Shown here: one piece after another, positions 1-64,000 of the stretch | Position numbering within the stretch: position 1 is the first letter of the stretch | Layout of the letters: each line of letters begins with the position of its first letter | Origin: Stegostoma tigrinum | Lineage: Eukaryota | Direction of reading: 5' to 3' | DNA length: 64,000 nucleotides | Assembly: GCF_030684315.1 (NCBI RefSeq) | Contig: NC_081379.1 | Span: forward strand, 42,468,381-42,532,380 | Notes under the pieces: model-generated | What the model was told of the DNA's origin: nothing | Seen by the model: the letters and a program-made list of their open reading frames with translations, nothing else | Database searches by the model: none | Position numbers and translations under genes: made by a program

Positions 1-504
1 TAGACCAGATTGGGTAAGGTTTAGAAATTCTCTTCCCTCAAGACCATTAGTGAGTCTGAGATGTAATTACCAAAAAATGACACTATCCACTATCAGCAAC
101 GTTGAGACTAGTATTCAGACTCCTATTTATTAATTGAGTTTCAAGTTCCACGAGCTACTATTTGATGCCATATCTACAGAATGTTAGCCTAGGCCTTGGG
201 ATTATTATTTCAGTGACCTTATCACTATATTGCCATCTTCAAAAGCTTTCAGTGTGCTATTTCCACCATTTGGTCAATGTTGGCCAGCCTTCCTTTTGGC
301 CCCTCTGACTCAGCATTATAGACTCGTGGGATCATAAGCCATGGCAGCAAACCTCTTTGTCCAAAGCATCCATGCCAACCAAGTTTCAGAAACAAACTAG
401 TCTCAGGTGAAATGCATTTGGCCCATATCATCTTTGCTCTCTTGTATCTGAATGCTACCCACTGGCAAACACAGGCTACAAGATATCTCAGTACTGACAA
501 AACT

Positions 505-768
505 GGGAAGGTGATAGCCTAACGATGTTGTTAATCCAGAGTCCCAGATAATGTGCTGGGTTAACATGTTCTGATTGTGGTAGATGGTGGAGTCTAGTTC
601 ACTGTTGTCTTTTAGGGAAGTAAGCTGCTGTTCTTAGCAGGAATAGCCTACATGTGACTTCAGAGCCACAGCGATGTGGTTGATTCTTAGCTAGCCTCTG
701 GCTAATTAGGGATGGGTAATAAACGCTGGCCTAACTTATGATACCCACATCCAATCACTAATAAAAAT
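505..768 (+). mobile_element. Shark tRNA-derived SINE (SacSINE1/Deu-domain-like), degenerate
   Basis: Core 'cctacatgtgacttcagagccacagcgatgtggttgattcttagctagcctctggctaattagggatgggtaataaacgctggcc' recurs at ~9210-9520 (+) and inverted at ~16990-17310, ~27590-27900, ~13560-13790 and ~1-240. Family name is from recall. Confidence 0.55.
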
Positions 769-2056
769 GTTCCTGATATGCTGGAGGCCTTCCAGGGTTG
801 ATAGATACTTCAGCATGCTCACAGCTGGAAATGCAACTTCAATTTGGCAGTTTCCCTTTAAAGTCCTGTTCTGAGGAAGGGTCATCAGACAGAAATGTCA
901 ACTGTTTTTTTTTCCTTCACAGATGCTACCAGATCTGTTGAGCTTTTTCCAGCAACTTCTTTTTGTCCCTTTAAAAGTTTTTATTTTTCGTACGACAACA
1001 TAAGATGGCTCTCAAATGAGCTGTTTAACTGACAACTTCTGTTGCACTTTTCCTGCTCTTTTCATTTATTCTTTTCAACATGCAGATCACAAACGTTGAC
1101 AGTTGTCATGTAGTCTAAACGAGGCGGAACAGAACCTCCTTGTAGTTGAATGTCATCCGTCTCAGCCTGTTTACGGGCCCTGCATTGGGTTAAAATGTTA
1201 GTTTATGAGTTGACCAATATTGGGTTTCATCAAGAGGCAACGTTATTCCATTGAGCCTGATAATGACTACTTGCGGTTAACACTCCAAAAAGTGGCGAAA
1301 AATCAACACTTTGAAAACTCGTTTGGTCTCTAGCTAGAAACTACAGTATTTTTAAGAGATTGTTTTTCCACTCAGTCATTCTGATTAAATAAAAAACAGA
1401 TTTCCAATGTCAAAATGGCAGGTGTAAGGAAATGACCTACATTCATAAACCGCAGTTCACAGATTTGGAAAGTGTCCAGGTTTCACTGCCAATAAAATAC
1501 TTTCCAACGGTGGCCTCAACCCCCATGTTGCCATCTATTCCCGATAACCATTCATTCCCCTTAATCTATCTGCCTCCGCCTTGAAAATATTTAGTGATCC
1601 AGCCTCACAGTGCTGTCTCGCGAAGAGAATTCCAAAGACTGCGAGAAAAATAAGTCCTCATTTTCATCTTAAGTGGATGACCCCCTTATTTAAATACCGT
1701 CTTCTACTTCAAGTCCCTACCAAACTAACATTTCACCTCCTCTGCCAACTCTTCTGAATGTGTTGCCTGAATTCCTCTGAGGACTTTTTTTTAAAAAGCT
1801 AGAAGGCACTATTTAAATGTTTGATAATTTCTCCGTATTTTTCACAAATATCAAATAAACGTGTTCCTCCTAGGAAGTGGAATGGACGCGCAGGATAATA
1901 CTACCTTTTAACAAACTCTTGCAAATCCCTGAGCTCAAAAGAAAGTAGCACGTGCAGGAGAGGTACATGCGGGAGTCAGTCAGTATGTGTGAATCGCTAA
2001 TTGCGAATTTTGCCTTTGCATTGTGAGCTACACAGCATTTTGCATACTCGTGGCAT

Positions 2057-2062
2057 TTTATT
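2057..2062 (-). terminator. Polyadenylation signal of IgL gene A
   Basis: AATAAA on the minus strand about 210 nt downstream of the C-exon stop codon. Confidence 0.6.
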
Positions 2063-2270
2063 ATTTAATCCAGGCTAAAAATAATACATTAATACAGCAC
2101 ACGCAAATGCAACGGCGTTACTTTGCTTAAAGATAAGACGGTCACGCACCCTTGCTTTACAAAAAGAGACCAACATTGTAAAAGTTGGATGAGATTCAAA
2201 TTAAGACACGTTATTTTTCAACAGGAGTCCAGAAAAGCCAACATATTTTAACAATATATTTCTTCTTTTA

Positions 2271-2599
2271 TCACATGCAGTTTGATCGCCTGATGCTTTG
2301 CTCAAGCGTGGAGCTGAGGGTCTGGTGTTTTACTCCGCAGGAGTAAAGCTCGTGTGAGCTCCACTCGGAAGCTGGCACGGTGAGGTAACTGCTTAAACTG
2401 TATGTCTGGTCAGAGTCCTGGAGGGTTGAGCTTGTCTGAACGCCGTTCTGCCTGACTTTGCCGTCCACACTCCACACCAGTGTCACCGACTCCGGGTAAA
2501 AATGAGTGACCACACACAATAGCGTCGCCTCGTTGGCTCCTGCAATCTGCTCTGCGCTGGGGGGGAGGAGCGACACTTTGGGCTTGGCTGGCTGACGAC
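2271..2599 (-). CDS. Ig light chain gene A, constant (CL) exon
   Basis: C1-set domain (G)RQPAKPKVSLLPPS..ATLLC..W..YSLSSYL..YSC.VKH..SNCM* with the penultimate interchain Cys. Acceptor ctttctag is at 2607-2600, and phase 1 matches the VJ donor. Confidence 0.95.
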
Positions 2600-2834
2600 C
2601 TAGAAAGGTTAAGCATTGTTTTGAGTTCACTAAGGCACAGTGGTGCATCGAGTTATAAACTGTCAAACCAACATATTTAAACAATTAATGTGTCTGATTC
2701 TGAACAGCAGAGAGACCTTTACCTTCCATGGGTTTATATTTCTATGAAATTTCACTTGGATGCAAATATACCCGTCAGCACATGCAAGAAAACGTACAAA
2801 GCAGAATTTTTTTAAACTGCAAACGGAATGCAAA

Positions 2835-3975
2835 GAACCAAGAAAATTACAGCACAGGAATAGGCCCCACGGCCGTCCAAGCTTGTGCCGATCGAGATCC
2901 TCTGTCTAACCTGTCATCTATTTTCTAAGGGTCTGTATCCCTTTGCTCCCTGCCCATCCATGTACCTGTCCAGGTATATCTTAAAAGACGCTAACGTGTC
3001 TGCATCTACCACCTCCGCTGGCAACACGTTCCAGGCACCCACCACCCTCTGTGTAAAGAACTTTCCACGCATATCTCCCTTAAACTTTCCTCCTCTCACT
3101 TTGAACTCATGACCCCTAGTAATTGAGTCCCCCACTCTGGGAAAAAGCTTCTTGATATCCATCTTATCTATACCCCTCATGATTTTGTAGACGTCGATCA
3201 GGTTTCCCCCTCAAACTCCGTCTTTCTGATGAAAATAATCCTAATCTAGTCAACCTCTCTTCATAGCTAACGCCCTCCATACCAGGCAACATCCTGGTGA
3301 ACCTCCTCTGCACCCTCTCCAAAGCATCCACATCCTTTTGGTAATGTGGTGACCAGAACTACACACAGTACTCCAAATGTGGTCGAACGAAAGTCCTATA
3401 CAACTGTAACACGACCTGCCAACTCTTGTACTCACTACCCTGTTGGATGAAGGAAAACATGCCGTATGCCTTCTTAAATAACAAAGTGTGGGGCTGGATG
3501 AACACAGCAGGCCAAGCAGTATCTCAGGAGCACAAAAGCTGACGTTTCGGGCCGAGACCCTTCATCAGACCCTCTCTGATGAAGGGTCTCGGCCCGAAAC
3601 GTCAGCTTTTGTGCTCCTGAGATGCTGCTTGGCCTGCTGTGTTCATCCAGCTTCACACTTCGTTACCTTGGATTCTCCAGCATCTGCAGTTCCCATTATC
3701 AACAAGCCTTCTTGACCACCCCATTGACCTGCGTTGTCACCTTCAGGGAACAATGGACCTGAACACCCAGATCTCTCTGTTCATCAATTTTCCCGAGGAC
3801 TTTTCCATTTACTGAATAGTTCACTCTTGAATTAGATCTTCCAAAATGCATCACCTCACATTTGCCCGGATTGAACTCCAACTGCCATTTATCTGCCCAA
3901 CTCTCCAGTCTATCTATATTCTGCTGTAATCTCTGACAGTCCCCTTCACTATCTGCTACTCCACCAATCTTAGTT
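2835..3975 (-). mobile_element. CR1-clade LINE (HER1-like) 3' fragment in the gene A J-C intron
   Basis: Minus-strand peptides MEFNPGKCEVMHFG and TRGHEFKVRGGKFKGDMRGKFFTQRVVGAWNVLP are typical of the CR1 ORF2 C-terminus. Interrupted by the insertion at 3476-3705. Confidence 0.9.
3476..3705. mobile_element. Palindromic Penelope-derived short element with hammerhead-like cores
   Basis: Near-perfect inverted repeat with ~90-bp arms and a 5-nt loop (3570-3574). The arms match the 3' terminus of the Penelope copies. Flanked by an 8-bp duplication GCCTTCTT (3468-3475 and 3706-3713). Confidence 0.85.
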
Positions 3976-4127
3976 GGTGGAGTATTCTGTCACTTGAAAT
4001 CTTGCAGGAGAAGGCCGCAGAGTCTGCAAATTGCTCCCGTGGCGCAGATACATTGACTTGGGTTAATAAAGGTTTCTGATCATTTCGGAGAACTAGTTTT
4101 CAAAATCCATATATCGGCAAGGAGGAG

Positions 4128-4194
4128 AGGCCTGTGGCGCAATCGAACAGTGTCGAACTCTGGGAGGCTGCGTGTTCAAATCACGGTAACTTCA
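4128..4194 (+). pseudogene. tRNA-Trp-like relic
   Basis: 'gtggcgcaa' and 'aggctgcgtgttcaaatcacg....ttca' match the 5' end and the T-arm/acceptor region of vertebrate tRNA-Trp(CCA). The anticodon arm is degraded. Confidence 0.55.
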
Positions 4195-4202
4195 CACTCT
4201 AT

Positions 4203-4276
4203 GTTCCAGTAATGTTGTCGTTACGGTATTTGCATAACAGGCGAAAGGAGCCCGGTTCGAAATCGGGTCAAAAACA
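4203..4276 (+). pseudogene. tRNA-Val(AAC)-like relic
   Basis: gttccagtaatgttgtcgtta...taacaggcgaaagg..cccggttcgaaatcgggtcaaaaaca is colinear with vertebrate tRNA-Val (GTTTCCGTAGTGTAGTGGTTA...TAACACGCGAAAGGTCCCCGGTTCGAAACCGGGCGGAAACA). The stems are disrupted. Confidence 0.7.
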
Positions 4277-4294
4277 TCAAATCCGTTCTAAGTT

Positions 4295-4415
4295 GCGGCT
4301 GTTGTGATGCAGTATTACTATCCCTATTCCTCGAAGCTAAGGCCCAGGGGTTTAAGTCTCAATTACTCGGGTAGTGTGTATTTACATCTGTGAACGTGCT
4401 GATTAGAAGATATCC
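4295..4415 (+). mobile_element. Short tRNA-headed SINE, old family
   Basis: A/B-box-like head 'gtgatgcagt..t.tccct...ggtttaagtc'. Related copies are near 5080, 20710, 28180, 37245 and 42280. Confidence 0.4.
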
Positions 4416-7400
4416 AGTTTGGCAAGCAGCAAAAGCGACCACTCGGCATGCTGATAATAAGAGAATACGACATGGCGCAATGTATTTTCTTAATCACAAA
4501 CGAAAACGTGAATTGCTGGGAAAACTCAGCAGGTCTGGCAGAACCGAACAAGAGTCACTGGACACGAAACTTTAGCTCTGCATTCTTTCCAAACATGATC
4601 CACATTCGGAGCGCGAATACTCACCCATCGGACTATTTCCCGTCGAGCATTCCCTATGTATTTCTGCGGACAACTTCAAGCAAAATTCCTCTACACATCA
4701 GGGATGTTATTTCAAATCTGACTACCCGTGACAGAGACTAGCTTCTGTTTCAAACTGCTTAGTGCTAGCAATGTGTACAGACTCCCACTGACATCCAGCA
4801 AAGACAACTACCCCCAAACATTGTACATTTGACACACCCTTAGTCCGGTCAGCCTGACTTGATATGAAGCTAAATATTAGTATATGGCAGTGATATTTAT
4901 TTCGATTGTAATTCACTTCATAGACCTACTTTCTGTTGGTGTGCTGCTGTCTGAAATCAATTGATTAGTTTTGAGGATAATTGAACAATAACGCTTCAGG
5001 ACTTGGTGTAACCACAAGTCAACTCCGAATTACAGGAGACTTGGCTTCTGGATATTCACAAGTGTCGGCAAATTGCATTAGAGCTCCGTGCAGCAGTGAT
5101 AGTGTCCCAACCTCTGAGCGTGCGTTCAAATCCTACCTGCTCCAGGGGTCTATAAACACGCCAATACAAAGGAATCTGCGACAGATTGCACCAATTCGGT
5201 TTTTGATCAAATACCACCAAATATTACCAACGTTGAATAGTCCTTCACGAGGACTTTTAAATGGTTTTAGTTATATTTATAGATTGGGTGTCCGAGGCAT
5301 CGCTCAGTTGAATTTTATTTACATCGATGTAGGCTTCTGACTACATGTCTGAACAAAGTTGGGCAGAACTATCTTACGGGGACAATCAGTTTTATCTGGT
5401 TAACGTTTCCGCTAGGAGGCTCACCGGAAAATTTCCGAACACCTTTACATTCCTTCCCCTGCAACTGTAGCGTTTTCATATTATTTAGATTAACTGTAAA
5501 AAAAGTGCGGCTTTTCTGTTGTTAGCATTCTCCAGCATAACGTCGTCGACGCAGTAAATTCCAAACTACGCTGACCATATATCTTTTATCAGGATCGCCG
5601 TATCCGTTCCAATCAGCCTTTAATGCCAAATTCTGCTGAAAGACCCGATTTTCCGGATATTAGCCAAATCAAAGCTCTACATTTAGACCCAAATAAGAGA
5701 GGGAGATCGGGCAAGTCCCTGGGAGAGTTATTTGGAAGTCAAAATTGAATCTGCCATCCCCACAGTCTTAGGAAGTACATTCCAGACCTTGAAAACACCA
5801 CATCTAAAATATTTCTCCTCCTGACACCTTTGGGTCGTTTACTTTTCACCTTAAATCCGAGTCCTATGATTTGCCATCATGCCAGCAATGGGAACGATTT
5901 CTCCCCAGGAACTCTGCCTAGACACCCCATGATTATGGACGTCCTATCGGCTCCTCAACTTCTTGGGAGAGAACACTCCCTGCTTCTTGAATGAAACCTC
6001 CTCACTGAACTGTAGAGCCATTTTCATGTACGTTACCATTTCAAATCAACCACTAAAACCCTTGTAATCCCTGCCAAAGTTGGGTCGAAAGCACCTGATA
6101 CAGCCAATTCAGTGTTTTCTGAAGGTTCACGCAAAATTCGTTGCTTTTGTAATCCGTTCGTCTATTTTCAGTCCAGGATTCCGAAATCCTTTTTTTTAAT
6201 GTGAAAAAGATGCTCAGTCTGGCCTGTGTTTAAAGGTCTCATCTTGAGCCCTCAAATCCCCGTGCCTCCATCTGTTCCTATGCTCTGTACAATCACGTTC
6301 GTTGTTTCATATTACTTTGCCTTACTCTCCCTCGCACCATGGAACAATTCACACCTCCCTCCATTCAATGTCATCAGACGGGTCACCCTTGAAATTCGTC
6401 ATCATCTTCCTCACAGCTCGCAGTATTCCCAAGATTTTTTCATCCCTAACGTTGCAAATGTACCCACTATATCGAAGTCCAATTTATTCGTACAGAGCGG
6501 TAAGCAGTAATCACAGGGCGATTGCACTGTATACGTTCCTGCAGCCAAGATAGTAACCATTTTCCGCGACTCAGTATTCTATCATTCAGTCCACGCCCTC
6601 GTCACGGTGTTCCTTTTAGTCCATGGGTTTCGCCTTGACCAGCCCTTCTTATCGCTGCCTGATTACTTGGTGTGAGTTAAAAGCCCGCACGTTTTGCCTG
6701 ATAACAGAAACAGTTTCACCCTGTTCCAATTCAGACAATAGGTGGGATAATATTTTGTTGAAATTGGGACGAGATTGGTCTTGGCGCTGTTCCTGGGACA
6801 CGTTCCCTCTGGGATTTGTCTGGGGCTCTGTCGGTAATCTAATTCTATCTGCCGACGTGAAACATTGCCACGAAATCACCCCGATTTACAGCGCTGTTGT
6901 GGGAAAAGATACAACATTGACCCTGTTTCTACATGGTTTCCCTTCGTGTTCCGCAAGGTTCGAGCAGAGATCAGCCAAAGGTCTGTTCTTTACTCACCCG
7001 TGGATGTAGTGTTGGAGTCGGAGGGGTGACGCGGAGAATTTTGGAATATAACGTGTGGGTTGGTTCTCCCGATTGATTCCCATCAACGGGGGCTTTTCCC
7101 GGACGGAACCCCGGTGTTATTGGCGACCCGCTCAGGCAGGAGGGGAGATCTGGGGGAGGGGGGGGCATTAATCCCCATTCGGCACTACGGTGCTATTTCT
7201 TTACCAGAGGCAAGCACACCCGTCTCTCCTATGTGCTCGAAACAGCATGAAGCTTTGTGGCGAAATGCTTCAAGATATAGCTCTCCACCTGCCTCACAGC
7301 TCTCACCTCTCCCCTCTGAGGCTGCCACCATCCGTCCCCAGACGGACCCCAAATGGTCGGTAAGTCTATGGGGCTGGAGCGGGGCTAACTAAACGTCCGC

Positions 7401-7953
7401 TTCCCGCAACGTTAAGCCAGCAAGTGCGAGGTGGTCTTGGGACCCCGGAACGGTTCCCGACTTCCGCCTGCAAAACTATCCCAATCTGCGACCTTTGGGC
7501 CTCGGAATGAGCCGGGCGGTTAATCGGGACACGCGAGGATTGGAAGAGGCTTGAAACTCGACTGAAAAATTAGTTTACGCTTAGCTACGAGCCATTGCTT
7601 GACTTGTATATGAGGGTGTCGGTTAGTTCGGTTGGCTGGATAGCTGCTCAACGCGGGTTCAAAGTTTAGATCGGTTGAAAGTCCCAGCTTTTAACTTATC
7701 CCCTCAGGCCTAAACTGCCCCACTTGTTTCTCTCGAACGTGTGAACCGTCCACTGGCACTGTTACTCTTTTAATGTAGAATTATGACTATCTTTGGAATG
7801 ACCTGAAAGCATAGTTTGTTTTAATAGCGGGAGAAACAGATTGATTCAGGGCAAAACAAAAACTTGTTGGAAATCGACAAAGCGAACATTGCATTTAAAT
7901 TAGGCATCTTAACAAGAAATTTTACTTAGAGGCGTTAAGAATAAGTCACTTAC

Positions 7954-8298
7954 CCGGCACAATCAGCTTGGTTCCGCTACCGAAGTAGCCCACGTTGCTT
8001 TCATCAGTTGAAAAACAGTAATAGTCACCAGCATCCTCCGATTGCACGTTAGTGATAGTCAAATATCCCACGTTGGTTGATTCATCTTCCAGGCCGGTAA
8101 ATCTGTCCGAGATGCCTTCACCTCTTTTATCGGTCCCCTTCAGAATAAATCTTGGGGCGCTGTCTCGCTTCTGCAGGTACCAGTGAACATACCTTTTTGA
8201 AAGGCTGATTCCGTGGACTGTACAGGTCAGGCGAACAGTTTCTCCAGGTGTAGTGGACTCGGAGGCTGGTTGGACCAAGCGGACGTCCGCGCTTGTGT
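7954..8298 (-). CDS. Ig light chain gene A, germline-joined V-J exon
   Basis: V-set domain DVRLVQP..LTC..W YLQK..DRFTG..LTITNVQSEDAGDYYC runs in frame into FGSGTKLIVPG with no RSS between V and J. Acceptor ttttacag; donor gtaagt at 7953. Confidence 0.95.
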
Positions 8299-8469
8299 CT
8301 GTAAAACAGATAAAACATTTCATGATTAATAACCAACTAATGAAAATGCACACCGAACGACGACATTGCGTTCAGATCAAGACACTCTCAGGATTAGATG
8401 CTTGCTTGATTTTATTTTAAAACAATTGTTCATAATGCTAAAGAAATCACACGTTTCGATGACACTTAC

Positions 8470-8515
8470 AGGTCAGACCAAACATGAGCAAGACCAGAGC
8501 AAGAGCGGCGGCCAT
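8470..8515 (-). CDS. Ig light chain gene A, leader exon
   Basis: acaATGG start; encodes MAAALALVLLMFGLT plus 1 nt; donor gtaagt; 171-nt intron. The spliced CDS is 46+345+329=720 nt and open. Confidence 0.9.
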
Positions 8516-8571
8516 TGTGATCGCACTGTTGTAGCAGGAATACACAATCTTTCAGATCAGTGAATGCAACC

Positions 8572-8694
8572 TTTTATATCAAAGGCCGGGGTAACTTAAA
8601 TGTCGCCGTCTTATTAGGTAGGCAAATATATTGTCCTCCCGAAAGTGTCGATTGGCCAACTGAGCAGTATCCAGGTTCTTGTAACCAATTGCAT
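8572..8694 (-). promoter_or_regulatory. Gene A promoter (variant octamer, CCAAT, variant octamer, TATA)
   Basis: Minus strand: ATGCAATT (8694-8687), CCAAT (8655-8651), ATTTGCCT (8627-8620), TATAAAA (8578-8572). Same order as in the gene B promoter. Confidence 0.65.
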
Positions 8695-8982
8695 CAGTCA
8701 CAGTGTTTCCAAACAGGAAATTCAAACGATAGAATGCAACCTGTCCACTCTCCCTCCTCCCCGCTGAGATGTTTCTCTTCACATTATCGCCGCGACTTAA
8801 AGAAAATCAAAAGACTAACATATTTCAATGCTCATATCCAGCAAAACCTCAAATTTGAACAATGGTTATATTTTTAACCAATTGTCCCTTATGATTAGCA
8901 ACTGCAGTCGCGTCATGCATTTAGTTTGTCTTTTAAATCGTTGAAGCTGATTGCTAATTCAAAAATAAATTAATATATAAGC

Positions 8983-9015
8983 GGACTGCTTATTTTGTTA
9001 GGACTGCTTATTTTG
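8983..9015. repeat. Short tandem duplication (18-bp period)
   Basis: ggactgcttattttg occurs at 8983-8997 and 9001-9015. Confidence 0.8.
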
Positions 9016-9209
9016 CACTTAGAAATTGCAGTGAGGCAAGGAGGGTTTCTTTCTATTGTAGAAAGTGCAAAATCCTTTATTGGTATATTTATATATTTCT
9101 AACTGTTTCGATTTTGGTTAATCAGTCAGTGCAACTAGCCCCAAGCCTCGTCTGCAGAATGGCCGATGGATTCAATTCGCTCATCTGAAGTCCCCAGGGA
9201 AGGCGTTGC

Positions 9210-9520
9210 TCCAGTGCTGGACTATTAACCCAGAGAGCCAGATGACTTTCTGGCGACCCGCTTCAAATCCTCCTTCAGCAGATGGAGGAATTTGACTTTA
9301 ATTAAAGCAAAGTCGGGAGTTCCGCGTGTAATGATGACCATGAATTCTTCAGCGATTGTCCGTTAGGGAAGGAAATTGCTATCCTTGCCTGGCCTGGCCT
9401 GCATGCGACTCCAGACCCACAGCAACGTGGTTGACTTTTAACTGTCCTCTGGCCAATTAGGGATGGACAATAAATGCTGACCTACCCACCGATGCCCTTA
9501 TCCCACAAATGAACAGTGAA
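9210..9520 (+). mobile_element. Shark SINE (SacSINE1/Deu-domain-like)
   Basis: tRNA-like head (ttcaaatcc) plus the core shared with the 505-768 copy. Confidence 0.55.
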
Positions 9521-11919
9521 TTCATTAACATTATTTTTCCCTTGCTGCTACACTGTTGAAATGGTCCTTCAATTCATATATTTCCAGCAAAAGTGAATTG
9601 TAAAACTTCCGAGCTTCCAGGAATTGATATTGATACAAAGGGTAATCCTTTCACTAAATGACCTCGTTTGTAGGTGTCATGAGATAACATTCGCAAGATT
9701 TTGCTCATGACTATAGATGTTGCACTGATGGAATGGGAGGATATCGGTTGCGGGGACACCATCGCGGAATTGGAGTCACTGCAAATTGCGTTTATGACGA
9801 ATTTCCAAGTGTTGTAAATCGAATAATGACAAAAGATCCATTGTTTGAATTGAACAAATTGTTGTTTGAGGGATTCTCTAGTAAAACATCTTTAAGTTGT
9901 AGTTCTCGGTCTTGCGATTTCTCCTGTGCATTCGCATTAGAATTAAACAAAGCTGACTATTTGGAATTTATTAGGGCTAGCAGTAATATCACCGTGATCC
10001 GTTGGCTTTGTGAGAGGTTTATGCTTCGCTTGCAGTCCTGTAGCTTTCGCAACCATTTTTAGAACGTGGAGTACCCGGACAGAAGTTGTTCAGAGATAAA
10101 CAAAGCAGTCAGTCTTTCGTAAAGTTCAGAACAAGCAAACATCGAAGATATTTTTAGTGCTTCTATAAATGCATGTTGTTACATTGTAGTCGAAGTTATC
10201 GTGTGTAATGCATGATAACTTACTTTTCTAACATTGCTTCGTGAAACTTTTATCGTGTAATAAAATTACGCTCAGTCATTGTCTTTTTTGGCCATTTATG
10301 GTTGAAATCAAAATTGCTTTCCTTCGCACGTGTGTTGGCCCTCAGCCTTCCTTGCTATCCTGTTTTGACACCATCACATTGAAACGTGTTATTATCTCTC
10401 CACCCTAATTAATTTGTACAGTTTTGGATTATTTGTTGCTTCGGTTAGGCCCTCGATAAGTGACTCTTATACCTAGTATGTTATTCCAGCGGTTTGGTTT
10501 GTCTCCAGCACCACATTAGTTTTGTTTTGTAATTGTCTCTCTGCCTCAATTAATGGTATTATAGTCACTCCTCCACTTGTTATTCAGCTGTTGACACTCG
10601 CACCGCCTGACCCTCTTAATCACCAGCAGAGCCCTATTATTCGACCGGTGGACACCCCGCTCAGACCATTCGTATGATCTTTTGATCTCTCCGATTGTAA
10701 AGCTTGTGCCTAGGTTCTGTCTTCGCTTCACTTTACCAAGGGACAGCTATTTGAAAGCTTGTGATTTCAAATAAACCTGTTGGACTGTAATATGCCCTGT
10801 GGCTTTTAACCTTGTCCACAAAATACGGGATAACAAAGTGTGGAGCTGGATGAACACGTCAGGCCAAGCAGCATCTTAGGAGCACAAAAGTTGACGTTTC
10901 GGGCCTGACACTTCATCAGAAATAGGGGCTACGTTTTAGTGGGATGTGTCACTGTTTTGGCTTTATTCACTCACCCCCAACCCCATCCAAATTCTGTTGT
11001 GCTATTAATCTTTGCTGCACTCAGAACTCAGCATACAAATGAACTGACCAAATGAAAGAAAATAGTCTACCCATATTTCCACTCAGCTTGCATTCTAAAC
11101 AGGTCTGATCGCGGGCAAATTAGCTTTATGATGATGCGGCTGGCCACGCGGTGTTAAACAATGTGACAAAAGCAACCCACCGTCGATGTTGGAGATCCGA
11201 AACACAAACGGAAACTGCTGGAGAAACTTAACAGGTCTGGCGGCATCAGCGGAGGGAAAAAAAACAGTCAAAGTTTCGATTTCAAGACGCTCCTTCCTCA
11301 AAAGATTGTTCTTCTGAGTTCTGGAGAGTCTCATTGGGCTGGAGCCATTAACAGTGTTTCTGCATACAAATGCTGCCCAGACCTTCCGAGCTTCTCCAGC
11401 ATTTTCTGTTCTTATTTCTGCCAGCTCAGGTATTTACAAAGAATACACGTAAACCTCTCGCATCAGCAAATGTCTCGATGTCCATTTCAGCCATACTTTG
11501 CATTCAGCAACGTTGCTCTAACGATGTGATAAAAGTCATGACAATTAGCAGTTAGAACATACACTCTAGACCCTTCATATTATTCTGACAAGTTGTTTCT
11601 CTTATGTTGTGCTGCTACTTGAGAATTCACAAGTTTAGTTTTTATTTGTGTATCTCCAGCTCTATCTCTCTCCACTACTTCATTTCAAAAATTGTGGATC
11701 TCAAACTGCCTGAGTTCCCGGGCATGGAGAGTGCAGTTATCCGATTATCAAGGTGCTTATTGACTAGTTTGTCCTGCTTGGATTTTGTACAACTGGAATG
11801 TCGAAAAGGGACTCTTGTAGAACTGTTTATTCATTGCTAAAGAAATCCAAACCTGACCGCCAAGCTGTGAATGTCAAATCCAGAAGGAGCGGGGCCTCTA
11901 GGCAAGCTCCTTCACCAAA

Positions 11920-12850
11920 GATAATGGGAACTGCAGATGCTGGAGATTCCAACATAATAAAATGTGAGGCTGGATGAACACAGCAGGCCAAGCAGCATCT
12001 CAGGAGCACAAAAGCTGACGTTTCGGGCCTGGACCCTTCATCAGAGAGGGGGATGGGGTGAGGGTTCTGGAATAAATAGGGAGAGAGGGGGAGGCGGACC
12101 GAAGATAGAGAAAAAAGAAGATAGGTGGAGAGAGTATAGGTGGGGAGGTTGGGAGGGGATAGGTCAGTCCAGGGAAGACAGACAAGTCAAGGAGGTGGGA
12201 TGAGGTTAGTAGGTAGGAGATGGGGGTGCTGCTTGGGGTGGGAGGAAGGGATAGGTGAGAGGAAGAACAGGTTAGGGAGGCAGAGACAGGTTGGACTGGT
12301 TTTGGGATGCAGTGGGTGGAGGGGAAGAGCTGGACTGGTTGTGTGGTGCAGTGGGGGGAGGGGACGAACTGGGCTGGTTTAGGGATGCGGTGGGGGAAGG
12401 GGAGATTTTGAAGCTGGTGAAGTCCACATTGATACCATTAGGCTGCAGGGTTCCCAAGCGGAATATGAGTTGCTGTTCCGGCAACCTTCGGGTGGCATCA
12501 TTGTGGCACTTCAGGAGGCCCATGATGGATATGTCATCTAAAGAATGGGAGGGGGAGTGGAAATGGTTTGCGACTGGGAGGTGCAGTTGTTTGTTGCGAA
12601 CTGAGCGGAGGTGTTCTGCAAAGCAGTCCCCAAGCCTCCGCTTGGTTTCCCCACTGTAGAGGAAGCCACACCGGGTACAGTGGATGCAGTATACCACATT
12701 GGCAGAGGTGCAGGTGAACCTCTGCTTAATGTGGAAAGTCATCTTGGGGCCTGGGATAGGGGTGAGGGAGGAGGTGTGGGGGCAAGTGTAGCATTTCCTG
12801 TGGTTGCAGGGGAAGGTGCCGGGTGTGGTGGGGTTGGAGGGCAGTGTGGA
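11920..12850 (-). mobile_element. Penelope-like element, 5'-truncated (GIY-YIG endonuclease and 3' end)
   Basis: ORF 12272..12853 encodes FTCTSANVVYCIHCTRCGFLYSGETKRRLGDCFAEH...NHF..., the PLE GIY-YIG domain. Its 3' end is shared with other copies. Confidence 0.9.
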
Positions 12851-15800
12851 CATTAACTTTGGTTATGTCCCAGAACTGTGACATTATACTAACACCTCAT
12901 GTTAGGGACCTCTTAAGGCATCTGTCAAAAAATGACACCTGAGTAAAGGCAGAAAGTACTGGAGAAATTCACGATTCTCCTTCACCAAACCTGCTCTCAG
13001 CCTTCGCCTCTCTGAGGGGAATAAACCCGCCTTCTCCAATCTATCCCGGAACTGAAGTCTCCTATCGCTACACCAATTCTCAAAACTCTTTTCTCAATCA
13101 GGTCCAGCGATTCCACAACCACGCTACAACGTGTGACTCAGAACTGAGCGCAATAAACAGTTCAGGTCAGACCGGTGTTTTGTGAAGTTACACTATTAAC
13201 TCCTCGGTTTTATACTTTCGGACTATTTGTAAATAAACTGTATCGAGTTCTCAGCCTGCTCTACCGCCTTCAACTACTTGAGCACGTCTGGCCCCAGGAC
13301 CCTATCATTCTGTAGAAATATATTTTACACGCTTTTTTCAATACTTTCACGCCTCGTTTTCCAACCAAAATCTACAACTGCATTACTTTCTGAATTAAAT
13401 TGGATCTGCCACGTGCCAGCTCCTTCCATCAAGTTGTCGCTGTTCACAATACTTATAAAATTTGCATCGTCGACATGAACATAAATCTCCTTCACCCAAG
13501 ACTAGGATATCGATGTGTTTTTTCTTAAAATGAAATCGTTATTTCGATCACATCTTGTCCTCAAGTAGCGTGGCTTGCTCTGGCCATTTCAGAGCCAGTC
13601 CTGTTGCTATGGCACTGGAGTCACATGCAGTCCAGATTGGATATACACAGGGAATCTTATTCCCAAACAGTTCTCACAACACTTTCATAGTTTCTTGAGC
13701 ATTGCTTACAATGTCAGTTTCACACTGAAAATCTAAACTCCATATCGCTAAAATGAGATTTGAACCCATAATCCCACAGCATTTCGCTCTGAAGAAGCAT
13801 CAATGGGTCTTAAATATTGCTCGCGTTTTCTCACCACAGATGCTGCCAGACCTGCTGAGTTTCTCAGCAATTTTTGTTTCTAGATGATTGCATTAGTGAG
13901 GGCCTCTGAATTGCTCAGCAAGTGACGTTACCTTGCTAACCGTCTCCACCAAACAAAAATCAATAAATATCCATTATACTAACCTTTATTTCTAATTATT
14001 TCCTGATATACACATTTGCATCTTTTTTCTCCATTTTCTCATTTATCTCTCCTTCCACAACATATTCCCTGTCTTTGATTTCCAGAGAAGATATCCAAGC
14101 AGTCTTAATTTTTTTTCTACTTCAACCTATTCTTCGAAATTAAGCATAACCACTTTCTCTTCTAACTCAAATCCATCTTCATGTTGCAGTTCAACTGTCC
14201 CACCATCACAGCCTCCAACTAGCTTTTGATTAATCCCAGAGATGTGATTCCCATTAGTCAAAGCTTTGTTTCTTGCCCCTTGCCAGGAAAATAAGTTTCT
14301 TGAAGTCTTATAGACATTCGTTTTCCCTTTGATGAATAATTATGGTTTAACTAAAGTGCAGCTATTTTTGATTTCTTCGTACTAGCTTCTTGCATGAATA
14401 TATTTACTGTGCATTACTGGGAAAAAAAATACGCACTGGTAGAGAAGCTGCCAGAGAAAATGCACCAGATAATGATGATTGGCAGTTAACGGTCAGAGCA
14501 TTTTTAAATGTTATATGAAGTGGTTGGTTCTGCTTGTTTAAGGAATCACCCTGAAAAATCAACTGGTGAGTCACAATCAACTGTTCTGTTCAGATGAAAC
14601 AGGAGCAGTGCATGTAAATGTTCCCTGAGCCTGCAAGCAACAGGGGACTGTTTATTAAGATATGTAAACTCTGGTACAAGTAAGTACCAGGCCCGGTCAA
14701 TAATTCAAAATTAGTTGCTCTGAAATTCTTCACACACTTGGGATTATTCAGCAAATATTGTCCAGTTGCATCATCACATCTAACATTAGACTTGCAATGT
14801 GGGATTTGTCAGCATGGATTTATTGGATATTTTCAATACCTTACTTGTTGCAAATAGTTGAGAGGCTCTGTCATTTTATACTGTCCACCATTCATTGGTA
14901 TGACCAATATACCTGGCATCATGTGTGCTTGCAAATTGCCATGATAAATGCAAGATGTAAAGCTTTTATAAAGTCTTGTTTCAAAACTCCTCAAGTTCTG
15001 ATTTATCACATGATTTATAATTTCCATCATCACTTTAGCATTGAAGAGTTTGAGTTTTAACTTAGGAACAGTTTGGTTTTCAGAAAAATGAAATGATATT
15101 TTAACCTTCTATACACTATATCTGGAGATTTGCTCACGAGTTACTGATGGAAGTTATGAAGGGGCTTGGCAAGGTAAAAGTTGAGATGATATTTACATTC
15201 ACAGGACAGTTTTCAATTGGGTTCTAGTCTTGGAAGAAATGAGCACTAATTTAAAACTGAAATGAGAAATTTCATATCTCAGAAGTTTGTAAGTCTTTTG
15301 AACTCCTCGCTACAGAGAACTGGGGTAGTAGAGTTCATCTGTATAGTTAAAGCTGAGATAGATAAATTCTTGATCAGTAGGGGAATCGAGTGTTATCAAA
15401 AAATGTAGATGATGGAGCAACCTTGAGGGGCTGAATGGTCTCCACCTATTTCTTCTGAGCTGATCCTCATTTTGAACAGTTTTAATTCTTTCATTCATCA
15501 GTACTCCAGAATCACTTTCTTGTCCTAATTCAATTGACTTTGAATGATTCCAGAACTATCATAGCTGTATCTTGCTGTTTTTTCCAACTATTAAGCACAT
15601 TTCTTTTCTGAAGGAAATTGCCTTGATTTCAGTCCTGGATTTCCCATGCGTCATTTTCAGTCTGCATCTTTATTTCTTCTTCACGTTTCAACTAAAGACA
15701 TTTCTTCTGCCTTTTTGTAGAAGTTGACAGCATCATTGGTTCTTTGCTAGAATGTTTGCTGAGCTGATCCCGAGACAATTTCCTTCCACATCAATGATAT

Positions 15801-16149
15801 CTCCTTTTTAATCCAATATTAGTTCCATTTTCACTGCATGATGCAATAATTTCTCCTTGAAATATAGTGGTGACGAAGCAGTCCATATTCCAATTATTAT
15901 CTGTATAAATTAATGAATCCTAAACTCTATCTTTGTCTCCTTAGTGACAAATTGAAAAGGAAACCTCTTGTTACTGCCACCTGAATGAGAGAGATAGTTT
16001 CTCTCAATTTATGCTATCAGAATATAAATCAAACTTTAGTAAAGCTCCATGTTGCTGCAGTACTTAGGCTGCATACGTCCACAGTATTAAGAATGATCTG
16101 GCTTCAAACAAGAAAGTAAAACCAAGATTTCTGTAGATTTCTATCATTG

Positions 16150-17560
16150 GGGATAGCATCAGGAGTAGGCTGTTCTATCCCTGAGTGTGTTCTGCCAGTC
16201 AATCAGATCATGGCTGATTTGACAATCATCACGTCCATGTTCCTGCATTTCCCCAGAACTCTTGATTCACCTGCTCATCAAGAAGCTATCTATCTCAATC
16301 TTATAGACAAGGACTTTCTCCTACAGCATTCCATGGGAAGCAGTTCCAAAGACTCACAACCCTCTGAGAGAAGAAATTCCTCATCATGTTATCTTAAATT
16401 GACTCCCCTCTTTCCTGAGATTATGTCCTCTGGCCCTAGTTTCTTCCCTAAAGGCAAGTGTCTGCGCAGCTTGTACCTTTTCAAAGAACAAATAAAGAAC
16501 AAAAGGTCCTCAAGAATCTTTTCAGGGATTTGCTCATAAGACAACCCCTCCATACTGGTGAATCTTCCTTGTTAGAAGAACAGAAATTGCTGATAACAAC
16601 TTTGGAGAGAAGGCAGAATTAACATTTTAGGTCCAGTGACTTTCCTTATGCTGGTAAATCTTGTCTAAACTGTCTCCAATGAAATGGTATATTTCCATAT
16701 ATAAGGGAACCAAAACTGTTCATAGTACTCCAGGTGTGATTTCACCATCATCTTGCACATTTGCAGTAACATTCTCTGATTCTTCTCTTCCAAACCCCCT
16801 GACGTCCTGAATACTTGCTGCATGCGTGTGCAAGTCTTTTCTGATATGTGCATAAGTACCCCAATCCCTTGTGTTGCAGTTTACTGCAGTTCTCTATTTA
16901 AGTAATTCTTTGTAGTTTTGTTTTCCTTTCAAAATGAATAACTTCACATTTCCCCACATTATACTGTATTTGCTAGCTTTTATTGATTCATAGGATGAAG
17001 GTATTGCTGGCCAGGCAGCATGCATTGACTATCCCTAATTGCCCAAAAGGCAGTTGAGAGCCAATCACATTGCTGGGGGTCTGGACTCATATCTAGGCCA
17101 GGCCAAATAAGGACTGCAGTGAGCTATATGGATTTTTCCTGACAATCAACAAAGGATTTGTGGTCATCATTAGACTCTTAAATGGAGATTTGAAAAATAA
17201 ATTGAATTCAAATTCCACTGTCCACCATGGCAGCATTAGAACCTGGGTCTCCAGAACATTATCTGAGTCTCTGGATTAACAGTGAAGTAACAGTACCACG
17301 AGATCATTACATTCCCATTTCTTACTCAATTGCTTAACTTGTCACTATTTCTCTATGAACTGTTTGTAGCCTTCTGGAAACTTGCCTTTCCAGCTATTTT
17401 TGTGTTGTCTGCCAATGTAGCTATTGTATATTTGCTTCCTTCCTCCAAGTCATAAAGATGAATTGTAATAGCTGTGGTCTTAGCACTGAGCCCTGAGGAA
17501 AGCCACTCGTTACAGGTTGCCGACCTGAAATAGAATCCTTTATCTCACTTGGTTTCCTGC
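16150..17560 (-). mobile_element. Old CR1 LINE fragments with a nested SINE (~16990-17310)
   Basis: Peptide LLQMCKMMVKSHLEYYEQFWFPY resembles the CR1 ORF2 motif (LVRPHLEYCVQFWSP). The typical 3' end is near 16150. Confidence 0.65.
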
Positions 17561-19669
17561 AGTGATGGACCAGACCAAATCCCCTCAAAATATATTGACA
17601 AAAAAATCCAGACCTTAAATTTTTCTTATTTTAAATGCAACTGCCAAGCTTGGTGTTTGGATGCTATTTGGTTAGTCAAACTACCAGTTATGAAGAAAAC
17701 AACACTAATTCAAACACTATAACTGAAATACAGGGCAAAATAAAAATAAAATAATTGGCTTAACCATAACTCTATGAAAATGCTGAACAAATTAAAATGT
17801 ATATATATGTTAACTACCAGTAATTAAACGCTCCAATATAGTAATATCCCATAAACACACACATACCAAAGGCAAATTAGGTAAAATAGAGTGTCTCATA
17901 TGCAATTTTCCAGTCCAGCAGGAAAATCATGAATGAAAAGCTCTGAGAGACAGAGAGAGAAAAAGACAGACAGAGAGAGAGGGAGAGAGAGAGCAGCAGG
18001 GAGCGATGTAGTGCCACTTTCAAACCCAGCTTCAAGATCCCAGCAACTACTACTGAAGGCTAAAGCTTAAAGAAAAAAACATGGCTCTCTGGGAGCTTGA
18101 GGCACCATTTCAGGCTGCTTCTGTTGCAACTTAGAAAAAAATACCCAAGGCTTCACAAAGTTCAGTAAAAGGAGATGTGGCATACGTGAAAGGCAAGTAA
18201 CAGGATTTACACCTAGAGGCATGTAGCATAGCTGAGGCATTCACGTTTATTTACAAAAGCGGAAGATAATGGTTAAAGAGAAGAACATTTAGACCCTTAA
18301 AAGAGTTCAGAATCAATAAATAGGAGGAATTCGACAGGCAGAATGTTGTAAAGGTTGATTTTGCACTCGACCAGTAATGATACATCCAAGGATACTGAGG
18401 GAAATGGGAGGGGAAATTGTTAAAGTTCTTGTCATATCAGTCTCCCTTGGCAGCCAATGACTGAAGAATCAGAATTGGTCAAAAGGTTTTGTAAAAATAA
18501 GTCGAACATAGGCAATTCTTCACCCGCCTCTAGGTCTTGTGTTGTGTGGGTTACTCCCTGCACAGCAACTCTCATTTTCAACAATCTGCTTTTCTTGTAG
18601 CACCATTCTGAGCACTTAATGTGCTCTCAACTTATCTTTAGCTACATACTTGTTTGCCTGAACCCCTTATTCTGAGTGCGTGCACTCCATCCCCATGTAC
18701 TCAATTGTCAACCACACCAACCCCATCATTAGCATAAATGCTACGCTTTCTCCTTTACCTGTTCTCATGCATGAATCACAAAAGATTAGAGTGCATTCAC
18801 AGCGCATCATCAAGATAGATGATGAGATGCTATCCTTTTTTATGAGATGAGCTGGATACACAACTAAATGTAGAAGGTGCTGGATGACTGTAATGTGACT
18901 GGCAGCATCTGTTGACAAAAAACAGTGTTAATATTTAAGGTTAGAAGAAACCTTCGGCTGATGAAAGGTCAGTGGACTTGAAATGTTAACTCTGTTTTCT
19001 CACCACAGTTGCTGCTGGACCTGCAGTATTTCTCCAGCACTTTCTGTTCCCGTTTAAGATTTCCAGCATCCTCAGCTCCCTGTGTTTGTTTTTTTGCCTG
19101 GCCCTGGTTTCTCTTTGAGACTGCGGTGGTGAACTGCATTCTTTTTAACAGCTGGCTTCCATGTGACATTGTGATAGACCCTCGATGAAGTTTCATCATT
19201 TTTGATCCAGACATGTTGGAGAAGCAGCAGTATATTTATCAGTCAGGATGGTGAGTGACTTGGGAAAGAAGCTGCAGGTGGCGCTGTTCCCACGTATCTG
19301 TTGTCCTTGTTTTTGTTATTTTGGTGGAAGTGCTCATGGGCTTGGAAAGTGCTGTCTAAGCAGCCATGGTGAATTTCTGCAGTGCATCTAGCAGATGCCA
19401 CACAGTGCTGCAACTGAGCATAGGTGGTAGAGGGAGAGGGTGTAGTGTCAATCATGTAGACATCCTTTGTCCTGCAAGGTGTCAAGTACATCATTGGAGC
19501 TGCACTCTTCCAGGCTAGTGGGGAGTATTCCATCACACTCCTACCTGATTCTTGTGGACAAGCTTTGGGGAGTCAGGGAGTGAGTTACTCACTTAGTACT
19601 CTTAGCTTCTAATCTGCTCTTGGACCCATAAGTTTATGCTATTATTTCAGTCTTGATCAATCTTCTTCA

Positions 19670-20580
19670 TATTTCAAAAATATACATTATTCATATTAAA
19701 ATATTTATATACACATATTGTCACTCCAGCCTTTTGACACTGTACAGTCTTTGTAATTGGGAACAAATAGATCTTGGATTGTGACATTTCCTGGGCCTCG
19801 GAATGTGCCAATCTGCACTACGCTATCGAGATCAACTTGTTGGAAAACCAAAACGTTTTGGTCAGGCAAAAGAGCATCGTTCACTGAATTGATGGTTTTC
19901 CAGGTTGTCAATCAATGGTTGTCTCGATATGCTTCCTGAAGATAGCCCATAAAGCACAGAGTCCTTCATGACAGAGCTGTTCAGGATGAACCTCAATAAA
20001 AATCATTGCATCTCTCTCAATATCTTCTTTGCACGTAAATATTCTAGTGGGAGACGCAGGACAGTCTGTACCCACACCTTCCACGCAGCAGCTTCATAGG
20101 CAGCGAGCAGTGTCACAGAGAGAACGGGTATACTTGAGAGATCGAACAAGTAGTGCCCTTCTCAATGCCAGCCAAGTGATGTCTTGGTGCTGACTGGAAA
20201 GTTCTGGTGATGACGCCAAATAACTTTAACAGCCTGCTCAGGAAATCACCCAAAATGATCCACTGCCTCCTTTTCCAAGATGGTCTCAAGGCCGTCACGT
20301 GCTGACCGCTTCCTGACGGATTTGTGGTCAAGGGTGCTTTTCTTTGCAAATTTCTCCAGGAAGGTCGGGTGAAACCGAATCGTGCAAATACTTGGAGCGT
20401 TCCACAGTGAAGAGGCCTTGCCCATCCTTCGTAACACCAGGGACAGGTAGAACCTTAGTATATTGCGACACCTAGTGTTTGCCTACCGAGGGTTTATGTA
20501 CTGGGTGATACAACCACAAACAAACGTGGCCATTAGGATGAAGGGGAGCATCGGGTACATTCTTTACCCCCTTTTCTAGA
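19670..20580 (-). mobile_element. Tx1-like LINE 3' fragment
   Basis: Minus-strand peptide WKTINSVNDALLPDQNVLVFQ resembles the Tx1/L1 ORF2 C-terminus. An A/T-rich tail lies near 19670-19710. Confidence 0.5.
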
Positions 20581-20699
20581 GAGACGTGCATTGAAACCTA
20601 GAAGATGCACAGTTTTTCTAAAATTTACTGAAATGCAAACATCTGATGGGCAGTTTGAAAGCAACAACCGGAAACTGAATTCGAATAGTTATGCTCTAA

Positions 20700-23600
20700 G
20701 GCAGCCACAGCGTTCTTGCGGAGCAGTGATGGTATCCCCAGGTCTCAGTCAGGAGGCCTGGATTCGAGTTCCACATGGTCCAAAGGTGCGTAATATCACA
20801 TCTGGACGTGCAGATGACAATTTATCGAAGGAGCCTCCTTCACTCTGTGTCTTACCTCACTGCACCACCAGAGGGCAATGTTGCACTACATACGCCTGTT
20901 CCACAGCGAATTGCTCCCCCTCAACAGAAATTTCGAGTCGGAATAGTTCGACCTTTAAACAAAGCACATTCCAATCAAAATATTAACATCTAAAGACATT
21001 TGCCTTCAAATTAACCGTAGTTATTCACACAGGACCTTAGATGTTTCATTCTTTTTAAATGCACGTTCCCCTGTTGCTTATAACAAAGTGTGGAGCTGGA
21101 TGAACACAGCAGGCCAAACAACATCTTAGGAGCGCGGAAGTCTTGGACCAGATACCGCCGCCTGTGTTACTCCCGTGTTCCCGTTCTCCCGTGCTCCTGT
21201 TCTCTCCCACGTTTGCTCACTCCATGTTTCGCTCTCTCCGGGTTCCTGCCAAGAAGGAACAGTGAATAGCTGGCAGTCCCATCTCACTGATATCAGTTGT
21301 TGCATATTTGTCTTTAAGAGCCTGACTAAAACAATCTTCGCACGCAGTAGTCTGACCATCAGAAAACTCGACAAACCACATTTAAGATAATCTGCGAAAA
21401 GTACAGATGTGGGAGGAAGCAAAATAAGGAGAGAGCTCTTTTTAAATTATCACACATATACTGCATACAGATGGTGAAGGAGCATTCAATAATAACTCAG
21501 AAAAGGCAATAGCCGCATTATCTTGTTTAGATTTAGATCTCTGCTACTGTTTTCTTTCTTTAGTTGGAACAGCTGATAAAACTAATTATTGTTAAATGAG
21601 CTGCACATATTTGCAGTCCACAGAACTCTCTGCAGACATGCCTGTTCAGGTCATCATAGATGGAATCTTTTGTTCTTTCTCTTTTCCACGTCTTTCAGTT
21701 GGTCTATGGAAATGTTACTTCTATCAGTTGTTCGTAGGCATGTGTATTCGGATGAATGAAGTATTGTGGGTCACAGAAATAGTATGATTTAGAAACAGTC
21801 ATTTCACATTCCACTGAGCCCATTCTGGACTCTATGGAAGAATGCAGATGGTCACATTCCCCCATCCTATCACCCTTTCTCCTGCAAATTTCTGTCTCGT
21901 TGGTGCGTAGCTAAATTCCTTTGAAGGAATTGACTGTCCCCACTCCCACGCCTCCAGTGGCGTGATGACTTGCCGATAAAACAACTCTTTTAATCGCAGC
22001 AGAGGTACCTAAAGTTGTATCCTCTACTGTTGGAGCCGTTAATTCATGGCAACAGTCTTCATTTGTTTACTTATGACAAATTATCAAATCTACCAAGTGA
22101 TTGGGCTTCTCAGCAGAAGCTTGTAAAGCGTGAGGCAGCGACATGAAACTCTGACAGTTCGGTCTCAAAGCATCCTGTTCAACCCGGTGATATTTCGCGG
22201 TTACTATCATGGGAATGTTTGTCAAAATAGAGAAATAGGAACGAGCTTACATTAGTATGGCGCCGACTACGACCTCGGGACATCTGGGCGCACTTCACAG
22301 TTGGTTCAGTGCGCCCTTTTTGTAAGGAAAGCCACCATAGCGACGGAGGTTCCAGATTCTCCCTGAGCAAGGCTCCACAAATACGGATGACCACTTAAGC
22401 TATCTCAAGCAATTTTGGGTGCGAGATGAATATTTGGTTTCCACTACAGGAATTTGAGCCCCCCCTCCCCCCCATTATGATACGACTGCACAATAGAGAT
22501 GTAGCTGGTTACAGGTGGACGCGTTTCTGTATCGCCGCAAGGTGTGATATTGCGATCCAAATCACGCTCCCAAATAATGTATTTTGAATATGGTAGGACA
22601 AGTGTTCTGACGGTTTACATGATAAATTACAGTGAAGCAGGACTGAGAGCACTGAGAGAAATTTCGTGGAGGCAGCTCGCTGATGCAGGGGTGATGAATT
22701 CCGGGCATAATAATAGCCATTTTCCAATAAGCTGCTCTCTCTAGTAATTGCTTCATCATATTTCCGCAAGAGAATGTATATCAGGTTCTAGCTGCAAGAT
22801 GTAGATTGAATTAACTAACTAAATGCGTGTACATTAACGAAATAAAGATCGTACACAGAGAAGATTGCTAAAAAAAATCTAGATGTATGTTGTCCTAGTT
22901 ACAGTGGACATAGTATTAGGGCTTCTCAACATGAGCCAGGAGACGCGTTAAGTTCCATCACACCCGTGTAATTTGAGTTCTTATGTTTTCTTCGTTAAGA
23001 TTTGCACTTTCTAGTGACTTGAATAATCCAAGAGCATCCGAAATACTTGGAATGTCGTAAATTCAGAAACAAAATCAGAAATTGCTGGTCGGGCAGCGTG
23101 TGTGGAGAGAAATCCGATTTAACGTTTCACCTCCAAGGGACCCTTCCTCAGAACTTTGACGGACTCTAAACGTTAACTCTGATTTATCTCCACAGATGCT
23201 GCCAGGCTTGCTGAGTACCCCCCCCCCCCCCCCCCCCACCACCACCAGCAACCATCTGTTCTGGTTCCTGATTTCCAGAATGCACAGTTCTCCTTATGCC
23301 GTGAATTCAAGTTCGGTCTACCTTCTCTCTAAACACAGCCTACTGCTTGCACCGGGTGCTAACGTAAATGATCCATACCAGGAACACTCAGGCACTGGTG
23401 ATCAAAACCAAGTTAACGTCTTAGGCCGACGCCCTTTCATCATTATTTTGGAATGATCGACAGCCTAAAAGTGTTCACGGCTTCTAGACCCTTCAATCGT
23501 CTTCAGTGACGAATGACGTGGGAACAATACTGCAGAGACAACAGCAAAAAAAGTTGTTAGATCTTATTATGAAATTTCCAGTGTCAGTTTCACCAAAGAC

Positions 23601-23980
23601 TCGGCTGTAAAGTTATCCAACACAGCTTGAGTTTCTGTATACTGTAATTTACAAATTCCACTTCTCTGCGGCGCCAGAAGTGTGGCACCAATCACATTAA
23701 TTCTCACCCATTCCCAGATTTTCCACTCGATTACTGTCGGCTCAATCCCGCCAATCGACCAGCGTCTCAATGGTGCCAGCAAGAAGCTATCTGTATTCCA
23801 CTTCCTTTTTCTTTGGCAACGTGCACCGTGCGTGCCAAGACATGCAATTGAGTGTTTGCACATGTGAAATAGTGAAACTTAAAGGATTCTCGAGAAAAAA
23901 AAATCACGCGTGGATCGACTTGATGTCCGCTCAAATGGCTTGCTAGGTGCAGTATGTCAAATATGCAGCAGAAAGACAGA
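20700..23980 (+). pseudogene. Exon-less relic of a duplicated gene-B-type lambda cluster
   Basis: Four colinear, same-strand homology blocks: 20700-21560 ~ 28180-29250; 21595-21775 ~ 30345-30525; 22080-22860 ~ 39625-40350 (gene B J-C intron); 22885-23980 ~ 53210-54030. Confidence 0.7.
20863..20878 (+). promoter_or_regulatory. CTCF-like motif
   Basis: CACCACCAGAGGGCAA matches the CTCF core CCACCAGRKGGC. Confidence 0.55.
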
Positions 23981-23984
23981 TCGT

Positions 23985-24680
23985 GGGGGCACAAAGGCGA
24001 TGCTTTGGGGCAGAAAGGGGATGTGAGATAGCTTTGGCATGTAGGGTTAAAGAAATTCCAAAGAGATTCTACAAGCTATATTCAGGAGAAAAGAAAATAG
24101 ATGACGGCAAAGTTGGGGTCGTTGCCTACATGGAATTTAGCATGGCCTTTGACGAAGTCCCGCATGTTAGATTGGCTAGTAAGTTTAGCTCACATGAAAT
24201 TCAGGGTGCGCTAGTCAATTGGATACAAAATTGACTTCACGGTAGGAGACACTAGTTGGTGGCAGAAGTTTATTATCAGACTGGAGACATGAGTTGGTGT
24301 GCCGCAATGCTCTGCTGGGTCCAGTGTTGTTTCTCATTCATATAAATAATTTGGATGAGCATATAGGTATCATGGTTAGCAAGTTTGTGGATGACACCAA
24401 AATTGTGGTATAGTGGACAGTGAAGAGGCTTATCGAAGAATGAAAGGGGATCTTGGGCTGCTGAGCAGTGGACCTTTAAGTTAGAAGGAGATTCAATTAA
24501 ATGAATGTGAAGTGTGGGATTCGGGTAAGACAAACCAGAGCAGGACTTACACCGTTAATGGCAGGTCCCTGGGCACAGTTGTCAAACAGAGAATACTAAG
24601 GGTGCTGGTACGTATTCTTTGAAAATGACGTTACGGGTAAATATGGTAGTGAAGAAGGCTTTTGGCATACTTGCCTTCAT
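23985..24680 (+). mobile_element. CR1 LINE RT fragment
   Basis: Peptide VAYMEFSMAFDEVPHVRLASK (DFSKAFDKVPH-like), followed by a decayed FADDTK region. Confidence 0.75.
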
Positions 24681-27590
24681 CATACTCCTCACTTGTGCCT
24701 GTGGATGTCGCAAAGGCTGTGGAGAGTCAGGAGATAAGTCACTTGCTGCAATATTCTTAGCTTCTGAACAGCTCTTGTACCTATTGTGTTTACATGTTGA
24801 GGTCCACTTTAGCTTCTCATCAATGGTAATCTCAAGGATGTTGATCGTAGTGATTCAGTAATGGTAATATCATTGAATGTGAAGATGCAATGATTATATT
24901 GTCTCTAATTGGATATAGTTATTGTTTGGCATTTGTGTGATGCAAAGCTCACTTGCTGTCTGTCAGCACAAGCCTGAATGTTATCCATATCTTGTCGCAT
25001 GTGAACATGGCCTCTTTCTGTAAAGATGAGTCATTATTGATGCTGAAAATTGTGCAACTCTCAGTGAGCTATTCCAGTTCTGACCTCAAGATGGAGGGAA
25101 GGCTGTCATGATGCAGCTGGAGATGGTTGGGCCTAGGGTACTACCCTGAGGAGATCCCCTAGAGATGTATTGGATCTGAGATGACTGGCCTCCAACAACA
25201 ATCACTTCAGTAAAGTCTTATCCACCTACACATAGGTATGCAGGCACTGCCCTGAAACTTCCTGCCCAGCTAGGAATTCAGTGTAAAGCTTTTGTAACTC
25301 CTTTTCTTGTCACACATCGGTATGCAGACAGTGTCTTAAGCTTCCTGACTGAATTAAAATTAGAATCAAACTGTTTCAAATAGGGTTAGGTGGTGGAAAT
25401 TTGTAAAGGTGTGAAACCTCTAAAGCATGTAACTTCAGTCGTTGGCAAAGGGGCCAGGGCACTGACTTTGTTCTAGCCAGACACACTGGCAACTTGAAAT
25501 CAGAATCTGTCCAGGACAACACGTCGAAATCGCCTCCTGCCATTAGCAGCTAATTCACTAGCAATCGATACTATATCCTGGTCTTTTATGTTGTTGATGT
25601 AATAATTGCTTGGTATCCTGTTTTTGTCTTGTTGTAGTAATTGTTTTATGTATCATGTCATTGTAAATTGTGAAATCGTTTTATGTATCATGTCTTTTGT
25701 AAAGTATAAAAAGCGGGGACTGTCCGCTGCTCGGAGAGAATTACTTGCGAGACTCTGCACTCTGTGCCGGGTTGAGTACAGTTATTCTCCACAGCTTGTA
25801 CTTGCTTGGTAATAAAGGATTTGTGTTTTTCTAAACAGATCAGTGTCTTGTTATTGCAGCAAGTCCGTGAGGGTCTCCGAAAACGAACTTGACACCTGTA
25901 TATCAGATATGACTGCAGCCAGCGTAGAGTTTGCCCCCTCATATCCATTGACTCAAGTTTTGCTAGAGGTCCTTGATGCCACACACTGACAAATGTGGCC
26001 TTGACATCAAATGCTGTCACTCTCATCTCAGTTCAACTTTGGAATTCAGCTGTTTTGTCCACATTTAAAGTAAGGCTGCAATGAGGCCCAAAGCTGAGTG
26101 GCCATGGTGGAACCAAACTGTGCGCCACTAACCGATTATTGCTGAGCTGCTGCTGCTTGATAGCACTATTGATCACACCTTCCAACACTTTATCACTGAT
26201 CAATAGTAGACTGACGGAACAGTAATTGGCCAGGTTGGATTTATCCTTTTTTGTGTCTAGTACATATTTGGGCCATTTTCCATGAATGAGGAGATGCCAG
26301 TGTTGTAACTGTACTGGAAGAACTTAGCTAGGGGATTTGCAAGTGCTGGGGAACAGGTATTGTGTACTTTGCTGGAATGTTGCCAGTTCCCATAACTTTC
26401 GACGTATCCGATACCTCCAACCATTTCTTCATATGATGTCAAGTGAATGAACTTGGCTGAAGATTGGTGTCAGTGATGCTGTGAACCATTGGAGGGGGAA
26501 ACGATGCATCATCCATCCTGCACTTCTGGCTGAAAATTACTGAGTGCTTCAGCCTTATCTTTTGCACTGATGTGTTGACTATGGGGATATTTGTGGAACC
26601 TCCTGTTCGAGTTGTTCAACTGTCCACCACCATTCATGACTGGATACGACAGAACTGCAGAGCTTAAATCTAATCAGTTGGCTAACGTAGTTCTGTCTAT
26701 CTCTTGCGGCTTATGCTGGTTGGCAAGCAAATAGTCCTGTCTGGCAGGTTCGCCAGATTGACACCTCATTACTAGTGATGTCCCTGGCATGCCTTCTTGC
26801 ATTCTACATTAAACCAGAGTTGATTCCCTGGCGTGAGGTAATGGTTGAGTGGGGGATATACTGGATCATGAGGGTGCAAATTGCTCTCGATGCTGTTGAT
26901 GGCCCACAGCATCTGATGGACGCCCCGTCTTGAGTTGCTAGGTTTGTTCGAAGCCTGTCCCATTTAACCCAGCGATAATGCCACGCAACATGATGGAGGG
27001 TATTCTCAATGTGAAGACGGGACTGTGTGGTGGTAACTCTTACCGTCACTGTCATGCACAGATGCATCTGCAGCCAGCAGATGGGTAAGATTGAGGTCAA
27101 GTATGATTTTCCCTTTTGTCACCACCTGTTACAGACACAGTCTAGCAGTTGTGTGCTTTAGCAATCGAACAGCTCGATCAGTAGTGGGGCTACCTCGCCA
27201 TTGTTGGTCTTAGGCTTTGAAATCCTCCACCTAGAGCACATTGTGCGCCCTTGCTATCCTCAGTGATTCCTCAAAGCGTTATTCAACATAGAGGAATGCT
27301 GATTCGTCAGAGGAGAGAAGCTGGTACGAACTAATCGCAGAAGGTTTCCTGAAGCCATAACAATATTTAGAGACTGGATGCTGAGGACTCCCACGGAAAT
27401 TCCTTCATTCCTGTATACCCCTGAGTCTGTCCTGCCGGTAGTATTGTGGTGCCTCCCAAATTCAGCATGAGCCCCTGAGATATTCATGAGGAGGACTTTG
27501 CAGAGACAATGAGGCTGTTTTACCATTGCCTTTTTCGGTGCATAGGTCGATGCAGGTGGTCGGTTCAATATCATCTCTTTCCTGAGACGT
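24680..27590 (-). mobile_element. Degenerate CR1/L2-group LINE interrupted by a solo LTR
   Basis: RT peptide VTAFDVKATFVSVWHQGPLAKLESM. Homologous to 57560-59915 and to 19230-19650. Confidence 0.75.
25211..25894 (+). mobile_element. Solo LTR, 5'-truncated
   Basis: Contains TATAAAA and AATAAA and ends ...ttgaCA. Highly similar to the inverted copy at 56738-57518. Confidence 0.8.
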
Positions 27591-28321
27591 CGTAGTGCTT
27601 GATGCTGTCGAGAAGCTTGCTAGGCCATTTCAGAGGGCAATTAAGGGACAACAACGTGGCTACGTGTCTCGAGAGGCATGTAGGCGAGAATGGCAAGTTC
27701 CCTTCCCTGAAGGGCTGTAATAAGCTAGATGTGTATTTCCGACAAGTGACAATGAGTTCACAGTCATCAGTAGATTTTTAAAATACCAGACATATTTATT
27801 AATTTCAAATTCCACCATTTCCAAACCCTGGTCCCAGAACAATATCTGAGTCTCCGAATTAATAGTCTCACGATAATAGCACTAAACGATCGCATCTCTT
27901 ATGTCAGAAAGTTGCTCCAGCTGTTGTTACCTCCAGTTGGTAGAAGGATGCCAGAAAATATTCGACAGTGCATAATTGACCTATGTTTATTAATTAATGG
28001 AATATATCTGAATAGTGGATGCGAGAATCACTCACATGCAACTTATCCACTGGCCAAATAGGAGTTTGGATATCAAGATATTGTTATCATTTAAGTTCAC
28101 TGTTAGCAAAAATCTGATGGACAATTTCACTGGGCGACTTTGGGCCACGTAATTCGAACGGGTTCGTTCTAGGATGGCCGTAAGGTCTGGTGGTCGTGTC
28201 TTCCGAGTCAGGAGGCTTAGATTCAAGCTCCACCTGCTCCAGAGGAGTGTAGGAACATCTCTGAACAGCTCGATGAGAAAATATTGGAGGAGGAAATTTC
28301 ATCCTGTGTTATACATGAGCG

Positions 28322-28337
28322 TACCACCAGATGGCAA
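28322..28337 (+). promoter_or_regulatory. CTCF-like motif about 8 kb upstream of gene B
   Basis: TACCACCAGATGGCAA; paralogous to the site at 20863. Confidence 0.55.
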
Positions 28338-29946
28338 TACTGCACCACATATACTGCCCCGCAGCAACGTCAACCACCTCTCGGGAAATATTTGTAGTCG
28401 AAACGTTCGGCGATTAAATAAAGCCCATTTTAAACAAAATATTTGCAACTAAATAAATTTGTCACTAAATTCACCATAATTGTTTGCACAAGTCTTCAGA
28501 TACTTCAGCTTGAAGTGCGCGCGCCGTTTGCTTATTTGATGTAAATTCCCAAGGGGACAATTTATTGCATTGGGTGCGCTCAAAGATCTTCCGTCCGGTC
28601 CTCCACTCTCGTCCAGCCTTACGACCGCGCCCTATTCGGAACGAATGAGGTCAGCCTGCGCGTCTGCACACTCTCACCTCCCCCCTTGCTTTGCTCCTTA
28701 ACCTGCTACGACAGCAATTTCTTTCTCCGCGTGTTCCCGTTTCCTCATGCCCCTGTTTTCTCCATGTTTCGCTCTCTCTAGGTTCTTGTCAAGGAAGGCA
28801 GGCAGTCCCGTCTCACTGGCATCAACAGTCGAACACCTGTCTTTTTAAAAGTTTTGCTAAAACAATATTAGTAAGCAGTACTCTGAACATCATATAGGTC
28901 AGTGATTAGTAATTTGTTTGGGAAAAGGTCTTCCAGTGGAAAATACACTGGACGTGAGAAACTGAGACTGTTCTCCCTAAAGCAGAGCAGGTGAGAGCAG
29001 ATTTCATCGACGTGTTGTTGGAAGAGTTTCACAGAGCAACGGGGGGAAAACTGATTCCATTGCGCGAAAATTCGACAGCCCCAGATTAAAGGCAATTTGC
29101 GAAAAGAAAGTGCAGAGCAAGTGGGAGGAGTTAAATATGGAGAGACAGTTTTTATGATTGGAAAGGCATTGACTGACATATGGTGAAGGAGCGTTGAATA
29201 AAAAGCTAGGAAAGATAATAGCAAAAGGGTTGAGCACTGGTAATATGTGAGGCAATAGATAAAGAGCTGGGTGCCTAGCTGGATAATTGCTTCATAGAGC
29301 CGCCAAAGGGGAGACGAGTTATTTGGGCTCACTGGATCCTCCCGCCCTAAATGGTTAAAAGTCCCTATCAGACATTATCTTCTCAATTGTCGAACATTTC
29401 AGTGCACTATGTCATAGGGCGCAATTATACCACTATCCCTGTAAACAAAGAAATTTAATCTGACGTTTTCAAAAAGGGCACAATATCTTTGATGTTGGCA
29501 CCCATCAATTACGCAACCCTTGTTGATTCACTGTTGCCAGAAACTTAGATCTGCTGGTGTGTTTTATCAGCATAAGTCAGATAATGACACGTTTAGAATT
29601 CGATTAACCCTTGAGCAACATAGTTGCTCTTTCTACAGGTGGGGGCATTCAAAGGTTTTGAGAAGACAGGACACCGCGTGAATTAGCAGCATATTTTAAA
29701 CAGCACTCTGGAGCAATTATTCATTAAAGTTAACTCAGCATCCATTGTAAATTTTTGTCTACATCAGACTAAGTGAGGACACCTTTTTGACAGAACTCCA
29801 AGAAGAACTGTGAGAGACACAGTCAGAAAGGGAGGGAATTCTCAGTAGGGAATGGGACACAGACAACCAGTGGAAGAACTGTTGTCTCGAACCAGGCTAT
29901 GAACAATCATAAACAGGAACGCCATGAAATGATAAAAAAAGTGATT

Positions 29947-29982
29947 GGGTTAGGGTTAGGGTTAGGTTTAGGGTTAGGTTTA
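29947..29982 (+). repeat. Interstitial (TTAGGG)n-like tract
   Basis: gggttagggttagggttaggtttagggttaggttta. Confidence 0.8.
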
Positions 29983-31559
29983 CCACGTCAGAGAAACCAG
30001 TGTGCAAAATCCACCAGTTGGAGAAACCTCTGACCATTTAACTACAGAAGACATTGCAGCTGCTGACTTAATTTTTGCAAACCTTTCACCACAGAATTAA
30101 ATCTTTAAGGAAGTGACATATCTGTAGCATCACGGCTGGCCTGACGATCAGCTTTACAAGCAACCTCTTTGCTGTGTCTGTTGTTAACTGTTGCACCTGT
30201 ATTTTATTTACTAATCGAATTACCATTTAGAATTTGCGAACTAATTTTAAGTAACAGCTTGATCGTAAACTGATCATAAACTTGTTTAAGACTAATGCTT
30301 TGCTGCTGGTTATTTTCACATTGAAACATCAGAAACAATGCTACTAACGAACTGCACAAATTTGCAGTCCACAGAAAACTACAGACACGCCTGTTGTGGC
30401 CACTGTAGATGGGATCTGTGATTCTTGCACTCCTTCTTGCTGTCATCTGGACAATGTAATGCTCCTGCATCTAACTGTTCATGGATACAAGAATTGATGT
30501 GATAAAATATTATATAGTCACCTTAACAATATTGTTTAGAAACAGTCCACTTAAAATGCATCAAACACATTCACGCCCTGTAACGAGCAACTTAGCTGGA
30601 AATATTCCCCATACACTCCTCGTTGCTCTACAAACTTATTTCCGGCTGGTGCTTTATCTCTTGCCCCAAAGCCTGGGGTTTGGCTCTCGTCCTCTACCAC
30701 GAGCCAATGTCATAAATCTTTGTTTTTCTACTGACGTTAACTTTGCAACTGTACAGTGGACTCCCACCATATCACAAATCAATCATCTTTTTTCCATTGA
30801 CAAGAAAATCCAGCTCCAAGCTAAGATTACAGCTAAATTTCCTCACCTCAGGAATTAGACAATGAATCTCGTTTCCACCACTTATTGGAGTCTTTCTCCC
30901 ACCAAACGAGTGAGGAGCAGATTGGACATAACTCCTTTGTTGTGACCTAACCATAACTTTTCTAAAGCTTCTGAATAACCTTCCCGTTTTGACCTCGATA
31001 TTTCTATTTCTTAAACCCAATATTCCACCTTTTCATCTGGAGATGGGCAGCATGCGCTGGCCTTACCATCGACATCGACATCCTGTGCAATAATTAGGTA
31101 CATGTTTTTCTCCCTTTACCGTAGTACAATAAAAATGCGCAACCTCACACTGCTCTGTTTTGAATTCCACCTATCTTGTGTCTATCAATTCCGCTAGCTT
31201 ACATATGTTCAATTCCAGTCAGTTGGTATCAAGGTTGGTGTTTGACGCACCTCTAATTTTGCATTATCTGCAACATTTGAAACTTTACCATGTAATCTAA
31301 TGAACGAGTCACCTCCATGTATCAAACTGTCCCAGCACTGATATTTGGGGTCAATATTTCTCGAATCCACCAGGCTGAAAAAAAGACAACTTGCCATTTT
31401 GTGTCCTGAACACATTTTTATAATCCAACCTAACATTAGTCCACCTATAAAATGAACATCAATTTTGTAATCTGGCCGTTCATGAGATAGTTTGTTAAAG
31501 GCCATTTTTACATTTGTACAAACAACATTCACTGCATTCGCAAATGTCCCATATGACAA

Positions 31560-31975
31560 CCATTGTGTTCAATTTTGGTCTCCTAGTCTGAGGAAGGACA
31601 TTCATTTATTGAGGGAGCCCAGGGAAGGTTCACCACACAGATTCCCTGGATGGCAGGCGTGGCATTCGTGGAAAGACTGGATCGACTGGTCTTGTATTCG
31701 CTGAAATTTGGAAGAATGGGGTTGAGGAAGAATTTCCTGACTCAGAGAGTTGTGGGCCTCTGGAATTCTCTCTTACAGAAAGCTGTTTGGGCCAGTTCAA
31801 TAGATATTTTCAAGAGGGGGCTGGACGTGGCCCTTGAGGCTAAAGCGATCAAGTCGTATAGGGAGACAGCGGGAATGGGATAGTGAGATTGCATGATCAA
31901 CCCTGATTGTATTGAAAGATGATGCAAGTTCGAAGGGCCGAATGACCCACTCCTGCACTTTTTTGTGCGTTTCTG
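31560..31975 (+). mobile_element. CR1 LINE 3' fragment
   Basis: Peptides CVQFWSPSLRKD and RKNFLTQRVVGLWNSL, followed by a CR1-type 3' UTR. Confidence 0.75.
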
Positions 31976-32621
31976 TAGAAGATAGTTTATTAGAAAATGC
32001 AAATTTAAACGTCCATGCTTTTCATTTGAATGAACTCAAATCTATCAATTTACCAAATATTTCAGTTCACGATTACTATTTCTGTAGCTTTGCCCACTAC
32101 GGAAATTAAACTAGCCGAACGAGATATATCAGAATTCCATCACTCAGGTTCCTGAACGCGGGTATCACACGTGCTACTTTTCAATCTACTCGCACATCCG
32201 CTGTCCATTCATTCATGTGTGAACTGCCTGAAGGGAGAACTGTGACATATTGCATGAATATCGTGAGCCGTTTCCGTCAGGAGTGGTTTCTCATTTCCTT
32301 CTACGTGCAGGAAAAAAGACGCAGGAGCAATGTTCACTTTAACTGGAGAGAGAATCCAACCTGCGCTATTAATATTGGTATGAATGACACCCACGCCAGC
32401 TCACAGCTGTGTCTTGGGAAAGACAGATCAGTAGATAGATAGGCATGTACGTAAAGACAGAATATTCTTCTTCTACATTGCGATGTGAGCGAAATGTCAA
32501 AATGTTCCGGCACTGTTTTGCCAAACGTTGATGAATTGCCATTGGGTAATGTTGATTTATTATCGATGAGAAAATCTAAAGGCTTTGTATGATTTTAGAC
32601 CATGCTATTATAAGATTATAA

Positions 32622-33406
32622 TGAGATGTTATTGGGATAACATCCCATTGATTTCTGTATTCTCTATAAATTAATGTTCTTCATCTGCTTACACAGAGAT
32701 ATGCAGACACTGCCTTATAACTTCCTGCCTGAGTAGAATTAGGTGTAAAACTTTGTGAATCCTTATCTTCCTACAGATAGGTAGAAAGACATTGTTTTAA
32801 GCCTCCTGCCTGAATAGAATTAGGTATGAACTTTGTAAGTCTTTGTCTTCCTGCACAGGGGTATGTGGAAACTGTCTCAAATAAGATTAGGTGGACAGCG
32901 TTTGTAAAGGTGAGAGACTTCTGAGATCCTGTAAAGAATGTAACTTCTGTTTCTGCTAAAGGGGCCCGGGCACTGACTTTAGTTCAAGCCAGACACTTTG
33001 CCGGCTGGAAATTACATTCTGTCACTTCAGCAATTTGAAATCGCCTCCTGCCGTTTGCAGCCACTTCACGAACAATCCATACTGTAATCCTGCTCTCTTT
33101 CTGTTTTTGATGTAGTGATTGTTTGTGTGTCATGTCAATGTCCGATGTAGTGATTGTTTCATGTAACATGCCATTGTGAGGTGTAAAATTGCTTTATGTA
33201 ATATGTACTCGACAAGGTATAAAAAACGGAGACTGTCCGCTGCTCGGGGAGAATCGCTTACGAGGCTCTGCACTCTGTGCCGGTTTGAGTACAGTGATCC
33301 TCCACAGCTTGTACTTGCTTTGCAATAAAGGATTTGTGTTTTTCCAAACAGGTCAAGGTCTTGTTATTGCGTCAATCCGTGAGGGTCTCCCAAAACAAAC
33401 CTAACA
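32622..33406 (+). mobile_element. Solo LTR, full length (~785 bp)
   Basis: TG...CA termini, 4-bp target duplication ATAA on both sides, TATAAAA and AATAAA. Same family as the copies at 25211 and 56738. Confidence 0.8.
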
Positions 33407-33409
33407 ATA

Positions 33410-35400
33410 AGACACAGGAGTTGAAGTTAGGCCATTCAGCCTGTCGAGTCTGCTCCATCATAATTTTTGATGAGTTTCTCAACCGCATTCTCCTGTTTTC
33501 TGCCTGTAAGCCTTGATCCCCTTGAAAATAAAGAACATCTCTATCTCTGTTTTAAATAAACTCAATGGCCTGGCCTCCACAACCTTCTGTGGCGGTGAAT
33601 TCCATAGATTCACCGCTCTCTAGCTAAAGGAGTTTCTCCTTGTGCCTGACCTAAAAGATCTTCCCTTTACTGTAAGGTTATACGTTCGGGTCCTAGTCTC
33701 TCCAACCAATGGAAACATTTTCCCAACATCCACTCTGTCCAGGCCATTCAGTATTCTGCAAGTTTCAATTAGGTACTCACTCATCTTTCTAAACTCCATT
33801 GAATACAGAACTAGAATCCTCAAATGTTCCTCATATGTTATTTTTTTCATTCCTGAGACCATTCTCGTGAACCTCGTCTGAACCTACTCCTGGGCCAGTA
33901 CATCTTTGCGGAGTTATAGGGCCCAAAACTACCTACAATACTCGAAATGTGGCATGGCTGGAGCCTCAGGAGTGCATCACTGATTTTATATTCAAATCCT
34001 GTCAAAAGAAATGGCAAAGTTGCATTTCACTTGCTAACAATTGACTCAATCTGCAAGTTTACCTCGAGAGAATCCTGGACTAGAACTCATAAATCTCTTT
34101 GCACCTCAGACTTCTGAAATTTCTCCTCATTTAGAAAATAGCCCAAACCTCTATACTTCTTACACTCACACTCTCCCACGTTATATTCCATCTGCCACTT
34201 CTATACCCACTCTCCTAACTTATCCAAATCCTTGCGCAGCATCTCCGCAGCATCAAAACTACTTGTTCGTCGACCTATCTTTATATCGTCCGTAAACTTT
34301 GCCAGGATTCCCTCAGTTCCTTGATCTAGATCATTAATGTATAAAGTGAAAAGTTGTGGACCCAACTCTGACCCTTGTGGAACACCACTTGTCACCAACG
34401 GCTATCCTGAGAAAGACATCTTTTAACCCCACCCTCTGCTTTCTGCCATACAGCCAATCTTCTATCCATGATAACACCTGGCCTCTAACACCATGGGCCC
34501 TCATCTTACTCAGCAGTCTCCTGTGCAGCATGTTGTCAAAAGCCTTCTTGAAGTCCAGGTAGATAACATCTATTGGCTCTAATATGCTTGTTATTTCCTC
34601 AAAGAATTCTAAGAGATTTGTCAGAAATGACCTCCTCTTGATGAAGCCATGCTGACAGTGCCCAATTTTACCATTCACTTCCAAGTCTTCAGAAATCTCA
34701 TCCTTCACAATGGACTCTAAAATCTTCCCCAGGACCGAGGTGAGGCTAATTGGCCTGTAATTTTCAGTCTTTTTCCTTACTCCCTTTTAAAACAGAGGTG
34801 TCACATTAGCGATTTTCCAGTCCTCTGGGACCATCCCTGACTCTAACGATTCCTGAAAGATCATCAACAACGGTTCCACTATATCTTCAGCTGTATCTGC
34901 AAGCACACGGTGGTATAGTCTATCTCGTCCATAATTTATCCACCTTTAGGCCATTCCATTTTCCTAATACCTTCTCCTTGGTGATGGACACCATACTCAG
35001 CTTTAGCCCCTGGTTCTTTAGAATTATTCAGATATTAGTCATAACTTCTACTGTGATAACTGATGCAAAGTAATTACTCAGTTCCTCAACCATTTCCTTC
35101 TTCCCCACTATCGTGTCTCCAGCGCCATTTTCCAGCAGTCCAATGTTAACTTCTGCCCTTTATATATCTAAGGAAAATCTTAAAGTCCTCTGTAATATTA
35201 CTGGCGAGCTTACCCTCACATTTAATCTTCTCTCTATTTATTTCTTTTCTTGTTGCCCTCTGTTGGTCTTTGTAATCTTCCCAATCCATGGTTCTCCACT
35301 GCCCTTCGCCACATTATTTACTTTCACTCTGGTTTTAATGTGATCCCCGACACCCCTAGTCAGCTATGGTTGCCTCATCGTCCCTGTACCATTCTTCGTT
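33410..35400 (-). mobile_element. CR1 LINE ORF2 fragment
   Basis: Peptides QHGFIKRRSFLTNLLEFFEE, DVIYLDFKKAFD, VTSGVPQGSELGPQLFTLYINDLD and KFTDDIK. Confidence 0.9.
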
Positions 35401-36081
35401 TTCCTAGGAAGGAGTTTAGAGGAGGTGCTAGTCTCAGAATAGGAATCTTGCATATTTGTTTCAACAATTTAATGTGGTGCTGTATTTACTTTGCAGTTCA
35501 TCGTAGCTAATGACCACCCTACAAAAGAATTGGTACATTTGACGCATTCCTCATTTTCTGCACTGCCTTCAATTTTTAAATCTCACTACTTCCTGTACCT
35601 TAAATATATATCTCAGACTAATTCATGGAACCTCTTGCTAAAAGCTCAATTTCATTGTCTGAACTGTTCCCATAACAAGCAACTCATTAAGACTTCTCAA
35701 GACTTCAGCATTTTGGCAATTCACTTACTTGCCATGGCAGAATAATATTTATCGATTCTCTGTCCTTTATCTATTCATCTATCTATCTATCTATCTGTCC
35801 GTACCTATCATTCCGAAAGGACAGTGCTCAATCTCATCTACTTCTCGCTATCGACAAATTCAATGTAAACTCACAACTAATCATTCAGTTCAGACTCCAT
35901 GGGAACTCAAAAGCTATTAAACAAATTTACTACCCTCAGCTTCTTCCCTCTGTGCTAATTTTCACAACTCAGTTATCCAAAACTCGCTCGTTTAATCTGT
36001 TTACTTGTTTTGCGTTATTGCATTATTTATGTGCTGTATGGACTGCTCGTTGTTCTGTTTCTCTCTAAAATGGCTGACTCT

Positions 36082-36206
36082 ATGCAAATATAAATCGATG
36101 CAGTTTGCAGAATCCAATTATCGGCTTGCTGTACATGCAGATTTGCATGCGTGTTCAATATTCAGTAGTTTGCTGGGGCTGACACTTCTTAAGGAGAGAT
36201 TTAAAA
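36082..36206 (+). promoter_or_regulatory. Gene B promoter (octamer, CCAAT, octamer, TATA-like)
   Basis: ATGCAAAT 36082-36089, CCAAT 36114-36118, ATTTGCAT 36141-36148 (the canonical VL orientation), TTTAAAA 36200-36206. Confidence 0.8.
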
Positions 36207-36268
36207 GAGTCCAGAAACGCATTGTGTCAGGAATTATTTTCCTCCTGATTTTTACAAGAACCTTCACC

Positions 36269-36317
36269 ATGACTGATTGGGTTCGAGCACTCGCGGTTCT
36301 GCTGTTCTGTCTCCACA
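36269..36317 (+). CDS. Ig lambda (type II) light chain gene B, leader exon
   Basis: caccATG start; encodes MTDWVRALAVLLFCLH plus 1 nt; donor gtaagt at 36318; 135-nt intron. Confidence 0.92.
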
Positions 36318-36452
36318 GTAAGTACGGGTATTCATTCGCAGAACCGCTTATGTTTACATTATTCTCTTTGCGTCTTTGTTAAGCGGGGGGAACTGCAAAC
36401 AATATTCAAAGCTGCAAAATGTAACTTGTCGGTATGTTCACTATTTAACCAG

Positions 36453-36794
36453 GTGCCAATGGGGATGCTGTTCTGACTCAGCCAGGTTCCATCTCAACGT
36501 CCCCGGGGAAAACTGTGAAGATTACCTGTACCATGTCCGGAGGAAGCATCGGCAGCTACAGCACGAGCTGGTACTGGCAGAAACCCAGGAGTGCCCCGGT
36601 GTTGATTTGGGACGAGTACGATGAAACTGCTTCGGGAATTCCAGATCGATTTACAGGGTCTGTGGACTCATCGAATAACAAGATGCATTTAACCATCACC
36701 AACGTACAGCCGGAGGATGCCGCCGATTACTACTGCGCTGTAGCAAGTAGCGGAATAGCTACATTCGGGAAAGGAACCAAACTGAACCTGGGCG
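36453..36794 (+). CDS. Ig lambda (type II) light chain gene B, germline-joined V-J exon
   Basis: (S)ANGDAVLTQPGSISTSPGKTVKITCTMSGGSIGSYSTSWYWQKP..SVDSSNNKMHLTITNVQPEDAADYYCAVASSGIATFGKGTKLNLG carries the signature motifs of shark lambda/type II chains. Acceptor ccag; donor gtaagt at 36795. Confidence 0.95.
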
Positions 36795-37976
36795 GTAAGT
36801 AAATTGAGATGCACGATTACTGCGGAAGTCTCAAAAATTAGTTGAAAATTATTGGTTCGGTAGATTAAACGAGATAAAATCTGGCTTATTGTTCCTAAAT
36901 ATATATATATATAGTGAACCAGTGAATCTGCATTATATGATATGGAAGGATGGGTCAGGCAGAAATGCGAGATAACAAAGTGTAGAGCTGGATGAACACG
37001 GCAAGCTTAAGCAGCATCAGAGGTGCAGGAATGTTTCGGAACGTCAGCTTTCCTGCTCCTCTAGTGCTGCTTGGCCTCTGCGGTCTTCCGGCTCTACACC
37101 TTATTATCTCAGATTCTCCACCACCTGCAGTTCCGACTGATTCTCAGGCAGAGATGCGGTTATTTAAAGGTGTATGATCTGGGCTGTAAACAGGAAACCG
37201 GTCTAATCGTTTCCCAGGTTGTCCTGGCTTTATTTCGATCCAAGTGCGGCTGTTATCGTGCAGTGGTGGTGTCCCTAATGCTAGATTAGACGGCTCCATT
37301 TGATTCAGAGACGTCTTACAAGATAATTAAATAGGTTGATTAAAAATACCCAAAACGCTTTCGGAGAAAGTCAAGGTGAAGAAACTTTACCGTCACGTTC
37401 CACATTCTGCTGGAATTGTGCGGTCATTTTCAGAGATCGGGCAGCCGCTGGCCCGGGTCGATAAACATAATTTCATTTGGAGTGGGTTGGAAGGACAAGA
37501 CGTGATGTTTATTTACGCAGGAGGGGTTCTCACTGTAGTGCCTTATTTCTAAGAATTGAGCGAGCAGAACCAAGGTAGTCTTTAAAAGAGAAAGGAGGGG
37601 GAGAAGCTGCTGCTTCTGAGTACTGGAATTCTTTGGCCGCTGGGTTTTTCAGACTGACAAACCCTGGATTCCGATAGCCTCGTTCCTCTGGCTGAAATAT
37701 ACAGCTAAACGCTTCATTCCATTTCGATCTTGGGAGATTGAAGCCCCAGTCTCGGTTAAGGATAGATAGTCGGGCAACTTGCTGCAATTCAGCCTCGCAT
37801 CCAAACCCAGTGAAACAACCTCAATCTCATATTTCGCGATACTGAGTCGGAAAAGTCTTTCGAACATATTGTATATTCATTCAATTGGATTTTCCCGCTG
37901 TTTCTGTGATCACCGTAGGAACAGTACAAGTACATATTCGTTGTTGATATTTCATCTTCTGTTTTCGGCAACATGA

Positions 37977-38896
37977 TGAGGGGATTGAAGGATGGGTCAG
38001 CAAGTTTGCAGACGACACAAAGGTTGGAGGTGTCTTTGACAGTATAGAAGGCTGTTGTAGGCTGCAGCGGGACATTGACAGGATGCAGAGATGGGCTGAG
38101 AGGTGGCAGATGGAATTCAACCTGGATAAATGCGAGGTGATGCATTTTGGAAGGTCGAATTTGAAAGCTGAGTACAGGATTAAGGATAGGATTCTTGGCA
38201 GTGTGGAGGAACAGAGGGATCTTGGTGTGCAAATACATAGATCCCTTAAAATGGCCACAAAAGTGGACAGGGTTGTTAAGAAAGCATATGGTGTTTTGGC
38301 TTTCATTAACAGGGGGATTGAGTTTAAGAGTCGTGAGATCTTGTTGCAGCTCTATAAAACTTTGGTTAGACCGCACTTGGAATACTGCGTCCAGTTCTGG
38401 TCGCCCTATTATAGGAAAGATGTGGATGCTTTGGAGAGGGTTCAGAGGAGGTTTACCAGGATGCTGCCTGGACTGGAGGGCTTATCTTATGGAGAGGTTG
38501 ACTGAGCTCGGACTCTTTTCATTGGAGAAAAGGAGGAGGAGAGGGGACCTAATTGAGGTATACAAGATAATGAGAGGCATAGATAGAGTTGATAGCCAGA
38601 GACTATTTCCCAGGGCAGAAATGGCTAGCACGAGGGGTCATAGTTTTAAGCTGGTTGGCGGAAAGTATAGAGGGGATGTCAGAGGCGGATTCTTTACGCA
38701 GAGAGTTGTGAGAGCATGGAATGCGTTACCAGCAGCAGTTGTGGAAGCAAGGTCGTTGGGGACATTTAAGAGACTGCTGGACATGCATATGGTCACAGAA
38801 ATTTGAGAGTGCATACATGAGGATCAATGGTCGGCACAACATTGTGGGCTGAAGGGCCTGTTCTGTGCTGTACTGTTCTATGTTCTATGTTCTATG
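37977..38896 (+). mobile_element. Young 5'-truncated CR1 (HER1-like) LINE in the gene B J-C intron
   Basis: KFADDTK...MEFNLDKCEVMHFG...LVRPHLEYCVQFWSP...FFTQRVVRAWNALP with one frameshift. Ends in a (TTCTATG)n tail. Confidence 0.92.
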
Positions 38897-39044
38897 ACGT
38901 GAAATGCACCAAGTTGTGATAGGAAACAAAAAAATTCAGTCATATTTTCAACAGTTTCCTGAAAATAAAAGCGCCCAATTTTAAAAAGGCCACGGGAAGT
39001 TAGTTCGCGGTAAAACACTTGGACAATTATATAAAAAGAATTCA

Positions 39045-39272
39045 GAGATAGTGGAAACTGCCCATGTTGGAGAATCTGAGATAACAAGGTGTAGAACCGG
39101 ATGAACACAGCAGGCCAAGCAGCATCAGAGGAGCAGGAAAACCGACGTGTCGGGTCTGGACACGTCTTCACTCAAAGGGTCTGAAGAACGGTCTCGGCCC
39201 GAAAAGTCAGCTTTCCTGTTCCCCTGGTGCTGCTTGGCCTGCTGTGTTCATCCAGTTCTACACCTTGTTATA
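39045..39272. mobile_element. Older palindromic Penelope-derived element
   Basis: Imperfect inverted repeat ataacaaggtgtagaaccggatgaacacagcaggccaagcagca ... tgctgcttggcctgctgtgttcatccagttctacaccttgttat. Confidence 0.75.
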
Positions 39273-40359
39273 TAATACGAAGGCAAGCCCTGCTCCACGT
39301 ATCGGAGATTTCAGATATTCCATACGTATATTGTCATAATGTTCAAATAACTTCTAGCTGTTGCAAGGAGATCACACTTACAGCTGTTTGTGATACAGAA
39401 AGTCTCTGACCAAATTCAACTGCCAAGTTCCCAGACGGAACTTTAACAACGGCAAAGATTTGTTAAATTGACAAGGGGGCTGATCTGGGACGGCCAAAGC
39501 GCTCCGGAAGACCTGGTCCAAACATCACAATATCACAAAAAATATGAAGCAGGTCAATCTCTACTTTTAGAGATGAACAAAGAAATGACATTTCCACATT
39601 TTCTTCACCGCTTTTCATTAAGTGATCAAATGTACCGAGTGATTCGCGTTGTCAACTGAAGCGTGTAAAATTTGAGGCCGAGGCTGGGGACTCTGACAGT
39701 TCGGTGTCAGTACATTCAATCGCACTGGGCGACAGATCATGGTCGCTATCGTCGGAACCATTCTTCCTTTACTCTAGAATTTCGGAAACGTAAGACTTAA
39801 CGACATCTGAGTGCTGTGATTAAATGCGTCTTTTTTTGAGGAACTTGTTCCGCATTTAGCAAGGCTCCGCGCAGATATAGTTGGTTCCCAAACGAAGGTT
39901 ATTTATAGGGAAAATCCAACAGAGTTGCCACGCTGTAAATCAGAAACTAAAGCAGAAGTTGCTGGAAAAGCTCTCAGGTTGGGTCCCATTTGTGAAGAGA
40001 AATCGGGGCTGGGTCACCGGACCCGAAACGTTAACTCTTCGCAGATTTTGCCAGACCTGCTGATATTTCCCAGCAGCTTCTGTTTTTGCGGCTATTTATA
40101 GGTGGCGGTTTTCTGTGCAGTGAGAAAGTGTGATCCCAATAACGTTGACGCAAGAACAGTCTTCCGAAGGTTTGCACATTAAATTACAGGGAAGCGAGGA
40201 ACCATGTGGAGAATCTCTTGGAAGCGAGAAAAGCAGCAAAATGGGCTATACAGAAATGCATCTTTAAACGTTTTAAATGTTCCAGCTGTTTCATTTTTCG
40301 GTCAGCGTTAGTTTATTCCGAATTCTAGTTTGTTGCAACTTGTTGTTATTTGAATAGGG

Positions 40360-40915
40360 TCATAGAATCATGACAGCAATAGATAATGCAACACGGAAAC
40401 AGATTCTTCAGACCAACTAGTCCATGCGGAATATAATCCCAAACGAAACTGGTCCCATCTGCCTGTTCCTGGCCCATGTCCCTCCAAACCGTTCCTAGTC
40501 ATGTATCAACACAAATATCTTTTCAATGGAGTAGTTGTACACACATCCGCCACTTCTTCAGGGGGTTCATTGCACACGCGAACCACGCTGTGTGAAAACA
40601 AGATTGCCTCACATTTTTTTCAAGTCTCTCTCCTCCTAGCTTATAAACGTGCCCTGTAGTCTTGAAATACCCCGTCTCCGGGAGAAGGCAACTGCCATCA
40701 ACTCCATCTCTGCCTCTCACTATTTTATAAACTTCTAACATGCCCCTTTCATCCTCCTTCGCTCCAGTGAAAAAAGTATCAGCCTGTACAATCTTTCTTT
40801 AAAACTCAAACCTTGCACATTGGCAACATCCCGGTAAATCTCTTCTGAAACCTCGCTAGTCTGATAGTATCCTCCCTACAACCAGAACCGGACACAGTAT
40901 TTCAAAAGAGGTCTC
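40360..40915 (-). mobile_element. CR1 LINE 3' fragment
   Basis: Peptide LEVYKIVRGRDGVD..KTTGHVYKL; the CR1 tail lies near 40360. Confidence 0.7.
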
Positions 40916-41210
40916 ACCTCTTTTTATTGATAACTCTGGCTATTTACCGCCCTTGTATTTCAACCTCCTCCCCAGAATATTCATGCGTGCCTTGGCATTT
41001 AGAAAGTGAGAATATCAACTCGCGTTAGCTATTTAGCACCGTCAGCCGCAATTGTTGCACTGTTGAACGCAATGAGGATCCGATTCACTAAATTCTTCAT
41101 TATTTTGCAGAATGATGTGAAGCTTTCAAATATTTAAAAACCTTGAAGCACTGACTGCACCATATATACATTAATGATTGGTTCCTCTTCGACTTATTCC
41201 CATTTTTCAG

Positions 41211-41533
41211 ATCCACGAGCGCCTTCACTTTTCCTCTTTCCACCTTCAACCGTTGAAATCACGGAAAAGAACAAGGCGACCCTGGTGTGTTTGGTGAGCG
41301 GTTTTAACCCGGGCGCCGTGGAGGTTCAGTGGACGGTAGACAGAAATGTCAGAGGGAACGGAGTTGAGACCAGTCGGGTCCAGCAGGAAACGGACAACAC
41401 CTTCAGTGTGAGCAGTTATCTGACTCTGACAGCCTCAGAGTGGAATTCACACGAGCTTTACTCCTGTGCGGTTAAACACGAGACTCTAACAAACCCACTT
41501 CAAAAAAGCATCACGAAATCTAGTTGTGTTTGA
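41211..41533 (+). CDS. Ig lambda light chain gene B, constant (CL) exon
   Basis: (D)PRAPSLFLFPPS..ATLVCLVSGFNPG..W..FSVSSYL..SHELYSCAVKH..KSSCV*. Acceptor tttttcag. The spliced CDS is 49+342+323=714 nt and open. Confidence 0.95.
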
Positions 41534-41706
41534 TTCAAGTATCTTCAGTTTTTTTTTCTGCTAGCGGCAAGGTTTGTGTAAAATCAAACAAGCTTGTTGT
41601 AGGAGACAAGTTCAAATCATAACAGGTTACAATTTCTCGGTGCATCTTTTACAAGTGTGTTCACCCTCAATTGGTCAAACAATCAACGTGCACGTGCTCG
41701 CAGTAA

Positions 41707-41712
41707 AATAAA
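41707..41712 (+). terminator. Polyadenylation signal of gene B
   Basis: AATAAA about 175 nt after the stop codon. Confidence 0.65.
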
Positions 41713-43232
41713 AATGACTATTGCTTATCTCAAAAGTTGTAATAATTTTCTATTCACTGACATATTCATTCCTCAACAGCTAGCTAGTTGTGGCGACTCC
41801 TTAATTTTAACGTTTACAACATTCTGCACAGTTTATGATGTCATTTTCATCAGTCGGAAAAATGAGATTCCTTTCAACATATTTTCAAAGATAGAGACAA
41901 ATAGTATGCTTTGGTGCAGCCGTAGTCTCCCTCCATCTGGTTTCAACTCCGCCCTGTTCCAGAGGTGTGTAATAGCACCCTTTGAACATGTGAAAATATC
42001 CACTCAAAGGCAGACCCAACGGAGGTGGTGGTCATGCCTTGGATGAGCAATACTGACCAAATGATCTAGAAATATGGATTCAAATCCTATCTCGGCAGAT
42101 TGAGGAAATTTAAATTCAAACATAAAAGAATCAGTGATTCATAAAGGTGTTTCTGGGCTGCAGTAATTGAGTCAGTTCATTTGAGCCCTCAGGCCTGGCT
42201 TCAAATCTCACCAGCCTCTAAAAATATGGCAGACGTCTGAACAGGTAGTGGAAAATCGTTACTTCCAAGATTGACGCAAGGGCTCTTGTGGTGCAGTGAC
42301 AGCTCCTCCAACTCTGAATAGGTAACATATCTCAAAGATAGATTTGAATGAATCTGGTCCTTATGGAGTAGCGCGAAAACGTTAATCCTTTGTCCATGCC
42401 TCGTAGTTGGAATCAGTGCTTCAAAGTATTGGGTTCGACAAATTCTAGTTAAATATTGCAACTGCCTCTGCTCTGGAATTCAGGGGGACCATTGTCGATG
42501 CGGTTCTGATTCTGCAAACTTCTTTCTTTCAAAATTATCTGATAACTTTAATTGATAGGTTTTGCCCATTTTGAAGCGGCAGATTTGAGTCGCAAGTCAA
42601 TTGGTTATAACGACCAATTCTGTGAACATATAATGTAATATGGTTTAGATTAAAGTCGTGATTTTCTGTAAAACTATTAGCTTCGCACTCACCGTGAGTC
42701 AAGTATAGAATGTTTCCCATTCACTGTCTTTGTTTCAGTCAGAAACAGGGCGAAACCAGATAAATTGTTGCATTTGGAAACGGCAGTTATTATAGGTCAG
42801 AACGAATGCAAACAAACTGCTGTTTGACTTCTGGCGGGGTAGGGTGGAAACGATGATGATTAGGAGGGATATGTTTCAGTTATAGAGCTTTGTGTTTTGT
42901 CTTGAGATAAGCATACATTTCTTCCCTTCGTCTTTAAAAGCCTATGCATTATGTGGCTTCGTTAATTGTCATGCAAGCACAAATTGATGTATTTTTGAAC
43001 GCGCGAATATGGGATTAGTGCAGGAAACTGATGCTGAGTTACAACATTAGGACCTTATTGAATTGTAAAGCATACTCGAGGGCCAAATTACAATATAGTA
43101 TTCTTGGGGTCCAAATCTTGATTTCAATTAATGCCATTGAAAGCCTAAGTGAAAGATATCTCCCACTTCTACCAGCAGTGTTGCTCTGGAGCGAACTTAA
43201 TCAAACCCAGAACTATCACTCCCAAAATACAG

Positions 43233-45260
43233 TGTGAAGCTGGATGAACACAGCAGGCCAAGCAGCATCTCAGGAGCACAAAAGCTGACGTTTCGGGCCT
43301 AGACCCTTCATCAGAAAAGGGGGATGGGCGAGAGTTCTGAAATAAATAGGGAGAGAGGAGGAGGCGGATTGAAGATGGATAGAGGAGAAGATAGTTGGAG
43401 AGGAGAGTATAGGTGGGGAGGTAGGGAGCGGATAGGTCAGTCCGGGGAAGACAGACAGGTCAAGGAGGTGGGATGAGGTTAGTCGGTAGGAGATGGAGGT
43501 GCGGCTTGAGGTGGGTGGAAGGGATGGGTGAGAGGAAGAACAGGTTAGGGAGGCAGAGACAGGCTGGGCTGGTTTTGGGATGCAGTGGGGGGAGGGGAAT
43601 AGGTGGGCTGGTTGTGTGGTGCTGTGGGGGGAGGGGACGAACTGGGCTGGTTTTGGGATGCGGTGGGGGAAGGTGAGATTTTGAAGCTGGTGAAGTCCAC
43701 ATTGATACCATTGGGCTGCAGGGTTCCCAAGCGGAATATGAGTTGCTGTTTCTGCAACCTTCGGTTGGCATCATTGTGGCACTGCAGAAGGCCCATGATG
43801 GACATGTCATCTAAAGAATGGGAGGGGGAGTGGAAATGGTTTGCGACTGGAAGGTGCAGTTGTTTATTGTGAACTGAGTGGAGGTGTTCTGCAAAGCGGT
43901 CTCCAAGCCTCCACTTGGTTTCCCCAGTGTAGAGAAAGCCACACCGGGTACAATGGATACAGTATATCACATTGGCAGATGTGCAGGTGAACCTCTGCTT
44001 AATATGGAAAGTCATCTTGGGGCCTGGGATAGGGGTGAGGGGGGAGGTGTGGGGGCAAGTGTAGCATTTCCTACGGTTGCAGGGGGAGGTGCCGGGTGTG
44101 GTGGGGTTGGAGGGCAGTGTGGAGCGAACAAGGGAGTCACGGAGAGAGTGGTCTCACCGGAAAGCAGACAAGGCTGGGGATGGAAAAATGTCTTGGGTGG
44201 TGGGGTCGGATTGTAGATGCCGGAAGTGTCGGAGGATGATGCGTTGTATCCGGAGGTTGGTGGGGTGGTGTGTGAGAACGAGGGGGTTCCTCTTTGGGCG
44301 GTTGTGGCGGGGGCGGGGTGTGAGGGATGTGTTGCGGGAAATGCGGGAGACACGTTCAAGGGCGTTCTCGACCACTGTGGTGGGGGGGGGGGGGGGGGGG
44401 TGGAGTTGCGGTCCTTGAAGGACTTGGACATCTGGATGTGCAGGAGTGGAATGCCTCATGAACTGGAATGAACTGTTTGAGCTCCTCTGGGGAGCAAGAG
44501 GTGGCGCCGATACAGTCATCAATGTACCGGAGGAAGAGGTGGGGTTTGGGGCCTGTGTAGGTGTGGAAGAGGCACTGTTCCACGTAACCTACAAAGAGGC
44601 AGGCAAAGCTGGGGCCCATGCGGGTGCCCATGGCCACACCCTTTGTCTGTAGGAAGTGGAAGGAATCGAAAGAGAAGTTGTTGAGGGAGAGAGCGGAATG
44701 TGAGTTGCTGTTCCTGCAACCTGGGAACCCTGCAGCCCAATGGTATCAATGTGGACTTCACCAGCTTCAAAATCTCCCCTTCCCCCACCGCGTTCAAAAA
44801 CCAGCCCAGTTTGTCCCCTCCCCCCACTGCACCACACAACCAGCCCAGCTCTTCCCCTCCCTCCATTGCATCCCAAAACCAGCCCAGCCTGTCTCTGCCT
44901 CCCTAACCTGTTCTTCCTCTCACCCATCCCTTCCTCCCACCCCAAGCCGCACCCCCATCTACCTACTAATCTCATCCCACCTCCTTGACCTGTCCGTCTT
45001 CCCTGGACTGACCTATCCCCTCCCTACCTCCCCACCTATACTCTCCTCTCCAACTATCTTCTTTTCTCTTCATCTTCGGTCCGCATCCCCCTCTCTCCCT
45101 ATTTATTCCATAACCCTCACCCCATCCCCCTCTCTGATGAAGGGTCTAGGCCCGAAACGTCAGCTTTTGTGCTCCTGAGATGCTGCTTGGCCTGCTGTGT
45201 TCATCCAGCCTCACATTTTATTATCTTGGATTCTCCTGCATCTGCATTTCCCATTATCTC
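43233..45260. mobile_element. Penelope-like insertion with inverted (hairpin) structure
   Basis: A minus-strand copy (RT fragment AMGTRMGPSFACLFVG..FLRYIDD, GIY-YIG, 3' end; ~43233-44690) is joined to a plus-strand 3'-end copy (~44700-45260). Flanked by a 17-bp duplication tca(c/t)tcccaaaatacag (43216-43232 and 45261-45277). Confidence 0.9.
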
Positions 45261-46949
45261 TCATTCCCAAAATACAGATGGAGTGGAGCAAGATAACACT
45301 GGCTGAAATGACTCTAGATCTAAATGGCAAAGCAGGCATATCAATGTGAAGCTAAAAACGAATAAAAAATACACGCGTATTTAAAGTGGGAATTGCAACA
45401 ATTGGAAGAGGACTGCCTTTTAGGGGTGATTTACCTTATTTACAAGAAATTTCTATTTTCACGAGACAAAATGATAGCAGCTTTCGCATTTGCCAATATA
45501 TGAGACAGAAAGTAGGGCTTATTATTGCTTCATACTGTCAAGAATAATGTCGCCTAATTTGGACTATTTTGAGAGAGAGGGCCGATTTCTTAAAAATAAG
45601 ATCAGAATAATAAAATGCTATGCAGCTGTCCAGTTTAATTTCTTTTCTAACACGACAGTTGGAGCCATCATATGTTTTCCTCGCCATTTTAAATTAGACC
45701 TGCACCAAAATGATGAATATATAGGAGTACACAACGATAACCTCACAATGGTGTAATGTCATCGTTGCAGTTATTTGTAGAAGTTATTCTTCTCACGGCT
45801 TCCAGAGATCCATACTCAGTGCCATGCATTATCATAACCATAATCTCCAACTCTCTTTCAAGCACCTCTGCTTCGCACAATCTTAGAGCTGTCCTGCTTT
45901 TCAGTTCTACTTTATTCTCTGGCTCGTTTGACATTCCATGAAGAAACGTTTTCTCTTTTCAGGCATTAAAGAGAGCGAATTGCAGCATCTCGAGGTGGCC
46001 AAGCACCTCTGGAATCTTCTTCTTCCGCTATTTCCCCTGTCTCCATCTTTTCACCACATCCCAAATTTTGTGGGTTATTTACTGTCTCTTCAGATATTCT
46101 GTTCCCTGATGCTGAACGTTTTGTATCCCTGCCATAGACTTAGCTTTATCCCTCTGCACAGTCACATCAATGAATTTCAGGCAAGCTGTTACATTGAACC
46201 CCCTTGCCTCGATCTCCACGACCATTTCACTGGTTAAGTGTCCACGGCAATTCAATCATTCCTTCACCGACCTCCAACACTCACCCTCCACGTGGAAACC
46301 ACCCTGTGGTATGTTACCTGGCTCAATCTTTTCATTGAGAGCTGTTGACATGATGTCAATCGCTTTGATTTCTCTACATCCCCCACACCTCATCCCCGTC
46401 ACCCTTTCAAAACTGTCTCCCTCTGAAAGGACTACTCTCTGTACTCTCAGATTGAACCTTGACTTTGTAAATAAGACTACGCCATTGCTGTCCAGTGTAA
46501 TGACCACTACATTTTGGAGGCTGATTGCCTACTCTTGTGGACCATGATCCCACCATCTAGCATTACGTTACTATAACCACAACGGTCACTAATCTCGTCT
46601 ATTCTGCGGGTCCCACACATATCCCTGGCACCCCGAAAGCCTCCAAGCTCACAGTTCCCAATTCCAGACAGGCCACATCAAACATCTTTCCAAAAATCAC
46701 AAACAGAACTGTCAGCGTAATCTCATTGCTTCTGTCTTTCTCTCCTTTAGATGCAATTCTTCCTACCTTGATGTGACTTCTCTCCACTTCTCTTGTACAT
46801 TCCCATATACCTCCGTTGTATCAGTTTCAACATTTCCAGTTTGCGGGCACCAGCCACGTCCTCTTCTAAATGCTTTTGCAATCCTCGTACACATGCTTTC
46901 TCCATCAGGAGTGTTCTGCTTCTTCCTGGAAAGAAGGCATGAAGAATTG

Positions 46950-47950
46950 TTATTGAGCACCATTCTCCGCCACCTGGTCAAGCTCATCTTATGTTTGAAC
47001 AGTTTCTCCTTTAACTCATCTCCTTTCCTTTAGATCAACGCTGTGGCCATGCCTACCCACACGGGTCACTCTGGGAAATGTGGCATATTGTTTATTTGGA
47101 TCTTACTTAATATTTTAAGTACATCGATGAGATCTTGAGAACTACTTTTTACTTTCAAAAAGAAATCACCAATTTCACTTCCAAATTTCACTCTTGTCTT
47201 CAACTTCTCCATCTTTGATTCCTGTGCACCATTCCTCCATATCTCTGTTTACATTTCTGGAAATGGGTCGGCTACCACTTTCAAGCCACCGAATTCATAT
47301 ATAAACTGTACAATCACTTCATGATTCCTGTGACTGCCCTATTCCACTTACGCGTTATCTCCTTCAACTGACATTTGGCTCCAAACATGGCTGACAGGAT
47401 AATTAGCCACGTCCTTCAGATTCTACTTCTGCCTTGACCCTTTCTCTTCTGACTTACAAAACTGATAGTGTCCTTCTGACCCACTCTTTCAATGGTTCCA
47501 GCATTTCTATCCAAATGATTCAAAGCTGACATTTCAGCCACACCCAATGGGGTTCCACGATCAGACACATATTTCCTCCCTTCCTTTGTCAGTACTTTGC
47601 TCAGATATTTCCTACAGGACACACTACTCCACTCCTTCTCCACTCTTAATAACTTCTCCCATCCCCATGGAAATGTCCCATGCAACTGCAGAAGGTGAAC
47701 AGTTGTGTATTTACTTCTCCCTCCTGACCGTCCAAGGCTTATGACATACCTTCCAGATGAAGTAATGATTAACCTGCACTTCACTCATTTTAGTTTACTC
47801 TACTCACTACACGTCATGTGGTCTCCTCTACACTGGGGATATGAAACACAGAGTGGATGACTGCCTTGTGGATCGCTCCCCTCTCCCCTCATCAGCATAT
47901 AATCCAACTATTCCTAGCTGCTACGATTTCTGAAGAAAGGTCACAGGACT
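46950..47950 (+). mobile_element. Old, decayed Penelope-like element
   Basis: Peptide LVKLILCLNSFSFNSSPFL followed by a gtggccatg motif. Downstream sequence resembles the GIY-YIG region of the young copies. Confidence 0.5.
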
Positions 47951-48060
47951 CGAATTCATTCCTCTGCTTTCTCTCTACAGATGTGACTAGTCTTGTTGAG
48001 CTTTTCCTGAAATTTAAGTGATTGTTTTGAATCCTCAGTATCTGAAGTTCTTTGTTTAAT

Positions 48061-48366
48061 TACAGTGGTTAGCACTGCTGCCTCACAGGTCTGGTAGTCC
48101 GGGTTTGATTCCACCCTCGGGTGACCATCTATGGTGAGTTTGCACATTCTCCTTGTGTCTGCGTGGGTTTCCTTTGGGTGCTCTGCTGTCGTCAGTGTCA
48201 AAAGATGTGCAGGCTGGATGGATTGGCCATGCTAAATTGCCCATAGTGTTCAGGGATATGTAGATTAAGTGGATTATAGGTGGATTGCTCTGGGTGGGAT
48301 GCTCTGAAGATTGGTGTGGGCTTGATGGGCCAAAGGGCCTGTTTCCACACTGTAGTGATTCTATGA
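48061..48366 (+). mobile_element. HE1-type V-SINE
   Basis: tRNA head (agtggttagcactgctgcctcacag..ggtttgattcc), V-domain (gagtttgcacattctcc..gtgtctgcgtgggtttcc) and a CR1-like tail (gggccaaagggcctgtttcc..gattctatg). Confidence 0.85.
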
Positions 48367-51300
48367 AATCACCATTCGACTTATATTACAAGGCATCTTT
48401 CAAGGATTCATTTGATGAGGTGTCATAAAAGAAAGCTTTGAATACTGAAGCCACTGAAACCATTATCAGGCTCGCTCCACCTCTGCCTCCTTTACTCATT
48501 GTTTCAACAGCAAACAGGTTTGATCTGCAATGGAACCAGTCTTCTGAACATATGTCCCATGCCTTCAGACTCCAACTCAATAAAAAGTCACCAGGCTTGC
48601 AACTGCTTGCTGCTCACCTCCCTTCCCTTAGCTCACTTGACTAAATGCTTCTCTGCATCTGCCGTGAGAGGTAAAACCTCAGTAGACTACCCTTTGAGTA
48701 TCCATCCCTCATGGCAAGCACGAAACAGGAATATTTATGTCACATTAGGCTGTTGAACTAGATATGTTCGTTGGCGACTTCCTGGGAACTGTGCACACAC
48801 GTGAAAGCGTTGTCTGTGGTGGTCACTGATTGGATATACATCATACCTCAGTTTCGTGACAGACATAGACTTGTCATTTGTGGTTGCAATAGCCACATGC
48901 ATTCGGTTGATCAATACCTCATCTGGAGGAGTTCAGAGATGACCCTGAAACCCATGATTCATTTACATTGACAGTACAGATTAGTGTGCAAGTATAGATT
49001 GTTCTTTGTTTTCTTGAACAGGACATTTATCAACAACGTTTTGCATCTCTGCACAACAGATTGCCAAATCCCAGATTTCATCAAGTGGATCATAGAAATT
49101 GTGAAGAGGCATAGGCGTTTTGTGTCACATGTCATTAAGGAGTGTTAACAGCTGTTCCCCATGGGGCTTAGTTTGTCCTTCAATACGGTACACAAGTCAT
49201 TGATGGCTTTTCTGGTGAGGGCTAATCTTCAGATGCATGGTTCTTGGATATTTGACACAGCTTTGAAGTTCCCCCTTTCTGGAGACGAACTACTTGATCG
49301 CTCTCTGTGCCGTTTTCCATGTGATTTCACACCAAGGAACATCGCCCTGTTGTGTCTGATGTGATTGATCTCCTGAGGCAATTACTTCAACTTTACCCTC
49401 TGCTGTTTTGCCTCTTTGCCAGAGGCCTAACCTCTGTTAAATGAGGCACATGACAAGTGATCTATCTCAGTTTCTGATGTCTCTTCTATAAGCTAGGATG
49501 AGTTATCTTACTATGTGGGTAATGCTTCAGCTCAAGTGCTAATGTCAGAAAACAGCAATGATAACACTGCCTTGTATGTGCCGGCACATCTTTCCCCACC
49601 TTCTAACTTTGTTTCCGCTATCAGCTTTGTCCAGGTCTGAGTGGAAAGCTACCCCGATTTCATGAAGTGTGCCAATTAGAACTGGGCCTGACGGTTCCTT
49701 CCTTTTCTTTTTCTTTGGATTGGGGGGGTCATGAGACTCTTTATGCCTTTTGTAATATCAGCGAGGTTCAAATCTGCTTTACCATTAAAGTCAGGGCATG
49801 GAGTTATGGTTACTGAAAACGTATACGTGTTGTGTTTTCTGATAACGTTGCACAGGGGAACACTTGGGTGTGAAATAGCATGGTTACAAGGATTTGTCTG
49901 TTGAAAAGGCAGAATGGTATTATTCATGTCTGCTCTCTTGGTTTCTGTGCGTACAGCATCGCAGAATTCACTTTAATAACGTGCTCACCATGTTCGAATG
50001 TTTCACCGTCTCTGTGGGCATTCTTCACTTTTTGCACTTCGTCGTCTTTTAGACATATAATTCAGAAAAAGTCGATTTTTAATTCGCCCAACGTAGCTCC
50101 ATTCATTGGATCTTCCCATTTTCGATTCTAATATCTGTACCGCTTTGTGCCCTGGGACATTTGCAGCCATTTTTAGTCAACCCGTTCAGACGTGTAGTGA
50201 CAGTTATGGAGTTCTGAATTGAGTCTTCTCATTCAGAGGTAGGGACGTGCCACTGCCGTGCAACAGCTCAAATTCACAGTTAATTTATCCATTATTATAG
50301 TCTAACTTGATGCAATGTTGCATGTTCTAAATACTGCACAGACATTACAGGGGACAAGGACTATGATCGTCGAGTTTGCAATGGATAGTATATGCGTTTT
50401 CAGTGCTCTGTACCATTACCTATTAGCTGAATTGATCAGTTGAGTGAAATGTGTGGCACGTTTTAAATATCTGTCCAAATCTTCACGTCAAATAAGATTA
50501 AACCTACATGATTTTATGCTTGAAAGAGTCACTCTGTAAAAGTTGCAAAACATCTCGGAAGCAGTGCAATTATCTACATTCTTACCAACAAATTTAAAAT
50601 GGAAGTGTAAATTCCAAAAAGAAAAGATCCCGGTGCAGCCTGCGAATAACAAGTTGTTTTGTTCTGTGCGCAACACTTCTCTTTAAACTGCACCTTCAAC
50701 CTCCTTCAAGGTGGTGGTAGAGTCGGGCTTCTGAACTGGAGATCATCTGCTCTGAACTCTTCTCTCGTTTTTTCGTTTTTCCTAGTTTTTAATTTCCCTA
50801 TTTCCCTTCACTTCCAAGTTCTAATGGCGTTCGTGACAGTTTGAGGCCTGTGCAGACTTCGATTGGACACAGTGCTCTCTTCGAACAGTCCCAGTGTGGA
50901 GTCACCCCAGTACAGACTTCAAACCATAAGACCATAAGACCATAAGATATAGGAGCGTAAGTCAGCGGGCCCAGTGAGGACCTCGAGTGAGCCCCGTGCT
51001 GACTTCCCCACAAGAGAAGTTTGAAGAAGAAGAGTGGGTCAAGGCGGAGGCGAGGTTGACAAGCGTGAAGGAGAATGGACTTTTACTGGCCTGGCTGAGC
51101 ACTGAACCTGCGTTGGAATCAGCGGCTGCCACAGGTGAAAACAACATCAGTGGTGTAAGCCTAACAGTAAAAAATGGTGCCTGAGGATCAGCGACACTAA
51201 GAACTATTCTGCGGCTACCTTTTCTAAAGTTCTCCTCTTCAAATTCAAAATCTGAAAGTCTGGCTGTCAGACATTAATATCTGCTCTCTTGATATCATTG

Positions 51301-54300
51301 AATAGTGATATATGCTACAGTACCCGCCTCATTACCTCCTGCCAATAGAAAATTCCACACCCTCTCTATGAGAATCTGTTCCCACAGAAGCAACAAACTT
51401 TACGGGTTTCATTCCCTGAAGCACTGACATCAAAAATCGTGATGGTGGTGTCTGGGACATGCTACATATGGTACCATGAGAATACCGTGAGAAGATACCG
51501 TGTGAATGACAAGCATAGAATAACTTGGTAGACCCTTTAAGAAAGCAGTTGAGAGTCCTGATTGAATTTCAAGTCTTATGAAGGTGAATGTAACAATAGC
51601 AGATTGCCTTTCCTAAAGCACGTGAGTGAACTATACTGGCTGTTCCTGATAGTCGGCAGCGCAGTCTACTGAAGCCACGAGGCTATCACTGGTCTTCATT
51701 GATTGTCATGGAAATAATTTAGCCGATGCTTTCAATTCAAGGAGTAATTTTCAATTAGTCTTCGCATTTAACGGTATATCCACTTCTCAACATCAATTTC
51801 ACTTCCAAAATCAAAGGGTCCGAGGGACTCACTTAAGCTGCTCTATTGACGTTTTATTGTGATTTTTACGACTTAATTTGCACTTACTATGTTGGAATAT
51901 TACGCTAAAAGACTTGTTGTAACGAATTCAAGTTGTCCTTTCTTTACAAACGTCAATGAAACGGTTTTATTTCTGCATTCCCACCTGAGAATGAACGGCC
52001 TTTAGAATTGTATGAATTCGCTTTCAGATTCACCAGTTCCACCTGCCTTTCTGTCTTCTTCCAACTAAATTGCGGTGATTCTGGTCAGTTTTGGTGAATT
52101 GGTTTCATCTGGGCCACTCTGCAGATTGAACGAACTGCAGTTGGCAATGCTGCAGGAAATGACTCTGACCAGTCGGATTCAAGCAGAAACTGTCAACATC
52201 TTCAGTGAGAACAGTTTCTGAATCTGTCAGTCATGAAGTGGACATCAGGCGAGCCGTGACACAAGTTTCTTGCTCTTTTCTTATCTCCCCTCACGCCTGC
52301 TTTCAGCTCATCTGCTCCATGAGACCTCCCTTCAGTTCTCTTGATTATGTTTCAACTAAACGACTCTGTTCTCTGTATTGCCGTCAAGGTGAGCTGACTT
52401 GCCAAACAGTTCTCCTCAGAAGTTATCCCTCTTTCCTTTAAATCTGTTATTCTCAGGACAAAAAACAAAGTATTCTGGTGCGCTAACGTGCCATTTCCAG
52501 CCTCCATTTCTTTGTGAAATCTCATGAATCTATTGCTGTAATAAGCAACACTTTATTTTCACGGCTTCGCGGCAAAGTATAACAGGTATGAGAGTCGCTG
52601 AATGAGCTATTGCACCAGGTCACAGGGGTAAGTGAGGACCAATGAATTATATAAGCCGCACGGCCCATGTGGTCGCAGAAATTTCTGTCAACGATTTCCA
52701 TCAAAGTCCATTTCCAGACATCACCTAATTAGACGATAATGTGATTTCATAATTCGCATAGACCAGCCGATAATTGAAGTGTTTGGCTCCACCCATTTCT
52801 CCTCGACAACTTTCGTTCTGTATATTTCATATCCACTGCTGTTTATTGTGGCTCAAAGTTAACTGAAGGCAGATATTGTTCAACATTAGAATTATAACAC
52901 ATATAGGAGTCTTCAGCCGAAAACTGTCAAAGTAAGTTTGGTGTACTATCTTTACAATTCCAGGTTTGCCAAGACAGAGGAAGGACTGTCACTGCTAGCT
53001 GCAAGCTGTGCGATGAATTATAGGAATTGTTATCATAACCGCTTATATGAAGCTGCTCCCTCTTGTAGTTGCTTCGTCACAGTTTACAAGAGAATCTTGT
53101 ATCACGAGCGAGCCACAGGTTGAAAACTGAATTCTCTGGCTAAATACACACATATATACGAAATTATGACCACGCATATAGAACATGGCAAGCATTTATT
53201 CCAGAAGGAGCTTGTTCTCCTAGTTATCATGGATATAGTTATATACACAGTATGTGCCGGCGGAACGATCCATTCCATTGTACACACTGCAAGTTGAGTT
53301 CTCATCCTTTCTTGATTAAGTGTTGCTGTTTCTGGTTGCCTCTATGCTCAAAGGCCGAAATAATCCAACAGCATTTGAAATACTTGGAATGGTGTGAAGT
53401 AAAGTTCGTCTGAACACAATTCATTGTTTGCTCTGGGTGCTAATGTAATTGTCCACAATAAAGCCTATGCAAATCATAGAAATACACAGCTCAGGAAATG
53501 ACTATGCTGATCGAAACCAATGTAACTTTTCAGGTCGATGCCCTTTCATCATTATTTTGGAACGATCCGCATTAAGACAGTATTCATTGCTCGGACACTT
53601 CAATCGTCTTCAATGATGAGAAACATGGGATCATTACAGTTCAACAATGCAGCAAAGCCTCCAAAGACCCAGCTGTAAAGTCATCCAACACATTTTGAGT
53701 TTCTGCATGATGGAATTTCCAAATTCCACCTCTACACAGAGGTTATAATGAGACATTCTTCATATTAACTCCTTACACTCTTAAACTTTTGATTCCATCA
53801 CTGTCGGGACAGTCGAATACATCAATGCATGTCTCAATAATGCGACCAAAAAATTATCTGTATTCCACGTTTTCATCAGATGCAGTGTTCGCGCATGCGA
53901 GATATTGAAACTTAACAGGCAGTGGAGACAATTATCACGGCGCAAGTCGTGTCTCTACCTGACTTCCAGAAGATGTTCAAACAAATGGTTTGCAGGATGC
54001 ATTATATAAAATATGCAGTAGAGAAACATCATTTTGTTCAGCTAATTTCAATCAACCAGCCATGACGTAAACGACTGCAGATGGGACTTGAACCCTAACC
54101 TTCCGTCCTGCGCCACAACAGTGCAGCACATACTGAAAAATACTTAAGTGATTCAGGTAACTTCTGACCTGTTTCATGATGGTAGGAAGTGCCTCATCTT
54201 GTTTACATTATTTAACATTACTAACAAACTAACAGTACTGCCCTGTGCAAGACGGAAATTGCCCTGGATTAGCATTGTAGATGAGCACGAAACTACACAG

Positions 54301-55100
54301 GCTGATCATGTAAATTTTTTCACAACCTGAGCTTAGTCTTCAAACTGTTGCTTCACCAAATATGGTGTCTGAATCACACCCCTGCATTTGCCAATACTTC
54401 TGGAATTTAGATCAATGAAATGATCTTATGTCTTTTTCCTCCCTTATTTGTGCTTGTAGCCAACCAATATTCATTGCCACTCTTTGGTGTATTTACAAAC
54501 ATTGATTGCATGGCTGTTTTGGATTTCTCCTGCTGCTTCTTCATCTACTCACGTTCCAATGTAATATGCTTCGTTCTCTACTGTAATGCAAATTTCGTAT
54601 ATATTTATACAACATTCGATTCTTTTTATGTGGATTGCTTCACTCCTCCACTATGCTTGCCCACAATTCAATGTCGCCACCCTCACCTTTTTTTCAAAAT
54701 CCTTTCTAAACAGACTCATGAACTTGTGGAGAATAAATAGGTCCCAGACTGGTTGATGTGAATCTGATGCTTCTGAGTAAATACCTCTTCCTAAGAAGTG
54801 GCCCAAGAAAGTGAAGCCAGCAATTCTGCACTTTTTCACAAATCTCACAATCCTTTCTCTCCTTTCTATCATGCCAATTTCCACTCTCACTGACTTATGA
54901 CAGAGCATAATCCAGAGATTGCCTCCTCCACAGACCTACTTTTCATTTTCCTGAATATCTGACTGTCTGAGCGAACCATCTGGGCAATTTATGACATTGC
55001 TGTTGATTTACATCACAGCCCCGGTCCTTCTCCCAGAAGAATATTCCATACCCACCCTATGAGAATCTGTTCCTACAAAATCATACAGGGTGGTGACAGG

Positions 55101-55770
55101 ATAATAAAGTGTGAAGCTGGATGAACACAGCAGGCCAAGCAGCATCTAAGGAGCACAAAAGCTGACGTTTAGGGCCTAGACCCTTCATCAGAGAGGGGGA
55201 TGGGGTGAGGGTTCTGGAATAAATAGGAAGAGAGGGGGAGGCGGACCGAAGATGGAGAGAAAAGAAGATAGGTGGAGAGGAGAGTATAGGTGGGGAGGTA
55301 GGGAGGGGATAGGTCAGTCCAGGGGAGACGGACAGGTCAAGAAGGTGGGATGAGGTTAGTAGGTAGGAAATGGAGGTGCGGCTTGAGGTGGGAGGAAGGG
55401 ATGGGTGAGAGGAAGAACAGGTTAGGGAGGCAGAGACAGGCTGGGCTGGTTTGGGGATGCAGTGGGTGGAGGGCAGATTTTGAAGGTGGTGAAGTCCACA
55501 TTGATTCCATTGGGCTGCAGGGTTCCCAAGCGGAATATGAGTTGCTGTTCCTGCAACCTTCGGGTGGCATCATTGTGGCACTGCAGGAGGCCCATGATGG
55601 ACATGTCATCTACAGAATGGGAGGGGGAGTGGAAATGGTTTGCGACTGGGTGGTGCAGTTGTTTATTGCGAACCGAGCGGAGGTGTTCTGCAAAGCAGTC
55701 CCCAAGCCTCCGCTTGGTTTCCCAAAGTAGAGGAAGCCACACTGGGTACAATGGATACAGTATACCACAT
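55101..55770 (-). mobile_element. Penelope-like element 3' fragment
   Basis: GIY-YIG C-terminal half plus 3' end. Flanked by a 10-bp duplication TGGTGACAGG (55091-55100 and 55771-55780). Confidence 0.9.
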
Positions 55771-56737
55771 TGGTGACAGGCTTGGTGGGGAAGTTTGGCA
55801 ACTAAAAAGTATGCACCAAGTATCTCACAAGTTATTTCTTGTAATACCCCAAGAAAAAGTCCATCACAGCCCAAGAATTCATCAGCCTGCAGCTCCAACA
55901 ATTTACTCAGTACCATTTCTCTGGTGATTGTGATTTTCCTCAGTCTCATATTGCCTTCTTGTTCTTGAGTAAGAACGATTTCTGGGACGTTACTCGTATA
56001 CTCCATAGTGATGACTGATCCTGTTTTAGTTTTAAATTCATCTGTGATTATGTGCACATTATTCATCCTCACTGCGATTTTCTATAGGACCAAAACACAC
56101 TTGGTTAACTGTTCTTGTTTAAGTACACATCAAAGCTTTTGGTTTGTTTATACTTCTGAAAAACTTTCTGGCAAACTCTATTTTTCCCCATTTTCTTAAC
56201 TTTCCAGTCATTCTTTTATTTTTTTAAAAATATGGTCACAAATCTTCTGAACTACCAACTGTGTTAGGCATGTGTTTTATTTTAAATGCTTGATACGACC
56301 TTTCAAATTAACCATGAATGCTGAATTTGTCACTTAAAATTTTGCTTATTCATTGCAATGTACCAATTCTGTGCATTCTGAAAAAAAATTCTTGAAAGGT
56401 CAGCCATTACATTTCCATTGACCTGTCCATTAACTTAAATTTCTAATTCACTTGAGATGACTATTTTCGTGCCTTCAATTGTCAAAATAAGTTAATAATG
56501 ATCAAAAACAGTTGACAATTGGCAATGCCATATTCTGTGAACGAATCAAAAAGGTTCTGCTTAATTCAATTTTAAGAAATTGTCTTGGATCCTCTTTATT
56601 TCTTCCTCAAACTGAATATAAAATGCAATAATTCCACGCACCCTGCTACCTTGTGACGTCTTTCCAGTGAGATCATCACCTGGTCATGTTTGTTTGCATG
56701 TTATCCTGGATGGTGTCAAGATTCTTGAGTGTCTTTC

Positions 56738-57518
56738 TGTCAGGTTCGTTTTCGGAGACCCTCACGGACTTGCTGCAATAACAAGACACTGACCTGTTTA
56801 GAAAAACACAAATCCTTTATTACCGAGCAAGTACAAGCTGTGGAGAATAACTGTACTCAACCCGGCACAGAGTCTCGCAAGTAATTCTCCCCGAGCAGCG
56901 GACAGTCCCCGCTTTTAATACTTTACAAAAGACATGATGCATAAAACGATTTCACCAATTTACAATGACATGATGCATAAAACAATTACTACAACAGACA
57001 AATACAGGATACAAAACAATTATAACAGCAACAACATAAAAGACCAGCATATAGTATCGATTGCTAGCGAAGTAGCTGCTAATGGCAGGAGGCGATTTCC
57101 AGTTGTTGTCCGGGACAGATTCTGATTTCAAGTTGCCAGTGTGTCTGGCTAGAACAAAGCCAGTGACCTGGCCCCTTTGTCAGCGATAGAAGTTACATGC
57201 TTCAGAGGTTTCACACCTTTACAAATTTTCCCCACCTAACCCTATTTGAAACAGTTTGATTCTAATTTTAATTCAGTCAGGAAGCTTAAGACACTGTCTG
57301 CATACCGATGGGTGAGAAGATAAGGAGTTACAAAAGCTTTACACTGAATTCCTAGCTGGGCAGGAAGCTTCATGGCAGTGCCTGCATACCTATGTGTCGG
57401 TAGATAAAAGACTTTATTTCTATAAATTAAAGTCTCTGCATAGTAATCAAATGCAGATAAAAGACTTTAATTTATAGAAGTATATAAATCAATGGGATGT
57501 TATCACATTAACATCTCA
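56738..57518 (-). mobile_element. Solo LTR, full length (~781 bp)
   Basis: TG...CA termini with flanks tttc/tttg (3 of 4 match). Reverse complement of the family at 25211 and 32622. Confidence 0.8.
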
Positions 57519-57559
57519 TTTGGAGATGGACTGACCCACTTAAGTGAGACATATCCCAT

Positions 57560-59915
57560 CATCCTCCTCATTTGTGATTTGTGGATGATGAAAAAGCTTT
57601 GGAGAATCGTGGAGTCAGTTTTTGCTGTCGTATTCCTAGCTCATGTTGTCGCAAGTGCTTTTATGTGGTGAGTCCATTTGAGTTTTTCATCAATGGCAAT
57701 CTCAAGCATGTTGATAATGGGGATACATCGATGGTAACACAATTGAGTGTCAAAGGCCAGTGGTTCGATTGCCTGTTATTAGTGATGGTCATAGGCTGGT
57801 GTTTATGTAGCACGAGTGTGACATGCTACTTGTCAACCCAAGCCTGGATATTGTGCAGATCTTGTTGCATTTGAAAAAGCAGCATCAGTGTCTGCGGGGT
57901 CACGAATGGTGTCGAACATTGTGCAATTATCAGCAAACATTCCACTTCTGATATCGTGATGGAGGAAAAGCTGTTGATTGAAGCAGAGATGTCCTGGAGC
58001 TGAGATGACTGACTTCCAACAACCATCTTTCTATGTGCCAGGCATAATTCTAACCAGCAGGAGCTTTTCCTCGATACCCATTGATTCCAGTTTTGCTAGT
58101 GCTCTCCGATGCCATCCTTGGTTGAATGTGGCCTTAATGTCAAGGGTTGTCATTCTCATCTCACCTCCAGAAGTCATTTCTTTCGTCCATATTTGAGCCA
58201 AGTCTGAACTGAGGTTAGAAACAGAGTGGACTTGTTTTAAGCCAAGCTGAGTATCACGGTGAAGGTTGCTGCTGAGCAAGTGCCGCTTGAGAGCATCATT
58301 GATGACAGCTTCCATCATTTTAATGATGGTCAAGAGTAGACTCTTAGGGCAGTAATTTGTCGTGTTGGATTTGTCTCTTGTTTTCTGTATAGGACACACC
58401 TGGACAATTTTACACATTATTGGGAAGAAACCAGTGTTGTAGCTGTCCTGAAAGTGCTTGTTTAAATGTGTATCATGTTCTCAAACACAGGTGTGCAGTT
58501 ATACAGCCAGAATGTTGTCAGGGCCAATAAGCTTTGTCGTATCCAGTGCAACCAACCATTTCCTGACATCATGTGGAGTGAATCCAATAGGCTGAAGCCT
58601 GGTCCGTGATGCTGGGTGACCGGAATGAGGTCATCATGAACTTGGCACTTCTGCATGAAGTTTGCTGTGATTTTTTTTGCCAAATCTTTTCTGCTGATGC
58701 ATTGAGCTCTTCCATCATTGATGGGCGTGATATATGCGGAACCTTCACATCCAGTGAGTTGTTTAATTGTCATTTTGTCATGATTAATTATCACCATTCA
58801 CGACTGGATGCAGCAGGACTGAAGAGATATGGTCTGATCAGTTAGTTGTGGGCTCACTTATCTCTGTCCATCACTTGCTGCTCACTCCGTTTGGCATTCA
58901 AGAAGTTCTGTTTGGTGATTTCATTAGGTTGGCATCTTATTTTTTGATATACTTGGTGCTACTCCTGGCACGCCCTTCTACACTCCCTACTGAAATCCAG
59001 TTGATCCCCTCACTTCTTGGTGATGCCTGCTTGGGAAATGTGCTAAGGCATGAAGTTGTAGATTGTGCTGGAGTACAATTCTGCTGCAGTTGTTGACTCA
59101 CAGTGCCTCTTTGATGCCCCGTCTTCAGTGGCTAGATCTATTCAAAATGTTGACATTTAGTACGGTAATATTATCGCGCAACAGAATGGGGTTTTTCTCA
59201 AGGTGAATGGAAGTGTTCATCCCCACAAATGACTGTGTGGTGGTCACTCTTTCCAAAGCTGACATGAACAGATGTATCTCCAGCATGCAGATTGGTAAGG
59301 GTGAAGTCAGGAATGTTTTTACCTTTTGTTGATTTTGTGACCACCCACTGTAGACCTAGTCCACCTATGTCCTTTAGTACTCAATCAGTAGAGCCACTGC
59401 CGATGCACCCTTGTGGACATTATAATCCCCCACCCAGAGTAGATTTTGCACCTTTGCCACCCTCAGTCCTTCCTATCAGTGTTATTCAACATGGGGGAGT
59501 GCTGATTAATCTGTGGAGAGAGATTGGAATGTAGAAAGTGTCAGGATGTTTCCTGTAGCCATGCCATATCTGGAGTCAATTTTGAGGACTCCAGGGCAAC
59601 TCCATCCATCTGTGTACAACTTTGCTACCGCTCTCTTGAGTCTGTTCTGTTAGTGGGACAGGACATACCCAGGGACGATGTTGGTGCTCTCTGGGACATT
59701 TACTCTAACATATAATTCTGTGAGTATGACCATGTCTGTGACAGGTTGCTGCTTCACTAATTTATGAGGCTCATGCACAAAATTAGGCACGAGCCTCCAG
59801 ATATTTGTAACAAAGACTTTGCAGGGTCATAAGGATGTTTTGCTGCTGTCTTTTCCAATACATAAGTCAAAGCAGGTGATCAGTCCTGTTTCATTCATTT
59901 GTTGATATGTCGTTG
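57560..59915 (-). mobile_element. Degenerate CR1/L2-group LINE
   Basis: RT peptide VCPIQKTRDKSNTTNYCPKSLL..KMMEAVIN..TLDIKATFNQGWHRRALAKL. Confidence 0.8.
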
Positions 59916-59917
59916 AT

Positions 59918-60888
59918 GACACTTCCGCCATCTACAATCCGACCCCACCACCCAAGACATTTTTCCATCCCCACCCTTGTCTGCTTTCCGGAGAGACCAC
60001 TCTCGCTATGACCCCCTTGTCCTCTCCACACTGCCCTCCAACCCCACCACACCCGGCACCTTCCCCTGCAACTGCAGGAAGTGCTACACTTGCCCCCATA
60101 CCTCCTCCCGCATCCCCATCCCAGGCCCCAAGATGACTTTCCATATCAAGCAGATGTTCACCTGCACATCTGCCAATGTGGTGTACTGTATCCATTGTAC
60201 CCGGTGTGGCTTCCTCTACATTGGGGAAACCAAGCGGAGGCTTGAGGACCGCTTTGCAGAACACCTCCGCTCGTTTCGCAACAAACAACTGCACCTCCCA
60301 GTTGCGAACCATTTCAACTCCCCCTCCCATTCCTCAGATGACATGTCCATCATGCGCCTCCTGCAGTGCCACAATGATGCCACCTGAAGGTTGCAGGAAC
60401 AGCAACTCATATTCCGCTTGGGAACCCTGCAGCCCAATGGAATCAATGTGGACTTCACCAGCTTCAAAATCTCCCCTTCCCCCACTGCATCCCAAAACCA
60501 GCCCAGTTCATCCCCTCCCCCGACTGCATCCCAAAACCAGCCCAGCCTGTCTCTGCTTCCCTCACCTGTTCTTCCTCTCACCCATCCCTTCCTCCCACCT
60601 CAAGCTGCACCTCCATTTCCTACCTACCACCTCATCCCGCCTCCTTGACCTGTCTAACTTCCCTGGACTGACGTATCCCCTCCCTACCTCCCCACCTATA
60701 CTCTCCTCTCTACCGATCTTGTTTTCTCTCCATCTTCGGTCCGCTTCCCCCTCTCTCCCTATTTATTCCAGTTCCCTCTCCACATCCCCCTCTCTGATGA
60801 AAGGTCTAGGCCCGAAACATCAGCTTTTGTGCTCCTGAGATGCTGCTTGGCCTGCTGTGTTCATCCATTTCCACACTTTGTTTCTTGG
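59918..60888 (+). mobile_element. Penelope-like element 3' fragment abutting the ERV env
   Basis: ORF 59977..60387 contains VVYCIHCTRCGFLYIGETKRRL (GIY-YIG), followed by the 3' end. Confidence 0.9.
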
Positions 60889-61960
60889 ATAGTCCACTGC
60901 TTACTCGTTTGCTGAGCACTGAGCTGAAGTTCAGCTAATTCTTGGTTGACTGCCTCCAATGCCGTCATTGTGCTGTTTCCCAGGGCAGTGAGTCCACATA
61001 CAAGGTAATTTCGCTTTTTTGTGGCCAGCACCCCAGGAGACCCTCCCAAGCTGACAGTTCCCAGGAAGCCGATTCCCAAGAAAGAGCCCAAGGCACTGGG
61101 TTCTACCATGCAGCGCAACCCTCCCGGCTCAGGAAGCATGTGACAATTTGCCATTGAGTTCATGCTTGTTAAGGACAAGGGACCATTAGAGGCCCAATGG
61201 TCCCAACGGCAAACAGGAGCGGCAGAGTTGGAGTGGCAGTAGTGAAGGTCCCGTTAAGGAGGAAAACGAATCCCTTCTTCGCCAGGGTAGCAGGTCACAG
61301 ACTCACGTATTCCTTGATAGGTATTCCAGGAGGACTGACTCCTATATGGATGGAAATTTGCGGAGTTAAATGGAAATGACCCGTAGTCTGTTTCTACATT
61401 GTTGCTATTGCAATCCCCACAAGTCCACTGTATGCCCGGGGTCACCGTTATGGGCTTAGATTCTAAGTAGGGGCAGTTCAACAATCCGCCTCTAGTGGTG
61501 CAATTTCTTTTTAAGCACAGATGGGGCCATGAAACATTAGGGGGTGATTCGTGACTAGAGCCTGTACACAACAAGCCCCAGTTCCATTAAAGCAAAACGG
61601 ATAGCTGTTGGGATTTGTACAGTTAGCCCCTTCCTTCCCATGCCTAGGTCTAGTGTCCCCACAATCAGAGGGGCCATTAACTACCAATGCCACACACTTA
61701 CCCTGCACACCTCTCATCCAAGTTCCCCTCTCCCCTTAGCGAGGTTTACTGGAATACTCTACTTCATAAAGTTGACTAGGGTTCCAGGCTGGTGTTGCCA
61801 CAAATAATGCTTCTACAGACCGTGGTCGCGGGTAACATGTTGCCTGATTCCCGTGCAGCTGGATGTGTGTTCTATAAAACAGATTGTCCTGCTGGCCATG
61901 CACGGGCAGAATAACAGTCAGTCCAATGGTTTATTGCAAGTTGATGAGGGAATCCATCAT
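60889..61960 (-). pseudogene. env: Endogenous retrovirus env remnant (Cys-rich SU, fusion loop, heptad repeat), truncated at the immunosuppressive domain
   Basis: Directly follows the integrase C-terminus. Cys/N-glycan-rich fragments (NCT, NGT, NVS) lead to GSFLGIGFLGTVSLGG and LVCGLTALGNSTMTALEAVNQELAEL. Contains stops and frameshifts. Confidence 0.7.
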
Positions 61961-63600
61961 TTACAGTCACTTTGGTGGATCCAGCGATTCTGTCCTTCAA
62001 CTTTAAGATCTGTCGGAGTCTGAAGAAGCACTTGGTACGGTCCTTTCCACCTTGGCCCAAGCTTGGGGCGATCCCAGTCCCGGACAAGTACAAAATCTCC
62101 AATCTGCGGCCACGAAGACCCATCCTGAATCTCGAGGTCTTGTTCCAGTGTCTGCGGAGGCGTTCTGAAGGCGCACTTCACCTGCGAATGGAGAAACTTT
62201 AGAGATGATTTTAGCTATCGGAAGAACCTTAGCATTTCTTCTCCTATCATATTTAGGTCAATTTGGGTGGGTGGGCTGGTATTGGCATCCCAGGGTGTTC
62301 TGCTGGGTCGGCCATAGACTATTTCCGCTGCTGAAAGCCCAGCAGTAGAGTAGGGTGTCTTTCGCATGTGCTACAAAGCTAGTGACAAAACCTTTAGCCA
62401 ATTAAGGCCGGTCTCTAATCTCAACTTGGTTCATTTATTTTTAAGTGTTCCGTTAGCTCTTTCCACTATCCCTGCCACCTGCGGGTGGTAGGCACGGTGG
62501 AATTGCTGTTGGTTCGTAACGCATCATACAGTTCCTTATTAATCTTTCCTACAAAGTGAGGGCCGTTGTCCGAACTAATTTGTCGCGGCACTCCAAACCT
62601 CGGTATTATTTCAGTTAACAATACTTTTACTACTGATGAGGCTTTGTTGTTTGTCGTTGGGAAAGCCTCTATCCACCTACTGAATACGTCTACAATGACA
62701 AGACAACATTTATAACAGTTTACGCGCGGTAATTCAATAAAATCTAGCTGAATGCATTCAAATGGTGCACCTGGCAAGGGTGTTTTTCCTAGTAAGCATC
62801 TCACCCCCGATCCACATTGTTTTGCTGGCGTGTGAGACATGATGGTATACGAGGCTGGGCTGTCTCAGTCAGTCTGGGGTGCCACCAGGTACGGAGCATA
62901 ATACCACTCATTCCCTCCTTGCCAAAGTGGATGTCAGAATGCAGAGAGTCAACAAGCATAGGTAACAAAGTATCAGGTACACACATTTGATCGATCGGGG
63001 TAACCCAAAGACCTGAGGACGCAGAATGCAAACATCCATGCGCCTTCTAATTATTCTTTTCAGAAGCAGAGGCATCCCCCTGTAAGTGCCGAACAGTGAC
63101 TATATCTGGCATGCCCGTCTTGTCTGAAGGCGTGAGATTTACCGCATGCTTGTTCATACAGGGTACAATACAAATTTGGTCTGCACCAGCCTGTATAGCA
63201 GCCATTTCAGTCCGAGCGTTCCGCCAAGTAAGTATAGAATCAACAAAGGCATGGGCAGCGCATTTGATAATAGTCAATTGTCTAGGGAGGAGGATTGCCT
63301 GGAGAAGGTTTTTAACAGACAGGGAATTTTGGATGGGTGCACCCGAGGACGTTAAAAATCCACACTGAGTCCGAAGAAGGGAGTGGTGCATCAGTAAGGT
63401 CTGGGAGGGGAGAGGTTAGAAATTGGTTCCTTAGCAGGCAGTCATGTGGAGGGTTCGCTCAGAAATGTGGCTGGGTTAATGGTGGAGCGGCAAGAGATAA
63501 GGAATAAATTGCAGAGAGAATCTGGGAACAAGGGGGTAATCCCTGAGTTACAGTGCCCAGGAGAGTGGAGTAGTGGGCAACTGGTCCTTATAATTCAAGT
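61957..63600 (-). pseudogene. pol: Endogenous retrovirus pol remnant (tether, RNase H, integrase), gamma/epsilon-like
   Basis: RPVAHYS..GLPPC; NPATFL; GFLTSSGAPIQN..IIKCAAH (RNase H); H..HFG..WWHP..C (integrase Zn finger); PFECIQLDFIELP..LVIVDVFSRWIEAFP..RFGVPRQISSDNGPHF; WKGPYQVLL (GPY/F). Confidence 0.9.
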
Positions 63601-64000
63601 TTAATGGGCCTACTGTAAACCTGTCAGATGTATGCGTGTGTGTAAGTGATGCAGTAGACTGCGACAGTTATGTCCTTGATATCTGAAGAATGGCCGCACA
63701 TACACAAGAGGAAGAAACAGGAATGTGGGGTTTAAACCACAATGAGATCAGCCATGATCTTAGTGAATGGCAGAGCACATTTGCAAGGCTGAACAGCCTA
63801 CTCCTGCTCGAAGTCCAAGGTTCACTACTGAGGAATAGCAGGGCGGGGAGGGGGTTATTTGGTGTCAGTGAAGGCCTGCAATACAATTACTGCCATTACA
63901 GAGCAGTACGGTATAAAGTAATCAAATTAACAGCTGACAAATCAGACAAAGACAGTAGAAATGCGACAGGAAGTAGTGGGGGTTCAGGATTGGCTGGCTT

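Follow-up and report, generated by a model that had tools for sequence, protein, structure and literature searches.

A 'ghost' light-chain cluster in a shark genome is an old paralogue of gene B whose longer form is present in other animals

The exonless 'ghost' between genes A and B is an old tandem paralogue of the gene B immunoglobulin light-chain (IgL) cluster, composed of the upstream flank, the middle of the intron and the 3' flank, and a longer form of the same locus is found in other samples of this species and in a related one. Both species inherited the long form; rather than an ancient fossil, the 'ghost' most likely reflects a deletion of very recent date or a mistake in the assembly. 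We favor, at a probability of roughly 0.5, the reading that the two missing pieces, which probably hold the joined V-J and C exons, were lost together from the assembled haplotype, in one recent deletion-island-deletion event with 2-base microhomologies. No new mechanism is needed, the known kinds being an Ig cluster paralogue and a complex deletion allele or false gene loss. The initial annotation of this DNA was largely right in its observation but wrong in its history, as the longer form still exists in other animals.

The window, that is, the whole stretch of 64,000 nucleotides analysed here (C34:42468381-42532380), belongs to a 3.2-Gb shark genome. Two light-chain clusters lie in it, with gene A read from the minus and gene B from the plus strand:

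7946-8290 (VJ) and 2271-2620 (C), minus strand: gene A
36030-36794, plus strand: gene B promoter, leader and VJ region
36082 and 36141, plus strand: gene B promoter octamers
36269-36317, plus strand: gene B leader exon
36453-36794, plus strand: gene B germline-joined VJ exon, open frame, GT/AG sites
41211-41533, plus strand: gene B C exon, C1-set, open frame; AATAAA at 41707

A single cluster makes up gene B: leader, joined VJ and C, the V-J frame being continuous and the splice sites canonical. The clusters are probably lambda, since their VJ is germline-joined, as is described for all shark lambda genes (PMC4279169), and since some of the solved structures among the V matches are of chains named lambda. 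In the 264 kb examined, three joined VJ exons have an open frame and are followed by a C exon. Gene B2, a close V paralogue, and two broken clusters lie within 70 kb downstream of gene B, while a second light-chain group is located 1.1 Mb away. B2 (L042, C34:42553893-42556563) shares 95% protein identity with gene B in V and 75% in C, and its introns and flanks are unalignable, which suggests recent gene conversion of the B2 V exon. The broken clusters (L043-L044; C34:42566534 and 42572257-42573923) comprise a stop-bearing V, with no adjacent C found, and a frameshifted V with a stop-bearing C. A LINE fragment in the gene B intron (37975-38916) has 96% identity, across 948 bases, with another that immediately precedes the B2 promoter (L042, window-equivalent 84205-85152), and a weak V-domain match (L053, E 3e-5; window-equivalent -33744 to -33391), about 34 kb before the window, falls outside the lambda-like V exons. 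At the other side, a retrovirus-like stretch (60890-64000) reaches the window end and includes an ORF (62466-62864) that is presumably integrase-like.

By self-comparison, 20621-23978 is colinear and on the same strand with four parts of the gene B unit, which confirms, at about 71% identity, the four blocks that the initial annotation had matched to that unit in order and orientation:

Block 1, plus strand: 20621/20747-21513 vs 28093/28206-29222 (self-comparison, nhmmer)
Block 2, plus strand: 21516-21906 (weakly to 22072) vs 30275-30652 (30732)
Block 3, plus strand: 22078-22673 vs 39620-40225
Block 4, plus strand: 22675-23978 vs 52994-54028

From these alignments, the ghost and its counterparts were delimited as follows:

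20621-22072, plus strand: upstream block U, paralogue of 28093-29222 and 30275-~30732, with a SINE fragment at 21080-21140
22073-22673, plus strand: retained island I, paralogue of the gene B J-C intron at 39620-40225
22674-23978, plus strand: 3' flank block F, paralogue of 52994-54028, with a SINE-like piece and C-run at 23040-23260
28093-30732, plus strand: gene B unit upstream block, which has 1 kb and 170 bp absent from the ghost
39620-40225, plus strand: gene B intron segment homologous to the island
52994-54028, plus strand: gene B unit 3' flank block, homologous to F

The nhmmer E-values of the ghost pieces against the gene B unit range from 1e-55 to 3e-4, and the identity over the 10 pieces measured is 70.7% (1524/2155 aligned columns). 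Each of six motifs cited previously has one occurrence in the ghost, one in the gene B unit and no other in the window. Short repeats are interspersed: the ghost contains SINE pieces at 21080-21140 and 23040-23220, and where block 2 begins, about 130 bp coincide with an old dispersed repeat. The two junctions lie at 22072 and 22673. The second had earlier been put at about 22860-22885; we place it at 22673, with 22676-22860 belonging to the 3' flank block by a score of 90 versus 20 for intron continuation (maximum of 32 among 300 shuffles). Profiles built from the local V and C copies revealed no V or C remnant in 19000-28150, the best match being 44 bp long with an E-value of 0.09, and Rfam gave 0 matches in 19000-31500. 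A 41-base motif of the upstream block (21604-21644), probably an old repeat remnant, is also present in a third, unrelated single-copy contig of this species, and a similar piece is present in the related species. The 1-kb part of the B upstream block that is missing from the ghost contains a short telomere-like repeat run at 29940-29983.

The gene B unit itself includes a feature absent from the initial annotation:

52022-52254, plus strand: decayed, frameshifted second C exon with splice acceptor (profile search, E 3.6e-15), 68-71% like gene B C

The divergence of this exon from gene B C is about that of the ghost from the B unit, and no V was found between the two C exons. Since the decayed exon precedes the 3' block, the second ghost gap spans two C copies of the B unit. 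The block that had been called the far 3' flank is homologous as claimed, but the flank lies 740 bp behind this second C exon. Likewise, the proposed duplication unit of about 26 kb is the present span of the B copy but is inflated: the long form of the ghost measures ~6.7 kb, and the length of the B copy therefore reflects later insertions and the extra C. An extension of the duplicated unit into a LINE (24678-27604 vs 57557-59918) was considered and rejected. The two LINE copies, of the same old family and in the same orientation after the 3' block, are 67.5% identical to each other and 71.0% and 67.0% identical to a dispersed copy, with quartet sites of 19:14:10, and a shared origin is unsupported.

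The blocks are specific to this locus. A genome-wide DNA search with three ghost blocks and the B-side 3' flank, in which the lack of a match does not prove rarity, returned the two local copies only, and the B-side upstream query gave 482 matches, which, among the matches listed, are the ghost, the telomere-like repeat and an old repeat at ~30020-30400 (with one at ~29450-29620). In the 264-kb neighbourhood, where true repeats match many times, the ghost blocks were found nowhere else besides short repeat pieces, and neither 120 kb of the second light-chain locus nor 40 other Ig loci contained them. No non-coding block of the ghost recurs in gene B2, in the broken clusters or at the second light-chain locus. 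Ordinary dispersed repeats, found independently of IgL loci, were the outcome named in advance as fatal to the ghost, and they can be rejected, short repeat pieces excepted.

As judged from sequence divergence, the duplication is old. The corrected divergence between the ghost and the B unit is 0.37, as compared to 0.074 between organism A (this species) and organism B (the related species), a ratio of 5. If organism B is the whale shark, whose split is put at about 50 million years or more (PMC10620051), the ghost duplication would be, roughly, 250 million years old. The kept blocks show no sign of constraint by between-species divergence, a test that short binding sites would escape: they differ by 7.0% (191/2721) and the flanking repeats by 7.5% (54/722; p 0.68, run X5 counts), and seven pieces compared between the species are homogeneous (p 0.57). 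The suggestion that the surviving pieces may be regulatory is not borne out, as they diverge at the same rate as nearby repeats.

We searched public sequencing runs for the longer form. Window words were present in four runs of organism A (89-97%) and nine of organism B (7-8%), the latter being ~7% diverged from the former. None of the runs listed was of RNA, which speaks neither for nor against expression. Contigs of six of the 13 runs (X1, X2, X4, X5, X7 and X13; three bisulfite runs were left out) were compared with the window, representing two samples of organism A (X1, X2) and three of organism B; ~92% of the X1 run and ~81% of the X13 run were read. Both junctions are interrupted by further DNA:

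22071-22072, junction 1: 2,426 further bases in X1 and X2; 2-base overlap TT
22672-22673, junction 2: 859 further bases in X1, X2, X4, X5 and X7; 2-base overlap GC in organism A

A 5383-base contig of X1 aligns to 21150-22072, 22071-22673 and 22672-23035 with 2,426 and 859 letters between these segments and has 0 other differences from the window at aligned bases. The contig of X2, a separate sample of the same species, is as in X1, with the same 2,426- and 859-base extras. Junction 1 is bridged in these two of the six runs; in X4, X5, X7 and X13, the contigs leave the window at 22072 into unlike DNA and re-enter at 22071-22076, and after a 30-base overlap the halves sum to 2,426 bases in X4 and ~2,424 in X5. 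Junction 2 is bridged with 859 letters in five of the six runs, the X13 contig continuing into unlike DNA. Thus, the long form or an unlike continuation stands at the ghost junctions in 6/6 runs. The short form crosses neither junction in any of 20 aligned contig records from four runs, nor was it found in X2 and X7 among the matches listed, contigs being of a kind that drops rare variants. On the long-form contig, which is unbroken, X1 has a depth of 19.8, versus 19.4 and 21 on other single-copy contigs, and it looks homozygous for the long form.

These results indicate that the long form is ancestral, because organism B also carries extra DNA at both ghost junctions in all three samples. Within these data, the assembled sequence alone has the short form. 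The presence of the long form in the same and in a related species means that the loss is younger than the variation within the species, or is non-biological. An old copy that died long ago by two separate deletions, as had been proposed, is contradicted by the 2,426 and 859 bases still found in two same-species samples, and the comparison with a related shark that the same proposal had called for argues against an ancient fixed deletion.

The missing pieces, known from their length and 30-base ends, fit the place of the gene B exons. The limits of homology to gene B, mapped independently of the contigs (end at 22673, restart at 22675, start at 22078), fall within 6 bases of the contig breakpoints, and this agreement puts the missing DNA where the B unit has its promoter-leader-VJ region and its intron end plus C. 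From promoter to J, 765 bases are needed and 2,428 are available, and for the intron end and C without the LINE, 728 are needed and 861 are available. At the expected B-unit places, the 30-base ends match weakly, ranking 43 to 332 among 1067 windows. For the larger piece, both visible ends gave 0 matches in the assembly, the left end even with 3 mismatches allowed, so this piece is neither misplaced nor a young repeat. About 550 bases ahead of the island, the contigs of four runs, from both species, are interrupted, which hints weakly at a word common to another locus. On position and size, we think it highly probable that the missing pieces hold recognisable joined V-J and C exons. The larger would likely carry promoter, leader and joined VJ, the smaller the intron end and a C exon; the hidden gene may quite possibly be intact. 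In this respect, the earlier claim that the gaps remove promoter-leader-VJ and C agrees in place and size, but the VJ and C content is what we infer.

Metagenome contigs contained 0 matches to the missing DNA and no relative of gene B C. A protein search for the locus gave two matches among three candidates, neither of them with locus context; identity to the local C exons is at most 52-79%. These two, P0001 and P0002, are labelled as bacterial hypothetical proteins on contigs of 410-652 bases and have 75-79% identity to shark light-chain C exons; they are likely host contamination.

In the event that we favor, a break or stalled fork after 22072 would have resumed 2.4 kb downstream, the 600-base intron island would then have been copied, and a second jump of 0.86 kb would have followed after the island, template switching or microhomology end-joining leaving a null allele. 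A single event of this kind would explain both cuts. The junctions, which the initial annotation proposed to inspect for microhomology, do have it, with overlaps of TT (junction 1) and GC (junction 2) flanking an island of ~600 bases; overlaps of 2 or more bases are expected by chance at 16% of random junctions and are therefore weak support. The short junctions were not seen in the contigs of the two organism A samples.

A close rival, possible though somewhat less probable in our estimate, is an artefact of assembly or handling: the animal would be long-form, and the pieces would have been dropped in assembly, polishing or curation, or the short form would come from a rare somatic or chimeric long read. 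The short junctions occur in none of the contigs among the matches listed in the six runs, and X1, which looks homozygous long, is base-identical to the window elsewhere, as an artefact predicts if X1 is the assembled animal or a parent. Missing sequence is, moreover, a prevalent error type at the Ig loci of long-read assemblies in the CloseRead analysis (PMC12090573), which makes no mention of sharks. However, the errors described in that source are missing haplotypes and coverage breaks, unlike a pair of clean cuts that lie 600 bases apart in single-copy DNA without an N gap; such cuts would be, in our judgement, an unusual error. There is also no other large discrepancy between the window and the organism A contigs in 19750-24650 among the matches listed, and the organism A evidence comes from two samples. 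If X1 were the assembled animal or its parent, an artefact would be more likely than a deletion.

It is improbable that the extra DNA is non-Ig filler, consisting of old insertions or non-coding remainder, with the exons lost long ago and the filler removed by a recent event. The homology of the 30-base loose ends to the B unit is weak, and the extra DNA is known by length and ends. Since the X1 and X2 contigs are unbroken, a long exact word common to the extra DNA and to V or C of gene B or B2 is improbable, and the duplication is old (5x the divergence of organisms A and B), with another decayed C nearby. In contrast, block homology switches exactly at the breakpoints, which would be unexpected for unrelated insertions, the sizes fit VJ and C, and the left end is without a copy elsewhere at 3 mismatches.

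Programmed somatic deletions exist, for example, at the mammalian kappa-deleting element. By analogy, an intact extra lambda gene, kept in two species, could be silenced in B cells through two programmed deletions that take out V-J and C and spare the intron core, the assembly having captured the somatic allele of a lymphocyte. If true, this would be a way to exclude germline-joined light chains, which lie beyond control by V-J rearrangement, and both putative exon-bearing parts are indeed gone. We nevertheless consider it very improbable. An assembly normally reports the majority allele, and a cryptic RSS, for which the initial annotation had also proposed to inspect the junctions, did not appear: there is no heptamer at junction 1 (kept and visible deleted ends) or at the kept ends of junction 2, and the only heptamer-like word, near junction 2, is ~23 bases inside the kept island.

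Least credible of all is an ancient pseudogene with every exon lost by two separate old deletions and possibly regulatory remnants, or a set of dispersed repeats: the window alone shows exactly such a picture, but the long form is in both species, the deleted junctions are shared with no other individual or related species in 6/6 runs, the blocks lack excess conservation, and there are two local copies only, short repeat pieces excepted.

Between genes A and B there is probably one more light-chain cluster than the reference shows, which would make gene counts incorrect here and mislead read mapping. A real short allele would mean that this species, in which pre-joined antibody genes are few, has one of them as a presence/absence variant, and would capture the loss of a cluster while it is under way. 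More generally, what looks convincingly like an 'ancient ghost' in a single assembly may turn out to be a deletion that is private or false. Our literature search, with subscription journals and supplements outside it, found no report on the ghost locus or allele.

Three known systems are close to this locus. The first is the lambda (type II / NS3) clusters of cartilaginous fish, which have one V, J and C each and are germline-joined (PMC4279169; PMC2193156). Gene B is the same in its leader, joined VJ, C, octamer promoter and lambda-like V, and the ghost is a tandem paralogue of it in a region with other clusters, some intact and some broken; unlike the clusters described for cartilaginous fish, the ghost is exonless in the window, its long-form exons being predicted ones. 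The second is the set of CloseRead cases (PMC12090573), which resemble the ghost in that the assembly of an Ig locus is without DNA that is present in reads of the species, whereas those given there involve N gaps or the absence of large haplotype segments instead of two small clean cuts in single-copy DNA. The third is a human LAMA2 DEL-NML-DEL allele (patient P22), reported with 2-base microhomologies and an island of ~300 bases (PMC6177444), one of a class of complex alleles attributed to FoSTeS/MMBIR or end-joining. The ghost has no templated insertion, unlike P22, and its short allele may not exist in DNA. What the two share is a short island, retained in the same orientation between two deletions, and a 2-base overlap at each junction.
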